From the NCBI GenBank assembly GCA_000002445.1, contig AL929603.2:256001-320000 (forward strand): DNA of 64,000 bases, written 5' to 3'. A program made the translations under genes and the position numbers. The stretch comes from Trypanosoma brucei (Eukaryota). Below, piece by piece: positions 1-64,000 of the stretch (within the stretch, counting starts at the first letter, position 1; every line of letters starts with the position of its first letter). The notes beneath the pieces are model-generated. The model was not told where the DNA came from. It ran no database searches and saw nothing but the letters and a program-made list of their open reading frames with translations.

Positions 1-901
1 ATAAAATAAGTTGTTCGTCCTTGTAATTTGCAAGAGAGTGGCAGCACCCGTGCAGGGGCATATCGCCGCTGGGTGGCACACTATTCCACATGAATGTTGT
101 GGGTCCCTTACCGCTACTGGTGGTATTGCTCATCATGTATCTGAGTATTATAACTCCACACCCAAACAAATAGCGGTGCAGGAACTCAAAGGAAGAAGGA
201 AACCGGAAACCAGTAACCTCCCTCACGCCTTATTTATACTTTCTGGCTCTGGCCCGCTTCTGCTTCAAAAAGCAACAAAAAAACAAAGAGATGGTCCACT
301 TCCTGCGGCTAAACCAGACAAGTTTTCCCCTTCAACTTTTTTTTTAAAAATCTTTAACTACTTTTCTATTATTATTATTTTTTATTTTTTTGCTTGTCTT
401 CTTCTTCCCCTTGTTGAAGGACGCCCAGGTTGGTGTTGCGACGGAACGGAATGTCCAAGCAGCACTCAATGAAGACTTAACGTAAGGGGAAAAAATGCAA
501 AAAATGGGGTTTTAAAGGGTGAAGTTGTCGTGGAGCGAAAGGTAAAGACAATTGGGCAAAACAAGCAAACTTTTAACAGCACCATCAATAATGGGAAATA
601 CCTCAAATCTGAACTTACAACGAAACAAAAAAAATGGTCAAAGGTCACACTGCTGCGCATTTAAAGGACTCGCCATAAATATAGTAAAGGCAAAGCGAAG
701 GCATTAACAGATGTGGAAGTACTCTCCACCACCGGCACCCGACACACGCAGAGAAACTTTTAAATGTGTAACAAAACTCATTATTTGCACGGAAAGCGTG
801 CCAAACCCTCCAGAGTGATTTCTTGTGTACTGAATGTGATCACCTGCGGCACCGGTTGGAAACGGGGTTGAGCTGGAAAAGGTATGGCACAATAAATATG
901 T

Positions 902-3790
902 TTAATTCCCTTTAAGCACCCGTCTCACATCGAACTCGTCAACGGCGCATCGCACTTCATGCAGCCACTGCGGGACACCCTCTGGGAGGGAAAACACAAG
1001 TTGCGCTACTCTCCCAAGCTTCGAAAGCTCTGCAAGCAACCATTCGTGATTGTCCTCCCTCTTATCTCCCTCATCTAGATCATACGTCACATCTGCCACG
1101 AGGCTCTGTATAAGCCGCCTATACTCAACAGTTGCTTCATAAAACAATTCGAGCAAACTCTCATTAGTGCATCGACCTCCCTTCAAAAGCGTGTTGCCGC
1201 CACGCACCACAGCCTGCAAACGGTACGGTGCATCACTCGTACTGATGCATGTTGCTGGTATTCGGATAACGTACTTCAGAACGCGCAGTAGGCGCGGAGC
1301 ATGACCACTCTGTGCGAGTGTGTCGAGTACGTATGGCGAAAAGTAATCCCCCTCATCGAGCCAGCTCATGCTATTATCTTTAATTACACGTATAAAATAC
1401 ATTTCCAACGAGTCAGCTAAGATTTCCGCTGCCGCTTCAGGGCCCAGTGGTTTACTTAACCTCCACGCGACGCGGAAGTGTGAAGGATTGGCTGCACACC
1501 ATTGTCCCAAAGTTTCAGTGTACTGCGCAACCACCTGTCGGTCTTGGGGTGTTGTTACGGACCCCTGGGAAATATAATTATGCAACCACGATACTATTCT
1601 GTCTGCTGACATGTAAGCGTAAGCCACATCAGGCTCTACACGTTGCAGTACACCCATGGCACGCCACACATCGCCAACGGAACCAACCGAATGAGAAATT
1701 AAGATTAACTGTGTGCAATCATCAAAAGGTAAAAGAGCAGGTAGGAGTCCAGGAGATAAAAAGGAACCGAGGTGAGACGCGAGACTCCAACGAGCCGTCT
1801 TGTCCTCACCACAGTCAAGATGAAGGCCCAGCCAAAGCGACTCCATTAGGGTTGGTTCTGCACTAGTTTGTAGGTTACGGAGACCTTCACTAATAGAGGC
1901 AACACACTTAACGTCGATTTTGCACGTAACTGCCCACCGCAGCAGCTCTACAAGTGAACAAATAACGGAGGCCGTTTCACCAGCGCTCCACTTGTCCTTG
2001 TGTCGACGAACAACAACAGGAACGAGGAGTGAACTTCGCAGTAGCCGTTGTTGCTTCGACGCTGAGTCGCTTCCAGAGAACACAAGTGACTGATAAGTTA
2101 GGCTAACATCCCACGCGCTTGTCGCAAGAAACCCCTCTGACGCGAGAAGAGTCAGCTCAGCGCACTGCGGGACACAATGCGACGACGGTTGCCTCCATAA
2201 TAAACTGCACAAACGCTCATATGTGGCAAAGAGAGCTATGGGGAGCTCATCGTACTGCACAAAAAATTCATCAACATCGCTCGACAATAAATTATCAACA
2301 ATATCGCACACATCGCGGTCATCGACATGCTTCATCCACCTCAGCAGGGAGGCGTGACACCTTTCAAAAAAATCACGCAGTACACGAAGCGCATGTTCCT
2401 TTCGCTCATTCTTGTACCGGATGTCTTCCACAATCATGTCATAATCACTAGGGTCATCTGTGGGGTCCATTTCCGGTATGGGGAGAGGCGCGAGGACTTG
2501 TGAAATCACCTGAAGTCCTTCACATACTACGAGCACAATCTCCTCCGTTTCAGTTGCCACTGCAGACACCCGATTCGCCAGCAGTGTCACTTGCTGTTCG
2601 AGTATGCCCTCCAGTACATGCGCGCCGTGCGCTAGCTGCCTATATAACGCGTGGTCGGGATCGAAATTCAACACTACTGTTTCAACGGACGACTCCATCG
2701 CAGCGGCGATAACGCGACATGTGTACAGTACAGGAACAGTTACGCCCTCAGTTCCACTTACCGCAAGCAGTGCAGACATCAACACTGGAAAAGTTGAATC
2801 GTCAACGTGAGACACCGCACGTATGACCGTGCACGCAGCACTAATTATCTCCTCCCCGCTTATCCCATGTCGCAGGTGATGAATGACAGCTTCCCAAAAG
2901 GACGAGGTGGGGAGATGCTTCCAAAACAGTGGTGACGTATCCTGTGGATCCTGTAAGGTACATTCCGAGAGGAAAGTTACAGCTTGGGACACAGTTACGC
3001 ACAGGCACTTCAGCTCCTCCGTACTGGAGGGCGCACACATGAGGAGGAGATGGATGTTCCTCTGAAGACGCAACCGCTGCTTTGAGCGCTGCACCGGACC
3101 CATTGGAATACGACGATCGCTTATCACCATCATACAACCGGAGAAAATTTTTATGAAGCAACGGAAGCCCTCTTCATCTGCCGGCACAGTACCACCGAAC
3201 TGCGATAGCAGGGCCTCAACAACGTCCATACCAGACACCTGAAGCACGAGCAGCGACGACACGCAAAGATATAGCTGTGATTTCACGCTCTCTGGGAGTC
3301 CAATTGAGGCATCCAGGTAGCTTTTGTAAAAAGGCAATAGATCGTTGGAAATCGAGGATCTGCCACCATTAACGGGTAGAGCAAGAGCGGCTGCCACATC
3401 CTGCATACAGAAGATACGATTAAGTATTGCCACAAGCAGCAATGTGGAAAGGGGTATTCCGTTGGTATTAAACCGCGCGCATGCGTCTGCCAACATGGAA
3501 AGTGGCGGGCTGGTGGTGGTGATTACCGACGAGCGAGCGGCTTCACGCAGTACATTACGCAGAAACACACCGGCTTCGGAGCTTCCACAGGCCACAAATG
3601 CATCAATGGCCGTCCAAATTCCTCCAACTCCTGCGGCCCCGTCCACCGGTTCCATTTGTCTTATCTCTATTCGAGCAATTGCATACACACACTGTAGAAA
3701 ATCAAAATTAACACCTGTGCGGTAAGACAGAATGATGGCAATAAACATGAGCACATAACACAACAAACAGAAAGACAACGGCACATCCAC
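902..3790 (-). CDS. Hypothetical large alpha-helical protein (962 aa ORF). The more likely start is the internal Met at 3655, giving about 917 aa beginning MEPVDGAAG; the first 45 aa are hydrophobic.
   Basis: Long uninterrupted ORF with protein-like composition, last gene of the minus-strand cluster. No diagnostic motif recognised; helical repeat (HEAT/ARM-like) character only. Confidence 0.6.
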   Translation of the reverse strand: MDVPLSFCLLCYVLMFIAIILSYRTGVNFDFLQCVYAIARIEIRQMEPVDGAAGVGGIWTAIDAFVACGSSEAGVFLRNVLREAARSSVITTTSPPLSMLADACARFNTNGIPLSTLLLVAILNRIFCMQDVAAALALPVNGGRSSISNDLLPFYKSYLDASIGLPESVKSQLYLCVSSLLVLQVSGMDVVEALLSQFGGTVPADEEGFRCFIKIFSGCMMVISDRRIPMGPVQRSKQRLRLQRNIHLLLMCAPSSTEELKCLCVTVSQAVTFLSECTLQDPQDTSPLFWKHLPTSSFWEAVIHHLRHGISGEEIISAACTVIRAVSHVDDSTFPVLMSALLAVSGTEGVTVPVLYTCRVIAAAMESSVETVVLNFDPDHALYRQLAHGAHVLEGILEQQVTLLANRVSAVATETEEIVLVVCEGLQVISQVLAPLPIPEMDPTDDPSDYDMIVEDIRYKNERKEHALRVLRDFFERCHASLLRWMKHVDDRDVCDIVDNLLSSDVDEFFVQYDELPIALFATYERLCSLLWRQPSSHCVPQCAELTLLASEGFLATSAWDVSLTYQSLVFSGSDSASKQQRLLRSSLLVPVVVRRHKDKWSAGETASVICSLVELLRWAVTCKIDVKCVASISEGLRNLQTSAEPTLMESLWLGLHLDCGEDKTARWSLASHLGSFLSPGLLPALLPFDDCTQLILISHSVGSVGDVWRAMGVLQRVEPDVAYAYMSADRIVSWLHNYISQGSVTTPQDRQVVAQYTETLGQWCAANPSHFRVAWRLSKPLGPEAAAEILADSLEMYFIRVIKDNSMSWLDEGDYFSPYVLDTLAQSGHAPRLLRVLKYVIRIPATCISTSDAPYRLQAVVRGGNTLLKGGRCTNESLLELFYEATVEYRRLIQSLVADVTYDLDEGDKREDNHEWLLAELSKLGRVAQLVFSLPEGVPQWLHEVRCAVDEFDVRRVLKGN

Positions 3791-4023
3791 AACGAAAAAA
3801 ATAGAAAATAAAACAATGTAATCACCACAATTGTAATGCCAGCAAGCGGCTGAAGCGGTTTTACAGACTAATGTAGATGCAGTAATAACGGTACCGGGTA
3901 ATTAGAGGGGGGAAGTAATAAATAAAAAACAAAACCCGAGCGTAGCAGTAGAGAAAACTATACACAACCACACGACCCTCCAAACAATAACGCACCGCCC
4001 TGTCACCCACCCACCCCCTCCCC

Positions 4024-4767
4024 TTAAGCGTCAATTTCACTTTTGATTTTGGCCTTCTCCTTGCTGTATACACTTTCCAGTACAGAAACTCCCACCATTT
4101 CGTTTATGGCGGCTAGTTCCTTCCGCCTTGCAGCAACTTCATCCGAATAGCCACGGTCAGGCGAGTAGTTCAACTGCAAATCTTGTGGGTAAAACCTCTT
4201 AAAAACAACACCATGAGCTGTCAGGTATCCGAGCACTACAAAACATATGGCGCTGTAATATTCGCGTGTTTCTGCACCTCCTCGACCCTCTCGATCCCGT
4301 CGCTCGGCCTCAGCTTCAGCTTCAGCAGCCTGTTCATAGTTTCCACGTTCAGTCAATCTACGTTTGCGATAAGCGAGTTCATTCCGGCGAGCCCGGTGAG
4401 TCAGTGGGTGGTCCGATAGTGTGTTGCTGTGCATCGTACTTTCGTACAAACTAGCGGGGGAGCGGCGAATGGTGAAGATGTTATCCGCCTTTTGCTTCTT
4501 CTCCTCTATTGGGTCAGATTTGTTGGAACTCCCTACGCTGGCCGCTGCCGCTGCGGCCCTGCACAAATGCACACACATCCGGCGCATTGTCAAAAAAATA
4601 AAAATAAAGGGCTGCGCAGCACTAACGACACTTGGGGTTAAGGAAGGAAGAACAGCAAAGACAAATTTTAAAAGGCGCCGCAGATATGACCACCAATACC
4701 CTTGTGCGCAACTCAAGGAGAGGACACTTACATGATGTATCATGATAATAATAACGACGTTAACCAC
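4024..4767 (-). CDS. Hypothetical small protein with one predicted TM helix (YYSAICFVVLGYLTAHGVV). The ORF N-terminus (IIIMIHH) is translated UTR-like sequence; the true start is probably Met at 4587 (MRRMCVHLCRAAAAAA, presequence-like) or 4434.
   Basis: ORF in the minus-strand gene cluster. The C-terminal 130 aa have balanced composition and a charged helical tail. Confidence 0.45.
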   Translation of the reverse strand: MVNVVIIIMIHHVSVLSLSCAQGYWWSYLRRLLKFVFAVLPSLTPSVVSAAQPFIFIFLTMRRMCVHLCRAAAAAASVGSSNKSDPIEEKKQKADNIFTIRRSPASLYESTMHSNTLSDHPLTHRARRNELAYRKRRLTERGNYEQAAEAEAEAERRDREGRGGAETREYYSAICFVVLGYLTAHGVVFKRFYPQDLQLNYSPDRGYSDEVAARRKELAAINEMVGVSVLESVYSKEKAKIKSEIDA

Positions 4768-5260
4768 GTGGAAAAGATGAGATGTAATGCTGCTCCCAGT
4801 TTGTCCCTAAACAATTCGTGGAACGAGAACCAAAATAAGAAATGGGCAATTCAACGCGAGATCCCCGTTGCCGCAATAATGCCTTAAATAATTGCAGCAA
4901 GAGAACATGACGTATCACTTTCTCCTGGATTGGGTGATTTCTTCTTGCCCTACACTCTGCAGCTTCCCACACACATAAAAGAGAAATCATAAAGGAAGAG
5001 ACACCCCCCCCCATCTCCTCTTCCATCGTGCCCATTAGAAACCTCCTCTTTTCCTTACCTCATGTGTTTCTTTTGCTTTCCGCCACAGGAGTTTGTACGT
5101 GCCGTGAGTTTTGCTAGTCCTCCTTTTTTACTTCTTTTCCTGTTCTTTTCCATCACGAGTGACTATACGTATAAGTAAAAGTACGGGAATACTAAACGCC
5201 GCACAATGCACCACACAAATGCACACACATAATCCCCTCTCTCCCCCGCGCCCTCCTGTA

Positions 5261-6067
5261 TCACTGCTTAGGCGCGAAAATGCCCTGAAGTAACGAGACG
5301 GCAAATGGCACTACGAAGTATATCCAGTACCTCTCCACGAAGGAACGTTTGTCCTCCTCATCCTCAGCATCGTCCTGCTCCTGTTCCTGCGAGAGTGGAT
5401 TTTGCGCATCGCTTGAGCGTTTCTTGCTCTTTTTTGTTCCTTTCTTTTGAGAGGAACCCTCCTTGGAAAGGTGATTTGTGTACTCGGCAAGTTCGGTGTA
5501 ATTCGGAGTGGTAAGCGGTGCGCTCGCAACCAGTAAACCCAACTTGAGGCGCATCTTCACCTGCGGGAAGAGCAAAAGCACAGTGAGGTCGCATTCGTCA
5601 CCATCAAGCATTTTGGCATGAAATGCATTAGTCGTGCTCGTCACTTGTAACCCCACAACCGACACGTTGGTACCTACGGCCACAGCCAAAGTTTCATGTA
5701 AGAGGACCGTGCGCGGATCCAAAGCCTCGAACCCACGCACAATAGTGCATGGCGACAAGGCAACGGCAACAGCACCCGCGTCCGTATCATCACCTCCACG
5801 GGTGACACGGTAGAAGACATGTTCAGCCTTTACCAGCGCGTCCTTCTCTACCGCTGTTAGATCATTGTCTCCTTGTGGTGAACTGTGCTTCAGTTTAACC
5901 AGAGAGTCAACCGAATGACGCGATATATTGAATGTACTTACGATTCTCCAATCGTTGGTCCCATCGATCCTCCGCTGAAGAATGTAGGATTGCGTAATTC
6001 CACAACAGTACTCTGCAGAAACAAAGCACAACACAGCAAAGAACACTATCGCCTTCAGCCCCAACAT
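5261..6067 (-). CDS. Hypothetical secretory-pathway membrane protein: N-terminal signal peptide (MLGLKAIVFFAVLCFVSA), about 190-aa lumenal domain, acidic/Ser-rich linker, and a C-terminal TM helix (YWIYFVVPFAVSLLQGIF).
   Basis: ORF track 268 aa; hydrophobic N-terminus and C-terminus; polybasic KKGTKKSKKR followed by an acidic stretch. Confidence 0.55.
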   Translation of the reverse strand: MLGLKAIVFFAVLCFVSAEYCCGITQSYILQRRIDGTNDWRIVSTFNISRHSVDSLVKLKHSSPQGDNDLTAVEKDALVKAEHVFYRVTRGGDDTDAGAVAVALSPCTIVRGFEALDPRTVLLHETLAVAVGTNVSVVGLQVTSTTNAFHAKMLDGDECDLTVLLLFPQVKMRLKLGLLVASAPLTTPNYTELAEYTNHLSKEGSSQKKGTKKSKKRSSDAQNPLSQEQEQDDAEDEEDKRSFVERYWIYFVVPFAVSLLQGIFAPKQ

Positions 6068-6551
6068 GATTTCCTTAGCTCCTCTTCCTTCACACTTTAT
6101 TGTGAAAGGGAAAATGAGGTACCTGACTTACCCGACTTTCGAATCGGCTTCGCTTACAACCGCTTCCCTTTGAGCCCAAGGGAAATAACTACCCTCTTCT
6201 TTTCATATATATATATTGAAGGGCACAAGCACATACGAGTAAGAAAACGTTCAAGAAACAATTCATTAAGTGATAAAGTAAAAAAAATGACACATAAGAG
6301 CACACTTATGAAACCACATCCAAACGCTCGAGGATGTAAGGAATTTTGTTTATTTTTCTTTTAATAAAAAAGAGAATTCCTTAAGCCTTTTAGCTGCCTT
6401 GGAGCTTATCCCCATAGTGAAATAATGCGACGTGTGAAGAGCGCGCTACAGCGGATGTAATGGGAACAGGAACCGCACATGACTAGTGCTGCACGACCAC
6501 ATAATAATGATTGTCAGGTTTCCATCAAGAGTTAAGACCCACATTCAAAGC

Positions 6552-7604
6552 CTAGTTCCCATCCTCCCTCACACCAACTTTTTCTTTTCCGTCGCTCGAC
6601 CGTAACAGGAGCAGTGGGGATATGATGGTCGCATCACCATGCACACGCACCACATCACAATTTGGTGACAATAAGCCATTGGCGCGATCAGCCATAACAT
6701 TACACGAGCTTTCGCAACCATCTGCATCACTGCCTGTTGTAACATACACAACAGCATCTGCCTGCACATTTCGTAGGAGATGATGCTTCGGCAACCCGGC
6801 CCCAAGCACAATACACGTAATCCGCCCGACATTGGTGCTTTTGCATCCCAATTGCCGTAAACGCCTGACATCAGGCACCGGATCAACAACAAGTCCCTTC
6901 CGCGAATAGTTATAAAAGTAAATCATGTCCCCCATTGATCCGTCTGTAAAGGCAGGAGAAAACACGGGGATATCATTGCGATAACACCAGTAAATTAAAC
7001 TCGAACCGCAGTCGTTAGGCCGTACGCTCTCAAGGGCGGCCCCAATCTCAGCGATGATCTGGGAAGGAGTCGTCTTAGTTGTCCATCGTGAATCACGTTG
7101 CTGTTCATGAAGTCTTCTAAGGAGAGGAACAAAAAAATCCTCGAAATTTCGGTAATTGTCATTGGGCACAAGAAGGTTCCCCACACGGTTCAAACCGTTG
7201 TTTCGCAACGCGTGATCATTCAGAGCAAAGTCCCCAACCAACGTGTCTCCCAAGCACTTGATAACATCCTCCTCAACACCACCAGCTGTAGTAACCACGG
7301 CACCGATACGATTCTCGCGAGCAAGGCAGGCAAAAGTATCCCGAAGGCCACTAGATATGAGATTGGAGGTGTAAGCGAGCATTACTTTGTTGCCGTCCAT
7401 TCCGTTGTCGTTCAAAGCGCGCTGCACTATGCGCCTCGCACGCCCCAAGTTTGTGGCTTCTAACCCGATGTTTGGGTATGCATTTAATACGCACCGAATT
7501 GCTTCTTCCTGCCCAATGTTGAGAAGGTTGCTATAGTCCAAATCCCCAATAACCCGTGAAGGAAAAGGTACACCTGACATGAACCGCACGACAGCAACTG
7601 CCAA
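6552..7604 (-). CDS. DHS: Deoxyhypusine synthase (350 aa).
   Basis: Near-identity to DHS hallmark segments: TTAGGVEEDVIKCL (NAD site), NLLVPNDNYRNFEDF, IPVFSPAFTDGSMGDMIYFYNY, and GAGLPKHH aligning with human ILGGGVVKHH, which holds catalytic Lys329. Confidence 0.9.
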   Translation of the reverse strand: MAVAVVRFMSGVPFPSRVIGDLDYSNLLNIGQEEAIRCVLNAYPNIGLEATNLGRARRIVQRALNDNGMDGNKVMLAYTSNLISSGLRDTFACLARENRIGAVVTTAGGVEEDVIKCLGDTLVGDFALNDHALRNNGLNRVGNLLVPNDNYRNFEDFFVPLLRRLHEQQRDSRWTTKTTPSQIIAEIGAALESVRPNDCGSSLIYWCYRNDIPVFSPAFTDGSMGDMIYFYNYSRKGLVVDPVPDVRRLRQLGCKSTNVGRITCIVLGAGLPKHHLLRNVQADAVVYVTTGSDADGCESSCNVMADRANGLLSPNCDVVRVHGDATIISPLLLLRSSDGKEKVGVREDGN

Positions 7605-8383
7605 GGCACCGTGCGCACTCTTTTTGTTTTTTGTACCTCAAAGAACGGATGCAGAATTGAAGTTGGATTTCTCACTTAAGATGGTCCGTAAAGGCTATAA
7701 CTGCTATCACCCTCCTGCTTCCGATCTCCTATTGCAAACGTTCCAACCGCCCTACAAACAGCTCGGCACACCACCCCCCCCCCTATGGCGTTGTAGACAC
7801 TGCTTCAACCAGGAGTCACGAAACAGCAAAAAAAAGAAAGAGCAATAATGAAATGCAGAAAAAAAAGGGGGAGGATCACGTGTCGTATGGCCCCTGGCCT
7901 GCCGCTTTGACAACATGCACGTGCTCAACTTACGTAAACAAACACAGGAAAAGCGGGCGGAGATGCAATGGACCGCATGTACAAACGTATGCAACACTGT
8001 AAATGAGCAGCTGCACCAACTTCCCTCTTAAGATTTTATAAAAACGTTTCATTTATTCTTTAAGAATCCCTATCCGCTTTATCCCTCTCTTTTAGTTAAC
8101 TGATCGCTTAAACGAAAATGCGTGCGTCTCGCCCTACTTAATGCCAGACAACTTCAACCAAGGCACCGTGCCTTTATCCATGAACTTAGGCACGATTATT
8201 CTTTCTGCCCTCACGTTTCCTTTCAATAATAAACACAAACCACTTAAAACACGTGAAAAGGTAAATATATAGTCGTGCATCCACAACATATTCTGTACTC
8301 CCTACCACTTGACCGTCGTCACCCTACCCGAGTGACCGAGTCAGTAAAAGTACCAGTCTCCGTGGCCACTATCAACCACACCG

Positions 8384-11300
8384 CTAATGCTGCACATTCA
8401 ACAATTCAAACCACTGACGAAGAGCATCTGCAATAGCACTTGGAAGAGTCTCAAGTTCCCTCACGATGAGATAGTGTGGAAATGGAAATTCTTCCATGTA
8501 GGACCGCCGCACGACACTGCCATCCCTGAATTCCACAAGCTGCATGTCGAGCACGGAGTTTGATTTCACGCGCTGCAGCCTCGAGTCACGCTCTGCTTTC
8601 AGTCGACGCATCCTCTGGGCAGGAGTCATCCCCGCGAGTTCTTTGGCTGAAATAGGAGCGAGTGGCGCGGCCCCATTGTTATCGTTTTCACCTCCTGAAG
8701 CCTTGACATCCAGAAGGACAAAGACAACCATCTGGTGATTTTCTTCTGCACGCATGAGCAGCTTTCTCAGTTCCATACGATCTTCCGTGATTTGCCCATC
8801 ACTAATGATGAACATCATCTGCTGAAGGCGCTGAGTGCTGGAGCGAATTTGTCCATTCATACGCCTCCGTGCATCATCAAGGTAGTCCAACGTCGTTTCA
8901 AGGAGCAATTTAAGGTTTGTTGATTTCTGCGCAAAAGTGATTTCGCTAAATGCACGCGGACCGCTCTCGGCTACGAAGGGTTCATGCATCTCGTGTACAA
9001 TGCGCGTCTCTTTTCCGAAACACGCAATCCCCAGTTCACCTACTTCAAGCTGCTGAAGGGCCTCGGCGATAAGAGCAACGGCGCGACAGGACATTATTCC
9101 GGCATTATTGCATTGCATGCTCAACGAGTCATCAAGGGCAACAAGGATTTGGTAACTGCGTTTATTCGGTTTCGTGCGGCGTAGCCATATTCGATCTTTC
9201 TTAAACTGTGAAGCTATATACGGAATGATGCGTTTCATATTGAGCCGCTTACCGGTTTTGTAGTCACCTTGTAACTTGTCAGCGACCGTCGGACTAAGTA
9301 TAAGACGTAACTGCTCACAGAGTTGGTGAGAAAGGGTGTGAACTGCTGCTGTTTGCTCCTGCCAAAGTTCTCTTCCACGGCACAACTTGTCGTACTCCCC
9401 GCCGCCGGTTGAATCTGCCGTCTTGTCGTCGTCGTCGAAACTGTCCTCTTCCTCTTCATTATCATTTCTGATTTTCGACGCAACTTTAACATGTCGCCTC
9501 GCCTTTTTCTTCTCTGCATCCTCCTCGTCACCCTCTTCTTCACTACTTTCCGTGTCTACGCTGACTTCTACTGCATGTTTTCGGTGCCGCGGCGGCGTGT
9601 CCTCATCATTACCTTCGTCAAGTTCTTCAGAGGTACCACTTTCGCTGAAGGGGTCGGCGACTTCCCTCTGTTCCGGAAGGTTGTTAGTAGCCTCCGTAGG
9701 AACAACTGGTTTCTCATCCGTTGCGGCCATGCCCTCCTCCTCTCCCTCTTCATCGAACTCAAATTCGTCGACAACTTCCTTCCGGTTACTCTGTTGTTCG
9801 TTTTGTTGTTGGTTATCAGCTTCCCTATGTTTCTTGACCTCAACACGCTTGTTAAGGTTAAGCTGTTGAACACTTCGCTGGTGGCGCTCGACGGCTTCCT
9901 TTATTGCTCTGTACGGATTACGTGACGTGTTGTGTCGCTCGGCGTTATCACGGTGCTGGGTTCGTTCATCCCGATTTTGCCGCTTCCAGTTTCGGCCGGC
10001 TTCGTCCTGTTGTTCTTCCTCCCCCGGTTGTTGCTCCTCCGTGGTGCCCGCCTCTTGCTGTGCGGCACGAGGACGCTTTTTACTCTCCTTCTCTCGTTCT
10101 TCAGTCGCCTCTTCACCGGCGTGTTCATCCTGCTGACCGCCATTGTAAACATTCTCATCAGCCCAGTCGTCCTCCTTGTCTTCACAAAAATCGCCAGAAT
10201 CACATGTTCCTTCGCCCTCGTTGTCGTCCTTCCCATTGTCTTCGCCCTCTATGTCCCGTGCATTGTCTGATAAAACCGAGGAAGCCTCACCGCTCCCGTT
10301 ATGAGCCTCATCGTCGCTATCTCCAGCGTTGTCGTCGTCATCACCTTCACTTCCCTCACGCTCCCCCTCATCACTGCAGGTATTGCTCTCCCCGTCACCA
10401 TCCCCTCCGTCATGGCTATCATTTTCGCCACCTTCAAGTACATCAGCTGCAAGATCATGGTCCTCACCTTGCTGCTGCTCTTCGGCCTCACGTATTGCCG
10501 CCTCGCGGTTTTCGAAGTTTGCCGTTTCCTGATCACCCTCATTGCCATCTATGCTCTCCTCTTCGTTGGCGAGTTCGTCCTCCGGAACATCATCTGCGTT
10601 ACCTCCATCATCGCTATCCAGATCATTCCCTTCGTTCGTTTCCTTTTTCATACGTTTCCGCTCCTGTACTTCTTCGCCATCGACACTTCCCATTTCTCTC
10701 TCGCTCTCATCACCGTCATCCTCGTCCTCCTCGTCATCATCGTCGCGCCGTTCCTTTGGAGCAGCGAAATCCGTTTCCACATCAGCAGCGTTGTCCTCAC
10801 CATCACTAGACCCGTCGCCCTTATCCTGTTGTTTCTCCTCCTGCTCCTCATCATTCTTGTCCTTTGCACTCATGAGTTGGTCTTCGTTCTCGATCTGGTC
10901 TGTCACATCTTTCTCACCTTGGCCGTCGTCCATACCCGTACCATCAAGTTGATTGCCATCTCCGCTTTCGCCGTCACCGTCCCCATCCTCCTCCTCCTCC
11001 TCTTCCGACTTGCAAAAACCTTTTCGAAAAAGAATACACAGCAGTCGCGAGACTACGAGAGTTAGGTGAGACTGTGCCAATAACGCCCGAGTAGCCCCCT
11101 GAAGAAGGAGACCCACATGCTCCACGCACACGTCAAGTCGCGACAATAGTTGAGTTCGAGCTGCCGAAGATATTTTACGGTCGTGGGTTTCGTCGTGAAG
11201 CAGTGTGTGAAGCGACGAATGTGCAGTCCGAGCTTCTGCAAGCAGCTTGCCAACGGTTTCAGCGTACCTTCTGTAAACCAGGTCTGTCCCCCCACCACCT

Positions 11301-14300
11301 GTGGAGTTTTCCTCCTTCTGTTGGTGCCCTGGAGAAGATGCAAAAAAGTCAGTAAGACCATCATTCTTCGCGAACGCGCTCTCTAAGCTCTCAACCATCA
11401 CTGTGACTTTTCCTTCCCATTGCGCGCCCACCTCCGTACGGTTTCGCTTGGCAGACACTGCCCTGGTCGGCATCGATGCCGTCACAGCACAATTGATGGA
11501 CTCACCTAGTAAGTCCAGTGATTCGCATAACTTGGAGGATGCACTATCCACACAGCCAACACCCGTGCTGCAGAGCCGTGAACACACTAAACGGACACGA
11601 CCGTAGAGAGCACCATATTGCTCCATGATGGCGTCTGCAATGGGTATTTCCGCGCGCCGCTGGCCTTCAGTTGTACAACATAATTTCCACAGCTCCTCCG
11701 TCAAGCAGTACAGCTCGTCTATGGTGGAACGTGAGCCCTCTAAATCAAAGATATGCTCTTGTAACATCCAACGAACATCGTACACGAAACTCTGAAGTTG
11801 TACACACATTTCCATTGAAGCGTGCAGCTGTTCAGCACCTGTTGGCACCGCGCGGTCCTCGCATGTGCTGATAAAATCACGCAGTAGAGCAATCTGCTGG
11901 TGCACTTCGCAAAAATTACCTATCAATTCTGCTTCTTGAACGGCAACGGCGAACAGCGATTCGGCAGTACCCGCTCCGCGTTTCACTTGGGCGTCGCTGA
12001 GATCTTTGTGAGGATGCTTTTCCGCGTCGCGCATGCGCTGGAGCCAGCGTACACCACGGTAATATTCCTGCGCAGCTTCCTCAATCCGCTTGCTAGCGAC
12101 AAGGTGTTTGTGAATATTACGACAAGGAAGGAGAGCACTACTTGTAGCAAACAACTCCTCCCAACCGGAAACCTGCAGAGCGTGCGTATGCGGCACACCC
12201 TTCTCTTCCATGACGGTAAACAGCGTCTTCAAGGCGCGTAACTTTTGGTTTTGTGGAACACTGCGCGCCTGCAGAGCGTTAACACGCTCAATGATTTCGT
12301 TAGCAGCGAATTTAAGGAACTCTACACCCTCCGACATGTAACCAGGAAGTTTTCCTTCGGCAGAGTCAGCATCTTCGCCTCCCGGAGGGGCTTCACACCC
12401 CGAAACCGCAGTTTTCGCCTTGGCATTTATTCTACCCATGCGCGATCTCTTCAGACCTATATCCACAGCGCCTTGGGCACCCTGCTTCTTATTTTTCTTC
12501 CCGTTCTTTTCCTCCAGCTGCAGTGAAGCCAGGGTGAACCCCATGGCCTGGTCATCCTCACATCGTTGCTCCTCCGTCGATATGATCTGCAGCACGGGCA
12601 TCCGCAGCACGTCTTCAAGTGATGCGAGACCGCGACCCATTTTTAGATGAGATTTTTCAGCAGTGGCACGGACCGCATAATAGGTAGAGTCCTCCCAGCG
12701 CATAATGCGAGTAAATTCCTCCATATCCTCCTCGATGGGTGAAAGCGCAATCCGCAGCTTCTGCTCCACTAACTGTGAGTACTGAGTAAAGAAATCCGTC
12801 AGGTGACACGAGGCGTTTGCAAGGGGAAACGATGAGCGCCTCCCCGCAGCGGCAAGATGAAACGCAAAAGCCTTCAGCAACCGCAGGCGGGCATGGAAAT
12901 CACCACAACGGGCGCCCCACATGAAGTCCATGCAGTAGTGAAAGAACTTGGCATAACGGTCCTGTAGCTCTTCCATTGGAATTGGTTGCTGGACGCCGGT
13001 AAGATCACATAGGCTGAACCATACCTTACCAACTTTCAGTTCCCACTCTTCTCGTTTCGCCGCAAACACCTGTCCCCAGCAATGCAATTCGAGCCTCCGC
13101 CAGCGCAACACAAACGTGGACAGATGTGTCATATGATCCATTATGGACGTATCACGGGAGGCATTGCGTTCCCATTCGTAACATTCTCTCAGAAGAATTT
13201 CACACCCCGTCATAACCTTCATCAACGGTGTGGTTAACACCGGTAGTGCTGCCAAGCAAGTGGCAATGCGGGAGCAGCGACGAAGTGAAGGCGTGTCTGG
13301 ATAAGCGGCGCTTAGCTCTGTGATGGCCTGCATGAGGCTTAGTAAGGAAGGATTGAAAGCCCGGAGCTCGGATGGTGCGGGGTCCGTGAAAATATTAAAC
13401 TTGATGGCTTTTGCTTCACTGAGGGGTGTCTCACTGGAAAAGAGACACTTCGACAACAATGTTGCCCGGGCGGCGAATCCGCCGGCCATCATTTGTTCGT
13501 CCTCTGCACGCACAAGCGACCCATCCTCATAAACACCACTGCATCCCCAGCCGCGCAGCTCCTTGGAAACAACGTCAAAAACGCCTTTGAATGCCTCCAA
13601 ATGCCTGTCGCCGCAGAAAGCACCACCGTCGTTAAGCTCAAGCAGACTTTCAAAGAAGTGATAGTGCGTGTCAAGTAGCCGCTGCATGTACTTTGCACCT
13701 TGTGGCCCCGACAACATTAAGCGGGCATGACGGCCCGTCGACAACGCAGACACCTCTGGCTTCGGAGCAGGATTTAAATCAACTTCGTCATTTGTGGCAT
13801 CTTCCATCTTATCGTCCTCGGCGTCGCGGGCACGAATAAACTCCTCTTCGTAACTAGGAAAAAGTTGTTTCAACAAACCCATGTGCGCTTCATCATCGCC
13901 TTCGATAATAACAGCCTTTTCCTTGTAGAGCACTGATAACTCCTGCTCGCTACGTTCTTTGGCCTCAAGTTCCTCAACCGCACGGTACAGCTCGCGGTAT
14001 GAATCGAAAAGCTTTTCAACAAAGTCGCGCTTGATCACTCGGGCTGGAGTGCACTGAACGAGCAGCAGGCAAGAATCAAGATACGCGAGGCGTTGTTGTA
14101 ACGACTGCGACCCGGAAGAAGGCAATACCGGTGAATTAATACTGGTTGATGGAAAATGCATCATCCGCACGGCATCTGGCACGCTAAAAATCATAGACTT
14201 CCGAACTGGCCGAGTTTGCATATAGTAGCCGATGTATGCAGCCAACGTTGCCGAAAGTGCTGGTTCCGAGACGGTGAGAGTCACGTCTTCGTACCCTCCA

Positions 14301-17300
14301 TAATTATCCAACACATCGATGAACTGCTGATAAACGACTTCACTCCATGCTTTCCGCGCAGCGGCAGTTTCTGACCTTCGCTGCGCGACCACCACCTCCA
14401 GCCGACTATCGCTCAGCATGGAACTGCACGTCTGATGAAGCAAATCCACAAGTTGTGCGAATTTCGCGCCCGTCGAGTCGGGCCTCACGACGACCTTCTC
14501 TAACGCCCTTGCCAGGTGAGCTTCCTCCTCTGCTTGCAACCCCTGCAGAAGCAACCTCTGCCGACTACAACTGCCTCTCATTGATAATTCTTCTGACCAA
14601 CTAAACGCCGCATCTAAGCGCGAGAAATATACCAGCTCATTCCTTGCGACTTCTCTCTTTACTAGCCACTTGTACATGGGGTCAATTGGTGTTCTTGGAA
14701 CGAGCATTCGGCACCGCAACACCCCAACAAGAGCTATGCGACGCAGGGAATCATCCGGAGTGAAATCATTGCTGTGCACTATCATTGATAGCACCGGACG
14801 CAAGGCATCAATAAGTGGATTTCCTTGAGTTTCGGCTAGGAGAGTGCGCAGTTTGCTTAGTAATTGAACTAACATGGCAGTGGAGGGTTCTTCCGGAACT
14901 GAAAACCCATTCGTGTTCAGAGCACGATGCGGGACTTGGCACATCTCCAGTAGAGATAGAGCATCAGTCAGACAGTTTGCCTCCCATTCTTCAAATGGGT
15001 CCACCTTCGGCATAGGCAGCACACGGCAAAACTCCAACAGGTTATCAAGAGCACGCACATGGGGATTACTCTTTGAGTCGATTGCTGCGACCGACACCTC
15101 TGCGGCATAGTCAAGTGCGTCGCTAGCAAGACTTGTCCAAGACCCACAAAGAATGTGACGCCCACCGTTCAACCCGTACCGCGATAAGAAGTTAGTTGTA
15201 AGTAGGGGCACCAGTGAAGATAGAGCGGCAGCATCACGTTCCACAACAAGCGGTATGGTTGTTACCTCCCGCCACAGGGTCACATTGAGCTGTGGTACAA
15301 CGCGCAACTTCGTACAGTAAATATTAACAAACTCGAGAACCTCGCACTGCAGACGTTTCGCAACAGGCACAGAGCAGTTCGCCCTCAACTGTTGTGCCCG
15401 AAGAACCAGTGAGAATTCAGCCCGAAATATTGCACTGTCCCAGAGAGATTTCAGCAAACATTCGTGCTTTTCATGTAACGCGCTGGTAGCCGATGCCTTC
15501 CATGCAACCAGCGCCGCTCGCTCTTCCGCTGTCGTTATATGAGGGCGAACGATGCGTTTTCGAATGTTCAACCCCTCCAACACGAGCTGAAATGGAAGTC
15601 CAAGATAATTGCGCAATGACGATAAAAATTCATCTACGGCGCCAAAAAAGATGTCGGCGGTTGAGCCCAACTGCTTCTTTATCACAGAACGAATAAGTAA
15701 TACGTTCGTCAGCAGCGAAACGTAGTTGTCCACATTAATTTGATATTGAGGGAACGACGAACACACCAAACGCGCCAGTGGCCCCAGTAGCCGAAAGATC
15801 CGTTGCTGAAGAGACGGAGAAGAAAGCACCTCGACTACCTTTCCCATCGCGGAAAGCACTCGGTTAAAAGAGTTGTTGACCACCGGCGAGTCTGAGATAA
15901 AAATGTTAGCGTCACGAAGGGCTTTTAGTGACGACGCGTGTGGCCCCAACACCGGTGCGGAGGAGCACCAGATGGAATCTAGGTGGGCAGCGGCATCAGT
16001 TGTGGGCTGCAGAGATATAAGCGAAAGCACATCATTCATGCCCTGTTCAGACAGAGCATCCCCAATGGTCCAACAAAGTAATTGTCTCCGGGATTCAAAC
16101 AAAATATGGCTCAGAACACCGTCGGCACATTGATCAAGCACAAAATAAAGCACTAGATCTGATAGAGAATGACATTTTTGGTGACTTCCCTCGGCGGTTA
16201 ACTGAGCCCTTAGAGCCAACCCACTGCGAAGGACACGAATGCGTACTAGCGCTTCTTCTACGCTTTCTAGGGCCGATCCACTACCCTCACTGCTTCCAGT
16301 CACGGAAAGGGCGCTCAGAAGATCTGCTACGGAGGGAAAACACCTGCATGCATCTGACTCCCCTGCGGCCACAAGCATATCCAAATTCGTGGCCACCTCA
16401 TCCTTTCGAACATTCCAATGTCCACAACGGTTGTCAATGTATTTGTGACGAATAAACATCTTGAGGTCCTCCAGGTTGCTTGCCGCTGAAAGCATTGAAG
16501 CAGTCTTCACTAGGGTAAAAGTGTTAGGCGTACCTGAAGCTAGAGCGTCTGAAAGCTGAGTAGACATAGGCAAGGCAGAATCAGCGCTGAACAGACTGCG
16601 CAGAAACTCACGGTGGTAGCGGTTTAACATCTCAAGGTGCTCTACGCTTCGGCATGACGTACTTGCTCCGCTAATCGCGAGACTCTCCAGTGAAGGTATT
16701 TCCACTGGATGGACATAGATTTCAACCGCTCGGTTTCTCATAGCCCTCGACACCTCACCATACTTAGGATCGAGGGTCATGAAGAGACGAAAATTCGGGT
16801 GAGGTCGCACGACACGAACTTGGCCGTCAACAAGTCCCTGTTCATTCACAGAAAGCATACCGTTAGGCTCAACAAGTGGGTTGAGTCGATCCAGCACGCT
16901 GGCATTGCAGTAATTAACGTTGTCAAGAACAAGCCAATGACCACTTTGCATGGCCTCCAAAATCAACGAATCGCTCCACTCGAATTGTCCCTGTTTACCC
17001 TCCACCTGATCAAAACCGCCCAGCAGGTCAACAGTGTCACAACTGGCGTTCATAGAGAAGGTTAGCAACCGCGCTCCCGCGAGTGCCGCTGCGGCTCGAA
17101 TGCAAAATGTTTTACCGGCGCCGGTCGGGCCCGCCAATATGCAGAGTTGATTCTGCTCGGCACATGTAAGCAATGAGCGAACAACCCCCGCCTGAGAAGG
17201 GAGAAGCATCAAAGAGTTGTACGCGGTATCAATGAAAGGATTTGATCCCTGCACTCTGCGTGTCAGGAACCGAGACCCAAAGTGCACTGCATCATTTGCG

Positions 17301-20300
17301 ATGAGAAAGTGGGATTCCTGAAACGTGAGGCCACACATAGCGGAACTCCCAAATATCTTCTCAACCAACTCAACTGTTCTCTTCCGGTCAGTGTCAGTGC
17401 GCATACGTTGTGTGAAGAGCATGTCGACAAACTCACACGGCATGTCCATCACGCCGTATGCTTCCATCAACTTGGCCCAGCGTAAGATGTCACGCAAGTT
17501 GAACTCCCAAGGACTCCCGCGAACACCAAACGCACGGCGAACGACCACCTCTCGGTGGAGTTCATCTACGAAGCCCACCATCTTGCAGAGGGTTGCCTCA
17601 CCGATACCAGGAGCGACGGCAACAACAATACGCATAAGGTCTTCAACGTCAAAAGGCTCGATTCTTACCCTTGTGAACCTGTTTAGGAAGCTGCGAGGGA
17701 GACCCTTTCTCCCACCTCCTTCTGCTAGAGGGTTTTGACAAGCAAAAACACGAAAACCATCTGCAGCCTGAAACTCCTCACCCAACTCCGGAATGAAAAC
17801 CGTAGAGCGATGATCGAGAAGGGCGTTGAGGCCTTCCAGGACAGATTGACTTGCGAGATTCAGTTCGTCCAGGATCACCCACCACCCATTCTTAAGCGCA
17901 TGTAGGAGAACGCCGTCTGACCACGAAAATTGCGGACCGCCGGAGTCTCCAGAGGAGGGACATGGTAAAAACGTGCCGAAAAGATCCATTATATCGGTTT
18001 GCTCGCTCAAGTTGACACGGACAACATGTTTCCGCAGGGCACACCCCAGTGCTTCGACGATACTTGTCTTACCAACACCAGGGCTTCCTTCCAGCAGAAT
18101 TGCACGGCGCATAATGCCCGCGCGAACGAGTTTGGATAGGTTTCGACTGGTAGAGGGCGCGCCGAAGAAAAAACGCCCCTTCATCTCAGGAGGTAACGTC
18201 GGTTCCTCCAGTGTGTCGAAGAGCTCCCAGAAGGGCTCACGCAGACAATCACTGCTCACTTTACAAACTTCCCTCACTTTCGCTATGAGTGCCTCACGCA
18301 AACCGTGTGTTCCCATGTCAGATTGCCCAGTGCCCACACCGACACCGTCGAGAATGACGGCGTCAAGACCATGGACAAACGACACTTGTTCGTCACAATG
18401 ACCATCGGCAGCATTCATGAAACTAACCCAGCCAATTATGTCGCGAATGCTTATGTGCTGCGGCACCCCTGCAACTGAACATACGCTCGCTGCATCACAC
18501 AGTAGTGAGGCCATATGCGCCGCCCAGTGCGAAAGATTTTGATTCAACCGCTTGGAAAGAATAAGGGTCACCTCTTCACGCTCCACTGTTGGTCTGACAT
18601 AAATTTCAGTAAACCTGTTTCGAAGAGCGGGCGACAGCTCGCGCTTTCCAAAATCTCCACCAGGGTTCATTGTTGCAAGAATGCGAAAGTCCTCATGGGC
18701 GAAAATGACATCTGCTGTGCTCTTTTCAGCAAGGGTTACTGTTCGACCCGGTTCAAGGACACTATTCAACCTCTCAAGGACGCTATCCTCAGCAAGGGAG
18801 ATTTCGTCCAAAACAAATACCCCTCCTTTTAGCATGCATTCAACCAGCGGGCCATTTCGCCATTGAAAAATTGCGCTGCTTTGCTGATTTGGAAGAGCAG
18901 GTCGAAGGCTCCCAAGAAAGTCAGCAGCTTCACTATGCTGATGACAGTTGACAATACTAAGCCGACGTTGCAAAATTGCTGCCCAAACTTGGCAGACTGT
19001 TGTCTTGCTGCTTCCCGTCTCCCCCACCAACAACACAGGTTCTCGGTGAAAAAGACAAATACCTACCACAGTAAATAAACGCAACATGGACTCAGTCCAC
19101 ACGATACCGAATTCCTCCGCCACACGACTTTCCACATGCTTGTAGTGTTCGGCAACGTACGGCCAATGATGTGGTGAATAAATGTCACCTTCGTTGAGCT
19201 CAGTTTTTGTGATCGACTCAATAACATCCTTAACGATCTGGCGCTCCTCAGTCTTCCGGCAACGCTCTACCAACAAGAGAAACCCATGTTCTGCCATTTC
19301 CTGATATGTCCCAGGGCACCGCTCAGCCCAACGAAAAAGATCCCGCGGAGTCACGAAACCGTGACGACCTGCAAATACCCGAGAACCCTGACGTCGTATT
19401 TGAAGAGTGGTCATGACCTCCACCATTTTTTCGGCAAAACTCGGACTAAGAGAGTACCGTTGACAAAGAATGGTGCACAGCTCTGTGTTGGGTATATCAT
19501 CGACGGTGATTTCCAAAAATCGATTACGAAACGCTCTTGATAAGAGCTTGCGGCCCCCGTACACACCTGCTGGGTTCTGAGTGGCAAATATGCGCAGATG
19601 TGGATGAGGTTTTATTGTTTCTTGAGTGTCTGCGACAAAAAGTTCATGGTTATCATCAAGTAAGCGATTGAGGGCCTCCAGGACTTCAGTGGGGGCAAGA
19701 TTCAGTTCGTCTAACATAATCCAATACCCATTGCGCACGGCGTCAACTAAAATACCGTCTACAAAGCGGAGTTTACCGCGTTCATCCGAAATGTAGTGAC
19801 CCACATATTCCTGAATTTCCGTACTCTCGTGGTTATTTATTCTGATGAACTTGTGCCCCGTAAACTCGGCAAGGTACTTCACCATGGAGCTTTTCCCGGA
19901 TGATGTTGGACCCTCTAACAGTACCGGCCGATCCGCGAACACTGCTCGAGCGACGTTCAACAAGTGCCCTTTAACACTAGGTGTTAAAATAAAGGACTCA
20001 TCCTTGCGAGGCTCCTCCGATCCAACAGGTAACCAAATGTGCTCATACGCCACAAAACGTCCCCCAGAAGGGCAACGCGGCAGGGTCGGTCGCGGTGGCT
20101 CTCCATTGCCAAATACATGTTTCTTAATTAATTGTTCAACAATAGAGTGAAACTGCCGCTCCAGAGGAGTTGCAAATCCCAACATTAAACCGTCAAACAA
20201 AGCGAGGGCAAACCCATACTGCGATGTGGCTTTCCGCACATAAGTAAGAGCACGTGTCAAAGTCCTCAAACTAACTGTGGGTGGCTTCGTCCCGCCATCC

Positions 20301-22186
20301 AAAGAACATAAAGCCGATTTGGCCTTTCCAACATACTCTAGGAAAAACGAAGTCACCTCTTGAATCTTGCAATCCGTTGCCAAGTGGCCAATAAACTCAC
20401 TAACCACAATGCTAATATCACCCTGCTCAAAAGGCTCACTAACATATATCTCGGTAAATTTGGAGCGCAGCGATGGCGGAATATCCTTCTTACCGACGTC
20501 AGTAGGGGGGTTCATGTTTGCAAAAACGTGAAAATTTTTGTGCCTCTTAATTGGTTCGCTTCCAACCTTATCTGTCAGATATAACGCATCAACATCCCCT
20601 AAGACAGCCGAAACTCTTTCCAGTATCTCGGTAGACGCAAGATTCACCTCATCTAAGAGGATCCAGTAACCCTCTCTCCATGCCCTGGTCAAAGACCCTT
20701 CTTCAAAACGAAAGGCAAATGTATTCCTCGTGGTGTGAAGTGTCGCCAACAAATCCTGGGTTACATTCTCGAGATTAAGCCATCGCTCCTGGAGTTCAGT
20801 TGAGAAAGGGTGTTGAATATTCTTCAACTTAAACGAGCTGCATCCCTTAAGAATTTGTCTGACGACGACGAGCCACGAGCACTTTTTCATTGACATCTGG
20901 ACTGCGCTGAGAAATTCTGCATTTCGAGAAGCGTTAAAACATTGCGAAAAAAGATCCACAAAATCCTGATACGCGTTCCTCACAGCAACACCCACGTCGA
21001 GTGGTTTCCAACCTCCCATGAAATCACTTGTATCGGTTTGTTGGTCAAGATTGTGAACAATCAGCTTTTGACCAACCTTGTCGGCAAGATACTGAACGAC
21101 AAATGTTTTTCCAACTCCAGTTTCACCTGTCAAAAGGACATTCTCCTGTGCATCAACAGCGGCTGCTATCCGTTCCAAGAGAGACATGGAATGTTTGGTG
21201 GCTGCAAATACCGCAGTAGTTTTTAGATCGCCACTCAGGCAACCATACAGGGGCAGTGTAACTCGACCAACGGTAAAGTACTCCGCTCCCGATCGCATTT
21301 CCGGTTTGCTCTGGTAAGCAAGCGAATCGGCAACATTCGGCAAAATACCTACACATTCAGCCATAATATTGATGATGCGGATCAATTCATCACATTTTGG
21401 GAAGCCTGCCAACATACAGTCGTATGCTTCACGAAACATCATCTCACGAATTGTGGATGAAATAAATTCGTTGGAGAGGTTGGTGTTGGGAAGCCTCCTG
21501 CTCACTCGTTTGCACCACTTAAGTAACGACCGAAGGGTCACTAGTGAAGTGCCAAACAAACGAGACGGAAGGGTCGTCAGTGCAGAAACTACGCTTCTCG
21601 GAACGGAGTACAACGACGTTGCGACAACACAAATCTCCTCAGGGGGCAAACTTTTTAATACCGTAACCCCCCAAAGTTCACCAAAGGGTACGGAGTTACT
21701 CTTACGCGTCGTAAAAGTGTCACCAACAGATCGCAACTGCTGGGTGGCAATAATTCTGAAATTCGGATGGGCATTGATGCGTTTATTTTTATCCGGCAAA
21801 AATAGTGTAGACTCCTCAAGAAGAGAAAGTAAAACTGAAAAAACATCGAACGATGCTAGATCGATATCTTCCATTAGAATCCACAGACCATTTGCTACCG
21901 CAGTAGTCAGAGGACCTGGTACCCATTCGAACGCTCCGGGCACATCTGTTGCTGAGAACTTCCCAAGCAAGTCCCTGCTATCAAACGAATCGTCGACGTT
22001 TATCTGAATCATTGTACTGTACGCACCACATTCTTCCGCTAAGGCCTTAACAAAAAAACTCTTACCACACCCAACCTCACCTTGAACGAGAACAGCCCGT
22101 GATGTGTCAAGAGTTACCTTAAGGTTTCTGAGGTTCTGTTCGCTCACGGCCGTCAAGATCATTGTCTGCCAACCAAGCATGTACAT
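8384..22186 (-). CDS. MDN1: Midasin (MDN1/Rea1) ribosome-biogenesis AAA ATPase, 4600 aa. It has six AAA modules (Walker A sequences GEVGCGKS, GETGVGKT, GPTSSGKS, GETGSSKT, GSPGVGKT, GPTGAGKT), a long helical linker, a D/E-rich low-complexity region, and a C-terminal VWA/MIDAS domain.
   Basis: The C-terminal stretch EQLRLILSPTVADKLQGDYKTGKRLNMKRIIPYIASQFKKDRIWLRRTKPNKRSYQILVALDDSLSM matches the Mdn1 MIDAS region closely. It also has a six-fold AAA array and an acidic linker. AAA1 Walker A lies at residue about 37, so there is no long N-terminal domain. Confidence 0.95.
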   Translation of the reverse strand: MYMLGWQTMILTAVSEQNLRNLKVTLDTSRAVLVQGEVGCGKSFFVKALAEECGAYSTMIQINVDDSFDSRDLLGKFSATDVPGAFEWVPGPLTTAVANGLWILMEDIDLASFDVFSVLLSLLEESTLFLPDKNKRINAHPNFRIIATQQLRSVGDTFTTRKSNSVPFGELWGVTVLKSLPPEEICVVATSLYSVPRSVVSALTTLPSRLFGTSLVTLRSLLKWCKRVSRRLPNTNLSNEFISSTIREMMFREAYDCMLAGFPKCDELIRIINIMAECVGILPNVADSLAYQSKPEMRSGAEYFTVGRVTLPLYGCLSGDLKTTAVFAATKHSMSLLERIAAAVDAQENVLLTGETGVGKTFVVQYLADKVGQKLIVHNLDQQTDTSDFMGGWKPLDVGVAVRNAYQDFVDLFSQCFNASRNAEFLSAVQMSMKKCSWLVVVRQILKGCSSFKLKNIQHPFSTELQERWLNLENVTQDLLATLHTTRNTFAFRFEEGSLTRAWREGYWILLDEVNLASTEILERVSAVLGDVDALYLTDKVGSEPIKRHKNFHVFANMNPPTDVGKKDIPPSLRSKFTEIYVSEPFEQGDISIVVSEFIGHLATDCKIQEVTSFFLEYVGKAKSALCSLDGGTKPPTVSLRTLTRALTYVRKATSQYGFALALFDGLMLGFATPLERQFHSIVEQLIKKHVFGNGEPPRPTLPRCPSGGRFVAYEHIWLPVGSEEPRKDESFILTPSVKGHLLNVARAVFADRPVLLEGPTSSGKSSMVKYLAEFTGHKFIRINNHESTEIQEYVGHYISDERGKLRFVDGILVDAVRNGYWIMLDELNLAPTEVLEALNRLLDDNHELFVADTQETIKPHPHLRIFATQNPAGVYGGRKLLSRAFRNRFLEITVDDIPNTELCTILCQRYSLSPSFAEKMVEVMTTLQIRRQGSRVFAGRHGFVTPRDLFRWAERCPGTYQEMAEHGFLLLVERCRKTEERQIVKDVIESITKTELNEGDIYSPHHWPYVAEHYKHVESRVAEEFGIVWTESMLRLFTVVGICLFHREPVLLVGETGSSKTTVCQVWAAILQRRLSIVNCHQHSEAADFLGSLRPALPNQQSSAIFQWRNGPLVECMLKGGVFVLDEISLAEDSVLERLNSVLEPGRTVTLAEKSTADVIFAHEDFRILATMNPGGDFGKRELSPALRNRFTEIYVRPTVEREEVTLILSKRLNQNLSHWAAHMASLLCDAASVCSVAGVPQHISIRDIIGWVSFMNAADGHCDEQVSFVHGLDAVILDGVGVGTGQSDMGTHGLREALIAKVREVCKVSSDCLREPFWELFDTLEEPTLPPEMKGRFFFGAPSTSRNLSKLVRAGIMRRAILLEGSPGVGKTSIVEALGCALRKHVVRVNLSEQTDIMDLFGTFLPCPSSGDSGGPQFSWSDGVLLHALKNGWWVILDELNLASQSVLEGLNALLDHRSTVFIPELGEEFQAADGFRVFACQNPLAEGGGRKGLPRSFLNRFTRVRIEPFDVEDLMRIVVAVAPGIGEATLCKMVGFVDELHREVVVRRAFGVRGSPWEFNLRDILRWAKLMEAYGVMDMPCEFVDMLFTQRMRTDTDRKRTVELVEKIFGSSAMCGLTFQESHFLIANDAVHFGSRFLTRRVQGSNPFIDTAYNSLMLLPSQAGVVRSLLTCAEQNQLCILAGPTGAGKTFCIRAAAALAGARLLTFSMNASCDTVDLLGGFDQVEGKQGQFEWSDSLILEAMQSGHWLVLDNVNYCNASVLDRLNPLVEPNGMLSVNEQGLVDGQVRVVRPHPNFRLFMTLDPKYGEVSRAMRNRAVEIYVHPVEIPSLESLAISGASTSCRSVEHLEMLNRYHREFLRSLFSADSALPMSTQLSDALASGTPNTFTLVKTASMLSAASNLEDLKMFIRHKYIDNRCGHWNVRKDEVATNLDMLVAAGESDACRCFPSVADLLSALSVTGSSEGSGSALESVEEALVRIRVLRSGLALRAQLTAEGSHQKCHSLSDLVLYFVLDQCADGVLSHILFESRRQLLCWTIGDALSEQGMNDVLSLISLQPTTDAAAHLDSIWCSSAPVLGPHASSLKALRDANIFISDSPVVNNSFNRVLSAMGKVVEVLSSPSLQQRIFRLLGPLARLVCSSFPQYQINVDNYVSLLTNVLLIRSVIKKQLGSTADIFFGAVDEFLSSLRNYLGLPFQLVLEGLNIRKRIVRPHITTAEERAALVAWKASATSALHEKHECLLKSLWDSAIFRAEFSLVLRAQQLRANCSVPVAKRLQCEVLEFVNIYCTKLRVVPQLNVTLWREVTTIPLVVERDAAALSSLVPLLTTNFLSRYGLNGGRHILCGSWTSLASDALDYAAEVSVAAIDSKSNPHVRALDNLLEFCRVLPMPKVDPFEEWEANCLTDALSLLEMCQVPHRALNTNGFSVPEEPSTAMLVQLLSKLRTLLAETQGNPLIDALRPVLSMIVHSNDFTPDDSLRRIALVGVLRCRMLVPRTPIDPMYKWLVKREVARNELVYFSRLDAAFSWSEELSMRGSCSRQRLLLQGLQAEEEAHLARALEKVVVRPDSTGAKFAQLVDLLHQTCSSMLSDSRLEVVVAQRRSETAAARKAWSEVVYQQFIDVLDNYGGYEDVTLTVSEPALSATLAAYIGYYMQTRPVRKSMIFSVPDAVRMMHFPSTSINSPVLPSSGSQSLQQRLAYLDSCLLLVQCTPARVIKRDFVEKLFDSYRELYRAVEELEAKERSEQELSVLYKEKAVIIEGDDEAHMGLLKQLFPSYEEEFIRARDAEDDKMEDATNDEVDLNPAPKPEVSALSTGRHARLMLSGPQGAKYMQRLLDTHYHFFESLLELNDGGAFCGDRHLEAFKGVFDVVSKELRGWGCSGVYEDGSLVRAEDEQMMAGGFAARATLLSKCLFSSETPLSEAKAIKFNIFTDPAPSELRAFNPSLLSLMQAITELSAAYPDTPSLRRCSRIATCLAALPVLTTPLMKVMTGCEILLRECYEWERNASRDTSIMDHMTHLSTFVLRWRRLELHCWGQVFAAKREEWELKVGKVWFSLCDLTGVQQPIPMEELQDRYAKFFHYCMDFMWGARCGDFHARLRLLKAFAFHLAAAGRRSSFPLANASCHLTDFFTQYSQLVEQKLRIALSPIEEDMEEFTRIMRWEDSTYYAVRATAEKSHLKMGRGLASLEDVLRMPVLQIISTEEQRCEDDQAMGFTLASLQLEEKNGKKNKKQGAQGAVDIGLKRSRMGRINAKAKTAVSGCEAPPGGEDADSAEGKLPGYMSEGVEFLKFAANEIIERVNALQARSVPQNQKLRALKTLFTVMEEKGVPHTHALQVSGWEELFATSSALLPCRNIHKHLVASKRIEEAAQEYYRGVRWLQRMRDAEKHPHKDLSDAQVKRGAGTAESLFAVAVQEAELIGNFCEVHQQIALLRDFISTCEDRAVPTGAEQLHASMEMCVQLQSFVYDVRWMLQEHIFDLEGSRSTIDELYCLTEELWKLCCTTEGQRRAEIPIADAIMEQYGALYGRVRLVCSRLCSTGVGCVDSASSKLCESLDLLGESINCAVTASMPTRAVSAKRNRTEVGAQWEGKVTVMVESLESAFAKNDGLTDFFASSPGHQQKEENSTGGGGTDLVYRRYAETVGKLLAEARTAHSSLHTLLHDETHDRKISSAARTQLLSRLDVCVEHVGLLLQGATRALLAQSHLTLVVSRLLCILFRKGFCKSEEEEEEDGDGDGESGDGNQLDGTGMDDGQGEKDVTDQIENEDQLMSAKDKNDEEQEEKQQDKGDGSSDGEDNAADVETDFAAPKERRDDDDEEDEDDGDESEREMGSVDGEEVQERKRMKKETNEGNDLDSDDGGNADDVPEDELANEEESIDGNEGDQETANFENREAAIREAEEQQQGEDHDLAADVLEGGENDSHDGGDGDGESNTCSDEGEREGSEGDDDDNAGDSDDEAHNGSGEASSVLSDNARDIEGEDNGKDDNEGEGTCDSGDFCEDKEDDWADENVYNGGQQDEHAGEEATEEREKESKKRPRAAQQEAGTTEEQQPGEEEQQDEAGRNWKRQNRDERTQHRDNAERHNTSRNPYRAIKEAVERHQRSVQQLNLNKRVEVKKHREADNQQQNEQQSNRKEVVDEFEFDEEGEEEGMAATDEKPVVPTEATNNLPEQREVADPFSESGTSEELDEGNDEDTPPRHRKHAVEVSVDTESSEEEGDEEDAEKKKARRHVKVASKIRNDNEEEEDSFDDDDKTADSTGGGEYDKLCRGRELWQEQTAAVHTLSHQLCEQLRLILSPTVADKLQGDYKTGKRLNMKRIIPYIASQFKKDRIWLRRTKPNKRSYQILVALDDSLSMQCNNAGIMSCRAVALIAEALQQLEVGELGIACFGKETRIVHEMHEPFVAESGPRAFSEITFAQKSTNLKLLLETTLDYLDDARRRMNGQIRSSTQRLQQMMFIISDGQITEDRMELRKLLMRAEENHQMVVFVLLDVKASGGENDNNGAAPLAPISAKELAGMTPAQRMRRLKAERDSRLQRVKSNSVLDMQLVEFRDGSVVRRSYMEEFPFPHYLIVRELETLPSAIADALRQWFELLNVQH
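9350..11240 (-). repeat. Low-complexity coding region inside the midasin CDS (purine-rich GAG/GAC/GAA repeats).
   Basis: Translated as about 600 aa of D/E/G/S/N-rich sequence. This is the known acidic linker preceding the midasin MIDAS domain. It generates spurious long antisense ORFs. Confidence 0.85.
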
Positions 22187-22430
22187 TTCAAATTAAGTGA
22201 ACGTCAAAAAGGGGTGAGAAGAGTAAGTTATGTCAGGCTCAAAATGACGAGTCTGCGTTACAAAAATCCTCCATCATTCTCAGCATTAGTTTCTTTTTTA
22301 AAAGGGGGAGGAATAGAACGGAGTTAGACAGAACATGATATTCAGAAATACTGGATCTCAGCTCCTGCATTTGGCATGTCCACACATCAAAAAAAAACAT
22401 ATACTATTGGCAACATGTGCGAAAGGGCAT

Positions 22431-23201
22431 CTACTTCCTTTCGCGTGTACGCTGCAACCGGCTACTCCTTGTTGGCCCACCTCTTTGGGAAGCAATTTGT
22501 GTTTCACCACAATTACTTCGTGCAGCAAATTTCATTATTTCCTCCAGCTTGGAACGATTTGGATAGTGTTGCTTAGTTTGGCCACTTTTCAGAAACCTTA
22601 CATAACTCGATATATTCATTTCGTATTCGAGAAAGGACGCAAGATTCATCGCTGTTGTTTTGTCATGAGTGGCAACGCGATCAAAAAACGGTAACATAAT
22701 TTCTTTTGGCGCTGTCACACCAGCTGCAAAGAAAACGGCCATCACCTTCATGGATATGCACGGGCAGCTCACAGTTTTCAACTTATCGTACAAAAATTCC
22801 TCACCAGCGAGGGGTCCGTCAGCAACGTCGATGAATACGCGAAATGGAATGTTCTCAACGCTGTGTGGTGGTTGTGATTCACATGTCTTTGCATTCATCG
22901 AATAACGGTTCCTGGTGGATGCGCTTGTCTGCTCCGTCGGCATCAGCTTTGGTAGTGAGGAAACACGCGATACTTCTGTATAACAACAACCAATAGGCCT
23001 CGTCTTGCAGAACGCTCCGTCAGGGACATCAACAGAAAAAGACAAACCATGCGCATCAAACCCTTCAAGGAAACCAATAGCGGCAACGAGCATATTAAAT
23101 AAGGCACCTTGGGGTACTTTCAAGGTCAAAAGCCCCGTAACAGCCGCGTACTTAAAACGAGCAAGAGACCTCTGGCCACAGATTGCAACTGTCCGATTCA
23201 T
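22431..23201 (-). CDS. Hypothetical 256-aa protein immediately upstream of midasin on the same strand. It may be a separately encoded midasin N-terminal domain (speculative).
   Basis: ORF with protein-like composition. A pyrimidine-rich tract lies on the minus strand upstream of its ATG (23210-23420). The segment ASFLEYEMNISSYVRFLK weakly resembles yeast Mdn1 N-terminal domain LAYYRLLYHNKEVFARFIQ at a compatible spacing from AAA1. Confidence 0.45.
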   Translation of the reverse strand: MNRTVAICGQRSLARFKYAAVTGLLTLKVPQGALFNMLVAAIGFLEGFDAHGLSFSVDVPDGAFCKTRPIGCCYTEVSRVSSLPKLMPTEQTSASTRNRYSMNAKTCESQPPHSVENIPFRVFIDVADGPLAGEEFLYDKLKTVSCPCISMKVMAVFFAAGVTAPKEIMLPFFDRVATHDKTTAMNLASFLEYEMNISSYVRFLKSGQTKQHYPNRSKLEEIMKFAARSNCGETQIASQRGGPTRSSRLQRTRERK

Positions 23202-26200
23202 CCAACCATCCCAAAGGCTTAAAGAACTTCAATGGGGAAAATAGGAAAAGATATACAGTAAGAAGTGAGCTTTGAATACATAAATAACAGGCCAAAATAC
23301 AGATGCAGCCCCATACCGTATAAATGGGGGGAAACAAAAGAACAACTGGTATACCCCAGCAAATACAAGACATTTGTGGTGGGAAAAGAACGCTGAAATA
23401 GGTACAACCAGGTCCGGTTGCCATTTCTACGGAAAGTCTGTATTCAGCGCATCCGCGGGGTGATCTAACAAACAATCTCACACGTACACGCACTGATGGA
23501 TCGGTAGATAGTGTAGACTTCCACTCCAAAATAGTAAAATGAATTTAATTTTCATCGTCATAAAGAAACACTAAACATATCACTCAAAATAACAACAATT
23601 TTCATGCTTCAGCGCGGCTCGTGGTTACAAGACGCCGTGCACCGGTCAGATCTAGGTGGCATCATTTCATTACGCAATTACCATTCATACAAACTACGAG
23701 GCAAAAGAAGCGAAAGAAAACAAACTTTCCACTAGCAGCTATCACGGTAGTAACGTAACGCATTGATCTCCCTCTTGCTTTATTTAAAAAAAAAACAGAA
23801 ACGCTGAGGACTTCTACGGGAATCTAACGTCCGGTAAAACGTCTCTACGACACTGTCATTTCTGTCACTCCAATGATCACTAGCACACGCCTATGCTTTT
23901 TCGCGGCGAGTTCAACAATTTATCCGCACTTGATACGACAAAAAAACAGATGGGGGTAGATGCACCGGGAGATTTACGCTCCTCAATGACACTTACGAAA
24001 GCAGAAACAAGCAAAAATGTGATATTTACACTAGAAAAAAGTTCATTCGGGATGGTGGTCTGCTTTTCGAAGTAGCTATAACCGGCAAAAGCAGCAATAA
24101 AGAGCTGAAAAGACTGATGGGGCCCGTCAACCGGTGACATCAGTAAGGAATATTATTACCCCCCGCCTCTTCTCTCCCCCTCGAGCGGTCCAAACTTTCG
24201 CATTAACACGAGGTAACACCATATGTAACGACTCGAATAACATTTGCTCCTTTCTCGCACTGACCAGCAGATCATACAAAAAACGTTAAAACGGCGAACC
24301 ACGTACATATATCGCACCAACTTCTCAACACAGCAGTTGCAATCCCACTTCACATACAGAAACAAAGAGAAAGTGTACAACCTACGCGACGTCAGAAGAT
24401 CCGATAGCGACCCTCGGCATGGTCCACACACTACCTGCGGTCACACATGCCAATAAAAAAACCCGCTGAGTATTTATTATCACTAAAGGGGGAATGCAGA
24501 TCACAGCGTAAAAATACGTTAGTAGTGGGGAAAGCCCGGGAACATATACAGTTACCGATGTTCAGCAAAGGGCGCGGGAAGCTGTCCTCCTTTGATTCGT
24601 CTAGTTTCGAGCCATTTAACGAGAAAAGCAATCTCCAGAGGCAGCACCAAACACTCTCAAGGGCACCGAAACCAGGAACACATCTCCCAGAAACAATACA
24701 CAAACCTTTAAGACAGACCCCCTAGAGAAACGCCCACAGTGCAACACCACACCATGGAACCGGGTAGAACAACCTTAAGTCCGCTTCCGCACCCCCATTC
24801 AGCTGTCACGTGCTGGTGGTCGATCCAAAGCTCTCCTTGGATCATCCTGCTGGCTCACCCACCGTAGTCGTACAGGTTCCTGTTCTCTTCCGATGGAGGT
24901 GCCACAAAAATATGGCTTCCACGGACACAAAAGACGCTATTTCAGTCTACACAGCTAAGAAATCAGGTATTATCTAAACTGCAGTCAACTAGATCACACC
25001 TCGGCGGAGCAGGAGGACCAACGAACCCGTCTTCTTGGTTGGGGTATTTCTCAACGATGGCGGATGCCAGCCTCTCCACGACTCCTCACCCTTTCTTTCT
25101 CTTTCCTAAAAGTGCTGGAGGTAACTTCAGTTCCATCTCGCCACTGAGCACCTTCCTCCTCGAGCTTACCGATCCGTGTTTCTCCCTCAGAATCTAGAAC
25201 CCGTCGGGCTCGAGTGGTACCAAACCGTACCTACCACCCAACATTTTAATTCGCGGCGGGCACTCCTCTCATCTCACTCCCCATCCCCCCATGGCCGCAG
25301 GCATCGGACATGCACCTCGTGGAGGAAATCTCACCAACGCAAGCCACATCGCAGCCCCTGCACTGCCGGACTCCGACGCCGGCTTCCGCTCCTTGACCCC
25401 AACATCGAGCAGCCGCCACGGAACGCGACTGGCCCCAAAGTACACTGGCATCGTCTGCAGCGCGAATAGGTTCGAGCTCCCGCTAAGTTTATCAAACTCG
25501 ACACACTCCACCGAGCCATGTACGGTAGCCGGCTTCAACTGCACCCCAGTTCCTGCAACCCTCCCCCCTCCATCCATGAGCCTTCTCACCCATAGCACCT
25601 CGTTCCTGTTCGGTTGAACTACCCTCCGTGGACAAGGCACCCCATGCCACCGCCAATAATTCTTTCAACGGCACTATGGGATCAAGCGCAGGCTTAAAGC
25701 TGCTGCACATCGCCATCGTCCTTGCCAAGAGCGCCCTCTTACACGCCAGGTTGTTAAACTTCCCACCGACGACCCATTTAACTTCATTGTCATTCCACCG
25801 CCCTGCTTTCGGGCTAGTTGTTGCCCGTAATCACACAATGCAAACTACGATCGCGCTATAGTCACCCTTTAGCGCCACCACTACCGCAGCATTGCTGTCG
25901 CCAAGACACCGGTGAACCTCTATTTTCGTTGCAATCGCTGTGATTCATCTTGGTTCTGCCCCTTCCACACGAAGTCGGGTACACGCATATCCTTTGTAAC
26001 CCTTCTCCGCCCCCAAAAATTTCGCCGAGAACCGTGCTTATGTTCCTCGTAGTGTTGGTGTTCCCTTTTTATGACGAATAGGAGGACACCGGCACCACGG
26101 TAAATATATTTGTTTTTTCTTCGCACCCGATGCTACTCGGCTTCCGCTGAATTTGGTACACATGCCGGCTGAAGTTGACGCCTGTATTTATTTGTCGTTG

Positions 26201-29200
26201 GGTTCAAATTCTAATTTTGCGCAGGTCTCCATTTTTAGCACTTAACCCCCTCAAGCCCTCGCCTCACTGCTCCTGTAACACCGACGCCATTTACACCGTG
26301 GCGATCACAGCCTACTCTGTTTTTTTTTTTTACACGCCACGACAGCTTGCTACCATGTGTTTCCCATCCCACCGCCCCCGTTACCCATCTCACTGGTGCC
26401 AGAGACTCACGTTCTCAATACAACGCCCTATCATTACGTTCTTCATTTCCCGTATTTGAAAGATTTGCGACGGTTGGTGCGGGCCATCTTCCACTCAAAG
26501 GAAACTCACATAGTTGTCGTTTCTGTCTCTCTGTGACGGCAATTGTTCTTTTCTATGCATCTACTCCACACTGTTATCACATCGGTCCACTTAATTCCAC
26601 CATACCTGAGTGGTTGGCGCCTCCCGTCCCATGTCATACTGTAATGCGTTTTTGGCCGCAAGGGGCGTTAGGTTCTATAGATTCGATCTCTGTCAGCAGT
26701 CTGTCCTTCATCCCTCTCATTTTGTATCACGCACGCACTCGGTACGTGCACCCCTTCAGATTTGCTCGCCTGTTCGTTGGAACGATGAGACCTATTGAAC
26801 AATTTTGTGCATATGCACTGCTGGGGGGGGGGGGGGTTCCTCGATGCTCCTACTCACCTGAGAAGCGGCTTGTCGATCTTATTTTTGTCGTGCAGTCTCG
26901 TAAATAGCGTTTCCTTACCGCATACTTCATTGTCGCCCACCTCGGATAAAACCAGATTTATTCTTAGCACATTGCGGAGTACCACCGCCTCTCCCACAGG
27001 AGCGGAGCTTATTCTGCTTTGAACGTCCTCACGACACGTGGAGAGGTGCAACCCCACAAACGCTTTGTTTTAACTTCAACCTCCCCCCCGTTTCGTATCC
27101 CTGCTCTTGCACTTTGCCACCCAACGATGACACCTGAAGTGTTTCGTTGCGGCCATGCGAAACCAAGGCGGAAGAAATCTCTTCTATAGGTGTCGCATGC
27201 TTCCATCTACATGTAAAAGGGAAAACGACAGAAAGGAGGTCTCCAGCTCGTGTTGGTTTCATTGACTGTGCTATAGTAAGCACGTCCCCGATTTCTCCAC
27301 TTCCGTGAAATATACAGTAAATATGAGTAATACACTCAGGTTACATTGGTGGTGGATCGTTCCCCTTGTCGGCCATCTTGGAAGTGATTTCGCTTAACTC
27401 TGAGCACGGGAGTCGGGGGCGCACTGCACCGATATCAACATATTCCTACCAGCGAGTCCAGGCATCACTTTCCCCATTTGACAACACAGAATACCGAGTC
27501 CTACGCATGCAAGGCTTATATTTAAAGCAACGAAACATGCTGTGAAGTTGGTAAGTGCCATTTCCCCACTCTATGATTCATTTTCTCAGACATTTTGAAC
27601 CTAGTATTCATTGCAACACTCTTTTATTCGTAACGGGGCATCAACATATCGGTTTCCCCACATTCCCCGGTCATGCTCTCTCTGTCAAATGCGCGGGATC
27701 TGTGAAAGAGCGTGCGCCTCCCCATGTGAGTCATAACCACAACTCTGATGGTGATCAGTTGTACGCTTTTCCACTCTTTTCATCTTATGCATCATCCCTC
27801 AGCGTACTCACTTGAGAAGCTCGTGTGCGCGCTCTTTTGGTCAGACGTAGTGCGTCTGCCTTGCACGGGGTGGGGTCATCGCAGTTCTCCTCGCCCTTTT
27901 ACCAGACGACAAGAGTGACAGATCTCATTAGGATAGGGTGACCTTGACAACGTAGCCATCCCACGGTCACTACGGGTGTTCCACAATTGGCTTTTAACAT
28001 TTATAGGTAACCAACTCCGCGCCTACAAAACATTCGCACAACAGTGGTATGCCGCTCATCCTTCGCCACACCTTTGTTTCACGGCCCAGTCAAACAGTCG
28101 TTTCGATGATACCCCCCTTAACTTGTACGTTCGCAACCGCGCTTATACCAGCAGAGGGTAGAGAACTATGAGAGGTTTATTCCTGAGAACACTTCGTTTG
28201 TACAACCCTGAGGTGGAACGAGTGGGCCGCATCGCTCCTCTGGCCTTGTCGCTACGAAGGAACCGTTTTCAGCCCCAGAAATCACGGCCGCGGTGTTTCA
28301 CATACTCCATTCGCACGCTCGAAGGTGTCATTCATCGGTTAGGCCGTTAGCCCCTATTGTTTTGAACTTGTGCTTTCACCTTGATGGGCTTCACTGATCG
28401 CAGTTGTCAGGCCGCCCGTAAAATGCCCCCCCAAAAGGTGCAAACCCTGCTTTTTCGCAGCTGACTGCTGAGGGTTCGAAGGATAACCATCGTAACCACA
28501 GCGTTCCTTCCCTTCTGCAGATTCTTCTCTCTTCCTTCTCATCATTTTGTTGTTTAAAGAAAGTTGTGTTGAGGTTGGAGCCTGTATCTTCAGACGTTAG
28601 TTACAAAGGGGACTCACTACAGTTTTTGGCTGTGTGCGTTATCAACTGAAGTGCTCTTGCTGGGGGAGTGATTCATCTAAGTGGGCCTCTCTCGATTATC
28701 ATACAAGAACGAATGTCTGTTGGAAGATGAGCGAATTTTTCACACTAGTTTCGCGAATCTCTTGTATAATCTTGTTGGGATCCACTCTGTGAAGGGTTTC
28801 GGAATAGACAAATAAGAGGCCGAAGACGTTCCGAAGCTTCTGGGACATTCAGCGGCTCTTCGGTCGTCATATGTTCTCGCAGTTTTCTCTCTCTATCACC
28901 TTTGAGATGGTGAGTGTGGTACGGGGAGGAGGCGGGACAGGATTTAACCCTTCAGATATATTCAGAGTTATGGAGTAATTGCGCATCTTCTCCCCCGGTG
29001 CGATGTGATTCTCACACCAAGTTTGTCGTCAAGAAGGGTTGGGAATTAGGAACTACTGGGGGTTCTCAAGAGTCTTAGCACGAATTTATGCTGTTCGTTT
29101 TCAACAGGAACTAACCCTTTTCCATTATCTTATTCCAGTAGTGTTTTTACCCTTCGGTATACCCGCAGTACGTGTTTGTAGCGTTTTGATGGCATCGTGG

Positions 29201-32200
29201 CGCAGGCCATCACTAACTGGTGCGTGGAATGGTGTTGCCTCGTTGTTCTGTTTCCAAATCCGGCGGTCGCTGCCTGGAAGCACTGTACTAAACTCGGCCG
29301 CTGACGTTTCAGGCCGTTTTTATTGGATATACTCATTTTGTAACGTTTCTCTTGACACCGTTGGAGTCGAGCACCGCCATATAAAGACGTTCGCCTCTGT
29401 GCTGCAGGGCGTTTCCGCTCAATATTACTTGCGGAAGCATCCGTCTCATTCTCCATTTTGGCCAACCCCATTGTCACGGAACAAGGGTCCCCGATATTGT
29501 TCTACCCACCGGGCTGCGGCGGGCGGTCCATCATGAATGACTGTTGCAGCTGTGCGTCGGTACGGCTGTGGGTATTTCTCTAGTCCTTAGTATTTCCAAG
29601 TTTCTCCTGTGTGATGAGTTTCGGCTTCCCCAAGTTATCGTGTTTCCACGGATATGATTCTCTTAAGGATATTTGCAGTGAAATTGGTGGCTCTTCGGAG
29701 TTGCGGCACACACCAAAACAGTAAATAACGTTGTGTGGCGTTCATTGTCCTTAGTGGCCCGTGGCACTCGGTTTGCAACAGGGTAGTTCCATTAGCAAGT
29801 TGTGTCGCGTACAACGCCAGCTTTTTTTTTTTTTTGATGAATATTGCGGTGGGGGTTCCCCACCACGTTTTTTGTCGTTGCAGATACCAAGCGCGTGCCA
29901 ATAAAGTGCAGAATCTCTGTCGTCAACTGAGGGGACGGGCTTAGCGCACACCAAGGGGTAGGTGTCGTCCGGTCGTCCCGCGATAACTTTTTTGGGGCGC
30001 AGGGAAGCGGCCGGATGTGAATGTGGGACGGGGAAACTGCACTGTGTGCCGTGACGTGCGGATAAGTTTTTGCGGCGAAACGCCGCAACGTAAGTACTAT
30101 CGCCGTGTGTTCAAGAAAGAGGATGGACATTCCTCGTCTCTTTGAGTCACAGCCGGCAGCCGGTTGCTCTTGTGATGGGTGGATGGAGCCAAACTGCCCC
30201 CTGCGGGGGCGGAGGGCAACCTTTTTCCCCAACTGGTGAATCAACGGTTGACGTACAGTTCGGTGGAGATAACCCAACAGCATTCCGGTTTCTGGCACGC
30301 GGGAAGGGCTTAGGGTTCGTATCAACATCACTTTGCGGGGTAGTTAAGGGCATGTGATGCTGGCGATGTCGGGTCCATATGTGACTGGGGCTCTTCCAAG
30401 GGTGCTGCCTGTCCAGTTGCGGGGTCGCTCTTCACCCAGTGGTGGGTTAATGGAGCAGCCTCCTCTGCCTGACCTAATCTTAAGGGTGTATGCTACATGC
30501 GCTCGGTGTGTCCCCCCTGAACGATGTCGTAGGGTCTGCTGCCGTCTTGGAGCGGCCGTCGTCATGGAGGCAGGTGGGCGTGCTGAGAGTTTGGACAACT
30601 GGTATTCTTCGAGTGTAGCGACTCGATCGTTGTCGGGAGTGACTCCTTAACTACTGGTTTGTGGTTACAGTGCTGAAGTTTTCGTTGACAGGAAGGTTTT
30701 GGTTTTTGCCACCACAAGGTGTTTCCGTATTTCATTATCCAGAGTATATCAAAGGAAGTTTTTGAGGGATCATGGTCGCCGCGTTGGATTTTATTGCTTG
30801 AAAACGTTGCTGTCCTTTGGTGGTTTCCTCTTTCTTATACGGTCCTTCGTTGTGTGGAAGGCCACCCGTGCTAGGAGTGGATCATTGGCTTCTTTTCTAT
30901 GATTTGCGACACGTAGGTACGTGTATGCGCTTAGGGTTGTTTGTCTGTTTGTTGACTCCCTGGTTATTTGGACTGAATCACTGTTGAATCTTATCAACTC
31001 CTTTCTCGGTGCCATGCGGGTGAGGGGCATAGAAAGCAGTGCAGAGGCACTGCTTCTTGTACCTGCTTTTTTTCCAATTCTAGATTTTATTTTTTTAAAC
31101 ATCACCTTTGATAATTAGTGAGCACCTTTATACCCTGTTAAGTTGTTGCCGTGCTTATTGTCATTGGCGGCTTGTTTGTGTGTGGGGTGACAGCTACCAC
31201 ATTTTTTTTCTTTAGCGGTAGCTCCTTCTGTTTTTTTCACGTGATGATGTGCCTACGGTTTCATTTGTTCTTTCTATTCATAGAGTCTGCGCAAAGATGC
31301 CCTCTGTTGGTTGCATTGTTGACATCTACTATTGTGATTCTTAGTCGGAAATCGACGCCAAACACGTCGTCTTGATTACAGTTCTACCGCTGTTGTGATA
31401 CCTGTGGTTTGAGCAATTAACAAACGTGATTTAGGCATGCGGCCCCCTTTGGGACAAAAATTTCTCCAGCGTTGCCCAACTTTTGGTTGTTGTAGGTTTT
31501 TTGTTTCGCATCTGATGTCGTACTAAGCCGTACTAGTGATAAAATGTGCTGCGGACTACACCCGATTGCATTTTGTCTAGTGTTTATACCTCCTAAGGAG
31601 TGCGGATACTGTGAGTGATATTTCTTATCGTTTGAAACACGGCGAGTAAAGGATGAACACGGGGCCGTACTTTTTTCTCTTTTTGCCCGAGTTGATGGGT
31701 AGCAGAAGGTTGGATGAGGGGTGCCCATGAATTCCCGGCACGTGTGATTCTCTCCCCTTTGTTAATCCCACTACGCTGATACATCCGTACCTGACTGCAT
31801 ACTCACACCAACTCAAGTATGCAGGGCGGCGTGGCTCAGTGGGCATGAGGAGGCGATGAATTTGTTTTGTGCTGTTGGGCCTCCTTTGGAAGGAGCGTGC
31901 TCTGAGTTTGGCTTAGGTTGCTGCGTATAAAGTTGCTACTGGTTCTGATATTTTTCACATTTAGCGCTGCATTAGGGTTAGGGGGACAGTGATGGGTGGG
32001 CGCTGTCAGTTACACTGCGACTTTGAGGGAACGGTGCCAGCGGTTTTCCGTTTGTGAGCTTGACGCCTCCCCCCTTTTGTTCTGAGAGCATCAGGTGCTC
32101 TGCCCAATCAAACTGGTGCTACCTTCGTTATCACAAAACACCCTGTGTCTTAATATCTTTAGTAGCGACCAAGCGTCGCTGCTTGCTCTGTAGTTATTCC

Positions 32201-32581
32201 GTTTGTGAGTCATACCAAGCGCCAAACCTTTGGGTTCAACTGTTTGCCAGTATTTGTGTTGAGGTCATTGAAGTTGTGTGGGCGTTTTGTAAGTTGTTGT
32301 AGCGGGGGTTTTAACAGCGATGGTAAGACTGTGATGAAACGCGCCATCCCGTTGTTTAGATTGTTGCCCTCTTTGATATCACCCAGTGCTGCCTCGTGTT
32401 CGCAACGATTCTGTGTTAACAAAACACGCACCATTTTACGTTTTTAGTTGTCTCAGAGGTCGCGGGGAATGCCAATAAATCATAGTACTTGTACGATGCT
32501 TGGCTAATTGATACGGTCTTGCACTTTTCAAATGCTTCTCTTTCTTTTTTTACTTTCGTTGACGAAGTTGCCTATTTTTAA
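23202..32581. promoter_or_regulatory. Divergent strand-switch region, the presumed bidirectional Pol II transcription start region between the minus-strand and plus-strand gene clusters. It is about 9.4 kb with no ORF longer than 186 aa.
   Basis: Gene orientation flips here. The plus strand is A/C-rich from 23.5 to 26.2 kb and T/G-rich from 27 to 32.5 kb, consistent with transcription away from a centre near 26.3-26.9 kb. Homopolymers T12 (26320-26331), G14 (26823-26836) and T14 (29822-29835) are present. Confidence 0.7.
26823..26836 (+). promoter_or_regulatory. G14 homopolymer at the compositional-skew switch point of the strand-switch region.
   Basis: The sequence shows ctgGGGGGGGGGGGGGGttcc. 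G-tracts are a known feature of kinetoplastid divergent transcription start regions. Confidence 0.4.
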
Positions 32582-33706
32582 ATGAGTGGCGAAAACATTA
32601 AAAATTTGCTGGCGCCGCAGCCAACGGTGGATCAAGGACCGTACAGTGGGAAGTATGAGAAGCGTATGGTGGATCTTCCAAAACCAACGTACTCAACGTT
32701 TTACAACAAGAACAAAGAGTTCGACAGTACTCACCCCAGGTATTTCAAGCAACGTGACGCGGTTATCGGCCCAATAGTGAATGATACAGTGGATCCCAAG
32801 AACTTTCTCCGCACAGGACAGGGGATCAAACACATTGTTCCACCTGTGCCCCATAAAAAGCAGCACCGAAAGGATTTTTTAGACTGCGGAGACATACGGA
32901 AACGCACTCAGGGAGCGATGGAGCCGGCAGATCAACAACAGAAGGAAAGTTCGGGGATGGGTGGTATGGGATCTCTTGCAAATACAAATGGGGTGGGTGG
33001 GCAAGCGGGTGATGGCATTCGGGAGCACGACATGAGCTCCAACGACCCTGAGCGAAAGGGCGAGCAAGCTAACGGTGGCGACACCGGCTTGCGTGGCACC
33101 GGAAACGTTGAATCTGCTGTGGGATCATGTGACAACAAAAATAATTTCCAGGGGGCCGCAACAGGAGACAATGGGCGCTGCCACCTGAATTCACTTGACC
33201 GCTCACGTTGTAAAAAGGACTTTGTCACGTCAAACATTATTGATGTAGACAACATGGTCCCAAAACGGCGGAAAGATCAACCTGAGGATCCAACCCGCAG
33301 AAAGACATTTGGTCGGGTACCTGGGTATATAGGACGAGTGAAGGAGGTAATTGAGAAGGAGCGAATGCAACTTAAAGCAATTGGTGAGGCGAGAACGAAC
33401 AATCGCCTAGAGAGAGTGGGTAAATTTGTATACCGATTGGATGAGCAAGAAAGGCTAAACATGATCTCCAAATTACGAGCGAAGCTGACAGAAAAAGGTG
33501 CTGAGTTGAATAGAATGCCATTTGCTAAAGATACATATATTCAGATGAAGCGAAAGTCTGATTTGGAGAAGCGTATCAAGGAGATCGAGAGCTCTCTCGA
33601 GAAGCTGGAAAAAGACGCTGTGTTTATTTATAGCGATGATCCAAGGGTAGTTCACTGGACCAAGGACGCTGCTTTTGAGGAGGCCCGTCTCTTTGCCTCC
33701 GACTAG
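32582..33706 (+). CDS. Enkurin-domain protein, 374 aa (flagellar/ciliary).
   Basis: The C-terminus GRVPGYIGRV ... NRMPFAKDTYIQMKRKSDLEKRIKEIESSLEKLEKDAVFI matches the enkurin domain (mouse enkurin GKVPKYL ... LPVRSDTLRVRSRKVELDRRLADIEEAIKIFSRPKVFV). First gene of the plus-strand cluster. Confidence 0.65.
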   Translation: MSGENIKNLLAPQPTVDQGPYSGKYEKRMVDLPKPTYSTFYNKNKEFDSTHPRYFKQRDAVIGPIVNDTVDPKNFLRTGQGIKHIVPPVPHKKQHRKDFLDCGDIRKRTQGAMEPADQQQKESSGMGGMGSLANTNGVGGQAGDGIREHDMSSNDPERKGEQANGGDTGLRGTGNVESAVGSCDNKNNFQGAATGDNGRCHLNSLDRSRCKKDFVTSNIIDVDNMVPKRRKDQPEDPTRRKTFGRVPGYIGRVKEVIEKERMQLKAIGEARTNNRLERVGKFVYRLDEQERLNMISKLRAKLTEKGAELNRMPFAKDTYIQMKRKSDLEKRIKEIESSLEKLEKDAVFIYSDDPRVVHWTKDAAFEEARLFASD

Positions 33707-33892
33707 AGTTTAGAAAAGATGTACTTCGGGCAATGTATATCAATGTTTGTGAAACTGTGTGTACTTTCCCTCTATTATCATTCACTTCGTAATGTTTTTA
33801 CGGGTCGACCGCCATGTTTTTTCTGTTCATTCCGGGAAAGACCTGCAATACTTTTAACAAACATTTTGTTTCGTTAGAATGAAGGTAGTACT

Positions 33893-35155
33893 ATGCGTCG
33901 CTTATTGTGTCTCTCACGCACTCGTGTTTCCTTCATGAGGTGGAAGTTCGACGAAGTGGCACATCTTCGGGACCAGGTTAAGGCCTTGGACAACCGCATT
34001 GCATTCATTGAGGAGAGTCAGACCATCAAATCACTTCTTGCTTTCTACAGCTCCCGCCCACTGAGTAATATAAACACACCAAGCAAGTTCATCAGCTATT
34101 GTGCTGAGTCTGATCACAATGCCAAGGTTTTTTGTCATGCAGAACTACCAACGCTACTAGCAAGACTCATCACAACAATAGACTCGTTCCCGTGCGGTCT
34201 TAACGCGATGCTGCCCATCGTGTCGGTGAGGAACACTTTTCTCGATTCCTTTAAAAAGCTTATAAAGTGTGATTTCCCCGAAGATGGTGCGAAGAGTGAG
34301 CAGTTTCTGGATGTTGTCAAGGAAATCGAGGAGGCTCATATGAAGAGGGAAGTGTTGCTTACAATAGGCACCGGTCTTTTGCAGTTGAAGGATCTTCTTT
34401 CGTGTCATAAGCGCTTTATTCTACGAAACAAGTGGTCTGGTTCATACAAAGAAATGGAGGCATCATCCAATGACTGGCTGTTGGATCTCACAGGGCCACT
34501 GGATGACTTCTGTTTCCGTATGGTGAACTACAATTTCCTCTCACGAATGCTGTTGAACTCAGAAGTTGTGAAGAATAACATGGTTGATCTGGTTGATCTG
34601 CAAATAGATCTCGAGAAGGTTGTTCGCAATGCTGTAGAGGATGCTCAATCTATCTGCACCAATTTTTACGGCTCCTGCCCGGGGGTGAAGTTTATTATTT
34701 TGAAGGATGAAAAACCAATGAAGTTGGCGTACCTGAGTTCAACTATATCGTACGTTGTTATCGAGTTAATGAAGAATGCGTTCAGGGCAACTGTCGAATC
34801 GCATTCAGACCTTACATCACCCACCATTGATTGTGATGACGCACCTCAGGTGGAAGTTTTAGTGAATATAAAAGAGGGCTCCAGTCACGCCTGTATACGT
34901 ATTTCAGATGAGGGTCTCGGGATGACGGTAGCACAGGCGAAAATGGCGATGAGCTATGCTCACACGTCAGCAAAAAAGTGCCTCATTGGCTCCCACCTTG
35001 GACAAGAGGACGGTGGCGAGAACGTAGCGCCCCTGGCTGGTTACGGTTTCGGTCTTCCCATGTCGAGAGTTTATGCCCGGCACTTTGGTGGAGATCTTGT
35101 ACTGAACACGATGGAGGGGTACGGGACCAGTGTCTATTATTTTATCCAAATTTGA
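33893..35155 (+). CDS. Mitochondrial PDK/BCKDK-family protein kinase (GHKL ATPase fold), 420 aa.
   Basis: It has the motifs ELMKNAFRAT (N-box), ISDEGLGM (G1), GYGFGLPMSRVYARHFGGDL (G2/G3) and the N-terminal four-helix region typical of pyruvate dehydrogenase kinase or branched-chain ketoacid dehydrogenase kinase. Confidence 0.85.
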   Translation: MRRLLCLSRTRVSFMRWKFDEVAHLRDQVKALDNRIAFIEESQTIKSLLAFYSSRPLSNINTPSKFISYCAESDHNAKVFCHAELPTLLARLITTIDSFPCGLNAMLPIVSVRNTFLDSFKKLIKCDFPEDGAKSEQFLDVVKEIEEAHMKREVLLTIGTGLLQLKDLLSCHKRFILRNKWSGSYKEMEASSNDWLLDLTGPLDDFCFRMVNYNFLSRMLLNSEVVKNNMVDLVDLQIDLEKVVRNAVEDAQSICTNFYGSCPGVKFIILKDEKPMKLAYLSSTISYVVIELMKNAFRATVESHSDLTSPTIDCDDAPQVEVLVNIKEGSSHACIRISDEGLGMTVAQAKMAMSYAHTSAKKCLIGSHLGQEDGGENVAPLAGYGFGLPMSRVYARHFGGDLVLNTMEGYGTSVYYFIQI

Positions 35156-35584
35156 GGGAATCTTATTACTTTTGATCGATACCCGAGCACTATTTTGATG
35201 TTTAGTTAATCGTTTCGTTTAGTTGCCCCTTGGTGTTCCTTGGTACCATTTGCTAATTCGGTCATTGCGCGCGCGGTGGGCGGAAAGCCGTTTGTAGTGG
35301 GATTTGCGCTAACGTGATCCCTGCGGCATATGTTTATTTACATGCTCCTCCTCATGGTCAGCCAAAGTGTCCGATTCAGGTAGTACTTTTTGAACTTTCT
35401 AACTTTTTTATACTTTTCTTTTTATGTTTGTGAACGATTCGAGTTAACTCTATTCCGTCCGTTCTCGTATCCCCCTTGTCAGGTGGAGAATAATGAGTGC
35501 GCTTACCAGCCGTGAGGGCTGTTATGTTGTCTATATCTTTTCCATTTATCCATTCGCTCCCTAGGTCAGTACGTAGTTGCTAGG

Positions 35585-37744
35585 ATGGACGGCAGTGAGT
35601 GCTTTCTCGTGACACCGACTCGGTGGGGGCTTATGCTAGAATACGAGCGTGAGGATGCTGTTGCTTTGCTGCGCCAGAAACTTGCTTTTTTCTCATCAGA
35701 CAGTCTAACTTTGACTGAAAGGGAAGATGTACTTTTATCATCCGGTGCAGAGTCCTCGAAGACAGACTCACTGTTGATTTACGGGTCAGTAGCACTGGTT
35801 CGCAAGGAGGCATTTCTATGGTTTCTTAGAGTTATTAGGCTGACGCTCGTGGAGGATATGGCCTCACAGGTTGTCATTTGCCCGCAAGTAGGGGACGCCG
35901 TGCCAAATCTACTGCTACCTCCCTTATGGGAAACAGGACAAACGAAGAGCTTCCGCCGATGGAGCGTCGTTTACTGGGCAATGCGATGTGGAATTCTTCG
36001 GGGTATTAAAAAGCGGTATGAGCTGACACAATTATATTTGGATCAAATTGTGAGCATTGGAGCTGGTGGTGACGACTTTGACGTGCGCGAAGAGGAGGAG
36101 GCAGCATTTCTGCAGGAGAAGTTGTTCCACAATGCCCATCAGGAACTTCGAGAGAGTGTTTTGGAGGCGAAGAATGCGCCATTCGATATCTATCATAGCG
36201 CTTGTAATGAGGAAAGGATCAACCTCTCGTTTGTAGTCTCAAATGTACCCACACTCATCGTCGTTTGGGCCAGCTGGGATGGCGCCTCGCTTGATTGGCT
36301 GAGGAAGAACATCTTCAATCGGGAGGTCACTTGCAGTTGCGACCCCGTCCCGCGGCCAACTTTCGTCGCCGATCTGAAAATCAGGGATCCGTGGCTACGG
36401 GTCGTGAGGGAGTTTACTTCTATTCCCAATGGGGAAGCGAACCAGCCGGTTGAGGAAGTGTCGGGAATTGCCAAGTGTGCTCAGATAGTATTAATTAGTG
36501 TTGATGAAGAGCAAGGCGCAGCTGTCGGCTGCCTGAAGGGGTTGATAGATGGGATTGATGGATGGAAGAGTCCCATTGTCCCCCTAATGCCGCTGTGGAG
36601 TGGTCCAAAGGGTATGCTAAGTGAACTCTCATCTGCCCTTGGTTTCTCGAGGCTTCCGTACTTTATGGCCGTTCAAAATACCCGTGTTGAGACTGCGAAG
36701 GGGGATGCCAAGCAGTTTCCGCGCATCTGTTACGTTACTCCTAATGGGCAGGGGGAGGTCCCCCCAACCCAGTCATGTACTGAGGGTAATACTGCTGAAC
36801 TTGGAGAGTGTGGGATGAACTCGCCAGATTGGCATCTTGTCGATAAGGGGGAACGTCAGCGCGTGACTGGTGAAATCGAGCGATTTTTATTATCCACTGA
36901 TGCACCTTTGCGTTTCCACGCTCGTGTTGACAAAACATATCATTCTCTTGGGACGCCCACGTTGGCGTCATCAGAGTCCCACCAACCTGACGTATCGTCG
37001 TTTGTGTCCCTGTCAGGAACTATTTCTTCGCTTGATTTAGCGAAGCTAAAGAATGCGTTGCGCGTCTTTGCTGGTGTTCGGAACAGCGCCGTAAACCTAA
37101 ATGTTATTAAGCCTTCGTGCCCGTTACTGGTTGAGCTGAACCCTGCTACTCCAACAAAATACATTCGGGGGGTGCAACGGTGTGTCACGTGTAGTGAATG
37201 TCACAAGGATATATTAATAGATAAGGAATACCACTTTAGATGCATTCAGTGTAGCCAGGTAAATGGAACTCTCTGCAAGATCTGCTTTGAGGGCGCCAAA
37301 CATCCGGCCCACCACATACTACTGAGGATGAACGTCGAAACCCCAACAACAGTGGAGTTGCTTTGGGGCCCTTCAAATGTTGCACCATTAGAACTTTTTC
37401 GAGGAGTACTCGTGACGAACAAGAGGAACACACACATTGGTGTGTACTGCAATTTATGTGCCCAACTTGTGCGTGGCAGACGTTGGAAATGCGCCATGTG
37501 CTACGATTTCGACATATGTAATGGGTGTATCGAGGAAAATTGTATGAAGTTCAGCGATGCCGGCGAAGTGAGTTTTGTTGTTTCGGACGGCGTCGGACAT
37601 GGCCAGAAGAATACTTTGTCGAGTTCTTACCATACAAAGGATCACATGTTTTTGTGCGTCCGTCACGCATGTGGCTCCGCTGGTGACGCATGTTTGAGGC
37701 CAGTAATGGAGCCGAATGCGGTAAAGCTTCTTCTGGAAGGATAG
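35585..37744 (+). CDS. Hypothetical protein with two C-terminal ZZ-type zinc fingers, 719 aa.
   Basis: CVTCSECHKDILIDKEYHFRCIQCSQVNGTLCKICFEGAKHPAHHILLRM and VYCNLCAQLVRGRRWKCAMCYDFDICNGCIEE fit the ZZ consensus C-x2-C ... C-x2-C ... C ... C-x2-C ... H ... H. Confidence 0.75.
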   Translation: MDGSECFLVTPTRWGLMLEYEREDAVALLRQKLAFFSSDSLTLTEREDVLLSSGAESSKTDSLLIYGSVALVRKEAFLWFLRVIRLTLVEDMASQVVICPQVGDAVPNLLLPPLWETGQTKSFRRWSVVYWAMRCGILRGIKKRYELTQLYLDQIVSIGAGGDDFDVREEEEAAFLQEKLFHNAHQELRESVLEAKNAPFDIYHSACNEERINLSFVVSNVPTLIVVWASWDGASLDWLRKNIFNREVTCSCDPVPRPTFVADLKIRDPWLRVVREFTSIPNGEANQPVEEVSGIAKCAQIVLISVDEEQGAAVGCLKGLIDGIDGWKSPIVPLMPLWSGPKGMLSELSSALGFSRLPYFMAVQNTRVETAKGDAKQFPRICYVTPNGQGEVPPTQSCTEGNTAELGECGMNSPDWHLVDKGERQRVTGEIERFLLSTDAPLRFHARVDKTYHSLGTPTLASSESHQPDVSSFVSLSGTISSLDLAKLKNALRVFAGVRNSAVNLNVIKPSCPLLVELNPATPTKYIRGVQRCVTCSECHKDILIDKEYHFRCIQCSQVNGTLCKICFEGAKHPAHHILLRMNVETPTTVELLWGPSNVAPLELFRGVLVTNKRNTHIGVYCNLCAQLVRGRRWKCAMCYDFDICNGCIEENCMKFSDAGEVSFVVSDGVGHGQKNTLSSSYHTKDHMFLCVRHACGSAGDACLRPVMEPNAVKLLLEG

Positions 37745-38227
37745 TGGACCTTGGAAGGGCTAAGAGTCACATTGCTCGCACGTTTGTACTAACAGGGTGA
37801 TGTCTGACTTATTCTATCAGTTCACAGTTTATTATGTTTAGTTCCACTTCACGGAAGACTGTCGCGGAGTTCTGCGGAAGAAGAAAAAATAAAAGAGGTA
37901 ATGTAGCCTCCGAAATGCGCGGTGCACCCAGTATGGCTCCAGAAACGAACTTTGGTATCCATGCATCCACCCATGTTTGTTTTCACAACACTATACTGCT
38001 TGAGCGCAGAGTGTTGTCGTCCCTTCAATATTTGCAGCTTTATCCTCTTTTTTAATCATTTGCTTCACCTCTTGTTATATTACTTGCGTTAATATGTCGA
38101 AAGTGATCGCAAGGACGTTAGTTGTACCCCCGCCGCTGGTCTCGGGTGGTGTAATCGACTATTCGTTGGTAAAAGTGTCCCGGGCATCCGGGGCTGCGAG
38201 GGTCATTACGTTTACCGTGCCGAAGCT

Positions 38228-39508
38228 ATGGGTTGTGCAGGGAGTCAGCAGCAAAAACCTCGTAGCAATCAAAATATACGTACAAAAGATGAAGGTGTGG
38301 GACCCACCGAACCCTTTGGTGCTCAAAACGGGGACGAATTTCGTTCGTGCGAGCTCTCCACCGTCGAAAGACCGATACGACTGGCTTCACCAGGCTCGCT
38401 GAGTCGGCTTGAAGCGCAACAAAATTGCAGAGAGACATCACACCGACGCAGAAAGGCTTCAAAAATCAGTGGGAAGGACAACTTTTATTTTTCCCACTGT
38501 AGCGTAGGGGGCAACGGGCGATCGAAGAGTAGAGGGACTTATAAACTTGCAAGCCAAGATACCTTTGCTGACGGGGAGATGACTTTAACCATTCTTAGCA
38601 ATTCCAGCTCCCCCCAGCTGCTTCGTATCCAGCCGTCAGAGCGGGCACAACAGGGTGATGGGACGTGGGAATGGTGGTATGAACAAGTGGAGAAGCTGCT
38701 TGTGACCAAGGACTGTAACTCGCGTACAAGGCTTCAGGACATCCCCAACCGCCTGACAAGGCAATACGATGCGGACAAAGAGCATGTGGAGCTGGACCTG
38801 AGTTGGTGTTTTATGGAACGTTCTGCCCCGTATGTTCTGAGTCGCCTTCTTGCAAGTCCTTATCTGGTGGAAATTCGATGGGTTACAGCCTTGCGGCTCG
38901 ACGGCAACTACTTCACAGATGATGGATTCGGAAGCATGCTGGAGGTAATGAGTACCGTAAATGAAACGCAACTGACTTTGCCCCTTTTAAGGCATCTGTA
39001 TCTTAATAATATGAACCTTGACCATCATAGCCTTCATGGGATTTTGTTTTACTTGTTTCCAGTGGACGATGCCTGCTACCCTTCCGTGGGTTTGACTTCC
39101 GATAGCCGAGCGATCGCAGGAAGAGCGTTTGGAAAGCCCCCAAAGGCGTATTTGCCCTTCAACAGTGCCCCACGTATCGCTCTGTTTCCATCGCTGACAG
39201 TACTCAGCTTGTGCGATAATCCTGGGATCGGGAACCTCGGTCTCATAGAGTTGTTAAGGTGTTTTCTTGCATCACATTACGAGCATCGGGTCCTGCCTGT
39301 GCTCGACATGTCTCGCTGTGGCATCGATGAGGTGGGTGCAAGATGTATTCGTGAATATATTGAGAAGCTCCCACTCGCAGTGGAGGAAAACCGTCCGGTG
39401 GTGACCACCCAGCGCATTGTGCTGTATGGAAACAGGCACAGTGCTGATCGCGTAGTTGCCGCCGCCACGGACGATTCGCCGTACGATACTGCGAGTGTTG
39501 TGGGATAG
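38228..39508 (+). CDS. Leucine-rich-repeat (RNI-like) protein with a predicted N-terminal dual-acylation signal, 426 aa.
   Basis: The N-terminus MGCAGSQ has Gly2 for N-myristoylation, Cys3 for palmitoylation and Ser6. The C-terminal half has LRR/RNI-like repeats (LTVLSLCDNPGIGNLGLIELL, LDMSRCGIDEVGARCIREYI). Confidence 0.7.
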   Translation: MGCAGSQQQKPRSNQNIRTKDEGVGPTEPFGAQNGDEFRSCELSTVERPIRLASPGSLSRLEAQQNCRETSHRRRKASKISGKDNFYFSHCSVGGNGRSKSRGTYKLASQDTFADGEMTLTILSNSSSPQLLRIQPSERAQQGDGTWEWWYEQVEKLLVTKDCNSRTRLQDIPNRLTRQYDADKEHVELDLSWCFMERSAPYVLSRLLASPYLVEIRWVTALRLDGNYFTDDGFGSMLEVMSTVNETQLTLPLLRHLYLNNMNLDHHSLHGILFYLFPVDDACYPSVGLTSDSRAIAGRAFGKPPKAYLPFNSAPRIALFPSLTVLSLCDNPGIGNLGLIELLRCFLASHYEHRVLPVLDMSRCGIDEVGARCIREYIEKLPLAVEENRPVVTTQRIVLYGNRHSADRVVAAATDDSPYDTASVVG

Positions 39509-40387
39509 GGGTGTGGCAGGACACGTAACGTGAAGCAGCATAGAAATTGCTATATTTTATAACGCATCCCGGCCAGTGGCTATGCAACTCAGCTGGTGAT
39601 GGTCTTGTACGAAATTCTCAATGCTCGTATCGTGTGACGTAAAACAGCACAACTGCTGTTGTATTTTCTTGCTATACATGACGACAAAACGAAAAAAAAA
39701 GAGATTGCACAGGTATGCTTACGTGTATGTTTCTACATTGCGGTGGGCCGCATGCTAGTGAGGAGGGAATGCCAAACGTAGGTCTGATCCCTTCCATTCA
39801 TTGTCGTCATTCTTAGTTGATAGAAGTGACTGATAACCAAGCGCCTGCGCAAAACCGTTCTGCTACTACAGACCCTTCATGCGCGGAGGGCACTGTAGTT
39901 GCTTTATTGCCAGAGGGCGGGAAACAAAGCGGTCGACGTACACACACGTACATACATATTTGCGTGTACATGTGCACATATTCTTTTCTTGACCCCCAGC
40001 GATTTGTTTTTTTTCTTTTGATACCGCCGAAATTTTATGTTTTTTTTTCACCAGCACGCAAAAAAGCACGCGAATCTATGCCAATCTTGTAGAACGTTAT
40101 ATGAGTACGGAATGGAGCGCTAGGGGGGATGACGAGTGGGCGCCCCTCAGAGGGAAGTATCGGAATGGGACGAACCGCTCCTTTGTGGGAACACGGGCCA
40201 CCCTTAAGACAATACCTTGCAATAAAGGTCTTTTTTTTTACTACTCGCGTTGCGCATCGCACATAGGTCTGCATTCTTTCTTTTTCCCTTCCCCGCTGTA
40301 GGGCATAGGTGTTTCTTCGGTTGAGGCATTATCGTTGGCGGAGATCGAAGTAGGTTAACATACGGATACAAGTGCGAGTGAGCTGAA

Positions 40388-40645
40388 GTGGCTATGTTTC
40401 GCTCGTCGATGGTAGTGCGGTCCTTTACGCAGGAATCTTTTTATCGCATGAGCAAGTACATCAAGAGCCGCAACCCCAACGAGAGGTACCTGCGCACTGG
40501 CCACATTGTACTTGAAACGCTAAAGAGGTACCATTCGTATGTGTTGGCCCTGGTATTTACTCTGGGGGTCACGTGCTACGACCAAATCAAGCACCCAGAG
40601 AAAATTAGAGTACCCGTACACGATGGTCGATCACTTGTTCTTTAG
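40388..40645 (+). CDS. Possible small single-TM protein (85 aa; alternatively starting at Met 40448).
   Basis: Protein-like composition (MSKYIKSRNPNERYLRTGHIVLETLKRYHSYVLALVFTLGVTCY) within an otherwise 1.45 kb intergenic gap on the coding strand. No homology recognised. Confidence 0.3.
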   Translation: MAMFRSSMVVRSFTQESFYRMSKYIKSRNPNERYLRTGHIVLETLKRYHSYVLALVFTLGVTCYDQIKHPEKIRVPVHDGRSLVL

Positions 40646-40868
40646 TACATAGCCCGGAGAATGTTTGGTGGCCGCCAAAGTTGTCAAATTCCTTTGGCGC
40701 GCATGTATACGTAAACGCGTGTGAGAGCGTACGGTGGCTTATTGATTCTGACTGCTATATATATTTTTCGAATGCCATATAGTCGAGTTGTTCGGTCTCT
40801 GTCTTTTTCTGTTGCTGGTGCGCTTTGTAGCACTGAGCCCAACGTCTCTCTCCCTTGTTTACACATTT

Positions 40869-40887
40869 ACGGGGTTTCTATATATAT
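40869..40887 (+). repeat. (TA)n microsatellite.
   Basis: The sequence shows ctatatatatatatatatatt. Confidence 0.9.
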
Positions 40888-40967
40888 ATATATATATTAC
40901 ATGGGTATCACTTTCAGTTTACTGCCGGTAGTTTGCTGAAGTCTCAGTAGTGCTCTAGCGAGCTACG

Positions 40968-42341
40968 ATGAGTCGTTTTGCCGCAAGCGGTGACGGGAAG
41001 GTTGTGGCAAGGAAGGAAAGAGCTTTAATGTCGGTCAAGAACTTCATTGAGTTGATCCCACTTGACATCGACCTCGAAACGACACGGCAACTTGTTTTAA
41101 AGGGAAAAAATATCACGGCAATTCCGCCAAATATCGGTACTCTTCTTCGAGAGGTTCGGAGGTTGGATCTATCAACTAATGATGTGCGTGATATAACACC
41201 GTTGGCGACGCTCGCCAACCTCACATCTATAAATCTCACGCGAAACCCTCACCTCCTATCCATAGCACCCCTTGCGTCTCTACACCTTACCGTAGTCGTC
41301 GTGGCTCACTGTGGCCTCCGATCGCTTGTCGGCCTTGAAGGTAGTGCAGGGACGCTCAAAACCCTCGTGGTGAACGACAACAATTTGCTCCTGCGGTCAC
41401 CCTCTGGAAAATGCGTAGAAGGAGCGGGTGCTGACGAAATCGCAACTGCAGTGAAGAACTATGACGTTATCGCGGACCTTACGGAGTGCGAAACGCTCGT
41501 TCTCTCCAGGAACCCGCTCCTTTGTAGCCTATATGCGGGACCAACAGAGGAGGATAAGACTCATCCACAAAAGAAGGCTGAAGCGGGAGAGGAAACAAAA
41601 TGCGAACCAGATTGGGAACACCCTCTGTCTGCAATCGTGAAGATGACCTGTCTGAAGAAACTTTCACTTAGCGGCTGTGGCTTAACGTCTTTACCGCGAC
41701 ACTGGTTTATACCCAAGGTCACAGAGCTGCGGCTGAGTCAGAACAAACTGAAGAGTTTGGTTCCAGAAGGTGTTCTTTTTCGTTCTGTGAAAATTTTGGA
41801 CGTTAGCCACAATGAATTGAAGGAGGCGTCTACGTTGCGGCGGTGTCGCTTTGTTTACCACTTAGGTGTTCGCGGTAATCCATTTGTGGAAGATGGTAAT
41901 GTGTCTACGGGGGCAAAGAGAAAGGCGGGGAAGGGAGACGACGACAACAAGAGCGAAAGCCCACCTCCAGCGAAAAAGAATCTTGGGGTAGTGCTGCAGT
42001 ACCTCATGCGGATTATGCCCCACTTAGAAATGGTGGACGGCACACCTTTGGCGCAACTGCTGCCGACCGAGCAAGACGATGAGCGGAAGGAAACTGTGGA
42101 GTTTACGGCCAATAAACAGGAAGAGAGTGCTGAAAGTGTGGCAGATGACGGCGGATCTAAAGTACCGGAAGAGGAAGATAATGCATTGGAACCTCCGGAA
42201 ACATCAGAGTTGGGCAAACCTGCCATCGTCCGACGGGGGCAAACAAACTTACTCGCTACAAAGAAGAGAAGGCTCTCTGCTGAGGGCGCAGCCGTCACGC
42301 AAATACTGCTTAAAAGAAAGACTGAGGCCTCAGGTTGGTAA
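40968..42341 (+). CDS. Leucine-rich repeat protein (LRRP), 457 aa.
   Basis: N-terminal tandem LRRs (LDLSTNDVRDITPLATLANLTSINLTRNPHLLSIAPL ...), a second LRR block, and an LRRcap-like segment (NLGVVLQYLMRIMPHLEMVDGTPL). Confidence 0.7.
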   Translation: MSRFAASGDGKVVARKERALMSVKNFIELIPLDIDLETTRQLVLKGKNITAIPPNIGTLLREVRRLDLSTNDVRDITPLATLANLTSINLTRNPHLLSIAPLASLHLTVVVVAHCGLRSLVGLEGSAGTLKTLVVNDNNLLLRSPSGKCVEGAGADEIATAVKNYDVIADLTECETLVLSRNPLLCSLYAGPTEEDKTHPQKKAEAGEETKCEPDWEHPLSAIVKMTCLKKLSLSGCGLTSLPRHWFIPKVTELRLSQNKLKSLVPEGVLFRSVKILDVSHNELKEASTLRRCRFVYHLGVRGNPFVEDGNVSTGAKRKAGKGDDDNKSESPPPAKKNLGVVLQYLMRIMPHLEMVDGTPLAQLLPTEQDDERKETVEFTANKQEESAESVADDGGSKVPEEEDNALEPPETSELGKPAIVRRGQTNLLATKKRRLSAEGAAVTQILLKRKTEASGW

Positions 42342-42770
42342 GCGAAACGCATTGCCGACACTGTGCCTCAGCTTCTCGGTGCGACAAAAGAAGTGGCCCA
42401 GGTGTGCCGATGGAACGTCTTAAATTTTTCAAGTAGTACATCAGTTAAGTTTTACACGTAGAATCTCTCTGTATTGTCGACAGACACTGCGTGTTTGCCT
42501 ATCTCCTCATACCTTGCGTGTTGCTAAGGATTGGTGATAACTTTTTCCCGCTACAACAAAAATATTTGTTTGTTAAAAACCTATAATCAGAACCATATTC
42601 TGCCGGTTAGTTGTATACCCACATTAGTGAATATGAGGTTGGTTCTCACATAACCATGGGGAGCCGCACACATCATGAATACCCGATAATAAACCTGTAC
42701 AGCTTAATGTATACTTAAACTTCTATGCTCTTTCCCCCCTTTTTTACCATTCTCACTACTGTGAACAGTA

Positions 42771-43280
42771 ATGTGGCGGGTGAAACCCTTAGTTTGGTTG
42801 GCTGCTCGCGATGTCAACACCCTCCGTACTGTCTCTTCACTTCACTCCCGAACCCGGCAAGAGGATGTCACCATCAGTGGAAATGACAAAGTGACAAGAA
42901 ATAGGGAGCGTAACTACGCAGCGGCACCGTCTGGATGCTTTCGCTTTGATTTACCGACTGCATCGCTGCATTCGGAACTTTCAAGAGGCCGTCGTTATGA
43001 TGTACCGAAGGGAAAATCATGTAGCGGCCAATGGGCCTCAAAAGGTAAAATATGCACAACTACCAATAATGGGAGAGCTGCAGTGGGAACAGGTAAGGAA
43101 CCTTCAATGGGACCGCTTCCATCTTCCCGGAGTTCCGGCACCCGATTCCCAGTTGATTATCGACGGATGAAAGAGTCTCACAAGGTGGAGGCTGGTAATG
43201 CTGTGAATTCAACAATATCGAGTAGTGACAGCAGGGCACCGTCGAAACGAATTAGTGTTCGAGTCATCGCTTTGGAGTAA
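42771..43280 (+). CDS. Hypothetical low-complexity protein (169 aa). The coding status is uncertain; an alternative 74-aa ORF overlaps it at 42946..43170 in another frame.
   Basis: Only ORFs in a 1.75 kb intergenic interval; Ser/Arg-rich. Confidence 0.25.
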   Translation: MWRVKPLVWLAARDVNTLRTVSSLHSRTRQEDVTISGNDKVTRNRERNYAAAPSGCFRFDLPTASLHSELSRGRRYDVPKGKSCSGQWASKGKICTTTNNGRAAVGTGKEPSMGPLPSSRSSGTRFPVDYRRMKESHKVEAGNAVNSTISSSDSRAPSKRISVRVIALE

Positions 43281-43763
43281 CCGGAACAAACATCGTCACC
43301 CCCTCCCTTTTATTCATCACACACATAGTTTCTTCACAGTTATTTTGTTTTCTCGTACCATTGCTCGCTCGATTGTACTCTTTTCTCTGCCTAATTTGTT
43401 TCTTTCCATGCCGAGAGTGGAGTCAGGCACATATAGGTGTTTGTACACTTTCTCGCGCCGCAACTTACTTGCGTAGTAACTTCTGAGACTAAGCAATGCC
43501 TCTTTTTGAAAAATTGTGAAGGAAAATCCCTCTTTTTTTCTTACCTTGCTGCTCTTTTTAGGTTAACTCGGTGGTTTTCCCGCTAGACCTCTTCTCACCA
43601 TACCCTTTCGCATGTCGTACCTTCTGTATGGACGGCGTCCGTGTTTGTGTGGGTAGAGCGGGTGTGGAAGTTGTGATTGCGCCTTTTGATGGTTGCTTTT
43701 CCCACATGATGTACCGGTTCTACAACGAAGACATATCATTTTGGATATGCGGAACTCAGATCT

Positions 43764-43916
43764 CTGTGTTGGCACAATTGTCTTTTGCTATGAGAGTGAA
43801 GGGCGCGTTGAGTGGGAAGCCATGCCGAATTTAGTGCGAGGCCATCCTAATTAAGGTACCCGAGAGCGCGGTGAGTTGTGTTACTTTCCGTATTGGGGTA
43901 CAGTTGTGTATACTGT
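43764..43916 (+). repeat. Direct repeat copy A, 153 bp (ctgtgttggcacaattgtctttTgctatgagagtgaagggcgcgttgagtgggaagccatgccgaatttagtgcgagGccatcctaattaaggtacccgagagcgcggtgagttgtgttactttccgtattggGgtacagttgtgtatactgt).
   Basis: About 98 percent identical to copy B at 49310..49461. Both copies are intergenic. Confidence 0.9.
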
Positions 43917-44096
43917 TTGATTCTATTCGCTTTGGTATCTAGCACAGCCGGTGGCTAGGACGAAAGTTGCTCGAGGAAAAGTGCTTGCTTTTACGCTGTC
44001 TTTCGTATTTGCTGCCCTTTTCTCAAAGCCAACTCTTTCTCCTTTATCCTTCGTTCTCCGCTTCACGTGACGATAGCATATAACTGAAGGAAGCTT

Positions 44097-47000
44097 ATGA
44101 ATGTCACTAACCCCTCCACTGTCAGGTACGCCGATGCATTCATGTCGTACTTGCGATTTCTCGAGAAGGATGTGTGGTGGACAATAGTGTATGTCATATT
44201 CTTGGCGTGGATGTATTTGTTTCACGCCCCATTTCGAGTCCACAATGTTTGGCGAACCGATTGGTATGCGCAGGTGACGAAGGTGTTGCAAGTATGGATT
44301 GGCGTTGTTGTTTTCCTTTTTCATACCGGCTCGGGGTTTTTTCAACCCCAAAGGTCTCTGCAGGCAGAAATTTGCAATGCCGACGATGATACTGTTGCCA
44401 CGATTTTTTTCCCAATCTTCAGCACAACGACACTTATAATCTTGTACATTCACAGCAAGAAGCGTGTCTGGGGCCTGGGTGTGACGTATGGTTCTAGTAC
44501 AATCGTGGTTGTGTTGAATTCCTTACTTCTTTCGCTATTTTCTACCGTACATTTTGCGTACGGTATGCGAATTCAAGACTTTGAGCACTCCTCGTTGTTG
44601 AAGGGTGCCGTGGGTGTGCTCTTTCCATCACCAAAGCAGACACTTTTCCCGACGCTGCTACTGTTGAGTGTCATGAATGTACTTTTTATAACTTTTGACT
44701 ATCAGTACAAAAAGCGTTGCGGGTTTGATCCGCTGCGCGGACTATTATGGAGTGAGGTTTGCCGTTCGCGAAAGGCACACGAAGTCGTTCCCACTACTAT
44801 CCGAGATGGCTGCGATTGGCGAAAACTTCAACCGAAGCCGAAACGAATATCGAAGGTTGAGCAGCCCTGGATTGTCTCACCAGAGGGGGGGAAACGGCTG
44901 AGCTTTGCGCTCTCTTCTCTGGAGGTCAAGCAGCTATCCGTGCAGTACCCAGTGAACCGACCGGGCATGGTTCCTTGGTTTTCAACTTTCATTGCGGGCA
45001 CAGCCCTTCAGTCTGTCCTTGGAAATTCGCTCAATTTTTTGACGTTTGATCAACGTGCCGTGGAGTCACAGATGAATCCCAAGGTGTTCAAGTTGAGTTT
45101 TACCAAACACAGATCGAAAATTAGCAAGTCATACAGCCTTTCCCGTGTTTCTGAATGCTCACCATCAACCAGTGTGGATGCTGTGTGCTGTGATCCGTAC
45201 GGTGATGATGATTATGAAAATGTTTGGTTCGACTTCGTCGCGGACGTCGGAGATGGGTTTAACTCGACGTATGAGATGGCTCGTTTGATGGCACAACCTT
45301 TCCTCCGTCTAGCATCAAGTGATTCGGTGCAAACGCGAAGCGGACTCGTGAATTCAGTTTCTGTGCGCGACGGTGGAGGGAGAAGGGGTTTGATGACGCC
45401 ACCTCTGACGGCCGGTGATGGAGCCTTCCTTGCTGTCGAAGGTAATGGACAGCAAAACAGATGCGGGCGGACGCTGTCGATGTGTGACTACGAACCCCAA
45501 GAGAACTTTTCCCTTCCCCGTGCATCGTTTGTGGTGGTTGGTGGAGATTTGGCGTACCCGAATCCCACCAACGAAACGTACCGCACACGCCTGCTCGAAC
45601 CGTACAACAACGCGCTTCGGTGCTGCGCACCTCTATGCAAGCTTGTGAAGAAATGGTACAATCGCCTTGTTGTGCCAGAGGAGGACAACAAAGATGTTGC
45701 CCGTATTCACATGCTGTCGGCGTCCAAAGTTTCGGAAATGACTCAGCGTAGAGATATAGCTGACATGTGTCTTGGTGAAGACGAGGTGGTACACAGCACT
45801 CCCCTACTGTTCGCCATCCCCGGTAACCACGACTGGTTAGATGGTCTCGTGACATTTAAGAAGTTTATCATTGACGAGAGTTGGATGGGTGGCTGGTTTA
45901 TGCCCCAGAAGAGCTCCTTCTTTGTTATAAATCTCCCATATAACTGGTTTTTGCTGTGTGTCGATACAGGAAGTGTGACTGACATCGACCCAGGACAACG
46001 CAACTACTTCCTGAATTATATTGAGGAACACCTCGACGTTTCGTCCTGTGTGATTTTAATTTCCCATGAGCCTGGGTGGATTTACGAGGCGATGAACACC
46101 AATTTGACGTCGACGATGCAACCAGAGTTACACCGAGTAGTGGACGCCCTCGGTACACGCCTGCGCATGCGACTTTGTGGCGATATCCACCACTACTCTA
46201 GACACACACCTACAGACGCGCTTTCAGAGGCACCTGTTCTTGTTGTCAGCGGCGGTGGTGGTGCCTTTCTACACGGCGCCCGGAACAATACCGTTATTTA
46301 TCAAGGAACAGAGTATAAGCGGGAGGCAGCGTTTCCTAGAGATAATCATGTCACATCGTTTCTGACGAGGTTGGTCGGCTTCCGCCTGATTAACTGGAAA
46401 TTTGACATAATCGCTGGTTTTATGTGCTTCGGGCTCATAACCTCCTCGCTACCCTTGAACATGGAGGACAAAAAACTAGAGGAGATCGTGGACATCCACG
46501 TCCTTTTCTGTAGTACCGTAACCCGCACAGCCGAACTCTGTCTCTATACATTTGACAAAGGCATTATATCTTTGTTCGTGGCGGTGTGTTTCTTTATTGG
46601 TTTCTTCTCGGTTGGGTCAGGGAGAAAGAGTGTATGCTTTCGGATCGCATACTCTTTATGCTGGACGGCACTTGTTGTGTTCGCTTCATCTGGAATGTTA
46701 GCCGTTGTTCAAACAACGATGGCCTACATGATGAATCATGGCTTGATTCTATCAACGAAAGAACAATGGAGCAGTATGTTGGAGTCTCAGGTTCGTACCG
46801 CTGCGGATGACACATCCAATCACCTGATTGAGTGGTTGGGTGACGAGCATGCTCTCTCAAGGGGCATCGAAAGCCTGCGGTCGGCTGCACACGGTAGTGT
46901 CCTTGTTGGAGCCGCCTGTACGTTGTTGAGGAGTATGGATATGATTGAAAACTTGGCGTATCTTTCGTACCACGTCGGTACAAATGTCACGGGTACCCTC

Positions 47001-47453
47001 TCACACACGACTAACCGTGTTCAGGTTGTTCTGTACTATCTTCACATTCTTCTGATCTACTGGCTCTTGGCAACGCCGCTGCTTTCGTTTATTATCGGTG
47101 TATTTCTATTTGTATCTGTTCACTACTTTGATTTAACATATGACGCGTCATATTCCTCATTTCAGATTGAGGATTACAAACACTTTTTGCGTTTCTGCTT
47201 GGATGGCAGAACGAGGTGTTTACATGCTTACGTCGTTGCAGAAAAGTTTGTGCCGAAAGTTTGGATATGCGATGGCAGACACGTTACCGAGTGCAGGGAC
47301 GAGAGAACCAAGCATCTTCCACCACATCTAAAAAAACATCCAAGTCGCTGGGTACCACATGGGGTTTCGGGCACTGACTACACACCCACAGTACTAGAAC
47401 ATTTTGTTGTAAGACCACATCGGGTTACTCAGCCAGATCCTCTCCGTGAGTGA
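44097..47453 (+). CDS. Polytopic membrane calcineurin-like metallophosphoesterase, 1118 aa. It has an N-terminal multi-TM block, a central metallophosphoesterase domain and a C-terminal multi-TM block.
   Basis: Metallophosphoesterase signature order: DFVADVGDG, VVVGGDLAYPNP (GDxxY), AIPGNHDW (GNHD), ILISHEPG, LCGDIHHYSRH (GDxHxY). Many hydrophobic helices occur at both ends (e.g. WWTIVYVIFLAWMYLF, VVLYYLHILLIYWLLATPLLSFIIGVFLFV). Confidence 0.8.
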   Translation: MNVTNPSTVRYADAFMSYLRFLEKDVWWTIVYVIFLAWMYLFHAPFRVHNVWRTDWYAQVTKVLQVWIGVVVFLFHTGSGFFQPQRSLQAEICNADDDTVATIFFPIFSTTTLIILYIHSKKRVWGLGVTYGSSTIVVVLNSLLLSLFSTVHFAYGMRIQDFEHSSLLKGAVGVLFPSPKQTLFPTLLLLSVMNVLFITFDYQYKKRCGFDPLRGLLWSEVCRSRKAHEVVPTTIRDGCDWRKLQPKPKRISKVEQPWIVSPEGGKRLSFALSSLEVKQLSVQYPVNRPGMVPWFSTFIAGTALQSVLGNSLNFLTFDQRAVESQMNPKVFKLSFTKHRSKISKSYSLSRVSECSPSTSVDAVCCDPYGDDDYENVWFDFVADVGDGFNSTYEMARLMAQPFLRLASSDSVQTRSGLVNSVSVRDGGGRRGLMTPPLTAGDGAFLAVEGNGQQNRCGRTLSMCDYEPQENFSLPRASFVVVGGDLAYPNPTNETYRTRLLEPYNNALRCCAPLCKLVKKWYNRLVVPEEDNKDVARIHMLSASKVSEMTQRRDIADMCLGEDEVVHSTPLLFAIPGNHDWLDGLVTFKKFIIDESWMGGWFMPQKSSFFVINLPYNWFLLCVDTGSVTDIDPGQRNYFLNYIEEHLDVSSCVILISHEPGWIYEAMNTNLTSTMQPELHRVVDALGTRLRMRLCGDIHHYSRHTPTDALSEAPVLVVSGGGGAFLHGARNNTVIYQGTEYKREAAFPRDNHVTSFLTRLVGFRLINWKFDIIAGFMCFGLITSSLPLNMEDKKLEEIVDIHVLFCSTVTRTAELCLYTFDKGIISLFVAVCFFIGFFSVGSGRKSVCFRIAYSLCWTALVVFASSGMLAVVQTTMAYMMNHGLILSTKEQWSSMLESQVRTAADDTSNHLIEWLGDEHALSRGIESLRSAAHGSVLVGAACTLLRSMDMIENLAYLSYHVGTNVTGTLSHTTNRVQVVLYYLHILLIYWLLATPLLSFIIGVFLFVSVHYFDLTYDASYSSFQIEDYKHFLRFCLDGRTRCLHAYVVAEKFVPKVWICDGRHVTECRDERTKHLPPHLKKHPSRWVPHGVSGTDYTPTVLEHFVVRPHRVTQPDPLRE

Positions 47454-47933
47454 TTAGGTAAAACAAAGGTCCCCATCCTGACACTTTTTTTTTGTTATAA
47501 TTTGTCGTATACGTCGCGCACGAATTGTGCGGTGCATCGCACATACTAAGCGACTGGTTGGGCTGTCTGTCCAGTGTGCGGTACCTGTCAGGATGTGAAC
47601 GCAGTATATGGCATTTCTCTAAGGGTCTGGCGTTTTGAAGTTGTTTTTAGGCATCAATGCTGCTGTCGTCTTATCCTTTGTTACGCGTCACTGTGTTCCT
47701 GCTCAACGGTCACGCACCGGAGTGGGAGTTTCGGTAGTTGGCGCTTCATCGGATGCAATTTTCATTTCGTTTGCTTGGTTTATCTCATTATATTTTATTT
47801 CTTACCGTATTCACCTGTGCTGCTGTTATCTCATTACTGGCCCCCACCTTTCTTGTCTGCTTTTAGTACATTGTGGTACCTCGATACCGGGGAGGTTCCG
47901 AAGCACGCATACGGATCAAAGGGTGCCATTTTC

Positions 47934-48851
47934 ATGTCTGTTCAGTGCCAGGTTGCTCATCCGTACTTGCTTCTCAAGTCACTTTCTCTGCTCACCATCT
48001 CCAAAGATGCGTGGGCAGAGGTGGAGTTTACTGAATCTTCCGTGACGTTGGACGTTGAGGGCGCAGGTCAGTCGGCCACAGCTACGGCTGTGCTTCCCAC
48101 ATCAATCTTCTCACAATACACCACGACTGGCGTTCGTTTTGCTGTGCACCTGGGCATGTTTCGGAACGCCTTGTTGTTGGGTGGTCCGTCGCAACTGAAC
48201 TCCATGTCCACCTCACGTGTGGTGTTGTCGTACCCAACCAAAGAAGCGAGGTTGCTCGTCGAACTGTCGGACGGAAAAATCACGTTGCGTTCAAAACTTA
48301 TCACTCAACGACCGAAGGAATATCCGCTTGACCTTCAGTTTTCACATGCGCGTATTTTGAATCAGGTGACACTGCCAGGTGACGCGGCGAGAGCTGCCAT
48401 AGAGGATTTAGTGACAGCACAATGTTCTCATGCGGTTGTAACGCTGGACCCTCGGGAGGGTGTGCTGTTCCGAGGGGAAGGTGGGCCGTATGGTAGCGCA
48501 CTTATCAAAATCCCACTTAATTCAGATGTTATTTCTTCCATTTTTGACGGTGATGAGCGGGTGGAAACTCACGTACTTCAGTCACACCTGGTCCTAGTTT
48601 GCGGAGTGCGCTCGGGAGGTAAACAACGGCGTAACACTCTTGTACCAGCAAATGATTTCCTTATGGGACCCAATAGTAATGGTGGTGGTGGTTACGGGCA
48701 GCAACAAGCGGCGGTTGGTGGGTTTGAGAGGTTGATGCTTCAGATAAATGAAGCACGGCAGCTTAGTGTGGTGCACATGCTGCGAGAGCGGGATATCCCT
48801 GTGACTGTTACGTTGGTTGTTTCCCCCATATACAATCTGCACGATCAGTAA
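47934..48851 (+). CDS. PCNA-like checkpoint clamp subunit, Rad1-like (9-1-1 complex), about 305 aa. The ORF track begins at 47574, but the first 120 aa look like translated 5-prime UTR.
   Basis: LLLKSLSLL ... VEFTESSVTLDVEGAGQSATATAVLPTSIFSQY resembles the human RAD1 N-terminus (LSTILKAIHF ... VTVENAKCVQANAFIQAGIFQEF). The size fits a PCNA-fold clamp subunit. I cannot discriminate Rad1 from Hus1 or Rad9. Confidence 0.45.
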   Translation: MSVQCQVAHPYLLLKSLSLLTISKDAWAEVEFTESSVTLDVEGAGQSATATAVLPTSIFSQYTTTGVRFAVHLGMFRNALLLGGPSQLNSMSTSRVVLSYPTKEARLLVELSDGKITLRSKLITQRPKEYPLDLQFSHARILNQVTLPGDAARAAIEDLVTAQCSHAVVTLDPREGVLFRGEGGPYGSALIKIPLNSDVISSIFDGDERVETHVLQSHLVLVCGVRSGGKQRRNTLVPANDFLMGPNSNGGGGYGQQQAAVGGFERLMLQINEARQLSVVHMLRERDIPVTVTLVVSPIYNLHDQ

Positions 48852-49309
48852 TATGAAAACCTCTTGAGGTGACCGGTTCTTTACGTCATTGTTATACTTC
48901 CCTCCCCTAGACTGTCTCAGTACCTCTTGGCGGGGAGGATTTTTGGTTGCACATCGACAATTCGTGTGCGACACACAGGAGTGGGGAAGTCAGCAAACTT
49001 CCTTTTAAAAAGGGGGAAAGGAGAATGTCAAGCTGACTCTCAGTCACTCCTGTCCGTTGCGGCACTGAAGGTGTCACGCACCGTGCGCCACGGGCTGCAA
49101 CGGTCTCTGTGCGCCCAGCACGAATGTCGAGTACATCATTGTGCTGATGGCTGATCTTTCATTGCAGGTCGCACAGACACCGAACGACATCCTTAAAAAA
49201 AAAAAGAAGAGGTCCGCTGTTGTCCTTGGATGGCACGTTGGTAATGGAGGCCATGCCAGCGCGTCTGCTGCATCGCTGTCGTACTGTCCGAATGGTGGCA
49301 TTACTCTTT

Positions 49310-49461
49310 CTGTGTTGGCACAATTGTCTTTAGCTATGAGAGTGAAGGGCGCGTTGAGTGGGAAGCCATGCCGAATTTAGTGCGAGACCATCCTAATTAA
49401 GGTACCCGAGAGCGCGGTGAGTTGTGTTACTTTCCGTATTGGAGTACAGTTGTGTATACTG
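49310..49461 (+). repeat. Direct repeat copy B, 152 bp.
   Basis: See copy A. There are three mismatches (T/A, G/A, G/A) and one T-run length difference. Confidence 0.9.
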
Positions 49462-49842
49462 TGTGCTGTCGATCTTGTTGGGACCGTCTTTTATACTTTG
49501 ATTGGCTTGGTGCTCCTCCGTCCAAGTGGAAGTGTGTCATTGGAAGGCGTTGTTCACAAATATTGACGAGGATCAATTGTCCGTTTTATTGTTTCCGAAG
49601 CTGAAGGGCCGCAGTTTGTCCAGTAGTGTTGGGATTCACGCGGTCTTCGCGATGGGCTTTTGACCTCTGTTTTACCTGTGCTGATTTTTTGGTTAAGCGC
49701 ATTTAAATATCATATGAGATCTTCGCTTTAAATCATTTTTTTCTTGGATGTTGGATACTGCTGCAAACTCTCTTCCCCTTCTTTGCTCTGTTGTTTTCCC
49801 CCTTTGGAATACTTGTGTGAATCTTTTTGTAAGAGACCGGTT

Positions 49843-51300
49843 ATGAGTCAACTCAGCGAGTTGCTAAACACCTCACAACTGACGAAGTACTATGCACTAA
49901 TTCAATTCCTTTCGTCACACACCAACACTGAGTACACGCTCGCTCAACTGGACTACTTGCTTCCGCGGGGAGCGTCACTTCAGCGTTTTCCAGCATCATG
50001 GATAGAGTTTATGGAGGAAGGGTTGTGCAACAACCAAAATGTTGAATTGTATCGTCGTCCCGTCGCTGGTGGAGAAGCTGCGGGTGAAAACATTTCTTCC
50101 CTTGTGCAAGAGGAGCGCGAGGAAATTGTCCTCATTTGTCGGAGGCCAGTCATAAATGATCTGAAGGACCTCGCCAGGTTGTTGCAGTCGCCAGCGACGG
50201 TTCCTGACGTGGAGGGTTGTGTAGCACTGCATACAGACCAAATTACACTCAACGAAAACCTCTTAAGAGCGTCGCAAACACAAGGCCTGTTGTACTATTT
50301 TCCCGATAACTATACCAAATCACGTGAACATCGCTCTGCTAAGTCCCGTCGTTCTTCCAGTCAGAGCGAGATTGTAAGCAACCTTATGCGCAATGAAGAC
50401 ATAGAGGGACTTCTCAATGAAGAAAGTAAAGATGGCAAACTGGATCTGCCTGCCGGCGTTACTGCTCAATTTATGCTCTACAACCGACGGGGTGTGCCTG
50501 TTCGAGGCCGAAATAGTTTTCCTATGCGATACAATGTGGGTGACAGGGCCATGGTTATTGTTGAGAGGAGCGTCCCTCCTGATGCAGATCATGTACCAGC
50601 CAAACCTCCTTTGGTGACCACGACTCTGGGAAGACCAGTTGGTATGAGTAGTGTTGGTGGTAGTGACGGCAGTACACCAGTCGAAATCCGGGTGAAGGTA
50701 TCTGCCAATTCCGTCGGGAGCCAACGTACCTGTATAAGTATTAAGGCTCAGGTTAAGGGTAGAGTGGTTTTGTCCCTTTTTGTTGACAGTAGGGAGACAA
50801 TAATTCCGCTGGAGGTGTTGGATGAGAGTGTGGGGATGCCAGGAGTGATAGTTGGACGCGAGCAGCAACCACTACTTCCGGTACCGGATGATATTCGCAT
50901 TAACGACCCTGCCATTTGGGGGAGTGGCAACGGCGATGAACAGGCGGGAAGGGGTGGTGTCAGCGGTATTGACCGTGACAGTGGTAGTTGCGGTAACTCC
51001 GCTTTGTCTTGGTGGCTTAATCCATCGCCTGCCATTCTTGAAGTGCGGGATCTCACATTACCGGATAGTGAGACTTTTGCGGCTGCGTCGCGCGCCGTGT
51101 GGAATGTTCACCGCGCCGATGAGAGTGCAATGAAGGCGGTGCGGAAGGCATTGAAGGACCAGCGCAACTCAGAGACGACGCGGAAGAAGCGAAACAAGCG
51201 CAGTCGACCACGTGATCTACGCAACAGTCACATGATTCATTATGGATTCGATGCCTCAATACCTTTTGGCACCCAGCGCTCTTTTCCGAAAGATGCTTGA
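49843..51300 (+). CDS. Hypothetical protein, about 486 aa from Met at 49843 (MSQLSELLNT). The ORF track starts at 49744 with Cys-rich UTR-like residues.
   Basis: Long ORF on the coding strand with globular-looking composition; no motif recognised. Confidence 0.55.
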   Translation: MSQLSELLNTSQLTKYYALIQFLSSHTNTEYTLAQLDYLLPRGASLQRFPASWIEFMEEGLCNNQNVELYRRPVAGGEAAGENISSLVQEEREEIVLICRRPVINDLKDLARLLQSPATVPDVEGCVALHTDQITLNENLLRASQTQGLLYYFPDNYTKSREHRSAKSRRSSSQSEIVSNLMRNEDIEGLLNEESKDGKLDLPAGVTAQFMLYNRRGVPVRGRNSFPMRYNVGDRAMVIVERSVPPDADHVPAKPPLVTTTLGRPVGMSSVGGSDGSTPVEIRVKVSANSVGSQRTCISIKAQVKGRVVLSLFVDSRETIIPLEVLDESVGMPGVIVGREQQPLLPVPDDIRINDPAIWGSGNGDEQAGRGGVSGIDRDSGSCGNSALSWWLNPSPAILEVRDLTLPDSETFAAASRAVWNVHRADESAMKAVRKALKDQRNSETTRKKRNKRSRPRDLRNSHMIHYGFDASIPFGTQRSFPKDA

Positions 51301-51635
51301 TTTGCTGCTCCCTCTCTTTACTCTTCCTGCTGTGCTTGTGCATATGCGTGTACTTCCAGTACAACTTTATGGGGGAGACTCACGCCTCAACACACTGCGC
51401 AGTATCGCATATTTTGTCCCCTCTTGCTGTCTTGGTGACAACTAAATATGTTGCTGATTCCACGTCGAACACTCTCTTAATTTTTGTGCCTTATCTCTAC
51501 TATAATAATTCCTTGATATAACCACTATAGGGGGGAGGAAAAAGAATCGAGACAGATTACATTTACACACATAACTATTCAGGCAGGCATCGGGTCAACG
51601 CGATTTTGCTCTAGTGTTATTATTATTTTTATTTT

Positions 51636-52220
51636 TTGGTGGGATGCATGGTTTGGTTCTCCGCGCCCGACAACAGTGAGTTTCTAGGGGACCCTTTACC
51701 CCGAAAAGCACGACAACCCAAGGTCCATTTAGCTACTGAGGTGTCTGTGGAAGCATCGGTGCCTTGGGAAGACGTGTCCTCGTGGGAGTGCGGTAGTCAA
51801 ACTTCTCGCAATAGTTCACGTTCATCAACTTCCGACAACGCCGCCAATGGGCACGTGGCGAATATCAATAAGTTTCATGACCGGATGGAGCTCATCCGGC
51901 GGCTCAACAAACGCCGCCGCAACAATTCCACTTGTAGGGAATCAGGTCGTACAGAACAATGGACGTGCCAACCGCTTTATGTGGGAGTTAGCACCTTTCC
52001 CGAGATGAAGGAAATGTCACCTAAATCGGTGGGTGGAGAAAACGTGCCGTTTTGGAATGGTGCTGTTGTGCATGATTCACCACTTATGACCGACAGGTCT
52101 GGGTCAGAAGTCGACAAGAAACCGCTGAAGACAAGAAAGTGCGCATGGAATTTGACGTACGTGAGGAAAAATGATTGGCCTGAGGCACATCAAATGCACG
52201 AGGGGGATGCAATTATATAA
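51636..52220 (+). CDS. Hypothetical protein (194 aa); coding status uncertain.
   Basis: Only sizeable coding-strand ORF in the 1.3 kb gap between flanking genes. Confidence 0.3.
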   Translation: MVGCMVWFSAPDNSEFLGDPLPRKARQPKVHLATEVSVEASVPWEDVSSWECGSQTSRNSSRSSTSDNAANGHVANINKFHDRMELIRRLNKRRRNNSTCRESGRTEQWTCQPLYVGVSTFPEMKEMSPKSVGGENVPFWNGAVVHDSPLMTDRSGSEVDKKPLKTRKCAWNLTYVRKNDWPEAHQMHEGDAII

Positions 52221-52538
52221 TAGTGGTGAGCTGGTTTGGTTCCTAGTGCAGCACGGTATCGCGGAATTAAACCATCGCATGTGTGTCGAACTCTTCTTTT
52301 TTGTTGTTAGTTTTTAATATTTGTTTTATGGGGTACTGGTTTGCTTGCGTCTTTGCTTTTCTTTTGTTTTGACAGAGTCTTGTGTAGACGTAGTGTGATC
52401 GTGTGGTTGTTTCCTTGTGGTAGTTGTGGTCCTGCTGACGTGACTTTCTCTTTCCCCCTATTTCTTGTTGTTTTTTCTCACAATTCAATGCCTTGCACCC
52501 TGTGGTGCCCTCAGCAAAAAAGAGGGGAGGACAAAAGC

Positions 52539-52556
52539 ATATATATATATATATAT
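52539..52556 (+). repeat. (AT)n microsatellite.
   Basis: The sequence shows catatatatatatatatatt. Confidence 0.9.
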
Positions 52557-52640
52557 TTATACACACATACGCATAGATTGTATTCCATAGACGAATCGAT
52601 CACGCATTTCGTGGCTTCCGTTTAACCAGAAGAGTAGGCT

Positions 52641-55616
52641 GTGCTGACACCTTGTGCAGCGGAGCAGGGAGCCTTGTCGTTTGCTTGCTCGGGGCGGGGT
52701 GTCATGCCGAAGTCTTCCTCAGCCTATCGACATGATCTTCCCGAGGATCTGCTTGAACTCATCGATCACACAACAAAAGGTGTACAACGTCTGTACGAAT
52801 CTACCAAGCGCGCGAGCCGTGCTGTTTCGCGCAACCAAAGGCAGGCGCCAACAACACTGCCCTCATATTCAAGTTGCAGCGAATGCACAAGCGAAACAGA
52901 GCACGCAGCAACCCAGTTGAGGAACGGCAGAGGAACATCAGTGCCGCGTCAGAAATCTTCTTCCTCGAGGGCTAAGGAGAGAAAGGCATCTGCACCTGCG
53001 GTTAAGTCAATACGTGATGAGGGAACGGAATTGACGTATGATGACGGCCTGCCGCTGCATCCTCATCCTCTTTCTTGTGTGGGACATGAGAAAAATGGCA
53101 AGGGCAGGCGACGCAGCACCGATAGCGGGGACAGGGTGACAGCGCGACAGCAACAGTGGGGTTATTCGCAGCCACTTCCGACAAGTGGAGCTGATATGGG
53201 TGGTCCCTCCCACATGAGAATGGGTAGCACAACTTTTTCATCAGACAATCCCACACACCACCCCGTGTTCAATCGTTCCGCTTCCAGACAGCAAATGTCC
53301 ACTTCAAGTGCCTTTAGCAGCTCTGCTGCTTTTGAGCAGGACCACAGCTCTTCTTTGGCTAGGAAAAGTTGGAAAGACACATTCAGGTCCCTTTTGACGG
53401 GTGACGCAGCACCTCCATCATTTTCGAATGAAGCGGCGATTGAAACTATATCTTCTCGTAGTCCGACGCCCTTTACGCAGGGGGCGAACGCAGTGCCCGA
53501 TAAGGCGCCAAGTCACTGCGGATCTCGCGTTGCCTTGGAGGATGCAGATAGACACTCGCGAAAGCCTCGTTCACCATTGCAAGAGCCAGAAGAGGAAGAC
53601 ATAGAGCATTTGCGGCATCGTCTGAGGGAACAAGAGGTGTCGCACAAGGAAGAGCTAGCGCAACTCCGCACTAAACATTGTATGGAGGTTACACGGCTCC
53701 GTCGTGCGGCACTGGAGGCACGTCAAAAGATTTTAGATGAGGTCACTGCGCAGTTGCAGTCATCTGCTGATGTGAAGGTGAAGTTGCTTCGTGCAGAAAT
53801 TGAAAGCGAGCGCCAACGAGCAGACGGCGTGCAGAAAATGTTGGAGGAGGATAAAGCTGTCATTGAACGACTGCGAGGGGAACTTGATGTAGCCAACAAC
53901 AATGTGAAAACACTTCGAAAGGATCTAAGCACCAAAACGAAGACTATAGCAAAGTTAAATGACAATCTGGAAGGAACACAGCGAGAGCTCGCCGAGTGCA
54001 GGGAGGAAGTTGGTAAACATTCAAGGAACCTTGCAGAGAGTACGCGACGCGAGAAAGTTGCCATTTCACGCGAAAAAGAACAAAGAAATGCGGTGAGGCA
54101 GCTGGAAGAGCAACTGAATGAGCGGGAGCGTCGGTCGCGTGAGGAGCTTGCGCGGCTGCAGGAGGAGCTTCGCACAATGTCAGACGGCTACGAGAAGTTG
54201 ATTAAAGAAGCGTCAGAAAAGCTTTCGGTCCTGGAAAAGGTGGAGCGGAAGTATCATGCCTTGAAGGAGCAGCACCGCGATGAGAAGAAGCAGAGTGAAG
54301 TTGTAACTTCGGAAACTGCTGTGCTGAAAGGAGAGAAGGAAGAGCTGGAGAGGAAAGTGGAGGAGCTGCAGGATGAATTGGAGGCGTTTCGCCTTCAAGT
54401 GGCGAGGAAGGAGCACGAACTGCGGGAAGAGCGCGTCGGACACAGTCAAATGGTCGATGAAATTGTTCAGAAGATGGAACAACAGCAGGAGAAATCCGCT
54501 CGAGAGCAAGAGGACCTGCAAAAAGCTCTTCGCAACTCTGAAGAGCGCCTCGCACGGTCCCAGCGAGCGACTGAAGGGTTGGAGCGGCAACTACAGGAGG
54601 AGCAGGCACACAGCAAGGAATTATTGCTGAAACTCGAGGAGGGAACGCTGCGGCACAAGGAGGAACTCGCCGCCACTCGCCGGTCGGCGGCCACGTATCA
54701 TCAGCAATCGGAGGGGGTTATATCAAGCCTGAAACGACAGCTTCGTGAGAAAGATACCAAACTAGAGGCTCTCGCTAACGCCGCATCGGAACCACTTCAC
54801 CGACTACGCAGTCAACTGGAGGATGAGCGCAGCAAACGCGCCCGCCTCGAGGAACAGTTTAACCAATATAAGCAGAAAGCAAAACTTGCACAGGAAGCGG
54901 CACTAAGGGAGATACGACGTGAGCAACAGCGAGTGTCGTCAGTAGGGCGGACGCAGCCAAAGAGTGGGCTGATGCCGCGCCCCCGTCTCTCGGGACACGA
55001 GGAGGGGGATCTAATGTTTCCTACTCCTCCCTCCGCTTCGTCTGCCTCTCCTGCCGGAACGATTGCTGTTGCCGATGTTTCGCCGATGCCCACCCCCACG
55101 TATCCTCCTCCACTGCGTGACACCGATGTGGCTGGGGGCTCAAGTCGAACACCTGTTAAAGTCGCGAACTCCGTTTCACACGCACCGCAGATGCACGATC
55201 GCCATAATGAAGGCAATACGGTTACACCACCGCAGTACGTTGGTCACCGTTCCGGTTGGGATTCCGTTGGTTCGATCTCAAATATATCTTGCAGTTCACC
55301 TCTCTGTAGTAGTCGTTTTGGTGATTTGAGGAGCGTGGATGAGTCAGTGGTAAGTGCGGGTGATGGGCGGCCCGCTGCACATGCCCTGGCGAACGGCAAC
55401 GGCATGTCACCCGCAGGCCAAACCATCGACGAACGTATGGTTCAACACGAACTAGTACTGCAGGAATTTCACAAATCAGCTGCTGAAGTTTTCAGGAAAA
55501 TAACGGGTAACCGTGACGAGTTCCTTGCGAGGTGCACTTCTGCAGTGCGTTCGGCATCACATCGTACTGCTGACAAGGAGCATATTTCTGTTCATGGTAA
55601 TGGGGTGTTGGACTAA
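52641..55616 (+). CDS. Long coiled-coil protein, 991 aa. Ser/Pro-rich N-terminal and C-terminal regions flank a roughly 450-aa heptad coiled-coil rich in E, L, R, K and Q.
   Basis: The translated sequence shows continuous heptad-like charged repeats from about aa 330 to 780 (ELAQLRTKH ... LEEQFNQYKQKAKLAQEAALRE). The antisense ORFs over this region are low-complexity artefacts. Confidence 0.65.
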   Translation: MLTPCAAEQGALSFACSGRGVMPKSSSAYRHDLPEDLLELIDHTTKGVQRLYESTKRASRAVSRNQRQAPTTLPSYSSCSECTSETEHAATQLRNGRGTSVPRQKSSSSRAKERKASAPAVKSIRDEGTELTYDDGLPLHPHPLSCVGHEKNGKGRRRSTDSGDRVTARQQQWGYSQPLPTSGADMGGPSHMRMGSTTFSSDNPTHHPVFNRSASRQQMSTSSAFSSSAAFEQDHSSSLARKSWKDTFRSLLTGDAAPPSFSNEAAIETISSRSPTPFTQGANAVPDKAPSHCGSRVALEDADRHSRKPRSPLQEPEEEDIEHLRHRLREQEVSHKEELAQLRTKHCMEVTRLRRAALEARQKILDEVTAQLQSSADVKVKLLRAEIESERQRADGVQKMLEEDKAVIERLRGELDVANNNVKTLRKDLSTKTKTIAKLNDNLEGTQRELAECREEVGKHSRNLAESTRREKVAISREKEQRNAVRQLEEQLNERERRSREELARLQEELRTMSDGYEKLIKEASEKLSVLEKVERKYHALKEQHRDEKKQSEVVTSETAVLKGEKEELERKVEELQDELEAFRLQVARKEHELREERVGHSQMVDEIVQKMEQQQEKSAREQEDLQKALRNSEERLARSQRATEGLERQLQEEQAHSKELLLKLEEGTLRHKEELAATRRSAATYHQQSEGVISSLKRQLREKDTKLEALANAASEPLHRLRSQLEDERSKRARLEEQFNQYKQKAKLAQEAALREIRREQQRVSSVGRTQPKSGLMPRPRLSGHEEGDLMFPTPPSASSASPAGTIAVADVSPMPTPTYPPPLRDTDVAGGSSRTPVKVANSVSHAPQMHDRHNEGNTVTPPQYVGHRSGWDSVGSISNISCSSPLCSSRFGDLRSVDESVVSAGDGRPAAHALANGNGMSPAGQTIDERMVQHELVLQEFHKSAAEVFRKITGNRDEFLARCTSAVRSASHRTADKEHISVHGNGVLD

Positions 55617-56456
55617 CAGTATATTTTTTGACCTGTTTCCTTTCCCTTTACCCATGGGATGGGTGGCAATATATCGCCTACTGTTGCGTGTGAGCCCTCC
55701 AGGAATTGTTTCGTTAGTTTAATAAGGTCTTCGATTCAATGTGTAGCCGTTCCCGCATGTGGCGGCACATGATTGCTCCGGAGTGCGCTGTGGTGAAGGC
55801 GGGTCTTCGGCACCTTTTTTTGCTGCTGTTTTTCAGGTCCCCGAATCTGTGGACTATTCTCGTCCGCTATTGCACGTGGGTTCCATGGATTAGTACCAAG
55901 TGTTGATTGGGGTATTGCAATTGTGAGGACTTTTCAAGGGAATATGTGTTTGAGGATTACTGCTGTTGGTGTGTGTATGTGTATGTTAGTGTGGCGATGC
56001 TCTGTTCTTAAAGTCGTCTCTTGACGGGGCGTTAGTGATACAGGATGGGCGGTGCTCACAGACATCTTAAAGAGGCTTTTGCATAGCGAAAATGTGCTTA
56101 GTGATGCATACACGCACACTTTTGTGACTGCTGATCTGCCGATGCGCGCAGTTCCGTAACTTGTACCATTGTCGAGGGGTGAAATTCCCAGGATATCCGA
56201 AAAAAGCCGACTACAATTTTTTCTGCTCCTTCCCCTCCAATTCCTCCTATAGCACCCATATATATATTCCTATTCAGTTAACCATTAACGTTCTTGTTGG
56301 CGGCTGTGCCAGCACAATCATCAGTCAAAAGTGGGTTGAGTGTCTATCACTGAGATTATTTTTCCTTTTCCCTTTTTTCAAGTTTCCGGTAGTTTGTGTG
56401 CCTACCCGAACGTGGCTCTAGGACGAAAGTAAATACTTCTGGGCAGTCCACTTTTT

Positions 56457-57566
56457 ATGTCTCGGGGTGGAATATTTGGTGACCCTCGCAAAAAGGGTCG
56501 TACCGCGACGGACAAATATTCCAAGAAAGAGCCTCCACAGAGCAAAAACCGCACAGAGACGAGTTCTGCAGCCAAGGTGTCAAAGAAAGCAGGAGCGCTG
56601 TATGGCCCTGTTGTTGTACACAGTTCTGGGTGTGCCAGTCGTGATTCTGCCAATGATCGTAGGGGCATTCCATTTAAAAACAAGCACGAAGAACGCGAGT
56701 ACAAGAAGGCGAAACACATTCCAAAGTATGCACCAAATCCAACGGGAGGGAAAGGAGAAAACGGGGAACCAACTCCGCGCCCAAGCGGTGCCAGTAGTGC
56801 CGCGCAGCGTCGTGCTATTCGCCGCGTGAGGGATGATGATAGCGTTTTGGAACACTTCCGCACAAAACTTTCAGCGAGTACCTTTCGTCTGTTAAATGAG
56901 CAAATATATAACTCGCCTATTTCTTCTGTTGCAGAGCTGTTGCGTGATCCATCCACGTATGCTGATTACCATAATGGCTATCGCCAACAGATTCAACAGT
57001 GGCCCATCAAACCATACGATGTTATCTTGCAAGCCCTGCTTGAGGATCGTCGGGGGCGTTTTGTAGCTAATAAAGCCAAGAGCATGCCTGGGTACATTCC
57101 TTCCAGTTGGGTTATTGCAGACATGGGCTGTGGGGATGCGCAGGTAGCACAAGCACTTTGTCCAAAAGGTTACACAGTTCACTCATTTGATTTACATGCA
57201 ATGAACGAATATGTAACTGTTGCTAACATCGCTCACGTCCCTCTAGAGAAAAAGTCCGTCGACATCTGCATTTTTTCTCTTAGCCTCATGTCGACTGACT
57301 ACATTAAATGCCTGTACGAGGCATTTCGCATCCTCAAACCGAAGCGACTGCTGAAGATCGTCGAAGTTCGCTCGCGTGTTCCGCACCCTCGGCGTTTTGC
57401 AGAGCTTGTTGAAGGTATTGGTTTCACTTTGGATTATCACGATACTGTTGGGGATTATTTTGTAGCGTACGACTTCATTAAGTTAGATGGACAGGAGTCG
57501 GCTAATCAGCACCCAAAGTATGACCCGCAAGAGGTGCTTGTCCCGTCACTGTACAAAAAGCGGTGA
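56457..57566 (+). CDS. RRP8: Rrp8-family (nucleomethylin-like) SAM-dependent rRNA methyltransferase, 369 aa.
   Basis: Basic N-terminal tail, then a Rossmann methyltransferase fold with motif I VIADMGCGDA, and the Rrp8-characteristic order TVHSFDL ... VDICIFSLSLMSTDY ... EAFRILKPKRLLKIVEV. Confidence 0.75.
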   Translation: MSRGGIFGDPRKKGRTATDKYSKKEPPQSKNRTETSSAAKVSKKAGALYGPVVVHSSGCASRDSANDRRGIPFKNKHEEREYKKAKHIPKYAPNPTGGKGENGEPTPRPSGASSAAQRRAIRRVRDDDSVLEHFRTKLSASTFRLLNEQIYNSPISSVAELLRDPSTYADYHNGYRQQIQQWPIKPYDVILQALLEDRRGRFVANKAKSMPGYIPSSWVIADMGCGDAQVAQALCPKGYTVHSFDLHAMNEYVTVANIAHVPLEKKSVDICIFSLSLMSTDYIKCLYEAFRILKPKRLLKIVEVRSRVPHPRRFAELVEGIGFTLDYHDTVGDYFVAYDFIKLDGQESANQHPKYDPQEVLVPSLYKKR

Positions 57567-57712
57567 TAGGTACCGGTTCGTTCGTGACAACTGCGGTTTT
57601 TGCCGTGCGGAAACAAATTAAGCGGAAGATAAATAAGTATAGTACAGTGGGGGGGCAGCCAAAGAAAGCGTTTAAAAATCACTACACTGGTGATTCGGAA
57701 GGGTTGGAGACG

Positions 57713-57713
<1 letters not shown>

Positions 57714-57745
<32 letters not shown>

Positions 57746-57746
57746 C
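57714..57746 (+). repeat. (TA)n-(TG)n compound microsatellite.
   Basis: The sequence shows tatatatatatatgtgtgtgtgtgtgtgtgtc in the 3-prime intergenic region. Confidence 0.95.
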
Positions 57747-57958
57747 TGTATAAGTACCTCCTTTCCTCACCCTGCTTCTCTGAGTCCTACTTGCCCCCTA
57801 TTTTTAAGTGTAAAAATGTTGTGCTCTCACGCGTGTAAGATTCAACAAAGAAGGAAGTCTGTTTGTGACTCTAGTCCAGTTTTTTCTCTAACCTGCTTTG
57901 TGCGGTCTTTTTCATTCCTTTCTGTAGGTATAACTCACCTGACGAAAAAAAGGAGAAG

Positions 57959-59833
57959 GTGGGGAGGTGGGTACTACCAATGGGTCGCTATACGCGCCGG
58001 TTCACGCTTCGCGTGGGTGTTGGAGCAGTCGCCTTCGCTTGTGCCTGGGCGGTATGTCACCGCTGGAATCTGCGACGCAGCGGTGTCATTTCCTTTCCTG
58101 AAGAAGTTGTTCACTTTCAGCCTCTTCCCCGGGACTTGAAGCTGCGGCAAATGAAGGAAAGCAGCAGTTTTGAAAATCCTTTTGATGCTCTTATTATTGG
58201 TGGAGGCGTTACGGGGTTATATACTGCAGTAGATGCAGCGAAACGTGGCTTGCGCGTTGCTGTTGTCGGTGCGGGTGATTTTGCCTCCGGTTACTCTGGA
58301 ACATCTCCTCCGCTCCTTCCTGGTGCGTTTCCATACGTCCAGCGAGCATTGCGACAACGAGACGCGAAGTGGCTACGCCGTGCTGCTGAAGCCTGGGAAG
58401 CCCGTACAATTTGGTCGAATGTAGCACCAAGTATCGTTAATAATAATGTACGCACACTGGTTCCCTCTGCGCACGCGATGGAGTTTATGGAACTAGCCGC
58501 AACGGCAGTGGTTGCCACACTCCTGAGCCCGTTCTTTGGCCCGTGGAGGTCGTGCTCATTTGTGAGGGGAAAACATCTCCTTGAAGAGTTTCCCGGCGCT
58601 GAAGATAAGGCAGTGGGGGCCATCATCGTGCGCGACGCGACAGTTGACGGCGCGGCGGCCGCTATAGCACTGGCACGAACGGCTGACGCCTTGGGAGCTG
58701 TAACGCTGAATTACGCCCAGGTTGAGAGGATTACCGAGATTGACAATGAGTCAACTTCGTCTGGTAGAGCAAACTTTGTTGTCACCATCAGTGATGTGAA
58801 TGCATGTTGTGGATTGGGAGATGTCGCTACCTCTAAAGTGGAGATGTACACTCGTTCTATCGTTAATTGTGCTGGAGCTTTGGTGGACGAAGTGAAACAA
58901 CTCTTCCCCGGCAATTCATCAGATAACGTGCCGACAGCAGTAGAGCGGCATCAGCTCAGCTCGTATCTAGTGATGCCAGCTACCGCATTGCTCACTGGTG
59001 AGCGTATTACGGGTTGGGCTGGTTCTGCTAGGGCGTTAATGGCTTCGTCAACGTCATACGCTTTCTCCTCGGTTATGATTGTTCCATGGTTCGATGAATG
59101 TGTGTTATTGGGGCCAAGTGTAGCCCCCTTTTCTCTCTCTCCCACCAGGGCTGCCGCTGCTGCCACAATTTCAGGAGCGGTACCAATGCACTCTCTTCAA
59201 GCATCAGGCGGACACGCCAGTGGCGCGGACGACAGTACATGTGAACGAATTTGTGCCGCATTGAAGGCCTCTGGTGTTGAAGTCGACAAGGGACGCATAT
59301 TGTCATGCATTTCCACGGTTGTGCCTGTTCTTCGTGATCCCTCGTCCGTTCCTTGGTTGTCAAACGTTCTGTCAGAGGGTTACCACATTGCCGCAGGAGG
59401 AGAGAATCGGCACCGTGTGCACATATATGGTGGATCTCTGGGGTTAGCACGGCTCATTGCGGAGAAGGCTGTGGACAAGCTACTTAACAACGGTATAACC
59501 TTCAATGTGGAAGAGGTGAAGCGGCTTCGACCGTGTGAGACAAAATGGTTGCCACTTGTTTTTGGAAGTGCCGGTGCAGGAATGGACTATTATGATTCTT
59601 TGTCACCACTGGAGCGCGTGCGTACTTTGGTGCGTGAGCAGTACGCAGTGCGACTAGTGGACGTGGTCTCACGTCGGACTCGTATCGCATACAGTAGCCC
59701 AGCTGAGGCGCTTGCTGCGCTTCCAGCGCTTGCAGAACTTATGCGTGTTGAACTTGGATGGAGTTCGCGGAGGGCGAAATGGGAGTTGGAGGAAGCACGG
59801 TCGTTTATCCTCGCCGCCACGGCTCTCACATGA
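57959..59833 (+). CDS. FAD-dependent glycerol-3-phosphate dehydrogenase-like flavoprotein, 624 aa.
   Basis: N-terminal FAD Rossmann motif DALIIGGGVTGLYTAVDAAKRGLRVAVV, the same arrangement as mitochondrial FAD-G3PDH (DVLVIGGGATGSG ... RGLKTALVE), plus a C-terminal alpha-helical domain. The family call is moderately firm; the substrate is not. Confidence 0.65.
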   Translation: MGRWVLPMGRYTRRFTLRVGVGAVAFACAWAVCHRWNLRRSGVISFPEEVVHFQPLPRDLKLRQMKESSSFENPFDALIIGGGVTGLYTAVDAAKRGLRVAVVGAGDFASGYSGTSPPLLPGAFPYVQRALRQRDAKWLRRAAEAWEARTIWSNVAPSIVNNNVRTLVPSAHAMEFMELAATAVVATLLSPFFGPWRSCSFVRGKHLLEEFPGAEDKAVGAIIVRDATVDGAAAAIALARTADALGAVTLNYAQVERITEIDNESTSSGRANFVVTISDVNACCGLGDVATSKVEMYTRSIVNCAGALVDEVKQLFPGNSSDNVPTAVERHQLSSYLVMPATALLTGERITGWAGSARALMASSTSYAFSSVMIVPWFDECVLLGPSVAPFSLSPTRAAAAATISGAVPMHSLQASGGHASGADDSTCERICAALKASGVEVDKGRILSCISTVVPVLRDPSSVPWLSNVLSEGYHIAAGGENRHRVHIYGGSLGLARLIAEKAVDKLLNNGITFNVEEVKRLRPCETKWLPLVFGSAGAGMDYYDSLSPLERVRTLVREQYAVRLVDVVSRRTRIAYSSPAEALAALPALAELMRVELGWSSRRAKWELEEARSFILAATALT

Positions 59834-60189
59834 AGGTATGTTGTTGTTGAAGAGGCCGGTAGTGAATGTGTCGACCCTTTCAAAGTCCTTACACTCTTCT
59901 GCACCTTTACGCAAGTTGTACATTTATGGACACGTCACAGGAAGTGTGTCTTCCAGCGTTGCGTATCGGTGGGTCGTACGTCACAATGTTTGTTCTTTCT
60001 TTCTTCTGTGCCTTCCCCCTCTCCCCATCCCCCGCACCAGAGCCGCAAGTGCATAAAGCACGCTCACACACAGCGGATGCTGCCAGTTTAATTTTTTTTT
60101 TCCCGTTCCCTCCCTCTCCCCTCTGTTATTTGTAGGCGGCCGTTGCTTATCGCCTTCGTATAACCACCGCTTAGTACGCGCCTTGGAGC

Positions 60190-61263
60190 ATGGCGACTAT
60201 TTACCACGAGGGCTTCAAAGTGCGGTATGTGACTCGCGGCATCGGTTCATGGGTGCTTTATTTCTTAAGCCTTGCCGCTCTGTTTATTCTACCTTTTGTT
60301 ATCGCTACTTCTATGGGGGGCATTTGGCTAACCAACAGCCACTTTACGCAGCATCCCAGGTTGAAGTTCAGCGGCAGGTGTCTCCTTCGTTATACGACTG
60401 TGCGCGGGAAGGAGAAGTTGTGGACGTGTTCTGACGCCTTCAACGAAAAGTTGTTATATGGCCATGCGGAGTTGGACACGTTGCCATTCTTCACCATCTA
60501 CGAGGAGGATCGGGACAGTGATGGCAGTGTAGATTGTGTAACCATAGTTCTTGGCCTTCCTGTGAATAGTCTAGGAAGCAGAGTGGAAAATAGCTTTCCA
60601 CCACCCGATGAGATGGACGCGATCGAACGCGTGGAGTTTATTCCTGAATTCATCTACGAAATCATACATCCATCTATTCATTTGAATATGACAGCTGCCC
60701 CCCTTATTGTTTTCCAACGTCCCGGGGGAGGGCACGCATCGGCATCCGGGACGGGAGGGGCGCATACGGGTGGTCCTGTGTGTGCGTCCACATCGGGGGA
60801 TATTTTATTTCACACAACAGAACCTCTGTATTCGTGGTCCAACGTGCATTATGCTCACACATACGCGGACAGTCCCCTCGACGCCGTGGAGAGCATAGAT
60901 GATGTACTTAATGTACCCCGTTTCGCTCAGAAATACGCATCCCGGAATCAATCCCTTTTGTTCAGACGTTACGCAGAATCCGCCGGTGGTGCCTCACTAC
61001 TGCCTGACATAACATACGATCGAGTATTAGGCGAAGATATGGATACTGTGGGCGATTTCACATGGAAGCTCACGCTACGTGTTCAGGATGCCAACGTGCC
61101 GTACGTGTCATCTATACCGGAATTAATAAAGTGGGCGTGGATTCAATATTTTACCATTGCTTACGTTATACAATGGGTGCTATGGAAATTACGTGGCATG
61201 CTGTTGAAATCAGGAATGATTGGTTCAACTGCAATATTTCACCGTGGTTATGCACCGCGCTAG
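60190..61263 (+). CDS. TMEM231: TMEM231 homolog (ciliary transition-zone MKS-module protein), 357 aa with two TM helices.
   Basis: [24 protein letters not shown] against human [46 protein letters not shown] against [22 protein letters not shown]; C-terminal [25 protein letters not shown] against [25 protein letters not shown]. The TM topology is the same at both ends. Confidence 0.7.
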   Translation: [357 protein letters not shown]

Positions 61264-61828
61264 GGTTCTTAGTGTTGTTGTCTGTGAATTGTGGGTCGGC
61301 GGCCGCGTACCGAACGGCGAGTCCGTATAGCGTGTAGAACTCCACACATTTTTTTCATACATATCATGACTTCCTGTCACAGACGTACATAGTAACGGGA
61401 AACTGCGTATCGCTCGTAAGGAGGCTAACATCCCTCCTTTATATGTAATACGTACCGGTAAATGCACTCTTTATGTGCCAAGTTATCTTCGTGCGGTCGA
61501 AGCTCAAATTGTTTCTTTGTGGCTGTTACTATTAGTTTGTTTTTGTGCTTCTCATGTCGTGGGATCCGTGACCGCTTTTTCTTTCTTTTTTCAGCTACTT
61601 GCATGTTCTCCTTCAACCTCTATCCTCTTTTTTTCCTCATGCACCTCTTGCTCTTTTTGCTTTGGACCACGCTTTACTTCCTAAGGTGCGGCTTTTTTTT
61701 TGTGCGTTGTCGCACCCCTGCCGTTTCTGAAGGAGTCGCACAACGTCAATCACTTGGGTAGTGTGTTGCCCCGTGGTCCCAATTCAACTGGTAGAAGTGC
61801 GGAACTCACAGATTATTTTTGTTGTTAG

Positions 61829-63271
61829 ATGGCAATTGTTGTCGTGCAGGTGGGCCAATGCGGTAATCAACTGGGTGAGGAACTATGGCGACAGCTTTCG
61901 ATTGCCACTGATAAAGGTGCCGTGCGTTCACCTTTCTTTACCAGTAATCGGAAGGCTCGTTGCGTTATGGTTGACTCTGAACCTAAGGTGGTGCAGACCG
62001 TCTACAACCGTTATGCCGATATTATGCGGGCTGAAAACGTTGTCTGCGGTCACTCTGGTCGCGGGAATCACTGGGCGTTAGGTTATTACGGTCTCAATAA
62101 TCCAAAAAGTAGTCGGTGTGCTGAGAAAGCCGCCGCATCCCGTCCATTTCAGGTCACGAAGGATCAGCGGCGGGGTGACAACTTTGTTGTACGCGATGCT
62201 CTTCGCGCCATCTATGCCGAAACACGTCGCACAGATGACACGGAGGAGTTTGAGGCAATTTTGGTATTACACAGTTTAGCTGGTGGTACAGGCAGCGGTA
62301 TGGCTTCGCTACTGTTAGAGAAGATACGGTACTACTTCATTGAACCGACTGAAGACGAACTTGCAAATGCGGACGAGAAAGCGGAGGCGGACATGATGTG
62401 GAACGACGGACTGGATGGTATGCTGATGCACAAACGGCGAGCCCTATTTCTTATCAGCATTGCAGTCGCACCACAATCCATTGGGGAAATATCCACCCAA
62501 AGTTTGAATGCAGCACTTACTCTGCATGCCTTGCGGATCGTAGATGCTGTGCTGCTGTTACGCAACGACGACTGCCTGAGGGCGCGGGATGATCGAGCTG
62601 CTGGTCCGCGTGGGGCCGGAGGGAAGGAGACCATTTCCTCTTCTTCTTCCCTTTCCCTCCTTAAACCTTGTGCAACCTTCACCGAGGTGAACGAAGTTTT
62701 CGTGACGTTGTTGATGCCCGTGCTCTTGTACGGTGTGGGGGAGAGTCCTATTTGTAATCTTGTGCTATCGTGCTCCCCGAGTCATAGAAAAATGAACAAC
62801 ATCTTGACGATTGTGCCTACACCGCAGCGTCACTACCTGCGGTTCAAGGAGTCCTCCATTCTCTCACGTTTCTACTGCATCACTGGTGCGAAGTCACACC
62901 TGCCATCCGTGTGTCCAACAGTTCCTGTGGAGTTGTTGCACACCTCGAGGTCTCTTCAGTCGACGGATCCTGTGCATTCTAGGGAGGAGGTAAAGATACC
63001 GAAACCGCTGTATCTGAGCTTTGTTCAACCTGGGTCAAAGAAGCGTTCTCCGGCGGCTACACTTCTGACTGAAATTGAGGGTGTCCTCGTTATGAACCAG
63101 GCGCGTGAACTAAATGCACAGTTGCTGTTCCCTCTCTTGCGAACAGCAGCAGTGAAGGTAAAGGCAGGTGCTTTCATGTCCACATTTCTGGATTCCGGAG
63201 TGGCGGCAGAGCGCATTCAGTTGGCGATCAAGAGTGTTGCTCTTAAGCTTGCTGATGCGGAGGAGGATTGA
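61829..63271 (+). CDS. TUBD: Delta-tubulin (divergent tubulin superfamily member), 480 aa.
   Basis: MAIVVVQVGQCGNQLGEELW against human delta-tubulin MSIVTVQLGQCGNQIGFEVF, and the tubulin signature LAGGTGSGMAS (GGGTGSG). It carries a low-complexity insert. Epsilon or zeta tubulin is not fully excluded. Confidence 0.7.
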   Translation: MAIVVVQVGQCGNQLGEELWRQLSIATDKGAVRSPFFTSNRKARCVMVDSEPKVVQTVYNRYADIMRAENVVCGHSGRGNHWALGYYGLNNPKSSRCAEKAAASRPFQVTKDQRRGDNFVVRDALRAIYAETRRTDDTEEFEAILVLHSLAGGTGSGMASLLLEKIRYYFIEPTEDELANADEKAEADMMWNDGLDGMLMHKRRALFLISIAVAPQSIGEISTQSLNAALTLHALRIVDAVLLLRNDDCLRARDDRAAGPRGAGGKETISSSSSLSLLKPCATFTEVNEVFVTLLMPVLLYGVGESPICNLVLSCSPSHRKMNNILTIVPTPQRHYLRFKESSILSRFYCITGAKSHLPSVCPTVPVELLHTSRSLQSTDPVHSREEVKIPKPLYLSFVQPGSKKRSPAATLLTEIEGVLVMNQARELNAQLLFPLLRTAAVKVKAGAFMSTFLDSGVAAERIQLAIKSVALKLADAEED

Positions 63272-63875
63272 TTTTCGGTGTTTCCCCTTCTTCCCCACCA
63301 GTTTCCAATGAGACGGTTGTCTCCACGGAGGGCGTGATACATTGCTTTCCTTTTGGTTGCAGTGCGGAAGGGGGAGTATATATATTTTTTATGTTCGTCG
63401 GATTCCCAGCTCCAATTTGTCTTGTTTGTGAATTCTTTGTCAAGTGGCGCAGCGGCGAGTGGATGGACAATGAATCTGTCATTGCCATGATCAGAGTATT
63501 TATTCCATTGTCACGCGTAACGTCAGCGTGCGTCTACATTCGCCACCGCATACTCGTCACATTCCATATCTGTCTGTTTGTTTATTTTTTAATTTTGGTA
63601 TCCCTTATGTGTTTTCCCCTTTACTCTCGACTTACCTGTGTTAGCATGCGACATGAGGCCACTGAGGTGTAGTTTTGGTCGCAGGCACCGCGTGACGAGC
63701 GCGGCATTTGGCGTTTCCCAGTTTCCTTCTAGCAGTAGCACCTTCTCAGCATCGTGCCGGTGGGTGGTGATACCACCAGTGGAACCCATAACTAGCGCAT
63801 CCGCATCCGCGTCCTCTTCCTCTTCCTCCTCGCGCAAAGGTGAGTGCCGCACATCGTATCGTTTCGCAGTTAAGG

Positions 63876-64000
63876 ATGAAGAGCGAGGGCTATACGATCA
63901 TGGCGTTACACCCGATGCTCGAACTCTTGCTGCGGAGGCTGAAGCGCAATATCGTGCCAGCTCCGAGTTCCTTCACGCACCTGCCGGTGGTTTACCCGCC
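63876..64000 (+). CDS. Possible 5-prime end of a further plus-strand gene running off the window (MKSEGYTIMALHPMLELLLRRLKRNIVPAP ...).
   Basis: ATG at 63876, open to the window end on the coding strand, preceded by a CT-rich tract. Too short to assess. Confidence 0.2.
   Translation, partial: MKSEGYTIMALHPMLELLLRRLKRNIVPAPSSFTHLPVVYP

What the first reader, a model, noticed from the sequence alone, without database searches (positions are those of the whole stretch)
22187..23201. Midasin lacks its N-terminal domain; a separate 256-aa ORF sits 244 nt upstream on the same strand (possible gene fission)
The midasin ORF begins MYMLGWQ with the AAA1 Walker A (GEVGCGKS) at residue about 37. Characterised Mdn1/Rea1 proteins have an N-terminal domain of roughly 300 aa before AAA1. 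Directly upstream (22431..23201, minus strand) is an independent 256-aa ORF. One of its segments (ASFLEYEMNISSYVRFLK) weakly resembles a yeast Mdn1 N-terminal domain segment, and its distance to AAA1 (about 155 aa counting the gap) matches the yeast spacing. I translated the 244-nt gap on the minus strand and it has stop codons in all three frames, so a single sequencing frameshift cannot fuse them. Instead the gap carries a pyrimidine-rich tract (ttctattcctccccctttt ... cttactcttctcacccctttttgacg) just before the midasin ATG, like a trans-splice acceptor region. This suggests either that the N-terminal domain is expressed as a separate polypeptide, or that midasin here has genuinely lost it and the upstream ORF is unrelated.
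Basis: partly seen in the sequence, partly recalled or inferred. Interest (0 to 1): 0.6.

Follow-up and report, generated by a model that had tools for sequence, protein, structure and literature searches.

The report
Trypanosome midasin lacking its N-terminal domain
In Trypanosoma brucei the giant ribosome-assembly motor midasin starts directly at its first ATPase module, with no N-terminal domain, and the small gene just upstream is a separate trypanosome-only gene with no detectable relationship to the missing domain, so a gene split is not supported.

Summary
The window is T. brucei chromosome 1 (window coordinate + 256,000). Midasin (Tb927.1.880, 8384..22186, minus strand) has its AAA1 Walker A about 37 residues from the annotated start. 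A 256-aa ORF (Tb927.1.890, 22431..23201) lies 244 nt upstream in another frame, with stops in all three frames between them.

Published spliced-leader and poly(A) mapping shows two separate mRNAs. The midasin splice site (window 22165) lies inside the annotated ORF, so translation starts at Met9 (MILT...). That is the start seen in five other Trypanosoma species. The N-terminal domain (NTD) is therefore truly absent, not mis-assembled.

The upstream ORF is a real, fast-evolving gene. It was found only in Trypanosoma, always sits next to midasin, and is the first gene of its transcription unit. It has two N-terminal helices, a disordered middle, a TPR/PPR-like helical domain and a basic C-terminal motif.

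Profile-sequence, profile-profile and Foldseek comparisons show no link to the Mdn1/Rea1 NTD. These tests are weak: a genuine NTD profile also fails to find the yeast NTD.

A trans-acting replacement is not excluded. Interest is modest.

The parts
8384..22186 (-). Annotated midasin ORF (Tb927.1.880, 4600 aa): six dynein-type AAA modules, a diverged linker and a C-terminal MIDAS domain. There is no N-terminal domain.
   Evidence: ORF. AAA_5, AAA_lid_5/7 and MDN1_4th Pfam hits. MIDAS domain matches S. pombe Mdn1 4419-4648 with E 1e-64. Gene ID from PMC9585242 and from the coordinates in Kolev Table S1.
8384..22162 (-). Probable real midasin CDS, starting at Met9 (MILTAVSE..., 4592 aa).
   Evidence: The major spliced-leader site (138 reads) is at window 22165, inside the annotated ORF (Tables S1/S4). 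Orthologues in T. congolense, T. conorhini, T. cruzi and T. theileri start MILTP(T/A)SE, and T. rangeli contains the same Met.
22166..22167 (-). AG trans-splice acceptor used for midasin mRNA. The first transcribed base is 22165, and the 5'UTR is 3 nt plus the spliced leader.
   Evidence: AG at +19/+20 of the annotated ATG. SAS 278165, dinucleotide 'ag', 138 reads (Table S4).
22206..22223 (-). Polypyrimidine tract (CTCTTCTCaCCCCTTTTT). It is the nearest such tract upstream of the used acceptor and is inferred to drive midasin trans-splicing.
   Evidence: No AG lies between this tract and the acceptor at 22166-22167. The functional role is inferred from the standard kinetoplastid coupling model.
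22293..22343 (-). Cluster of poly(A) addition sites of the upstream ORF's mRNA (3'UTR 88-138 nt). It spans a second pyrimidine tract at 22300-22313.
   Evidence: PAS 278293, 278300, 278315 and 278343 (Table S5). They lie 128-178 nt upstream of the midasin SAS, within the typical 123-178 nt coupling distance reported by the same paper.
22431..23201 (-). Tb927.1.890: a 256-aa protein found only in Trypanosoma. Conserved N-terminal block aa 1-55, disordered aa 47-130, helical-repeat domain aa ~131-229, and a C-terminal R-x-S-(R/K)-L-Q-x-x-R motif.
   Evidence: family alignment. (AF2 models). (only generic TPR/PPR/Sel1-like fold matches).
23202..23226 (-). 5'UTR of Tb927.1.890. The major spliced-leader site is at 23226 (108 reads).
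   Evidence: SAS 279226, 5'UTR 25 nt (Tables S4 and S12).
23227..32567 (.). Divergent strand-switch region (Pol II transcription start region) between Tb927.1.890 and Tb927.1.990 (enkurin-domain protein).
   Evidence: Kolev Table S14 lists .890 and .990 as the first ORFs of divergent units, and gives the major SAS of .990 at 288568, which is window 32568. Enkurin Pfam hit. GC-skew sign change near 28.5 kb.

Best explanation
Trypanosoma midasin is a genuine NTD-less variant of Mdn1/Rea1. Its mRNA is trans-spliced 3 nt before a conserved Met, and that Met sits five to six residues before helix H0 of AAA1. No N-terminal domain can therefore be encoded on the transcript.

The 256-aa ORF upstream (Tb927.1.890) is an independent gene. 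It is the first gene of the polycistronic unit and has its own spliced-leader site and poly(A) sites. It encodes a fast-evolving protein, found only in Trypanosoma, with a short helical-repeat (TPR/PPR-like) domain.

The ORF sits next to midasin because gene order within trypanosomatid transcription units is conserved, not because it is a detached piece of midasin.

What is shown:
- The gene boundaries and the separate mRNAs.
- The conserved short N-terminus in six species.
- The family distribution and synteny of the ORF.
- The absence of any detectable similarity to NTDs.

What is inferred:
- The ORF is unrelated to the NTD by descent.
- The ring-linker junction, which the NTD scaffolds in yeast, is stabilised in cis by lineage-specific changes in the strongly diverged region after AAA6.
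For: - Organism and locus: the T. b. gambiense protein is 99% identical, and the coordinates match Tb927_01_v4 exactly with an offset of 256,000.
- Midasin 5' end: SAS 278165 with 138 reads. All three mapped SAS lie inside the annotated ORF, and the gene is listed in Table S1 of misannotated starts.
- Conserved start in orthologues: T. congolense, T. conorhini, T. cruzi and T. theileri begin MILTP(T/A)SE, and T. rangeli has the same Met at position 10. Midasin gene calls of 4597-4656 aa in T. grayi, T. vivax and T. theileri begin 172-304 nt after the ORF.
- No NTD counterpart: T. brucei residue 9 or 11 aligns to S. pombe 132 and S. cerevisiae 290.
- Separate mRNA for the ORF: SAS at 279226 (108 reads) and four PAS sites 128-178 nt upstream of the midasin SAS. 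This equals the normal coupling distance.
- The ORF is real. An exhaustive phmmer search gives 7 representatives of 253-266 aa, all those with names being Trypanosoma. Three blocks are conserved. The order enkurin(-) / ORF(+) / midasin(+) is the same in five other species.
- No link to the NTD:
  - Two ORF-family profiles and the single sequence against PDB sequences, including full-length Rea1/Mdn1, give no midasin at E <= 10.
  - hhalign against a profile of genuine NTDs gives probability 0.3% over 8 columns.
  - hmmsearch bit scores are negative.
  - Foldseek against PDB with the whole-protein model and the domain-only model gives a best E of 2.2 and 1.2, with no midasin chain.
- Architecture differs. 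Real NTDs are a helical region, then a variable stretch, then a conserved (C/A/S)G-x-x-L-(P/Q) motif about 10-25 residues before AAA1. The ORF ends in a basic RxSRLQxxR motif.
- Tb927.1.890 is absent from hyperLOPIT tables that list midasin (nucleus) and the next gene, Tb927.1.990.
Against: - The negative homology tests have little power. A profile built from four bona fide NTDs also fails to find the yeast or S. pombe NTD among PDB sequences at E <= 10. NTD sequences therefore diverge beyond sequence recognition even among true homologues.
- The structural test is weak.
  - The ORF models are only moderately confident (pLDDT 49 for the whole protein, 69 for the domain).
  - I could not run a positive control for Foldseek on the NTD.
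- Both the Rea1 NTD and the ORF's C-terminal domain are all-helical, and their sizes are comparable (about 100 aa against about 130 aa in S. pombe).
- In yeast the NTD fills the place of the missing AAA6 small domain and scaffolds the ring-linker junction (PMC6286127). Something has to compensate, and a trans-acting subunit is a legitimate candidate.
- I could not examine Leishmania or more distant kinetoplastids.
Confidence: 0.75

Rival explanations
1. Gene fission. Tb927.1.890 is the ancestral midasin NTD, separated from AAA1 by a new stop codon, poly(A)/trans-splice signals and a new start codon. It has since diverged beyond recognition and still assembles with midasin in trans.
For: - It lies immediately upstream, on the same strand, in every Trypanosoma examined.
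- All these midasins lack the NTD.
- The ORF has an all-helical domain of roughly NTD size.
- NTDs evolve so fast that lack of sequence similarity is uninformative.
Against: - No similarity at any level tested.
- The order of elements differs from real NTDs, and the conserved pre-AAA1 (C/A/S)G-x-x-L-(P/Q) motif is not at the ORF's C-terminus.
- The only hhalign match is 8 columns in the middle of the helical domain, with P = 0.18.
- The protein was not detected where midasin was.
- Adjacency is expected anyway from conserved synteny.
Confidence: 0.05
2. Non-homologous replacement. Tb927.1.890 is unrelated to the NTD by descent but is a lineage-specific midasin cofactor that fills the NTD/AAA6S position or otherwise regulates the motor.
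For: - The NTD's scaffold role in yeast suggests a need for compensation.
- Linkage is strict in the genus.
- Helical-repeat domains are typical protein-binding modules.
Against: - There is no direct evidence.
- Co-transcription in trypanosomes carries no functional implication.
- The protein is absent from the hyperLOPIT tables.
- Its N-terminus is basic, with no acidic residue before E46. This would fit an organellar targeting signal as well as anything else (inference only).
Confidence: 0.1
3. Artefact. The NTD is encoded upstream but hidden by a sequencing or assembly frameshift, or the 256-aa ORF is a chance ORF.
For: None beyond the initial impression that a canonical domain is missing.
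Against: - Stops in all frames of the gap.
- Independent assemblies of seven species show the same two-gene arrangement, with a conserved ORF stop region and a conserved midasin start.
- SL and poly(A) sites are mapped between the genes.
- ORF length and motifs are conserved at 19-33% identity.
Confidence: 0.01

Closest known systems
Midasin / Mdn1 / Rea1 (S. cerevisiae Rea1, S. pombe Mdn1; PDB 6HYP, 6I26, 6OR5, 5JCS)
   Same: - A ring of six dynein-type AAA modules with midasin-specific lid domains.
- AAA1-AAA2 aligns over about 430-490 residues.
- C-terminal MIDAS domain.
- Nuclear / nucleolus-periphery localisation in T. brucei according to TrypTag and hyperLOPIT supplements.
   Different: - It has no N-terminal alpha-helical domain. 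The protein begins a few residues before AAA1 helix H0, whereas S. pombe has about 130 and S. cerevisiae about 290 residues there.
- The region after AAA6L (aa 1829-2628) has no detectable sequence similarity to the yeast linkers.
Rea1/Mdn1 N-terminal domain (NTD)
   Same: The ORF lies where an NTD would be encoded if it were fused. It contains an all-helical domain of comparable size.
   Different: - No sequence, profile or fold match.
- Different arrangement of ordered and disordered parts.
- It lacks the conserved (C/A/S)G-x-x-L-(P/Q) motif just before AAA1.
- It is a separate mRNA and polypeptide.
Short alpha-solenoid repeat proteins (TPR / Sel1 / PPR / HAT type)
   Different: No Pfam repeat family is matched in any of the 7 members. 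The Foldseek E-values are not significant (>= 1.2). The resemblance is generic to helical hairpins.

Membership tests
Midasin (Mdn1/Rea1) - for ORF 8384..22186 | Six tandem dynein-related AAA modules with midasin lid domains | tested here: met
   AAA_5 (E 1.6e-63 and 3.5e-65), AAA_lid_7, AAA_lid_5 and MDN1_4th. phmmer to Rea1/Mdn1 gives E about 1e-125.
Midasin (Mdn1/Rea1) - for ORF 8384..22186 | C-terminal MIDAS domain | tested here: met
   The last 450 aa match S. pombe Mdn1 4419-4648 (E 1.1e-64) and the isolated MIDAS structure 6QT8 (E 5e-62).
Midasin (Mdn1/Rea1) - for ORF 8384..22186 | N-terminal alpha-helical domain preceding AAA1 | tested here: not met
   The alignment starts at T. brucei residue 9-11, against residue 132 (S. 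pombe) and 290 (S. cerevisiae). The mRNA 5' end is 3 nt before Met9. Orthologues have the same start.
Midasin (Mdn1/Rea1) - for ORF 8384..22186 | Nuclear/nucleolar localisation and a role in 60S assembly | not testable with these tools
   From the literature only: TrypTag 'nucleolus periphery points' and hyperLOPIT 'nucleus'. Function in trypanosomes has not been tested.
Mdn1/Rea1 NTD - for ORF 22431..23201 | Sequence or profile similarity to known NTDs | tested here: not met
   No midasin hit at E <= 10 with the single sequence or with two family profiles. hhalign probability 0.3%. Negative hmmsearch scores. Caveat: the control NTD profile also misses the yeast NTD, so the test has low power.
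Mdn1/Rea1 NTD - for ORF 22431..23201 | Same fold as the NTD in Rea1/Mdn1 cryo-EM structures | tested here: inconclusive
Mdn1/Rea1 NTD - for ORF 22431..23201 | Physical association with the AAA1/AAA6/linker-stem junction | not testable with these tools
   This needs IP-MS, multimer prediction or cryo-EM. The only indirect datum is the protein's absence from hyperLOPIT tables.
MaoC-like dehydratase / peptidyl-prolyl isomerase (names given to orthologues in public records) | MaoC hot-dog domain or PPIase domain | tested here: not met
   No such Pfam hit in any of the 7 family members at E <= 1. The names appear.
PPR/TPR repeat proteins - for ORF 22431..23201 | Recognisable repeat motifs (Pfam PPR/TPR/Sel1) | tested here: not met

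The most novel reading that the evidence does not exclude
Tb927.1.890 is a trans-acting subunit of trypanosome midasin that occupies the site filled by the cis NTD in yeast, the position of the missing AAA6 small domain at the ring-linker junction. It would have arisen either by fission of the ancestral gene or by recruitment of an unrelated helical-repeat protein. Trypanosome midasin would then be the first known two-chain Mdn1 motor.
Probability: 0.12. Interest if true: 0.6.

Novelty: new variant of a known kind. Interest (0 to 1): 0.3.

Why it matters
In yeast Rea1 the NTD is described as the scaffold that replaces the missing AAA6 small domain and holds the AAA ring to the linker stem. A natural midasin that lacks it entirely, in an organism where the protein is expressed and nuclear, has two possible implications. 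Either the scaffold is dispensable, or it can be supplied in another way. This gives structural biologists a minimal ring-linker junction to study. Midasin is essential in the organisms where it has been tested (from general knowledge, not checked here), so a parasite-specific junction, or a parasite-specific partner if the trans-subunit idea proved right, could be relevant for selective inhibition. As it stands the result is mainly a correction: the gene-fission reading is unsupported, and the annotated start codon is 8 codons too far upstream.

Tried and rejected
- Word-indexed homologue searches with the ORF and with its family profile returned only Trypanosoma entries because of candidate caps. 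Nothing was learned about Leishmania.
- The search with the midasin N-terminus returned only fragmentary gene calls. Full-length midasins did not appear, so I could not obtain Leishmania, Bodo or Euglena N-termini.
- The afdb50 fold library was unavailable.
- Chen et al. 2018 (the S. pombe Mdn1 structure, PMC6289053) is not held.
- TrypTag supplements held as text do not contain Tb927.1.890. The spliced-leader-trapping supplements of Nilsson et al. contain neither gene.
- I tried to locate a compensating insertion after AAA6 by aligning T. brucei aa 1829-2628 to solved midasins. No similarity at all was found, so the question stays open.
- I searched the whole window in six frames with a genuine NTD profile. 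Nothing scored better than E about 4.
- The public names 'maoC-like dehydratase' and 'PPIase' for the ORF family were considered and rejected.
- A frameshift or assembly artefact was considered and rejected (and the orthologues).
- Prokaryotic and phage comparison tools are irrelevant here (no match).

Full report
**Locus and observation**

The window is Trypanosoma brucei chromosome 1. The 256-aa ORF is 99% identical to a T. b. gambiense 'hypothetical protein, conserved'. The annotated coordinates of Tb927.1.880 in Kolev et al. 2010 (278186..264384) equal window 22186..8384 plus 256,000. Tb927.1.880 is named midasin/MDN1 in PMC9585242.

- A 4600-aa minus-strand ORF beginning MYMLGWQ, with GEVGCGKS at residue 37.
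- A 256-aa ORF at 22431..23201 on the same strand.
- A 244-nt gap with stop codons in all three frames. The two ORFs are in different frames.
- Pyrimidine tracts at -127..-114 and -37..-20 relative to the ATG.

The large ORF is a bona fide midasin. It has dynein-type AAA_5 modules with midasin lid domains and a C-terminal MIDAS domain (E 1e-64 to S. pombe Mdn1).

**The NTD is really missing**

Against solved structures, T. brucei residue 11 aligns with S. cerevisiae Rea1 residue 290, and residue 9 aligns with S. pombe Mdn1 residue 132. So about 280 and 123 N-terminal residues have no counterpart.

Published single-nucleotide transcript mapping (Kolev et al. 2010, PMC2936537) settles the gene boundary:
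- The only abundant spliced-leader acceptor site of Tb927.1.880 is 278165 (138 reads, AG dinucleotide), which is window 22165. This is 21 nt inside the annotated ORF.
- The two other mapped sites (one read each) are also internal.
- The gene is listed in Table S1, 'misannotated translation start codon'.
- This fits the sequence. No AG lies between the proximal pyrimidine tract and the annotated ATG. The first AG is at +19/+20, and the next ATG, at +24, is Met9.

Translation therefore begins MILTAVSE, 3 nt after the splice site. The orthologues of T. congolense, T. conorhini, T. cruzi and T. theileri begin MILTP(T/A)SE, and T. rangeli has the same Met. Midasin gene calls of 4597-4656 aa follow the ORF in T. 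grayi, T. vivax and T. theileri. The protein starts five to six residues before AAA1 helix H0. The loss is conserved across the genus and is not an assembly artefact.

**The upstream ORF is an independent, real gene**

- Tb927.1.890 has its own major spliced-leader site at 279226 (108 reads, 5'UTR 25 nt).
- It has four poly(A) sites at 278293-278343 (3'UTR 88-138 nt).
- These lie 128-178 nt upstream of the midasin splice site. The same paper reports a typical coupling distance of median 142 nt, interquartile range 123-178.
- Table S14 of that paper lists Tb927.1.890 as the first ORF of a divergent Pol II transcription unit.

An exhaustive phmmer scan of 1.84 billion representatives finds seven family members of 253-266 aa. 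Those that carry names are all from Trypanosoma: T. brucei, T. congolense, T. grayi, T. theileri, T. cruzi and T. vivax. A T. conorhini copy was found by synteny. Identity to T. brucei is only 19-33%, but length and three blocks are conserved:
- An N-terminal CGQxSLxRxKY...SAVGFLEGY block.
- A central EE..Y..L......LLLASGITIPRE...L.DRLA..D..AA..IASLLE.EL block.
- A C-terminal RxS(R/K)LQxxR motif.

The order enkurin gene (opposite strand), strand-switch region, ORF, midasin is identical in T. cruzi, T. conorhini, T. theileri, T. grayi and T. vivax. The ORF-midasin gaps are 172-353 nt. The T. congolense copies are each on a 3468-bp contig, probably the same one.

**Is the ORF a detached NTD?**

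I found no positive evidence.
- *Sequence.* phmmer of the ORF and hmmsearch with 3- and 8-sequence family profiles against all PDB chain sequences, which include full-length yeast and fission-yeast midasin, give no midasin hit even at E <= 10.
- *Profile-profile.* I recovered genuine NTDs from metagenomic midasin genes whose AAA1 exon continues upstream in frame for 265-344 residues (L006, L008, L023, plus a partial L009) and aligned them.
  - hhalign of the ORF family against this NTD profile gives 0.3% probability. It aligns 8 columns (AGVTAPKE against CGVVLPRL) with P = 0.18.
  - hmmsearch scores are negative.
- *Architecture.* Real NTDs have a helical region, a variable stretch, then a conserved (C/A/S)G-x-x-L-(P/Q) motif about 10-25 residues before AAA1. 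The ORF has two N-terminal helices, about 85 disordered residues, a helical domain of about 100 residues, a variable tail and a basic terminal motif.
- *Fold.*
  - The whole-protein AF2 model is poor (pLDDT 49).
  - A domain-only model is moderate (pLDDT 69, core 75-83).
  - Foldseek against the PDB gives no significant match and no midasin chain for either model. The best E-values are 2.2 and 1.2, and the top hits are Sel1/TPR/PPR repeats.
- *Proteomics.* Tb927.1.890 is missing from hyperLOPIT tables in which midasin (assigned 'nucleus') and the next gene, Tb927.1.990, are listed consecutively. Midasin itself is annotated 'nucleolus periphery points' in TrypTag data.

**Limits of these negatives**

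- A control matters here. The profile of genuine NTDs also fails to detect the yeast or S. pombe NTD among PDB sequences at E <= 10. NTDs diverge beyond sequence recognition, so sequence tests cannot exclude ancient homology.
- I could not run a positive control for Foldseek.
- In yeast the NTD takes the place of the missing AAA6 small domain next to AAA1L, and it scaffolds AAA6L and the linker stem (PMC6286127; PMC6920918). Something must compensate in trypanosomes.
- The region after AAA6L (aa 1829-2628) shows no similarity to yeast linkers at E <= 1e-3. It is free to have evolved cis compensation, but I could not show this.
- Conserved adjacency is not informative, because synteny in trypanosomatid polycistronic units is generally conserved.
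- I could not obtain Leishmania or deeper-branching kinetoplastid sequences.

**Verdict**

The real start is Met9, not the annotated ATG.
- The fission interpretation is not supported.
- A trans-acting role of Tb927.1.890 at the ring-linker junction, homologous or not, remains possible at roughly 0.1-0.15. It is directly testable by tagging with IP-MS, multimer prediction or cryo-EM.
- I found no paper in the held library discussing trypanosome midasin architecture. The NTD-less state is a modestly interesting natural variant of a well-known motor rather than a new kind of system.

Noticed in passing
window 22160-22186 (minus strand): The annotated midasin start codon (22186) lies upstream of the mapped spliced-leader site (22165, 138 reads). 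The real start is Met9 at 22162, with a 5'UTR of only 3 nt beyond the spliced leader. The gene is already listed as misannotated in Kolev et al. 2010 Table S1, yet the sequence still reads as an ORF from the upstream ATG.
   Followed up: yes
window 23202-32581: A 9.4-kb divergent strand-switch region. Its longest ORFs have no Pfam hit, and it has no tRNA or Rfam match and no tandem or dispersed repeats. GC skew changes sign near 28.5 kb. The same region is only about 0.6-3 kb in T. grayi, T. theileri, T. cruzi and T. vivax. Kolev et al. map a novel transcript (Tb1.NT.20) at window 31496-32456 (+). Why it is so expanded in T. brucei is unexplained.
   Followed up: partly
P0008, P0009, P0010 (orthologues of window 22431-23201): Public records call the orthologues 'maoC-like dehydratase' (T. 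cruzi, T. grayi) or 'peptidyl-prolyl cis-trans isomerase' (T. theileri). No family member has any such Pfam domain, so these look like annotation-transfer errors.
   Followed up: yes
L086 1-700 (ENA metagenome contig, protein P0006): A midasin-like gene from an unidentified AT-rich eukaryote, 36% identical to T. brucei AAA1-AAA2. It also appears to start about 45 residues before the AAA1 Walker A, with 556 nt of pyrimidine-tract-rich sequence upstream that contains no ORF longer than 34 aa. This could be an independent NTD-less midasin, or an upstream exon could lie beyond the contig.
   Followed up: partly
L001 10001-20849 (T. cruzi PRFC01000169.1): In this T. cruzi assembly midasin is broken into at least six consecutive gene calls (349, 982, 249, 166, 349 and 1023 aa). 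The CL Brener copy is listed as a 'pseudogenic transcript' in a hyperLOPIT orthogroup table. These are probably assembly frameshifts in a 14-kb gene.
   Followed up: no
window 14303-16702 (midasin aa 1829-2628): The stretch after AAA6L, where yeast has the linker stem and middle domains, has no detectable sequence similarity to S. cerevisiae or S. pombe midasin at E <= 1e-3, although the AAA ring and the MIDAS domain align strongly. This is where any cis compensation for the missing NTD would be sought.
   Followed up: partly
Moloney et al. 2023 supplement, orthogroup table: Tb927.1.880 shares an orthogroup with Tb927.11.4750 and two Tb11.v5 entries. This suggests a second midasin-related AAA gene or duplicated assembly copies in T. 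brucei.
   Followed up: no
A5 alignment (L006, L008, L009, L023): Genuine midasin NTDs from diverse eukaryotes share almost nothing except a (C/A/S)G-x-x-L-(P/Q) motif about 10-25 residues before AAA1. The NTD profile does not even recognise the yeast NTD. This is a useful warning for any homology claim about this domain.
   Followed up: yes

What the first reader, a model, noticed from the sequence alone, without database searches (positions are those of the whole stretch)
43764..49461. Near-identical 152-bp direct repeats bracket a two-gene unit (membrane metallophosphoesterase plus Rad1-like clamp)
Copy A (43764..43916) and copy B (49310..49461) differ at only 3 or 4 positions, which is far above the background similarity of the intergenic sequence, and they lie in the same orientation. 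Between them are exactly two genes, the 1118-aa polytopic metallophosphoesterase and the PCNA-like Rad1-type ORF. The flanks outside the repeats are unrelated. Such repeats could mark a segmental insertion or duplication boundary, substrates for recombinational excision or amplification of the 5.5 kb unit, or a shared UTR regulatory module giving both downstream mRNAs the same 5-prime UTR element. Copy A lies 180 nt upstream of the metallophosphoesterase ATG, and copy B lies about 380 nt upstream of the next gene start at 49843. The high identity suggests recent homogenisation (gene conversion) or a recent event.
Basis: seen in the sequence. Interest (0 to 1): 0.55.

Follow-up and report, generated by a model that had tools for sequence, protein, structure and literature searches.

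The report
Two copies of a snoRNA gene
The two near-identical 157-bp repeats each hold a copy of a small guide RNA gene (very probably the known Trypanosoma brucei snoRNA TB1Cs1H1) that directs one pseudouridine in the small-subunit ribosomal RNA, so this is an ordinary, already catalogued kind of gene and not a mobile cassette boundary.

Summary
Window 43763-43919 and 49309-49465 are direct repeats, 157 nt long with 4 mismatches. They are the only such repeat in the 64 kb, and they bracket exactly two genes, the metallophosphoesterase-like gene and Rad1. The window is Trypanosoma brucei-group chromosome 1.

The middle ~72 nt of each copy is a single-hairpin, AGA-box 'H/ACA-like' snoRNA of the trypanosomatid type. 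Its two pocket strands (GUUGAGU and AAUUAAG) pair with SSU rRNA 1594-1600 and 1585-1591, leaving U1592 and G1593 unpaired. The pocket lies 14 nt upstream of the AGA box. Published maps assign SSU Psi1592 to the chromosome-1 snoRNA TB1Cs1H1, so this is almost certainly that gene in two copies.

The same snoRNA sits at the same two places (upstream of the phosphoesterase gene, and upstream of the TFIIH-subunit gene) in T. theileri, T. conorhini and T. rangeli. T. cruzi also has two copies bracketing the unit. T. vivax has it at the second place only.

Between species only the ~70-nt core aligns. Within each species the copies are 92-99.5% identical across 157-594 nt including flanks, which indicates concerted evolution by gene conversion. 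In one T. cruzi strain, unequal crossover between these repeats has tandemly duplicated the enclosed genes.

Verdict: a known snoRNA, with low novelty.

The parts
43763..43919 (+). Repeat copy A (homogenised tract, 157 nt)
   Evidence: 97.5% identical to copy B with no gaps; flanks unrelated
49309..49465 (+). Repeat copy B (homogenised tract, 157 nt)
43797..43868 (+). Predicted H/ACA-like (AGA-box) snoRNA, copy A. The ends are approximate: the 3' end is set 3 nt after the AGA box and the 5' end is not determined.
   Evidence: Covariance model R1 hit at 43795-43873, 82.9 bits; nhmmer; single hairpin of -24.5 kcal/mol, z -2.57; conserved core in 6 species
49343..49414 (+). Predicted H/ACA-like snoRNA, copy B. 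It carries G->A at 49387, which breaks one upper-stem C-G pair.
   Evidence: R1 hit at 49341-49419, 81.7 bits; MFE -17.4 kcal/mol; T. equiperdum copy B has G at this site
43807..43813 (+). 5' pocket (guide) strand GUUGAGU of copy A (copy B: 49353-49359). Complementary to SSU rRNA 1594-1600, ACUCAAC.
   Evidence: Invariant in all 11 sequences; rRNA sequence read from PMC10662448 supplementary files 6 and 13
43814..43848 (+). Upper stem and apical loop of copy A (copy B: 49360-49394)
   Evidence: 87.8% of cells paired; C-G to U-A and U-G to C-G changes between T. brucei and T. vivax
43849..43855 (+). 3' pocket (guide) strand AAUUAAG of copy A (copy B: 49395-49401). Pairs with SSU rRNA 1585-1591, UUUAAUU (6 Watson-Crick pairs plus 1 G-U).
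   Evidence: AAUU and the following A are invariant; rRNA sequence
43863..43865 (+). AGA box of copy A (copy B: 49409-49411), 14 nt downstream of the last upper-stem pair
   Evidence: Invariant A-G-A column triplet in all 11 sequences
44097..47453 (+). Enclosed gene 1: 1118-aa membrane metallophosphoesterase-like protein
47934..48851 (+). Enclosed gene 2: Rad1 (9-1-1 clamp subunit), 305 aa from the ATG
49843..51300 (+). Gene downstream of copy B: 485-aa protein that sources name 'TFIIH basal transcription factor subunit'. It serves as the anchor of the B site in other species.

Best explanation
Each repeat contains one copy of a trypanosomatid single-hairpin H/ACA-like (AGA-box) snoRNA gene, very probably the published TB1Cs1H1. 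The gene lies in the sense orientation in an intergenic spacer of an RNA polymerase II polycistron.

Inferred from what is known about trypanosome snoRNAs: the RNA is cut out of the polycistronic precursor and assembles with the CBF5/NHP2/NOP10/GAR1 proteins.

Shown by sequence: its internal loop pairs with SSU rRNA on both sides of U1592. The strand GUUGAGU pairs with 1594-1600 and the strand AAUUAAG pairs with 1585-1591, which leaves U1592 and G1593 unpaired at the top of the pocket, 14 nt from the AGA box. CBF5 would therefore convert U1592 to pseudouridine. This residue lies four nucleotides 5' of the hypermodified m1acp3-pseudouridine 1596.

The two copies are old. Both positions are occupied in several Trypanosoma species. 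They are kept nearly identical, flanks included, by gene conversion or unequal exchange between them. That is why a 157-nt tract, and not just the ~72-nt RNA, is 97% identical.
For: (1) Conserved core. blastn, nhmmer and covariance model R1 find the central ~79 nt in T. vivax, T. theileri, T. cruzi, T. conorhini and T. rangeli at 65-93 bits, and nowhere else in about 240 kb.
(2) Anatomy. In every species it is a single hairpin with a 7-nt single-stranded tail carrying an invariant AGA. 89.7% of pair cells form standard pairs, against 27-70% for slid controls.
(3) Guide strands. The pocket strands are the most conserved part, with GUUGAGUGGGA invariant. I derived the target 5'-..UUAAUU..-U-N-ACUCAAC-3' from them before consulting the literature.
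(4) Published target. PMC10662448 supplementary files 3-6, 12 and 13 give the SSU sequence UUUAAUU-Psi1592-G-AC(m1acp3Psi)CAACAC and assign Psi1592 to TB1Cs1H1. The site is modified at a fraction of about 1.0.
(5) Published snoRNA. TB1Cs1H1 is named for chromosome 1, is credited to Michaeli et al. 2012, and is listed as SSU-targeting and 4.9-fold higher in bloodstream forms (PMC4855143, Table S1). The window is T. brucei chromosome 1.
(6) Concerted evolution. Within species, A versus B identity is 97.5% over 157 nt (T. brucei), 91.8% over 462 nt (T. theileri), 99% over at least 380 nt (T. conorhini), 99.5% over 411 nt (T. rangeli) and 98.5% over 594 nt (T. cruzi). Between species only the core aligns. 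The T. equiperdum B copy is a mosaic of the window's A and B alleles.
Against: The sequence or coordinates of TB1Cs1H1 could not be found in any paper or supplement held in the library. The identification therefore rests on the chromosome name plus the target site.

No Rfam family matches.

Covariation is not statistically distinguishable from shuffles. Two pairs have double changes, against 1.8 expected, because the RNA is too conserved and there are only 9 distinct sequences.

The lower stem is only 3-4 bp.

Thermodynamic z-scores of the isolated hairpins are modest, from -0.4 to -2.6.

Expression, RNA ends and dependence of Psi1592 on this locus were not tested here. PMC10662448 file 3 lists Psi1592 as 'Not reduced' in the comparison tabulated there.

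T. vivax lacks the A copy.
Confidence: 0.88

Rival explanations
1. The repeats are non-functional scars of a recent segmental insertion or duplication that brought the phosphoesterase-Rad1 pair into this place, making the pair a cassette.
For: The repeats are direct and near-identical and bracket exactly two genes. Genes upstream of the unit differ between T. brucei/T. vivax and T. theileri/T. cruzi.
Against: The order snoRNA-phosphoesterase-Rad1-(X genes)-snoRNA-TFIIH subunit is shared by T. brucei, T. theileri, T. conorhini and T. rangeli, and T. cruzi shares the bracketing arrangement, so it predates their divergence. The conserved part is a hairpin with rRNA-complementary strands, not a junction sequence.
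Confidence: 0.03
2. The element is a shared regulatory module of mRNA untranslated regions, acting in cis on the two downstream or upstream mRNAs.
For: Both copies lie in intergenic spacers upstream of a coding gene. The full 157-nt + strand folds better than shuffles, z -2.6, while the - strand does not. The ~85 nt of homogenised flank outside the snoRNA has no assigned role.
Against: Across species only the snoRNA core is conserved and the flanks are not. A long pyrimidine-rich stretch lies between copy A and the ATG, which suggests that the splice-acceptor region of the downstream mRNA is downstream of the element. That last point is inference; no RNA data were examined.
Confidence: 0.04
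3. The element is one member of a genome-wide dispersed repeat family, such as a retroposon-derived short repeat, and the bracketing is coincidental.
For: Several draft assemblies break at or near these repeats, as happens with repeated DNA. The rest of the T. brucei genome could not be searched with these tools.
Against: There are only two copies in the 64 kb. There are none outside the two syntenic sites in about 175 kb of other trypanosomatid loci. The snoRNA's published name carries a single chromosome-1 cluster label.
Confidence: 0.03
4. The element is the snoRNA as described, but the within-species identity comes from repeated loss and re-duplication in each lineage and not from gene conversion between two persisting copies.
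For: T. vivax has lost the A copy. T. conorhini and T. rangeli have an extra tandem copy at the B site. So copy number does change at this locus.
Against: It would require re-insertion at the same two intergenic positions in at least five lineages. The T. equiperdum B copy looks like a patchwork of A and B alleles, which is typical of short conversion tracts. Tract lengths differ by species.
Confidence: 0.1

Closest known systems
TB1Cs1H1, a T. brucei H/ACA-like snoRNA (Michaeli et al. 2012, PMC3273796; listed in PMC4855143 Table S1 and PMC10662448 supplementary data)
   Same: It is on chromosome 1 by name, belongs to the H/ACA class, and targets SSU rRNA. The assigned site, Psi1592 in UUUAAUU-Psi-GACUCAAC, is exactly the site that the pocket of the window element specifies.
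   Different: Nothing was shown to differ. However, the published sequence, coordinates and copy number were not available to me, so identity is inferred. The two-copy bracketing arrangement and its conservation across species are not mentioned in the texts I could read.
Yeast snR36 and human SNORA36 (ACA36). From my own knowledge, not tested here, these guide the equivalent 18S pseudouridine (yeast Psi1187, human Psi1244), four nucleotides upstream of m1acp3Psi.
   Same: Same universally conserved rRNA context (UUUAAUU-U-GACUCAAC) and same H/ACA guide logic.
   Different: The yeast and human RNAs have two hairpins with H and ACA boxes. The trypanosome RNA is one hairpin of about 70 nt with an AGA box. 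No Rfam family, including these, matched the window.
Solitary snoRNA TB1Cs2H1 in the alpha/beta-tubulin array, and tandemly repeated snoRNA clusters of T. brucei (PMC3273796)
   Same: These are snoRNA genes embedded in intergenic spacers of polycistrons and repeated along with neighbouring DNA. Homogenisation of repeated units is well known for T. brucei tandem arrays (PMC1855330, listed; I saw only its abstract).
   Different: Here the two copies are not part of a tandem array in T. brucei. They are separated by 5.4 kb of single-copy coding sequence, and only 157 nt is homogenised.

Membership tests
Trypanosomatid H/ACA-like (AGA-box) pseudouridylation guide snoRNA | Single hairpin of roughly 65-75 nt, unlike the two-hairpin RNAs of yeast and mammals | tested here: met
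   All seven orthologous 72-nt segments fold as one hairpin with an internal loop and a free 3' tail. The consensus fold agrees.
Trypanosomatid H/ACA-like (AGA-box) pseudouridylation guide snoRNA | AGA (or ACA) box in the single-stranded 3' tail, 3 nt from the 3' end | tested here: inconclusive
   An AGA triplet is invariant in 11 of 11 sequences, directly after the lower stem. The position of the real 3' end needs RNA data.
Trypanosomatid H/ACA-like (AGA-box) pseudouridylation guide snoRNA | Internal-loop pocket whose two strands pair with rRNA on either side of an unpaired U-N | tested here: met
   There are 7 + 7 base pairs to SSU 1585-1591 and 1594-1600, with U1592-G1593 left unpaired. The rRNA sequence was read from PMC10662448 supplementary files and the guide strands.
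Trypanosomatid H/ACA-like (AGA-box) pseudouridylation guide snoRNA | 14-16 nt between the base of the upper stem (target U position) and the box | tested here: met
   14 nt (window 43849-43862) lie between the last upper-stem pair and AGA at 43863-43865. The spacing is the same in all species, with no gaps in these alignment columns.
Trypanosomatid H/ACA-like (AGA-box) pseudouridylation guide snoRNA | Helices supported by compensatory changes | tested here: inconclusive
   Two of 14 pairs have double changes, which is not above the shuffles. 89.7% of cells are paired, against 27-70% when the partners are slid.
Trypanosomatid H/ACA-like (AGA-box) pseudouridylation guide snoRNA | Stable small RNA bound by CBF5/NHP2, and the target U actually pseudouridylated | not testable with these tools
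   Literature only. TB1Cs1H1 has read counts in procyclic and bloodstream small-RNA libraries, and SSU Psi1592 was detected by several methods.
TB1Cs1H1 specifically | Sequence identity with, or the same genome coordinates as, the published RNA | not testable with these tools
   No sequence or coordinates are in the held texts or supplements. The chromosome and the target site match.
Dispersed repeat / retroposon-derived element | Many copies scattered in unrelated intergenic regions | tested here: not met
   Only two copies are in the 64-kb window, and there are none outside the syntenic sites in the other loci. A whole-genome count was not possible.

The most novel reading that the evidence does not exclude
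Two dispersed copies of one snoRNA gene, separated by 5-9 kb of single-copy protein-coding genes, have been held in concert by gene conversion since before the radiation of the genus Trypanosoma. The same repeats act as a recurrent recombination hotspot that changes the copy number of the enclosed phosphoesterase-Rad1 unit. That unit is duplicated in T. cruzi strain contig L005 and could vary in T. brucei field strains.
Probability: 0.3. Interest if true: 0.35.

Novelty: already known. Interest (0 to 1): 0.18.

Why it matters
This explains a conspicuous repeat as an ordinary gene, so nobody needs to pursue it as a mobile cassette or a new regulatory element.

The remaining value is modest.
- It gives window coordinates and a guide-target model for both copies of a snoRNA that directs a fully modified pseudouridine next to the m1acp3-pseudouridine of the small ribosomal subunit.
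- It shows that knocking out this snoRNA requires removing two loci that flank Rad1 and a large membrane protein gene.
- It is a clean example of concerted evolution between non-adjacent snoRNA copies.
- It shows that such repeats break draft assemblies and can mediate local gene duplication.

Tried and rejected
- Rfam. The whole window at gathering thresholds and the 500 nt around copy A at E<=10 gave no relevant family. There are no tRNA or tmRNA genes.
- Search for the published sequence of TB1Cs1H1. A full-text search for the name and for a 15-mer of the element found no paper. The Michaeli 2012 supplements are not held. The supplements of PMC4855143, PMC10662448 and PMC9283944 contain the name and target but no sequence.
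- T. b. brucei TREU927 and T. congolense loci could not be fetched, so the nearest outgroup is missing.
- T. vivax A site. The 14-nt similarity seen is not supported by nhmmer, the covariance model or flank comparison, so I treat it as chance.
- L. donovani phosphoesterase locus. No snoRNA hit. The Leishmania orthologue, if any, lies elsewhere.
- Metagenome scans. The strict pattern gave 0 hits. The loose pattern gave 8 contigs, but they score only 10-16 bits with model R1 against 65-93 bits for the trypanosome copies, so I treat them as chance.
- C/D-box snoRNA. I looked by eye for C (RUGAUGA) and D (CUGA) boxes in the repeat and found none.
- A second RNA in the flanks of the 157-nt unit. 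Rejected because the flanks are not conserved between species.
Full report
**Observation**

The two copies are real. Pairwise alignment and the repeat finder give window 43763-43919 and 49309-49465: 157 nt, 4 mismatches, no gaps, same orientation. This is the only repeat of 40 nt or more in the 64 kb. Sequence immediately outside the tract does not align.

The ORF map and called genes in an identical T. equiperdum contig show exactly two genes between the copies. One is an 1118-aa protein whose homologues are named calcineurin-like or metallo-dependent phosphoesterase. The other is a Rad1 clamp subunit (PF02144). The next gene, with its ATG at 49843, is named by sources as a TFIIH basal transcription factor subunit.

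**Organism and context**

The 1118-aa protein is 100% identical to T. brucei gambiense DAL972 CBH08850, and its cluster mate is the TREU927 chromosome-1 protein CAJ16040. Large ORFs are all on the - strand up to 23.2 kb and all on the + strand from 32.6 kb, and the GC skew flips near 28 kb. The repeats therefore lie inside a + strand polycistron, in the sense orientation.

**What the element is**

No Rfam family and no tRNA match. The + strand of the unit folds better than shuffles, z -2.6, and the - strand does not.

The decisive lead came from orthologous loci fetched through the flanking proteins. Only the central ~70 nt of the repeat is conserved in other trypanosomes.

That core has the anatomy of a trypanosomatid H/ACA-like snoRNA:
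- a short lower stem, GGG(C/U) with (G/A)CCC;
- an internal loop whose 5' strand GUUGAGU and 3' strand AAUU(A/G/U)A(G/A) are the most conserved parts;
- an upper stem of about 10 pairs with an apical loop;
- 14 nt from the upper stem to an invariant AGA;
- a short single-stranded tail.

From the pocket I predicted a target of the form ..UUAAUU..-U-N-ACUCAAC.

The supplementary data of Rajan et al. 2023 (PMC10662448) give the T. brucei SSU sequence UUUAAUU-Psi1592-G-A-C-(m1acp3Psi1596)-C-A-A-C-A-C-Gm-G and assign Psi1592 to snoRNA TB1Cs1H1. The pocket pairs with 1585-1591 (6 Watson-Crick pairs plus 1 G-U) and with 1594-1600 (7 Watson-Crick pairs), leaving U1592 and G1593 unpaired. This is what the H/ACA guide rule requires.

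TB1Cs1H1 is a chromosome-1 H/ACA snoRNA first reported by Michaeli et al. 2012. It is listed as SSU-targeting and 4.9-fold more abundant in bloodstream forms in Chikne et al. 2016, Table S1. I could not find its sequence or coordinates in the held library. The equation 'window element = TB1Cs1H1' is therefore an inference from chromosome and target, though a strong one.

**Strength of the structural evidence**

With a hand-drawn structure, 89.7% of pair cells are standard pairs, against 27-70% when partners are slid. Only 2 of 14 pairs show double changes, which is no more than the shuffles give. Thermodynamic z-scores of the isolated hairpins range from -0.4 to -2.6. The case rests on conservation of the guide strands, the box, the spacing and the match to a mapped pseudouridine, not on covariation.

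**Distribution and synteny**

A covariance model (R1) and nhmmer find copies at 65-93 bits at two kinds of place only.

The 'A' site is just upstream of the phosphoesterase gene. The 'B' site is just upstream of the TFIIH-subunit gene.

| Species | Copies found |
|---|---|
| T. brucei | A and B |
| T. theileri | A and B |
| T. conorhini | A, B1 and B2 |
| T. rangeli | A, B1 and B2 |
| T. cruzi | two copies bracketing the unit |
| T. vivax | B only (no relic at A) |
| L. donovani | none within 10 kb of its phosphoesterase gene |

The gene order from tblastn is [snoRNA]-phosphoesterase-Rad1-(0 to 3 copies of a ~360-aa gene 'X')-[snoRNA]-TFIIH subunit. The bracketing arrangement is therefore ancestral to the genus and is not a recent insertion.

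**Why 157 nt and not 72 nt are identical**

Within each species, the A and B copies are near-identical over tracts that include flanks:

| Species | Identity | Tract length |
|---|---|---|
| T. brucei | 97.5% | 157 nt |
| T. theileri | 91.8% | 462 nt |
| T. conorhini | 99% | at least 380 nt |
| T. rangeli | 99.5% | 411 nt |
| T. cruzi | 98.5% | 594 nt |

Between species the flanks are unalignable. Old positions combined with young-looking copies indicate concerted evolution.

The T. equiperdum B copy carries the window's A alleles at the two 5' variable sites and the B alleles at the two 3' sites. This fits short conversion tracts or very recent mutation. Only one of the four A/B differences lies in the RNA (43841 G / 49387 A). 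It breaks a C-G pair in copy B and lowers the predicted stability from -24.5 to -17.4 kcal/mol.

**Recombination between the repeats**

In T. cruzi contig L005, a 7447-bp unit (snoRNA, phosphoesterase-like region, Rad1, X) is tandemly duplicated at 99.6% identity. Comparison with a second strain (L006) shows that the internal junction has the B-type left flank and the A-type right flank. This is what unequal crossover between the B and A repeats would produce.

Nothing indicates amplification in the T. brucei window.

**Comparison with known systems and verdict**

This is a member of the well-described class of trypanosomatid AGA-box H/ACA-like snoRNAs and almost certainly the catalogued TB1Cs1H1. 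From my own knowledge, it is the functional counterpart of yeast snR36 and human SNORA36. Embedding of snoRNA genes in polycistron spacers, repetition of such genes, and homogenisation of repeats are all known in T. brucei (PMC3273796; PMC1855330, abstract seen).

The points I could not find in the literature available to me are minor: the conserved two-site bracketing of phosphoesterase-Rad1, the genus-wide concerted evolution of non-adjacent copies, and the T. cruzi duplication.

Novelty: already known. Interest: low.

Noticed in passing
window 23200-32600: Divergent strand-switch region. All ORFs of 250 aa or more are on the - strand up to 23201 (including a 4600-aa ORF at 8384-22186) and on the + strand from 32582 onward. 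The GC skew changes sign near 28 kb.
   Followed up: no
L001 (T. equiperdum) start; L007 1-379 (T. conorhini); L009 1-410 (T. rangeli); L011 start (T. grayi): Draft assemblies break at or next to the snoRNA repeats. The T. conorhini and T. rangeli contigs end inside the A repeat. The T. equiperdum contig ends 104 nt upstream of the phosphoesterase ATG. The T. grayi contig ends 31 nt upstream of the TFIIH-subunit gene.
   Followed up: partly
L005 6263-20906 (T. cruzi, GCA_003177095.1): A 7447-bp tandem duplication at 99.6% identity containing the snoRNA, a phosphoesterase-like region, Rad1 and gene X. Its junction is consistent with unequal crossover between the snoRNA repeats. The locus ends before the array does.
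   Followed up: partly
L005 7006-9582 and 14453-17028; L006 7178-9582: In T. cruzi the phosphoesterase-like region matches the T. brucei protein only in pieces at 25-38% identity and was not called as a gene. In other trypanosomes it is 52-58% identical over the full length. It may be a decayed or fast-evolving copy.
   Followed up: no
L004 7377-8099, 15846-21305; L007 5710-7194; L009 5476-6623; L005 11129-12319: A ~360-aa gene family ('X', no Pfam hit on record) sits between Rad1 and snoRNA B in T. theileri (3 tandem copies plus one upstream of snoRNA A), T. conorhini, T. rangeli and T. cruzi. It is absent from that place in T. brucei and T. vivax.
   Followed up: no
L008 10001-20054 (L. donovani): Two phosphoesterase paralogues lie in tandem, with no Rad1 gene beside them and no copy of the snoRNA within 10 kb.
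   Followed up: no
window 49387 (copy B) versus 43841 (copy A): The only A/B difference inside the snoRNA. The G->A change in copy B breaks an upper-stem C-G pair (predicted MFE -17.4 versus -24.5 kcal/mol). The T. equiperdum copy B has G, so the change is strain-specific.
   Followed up: partly
L002 5526-10001 (T. vivax): The 4.5-kb stretch upstream of the T. vivax phosphoesterase gene holds uncalled ORFs of 756 and 333 aa and no snoRNA copy.
   Followed up: no
L013 63-141 (metagenome contig Ga0247623_10013259): A weak hit (12 bits, E 0.11) that has both guide strings (GUUGAGUGGGA and CCCAAUUGA) and an AGA. It could be a distant eukaryotic counterpart or chance, since the search pattern itself forced these strings.
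   Followed up: no
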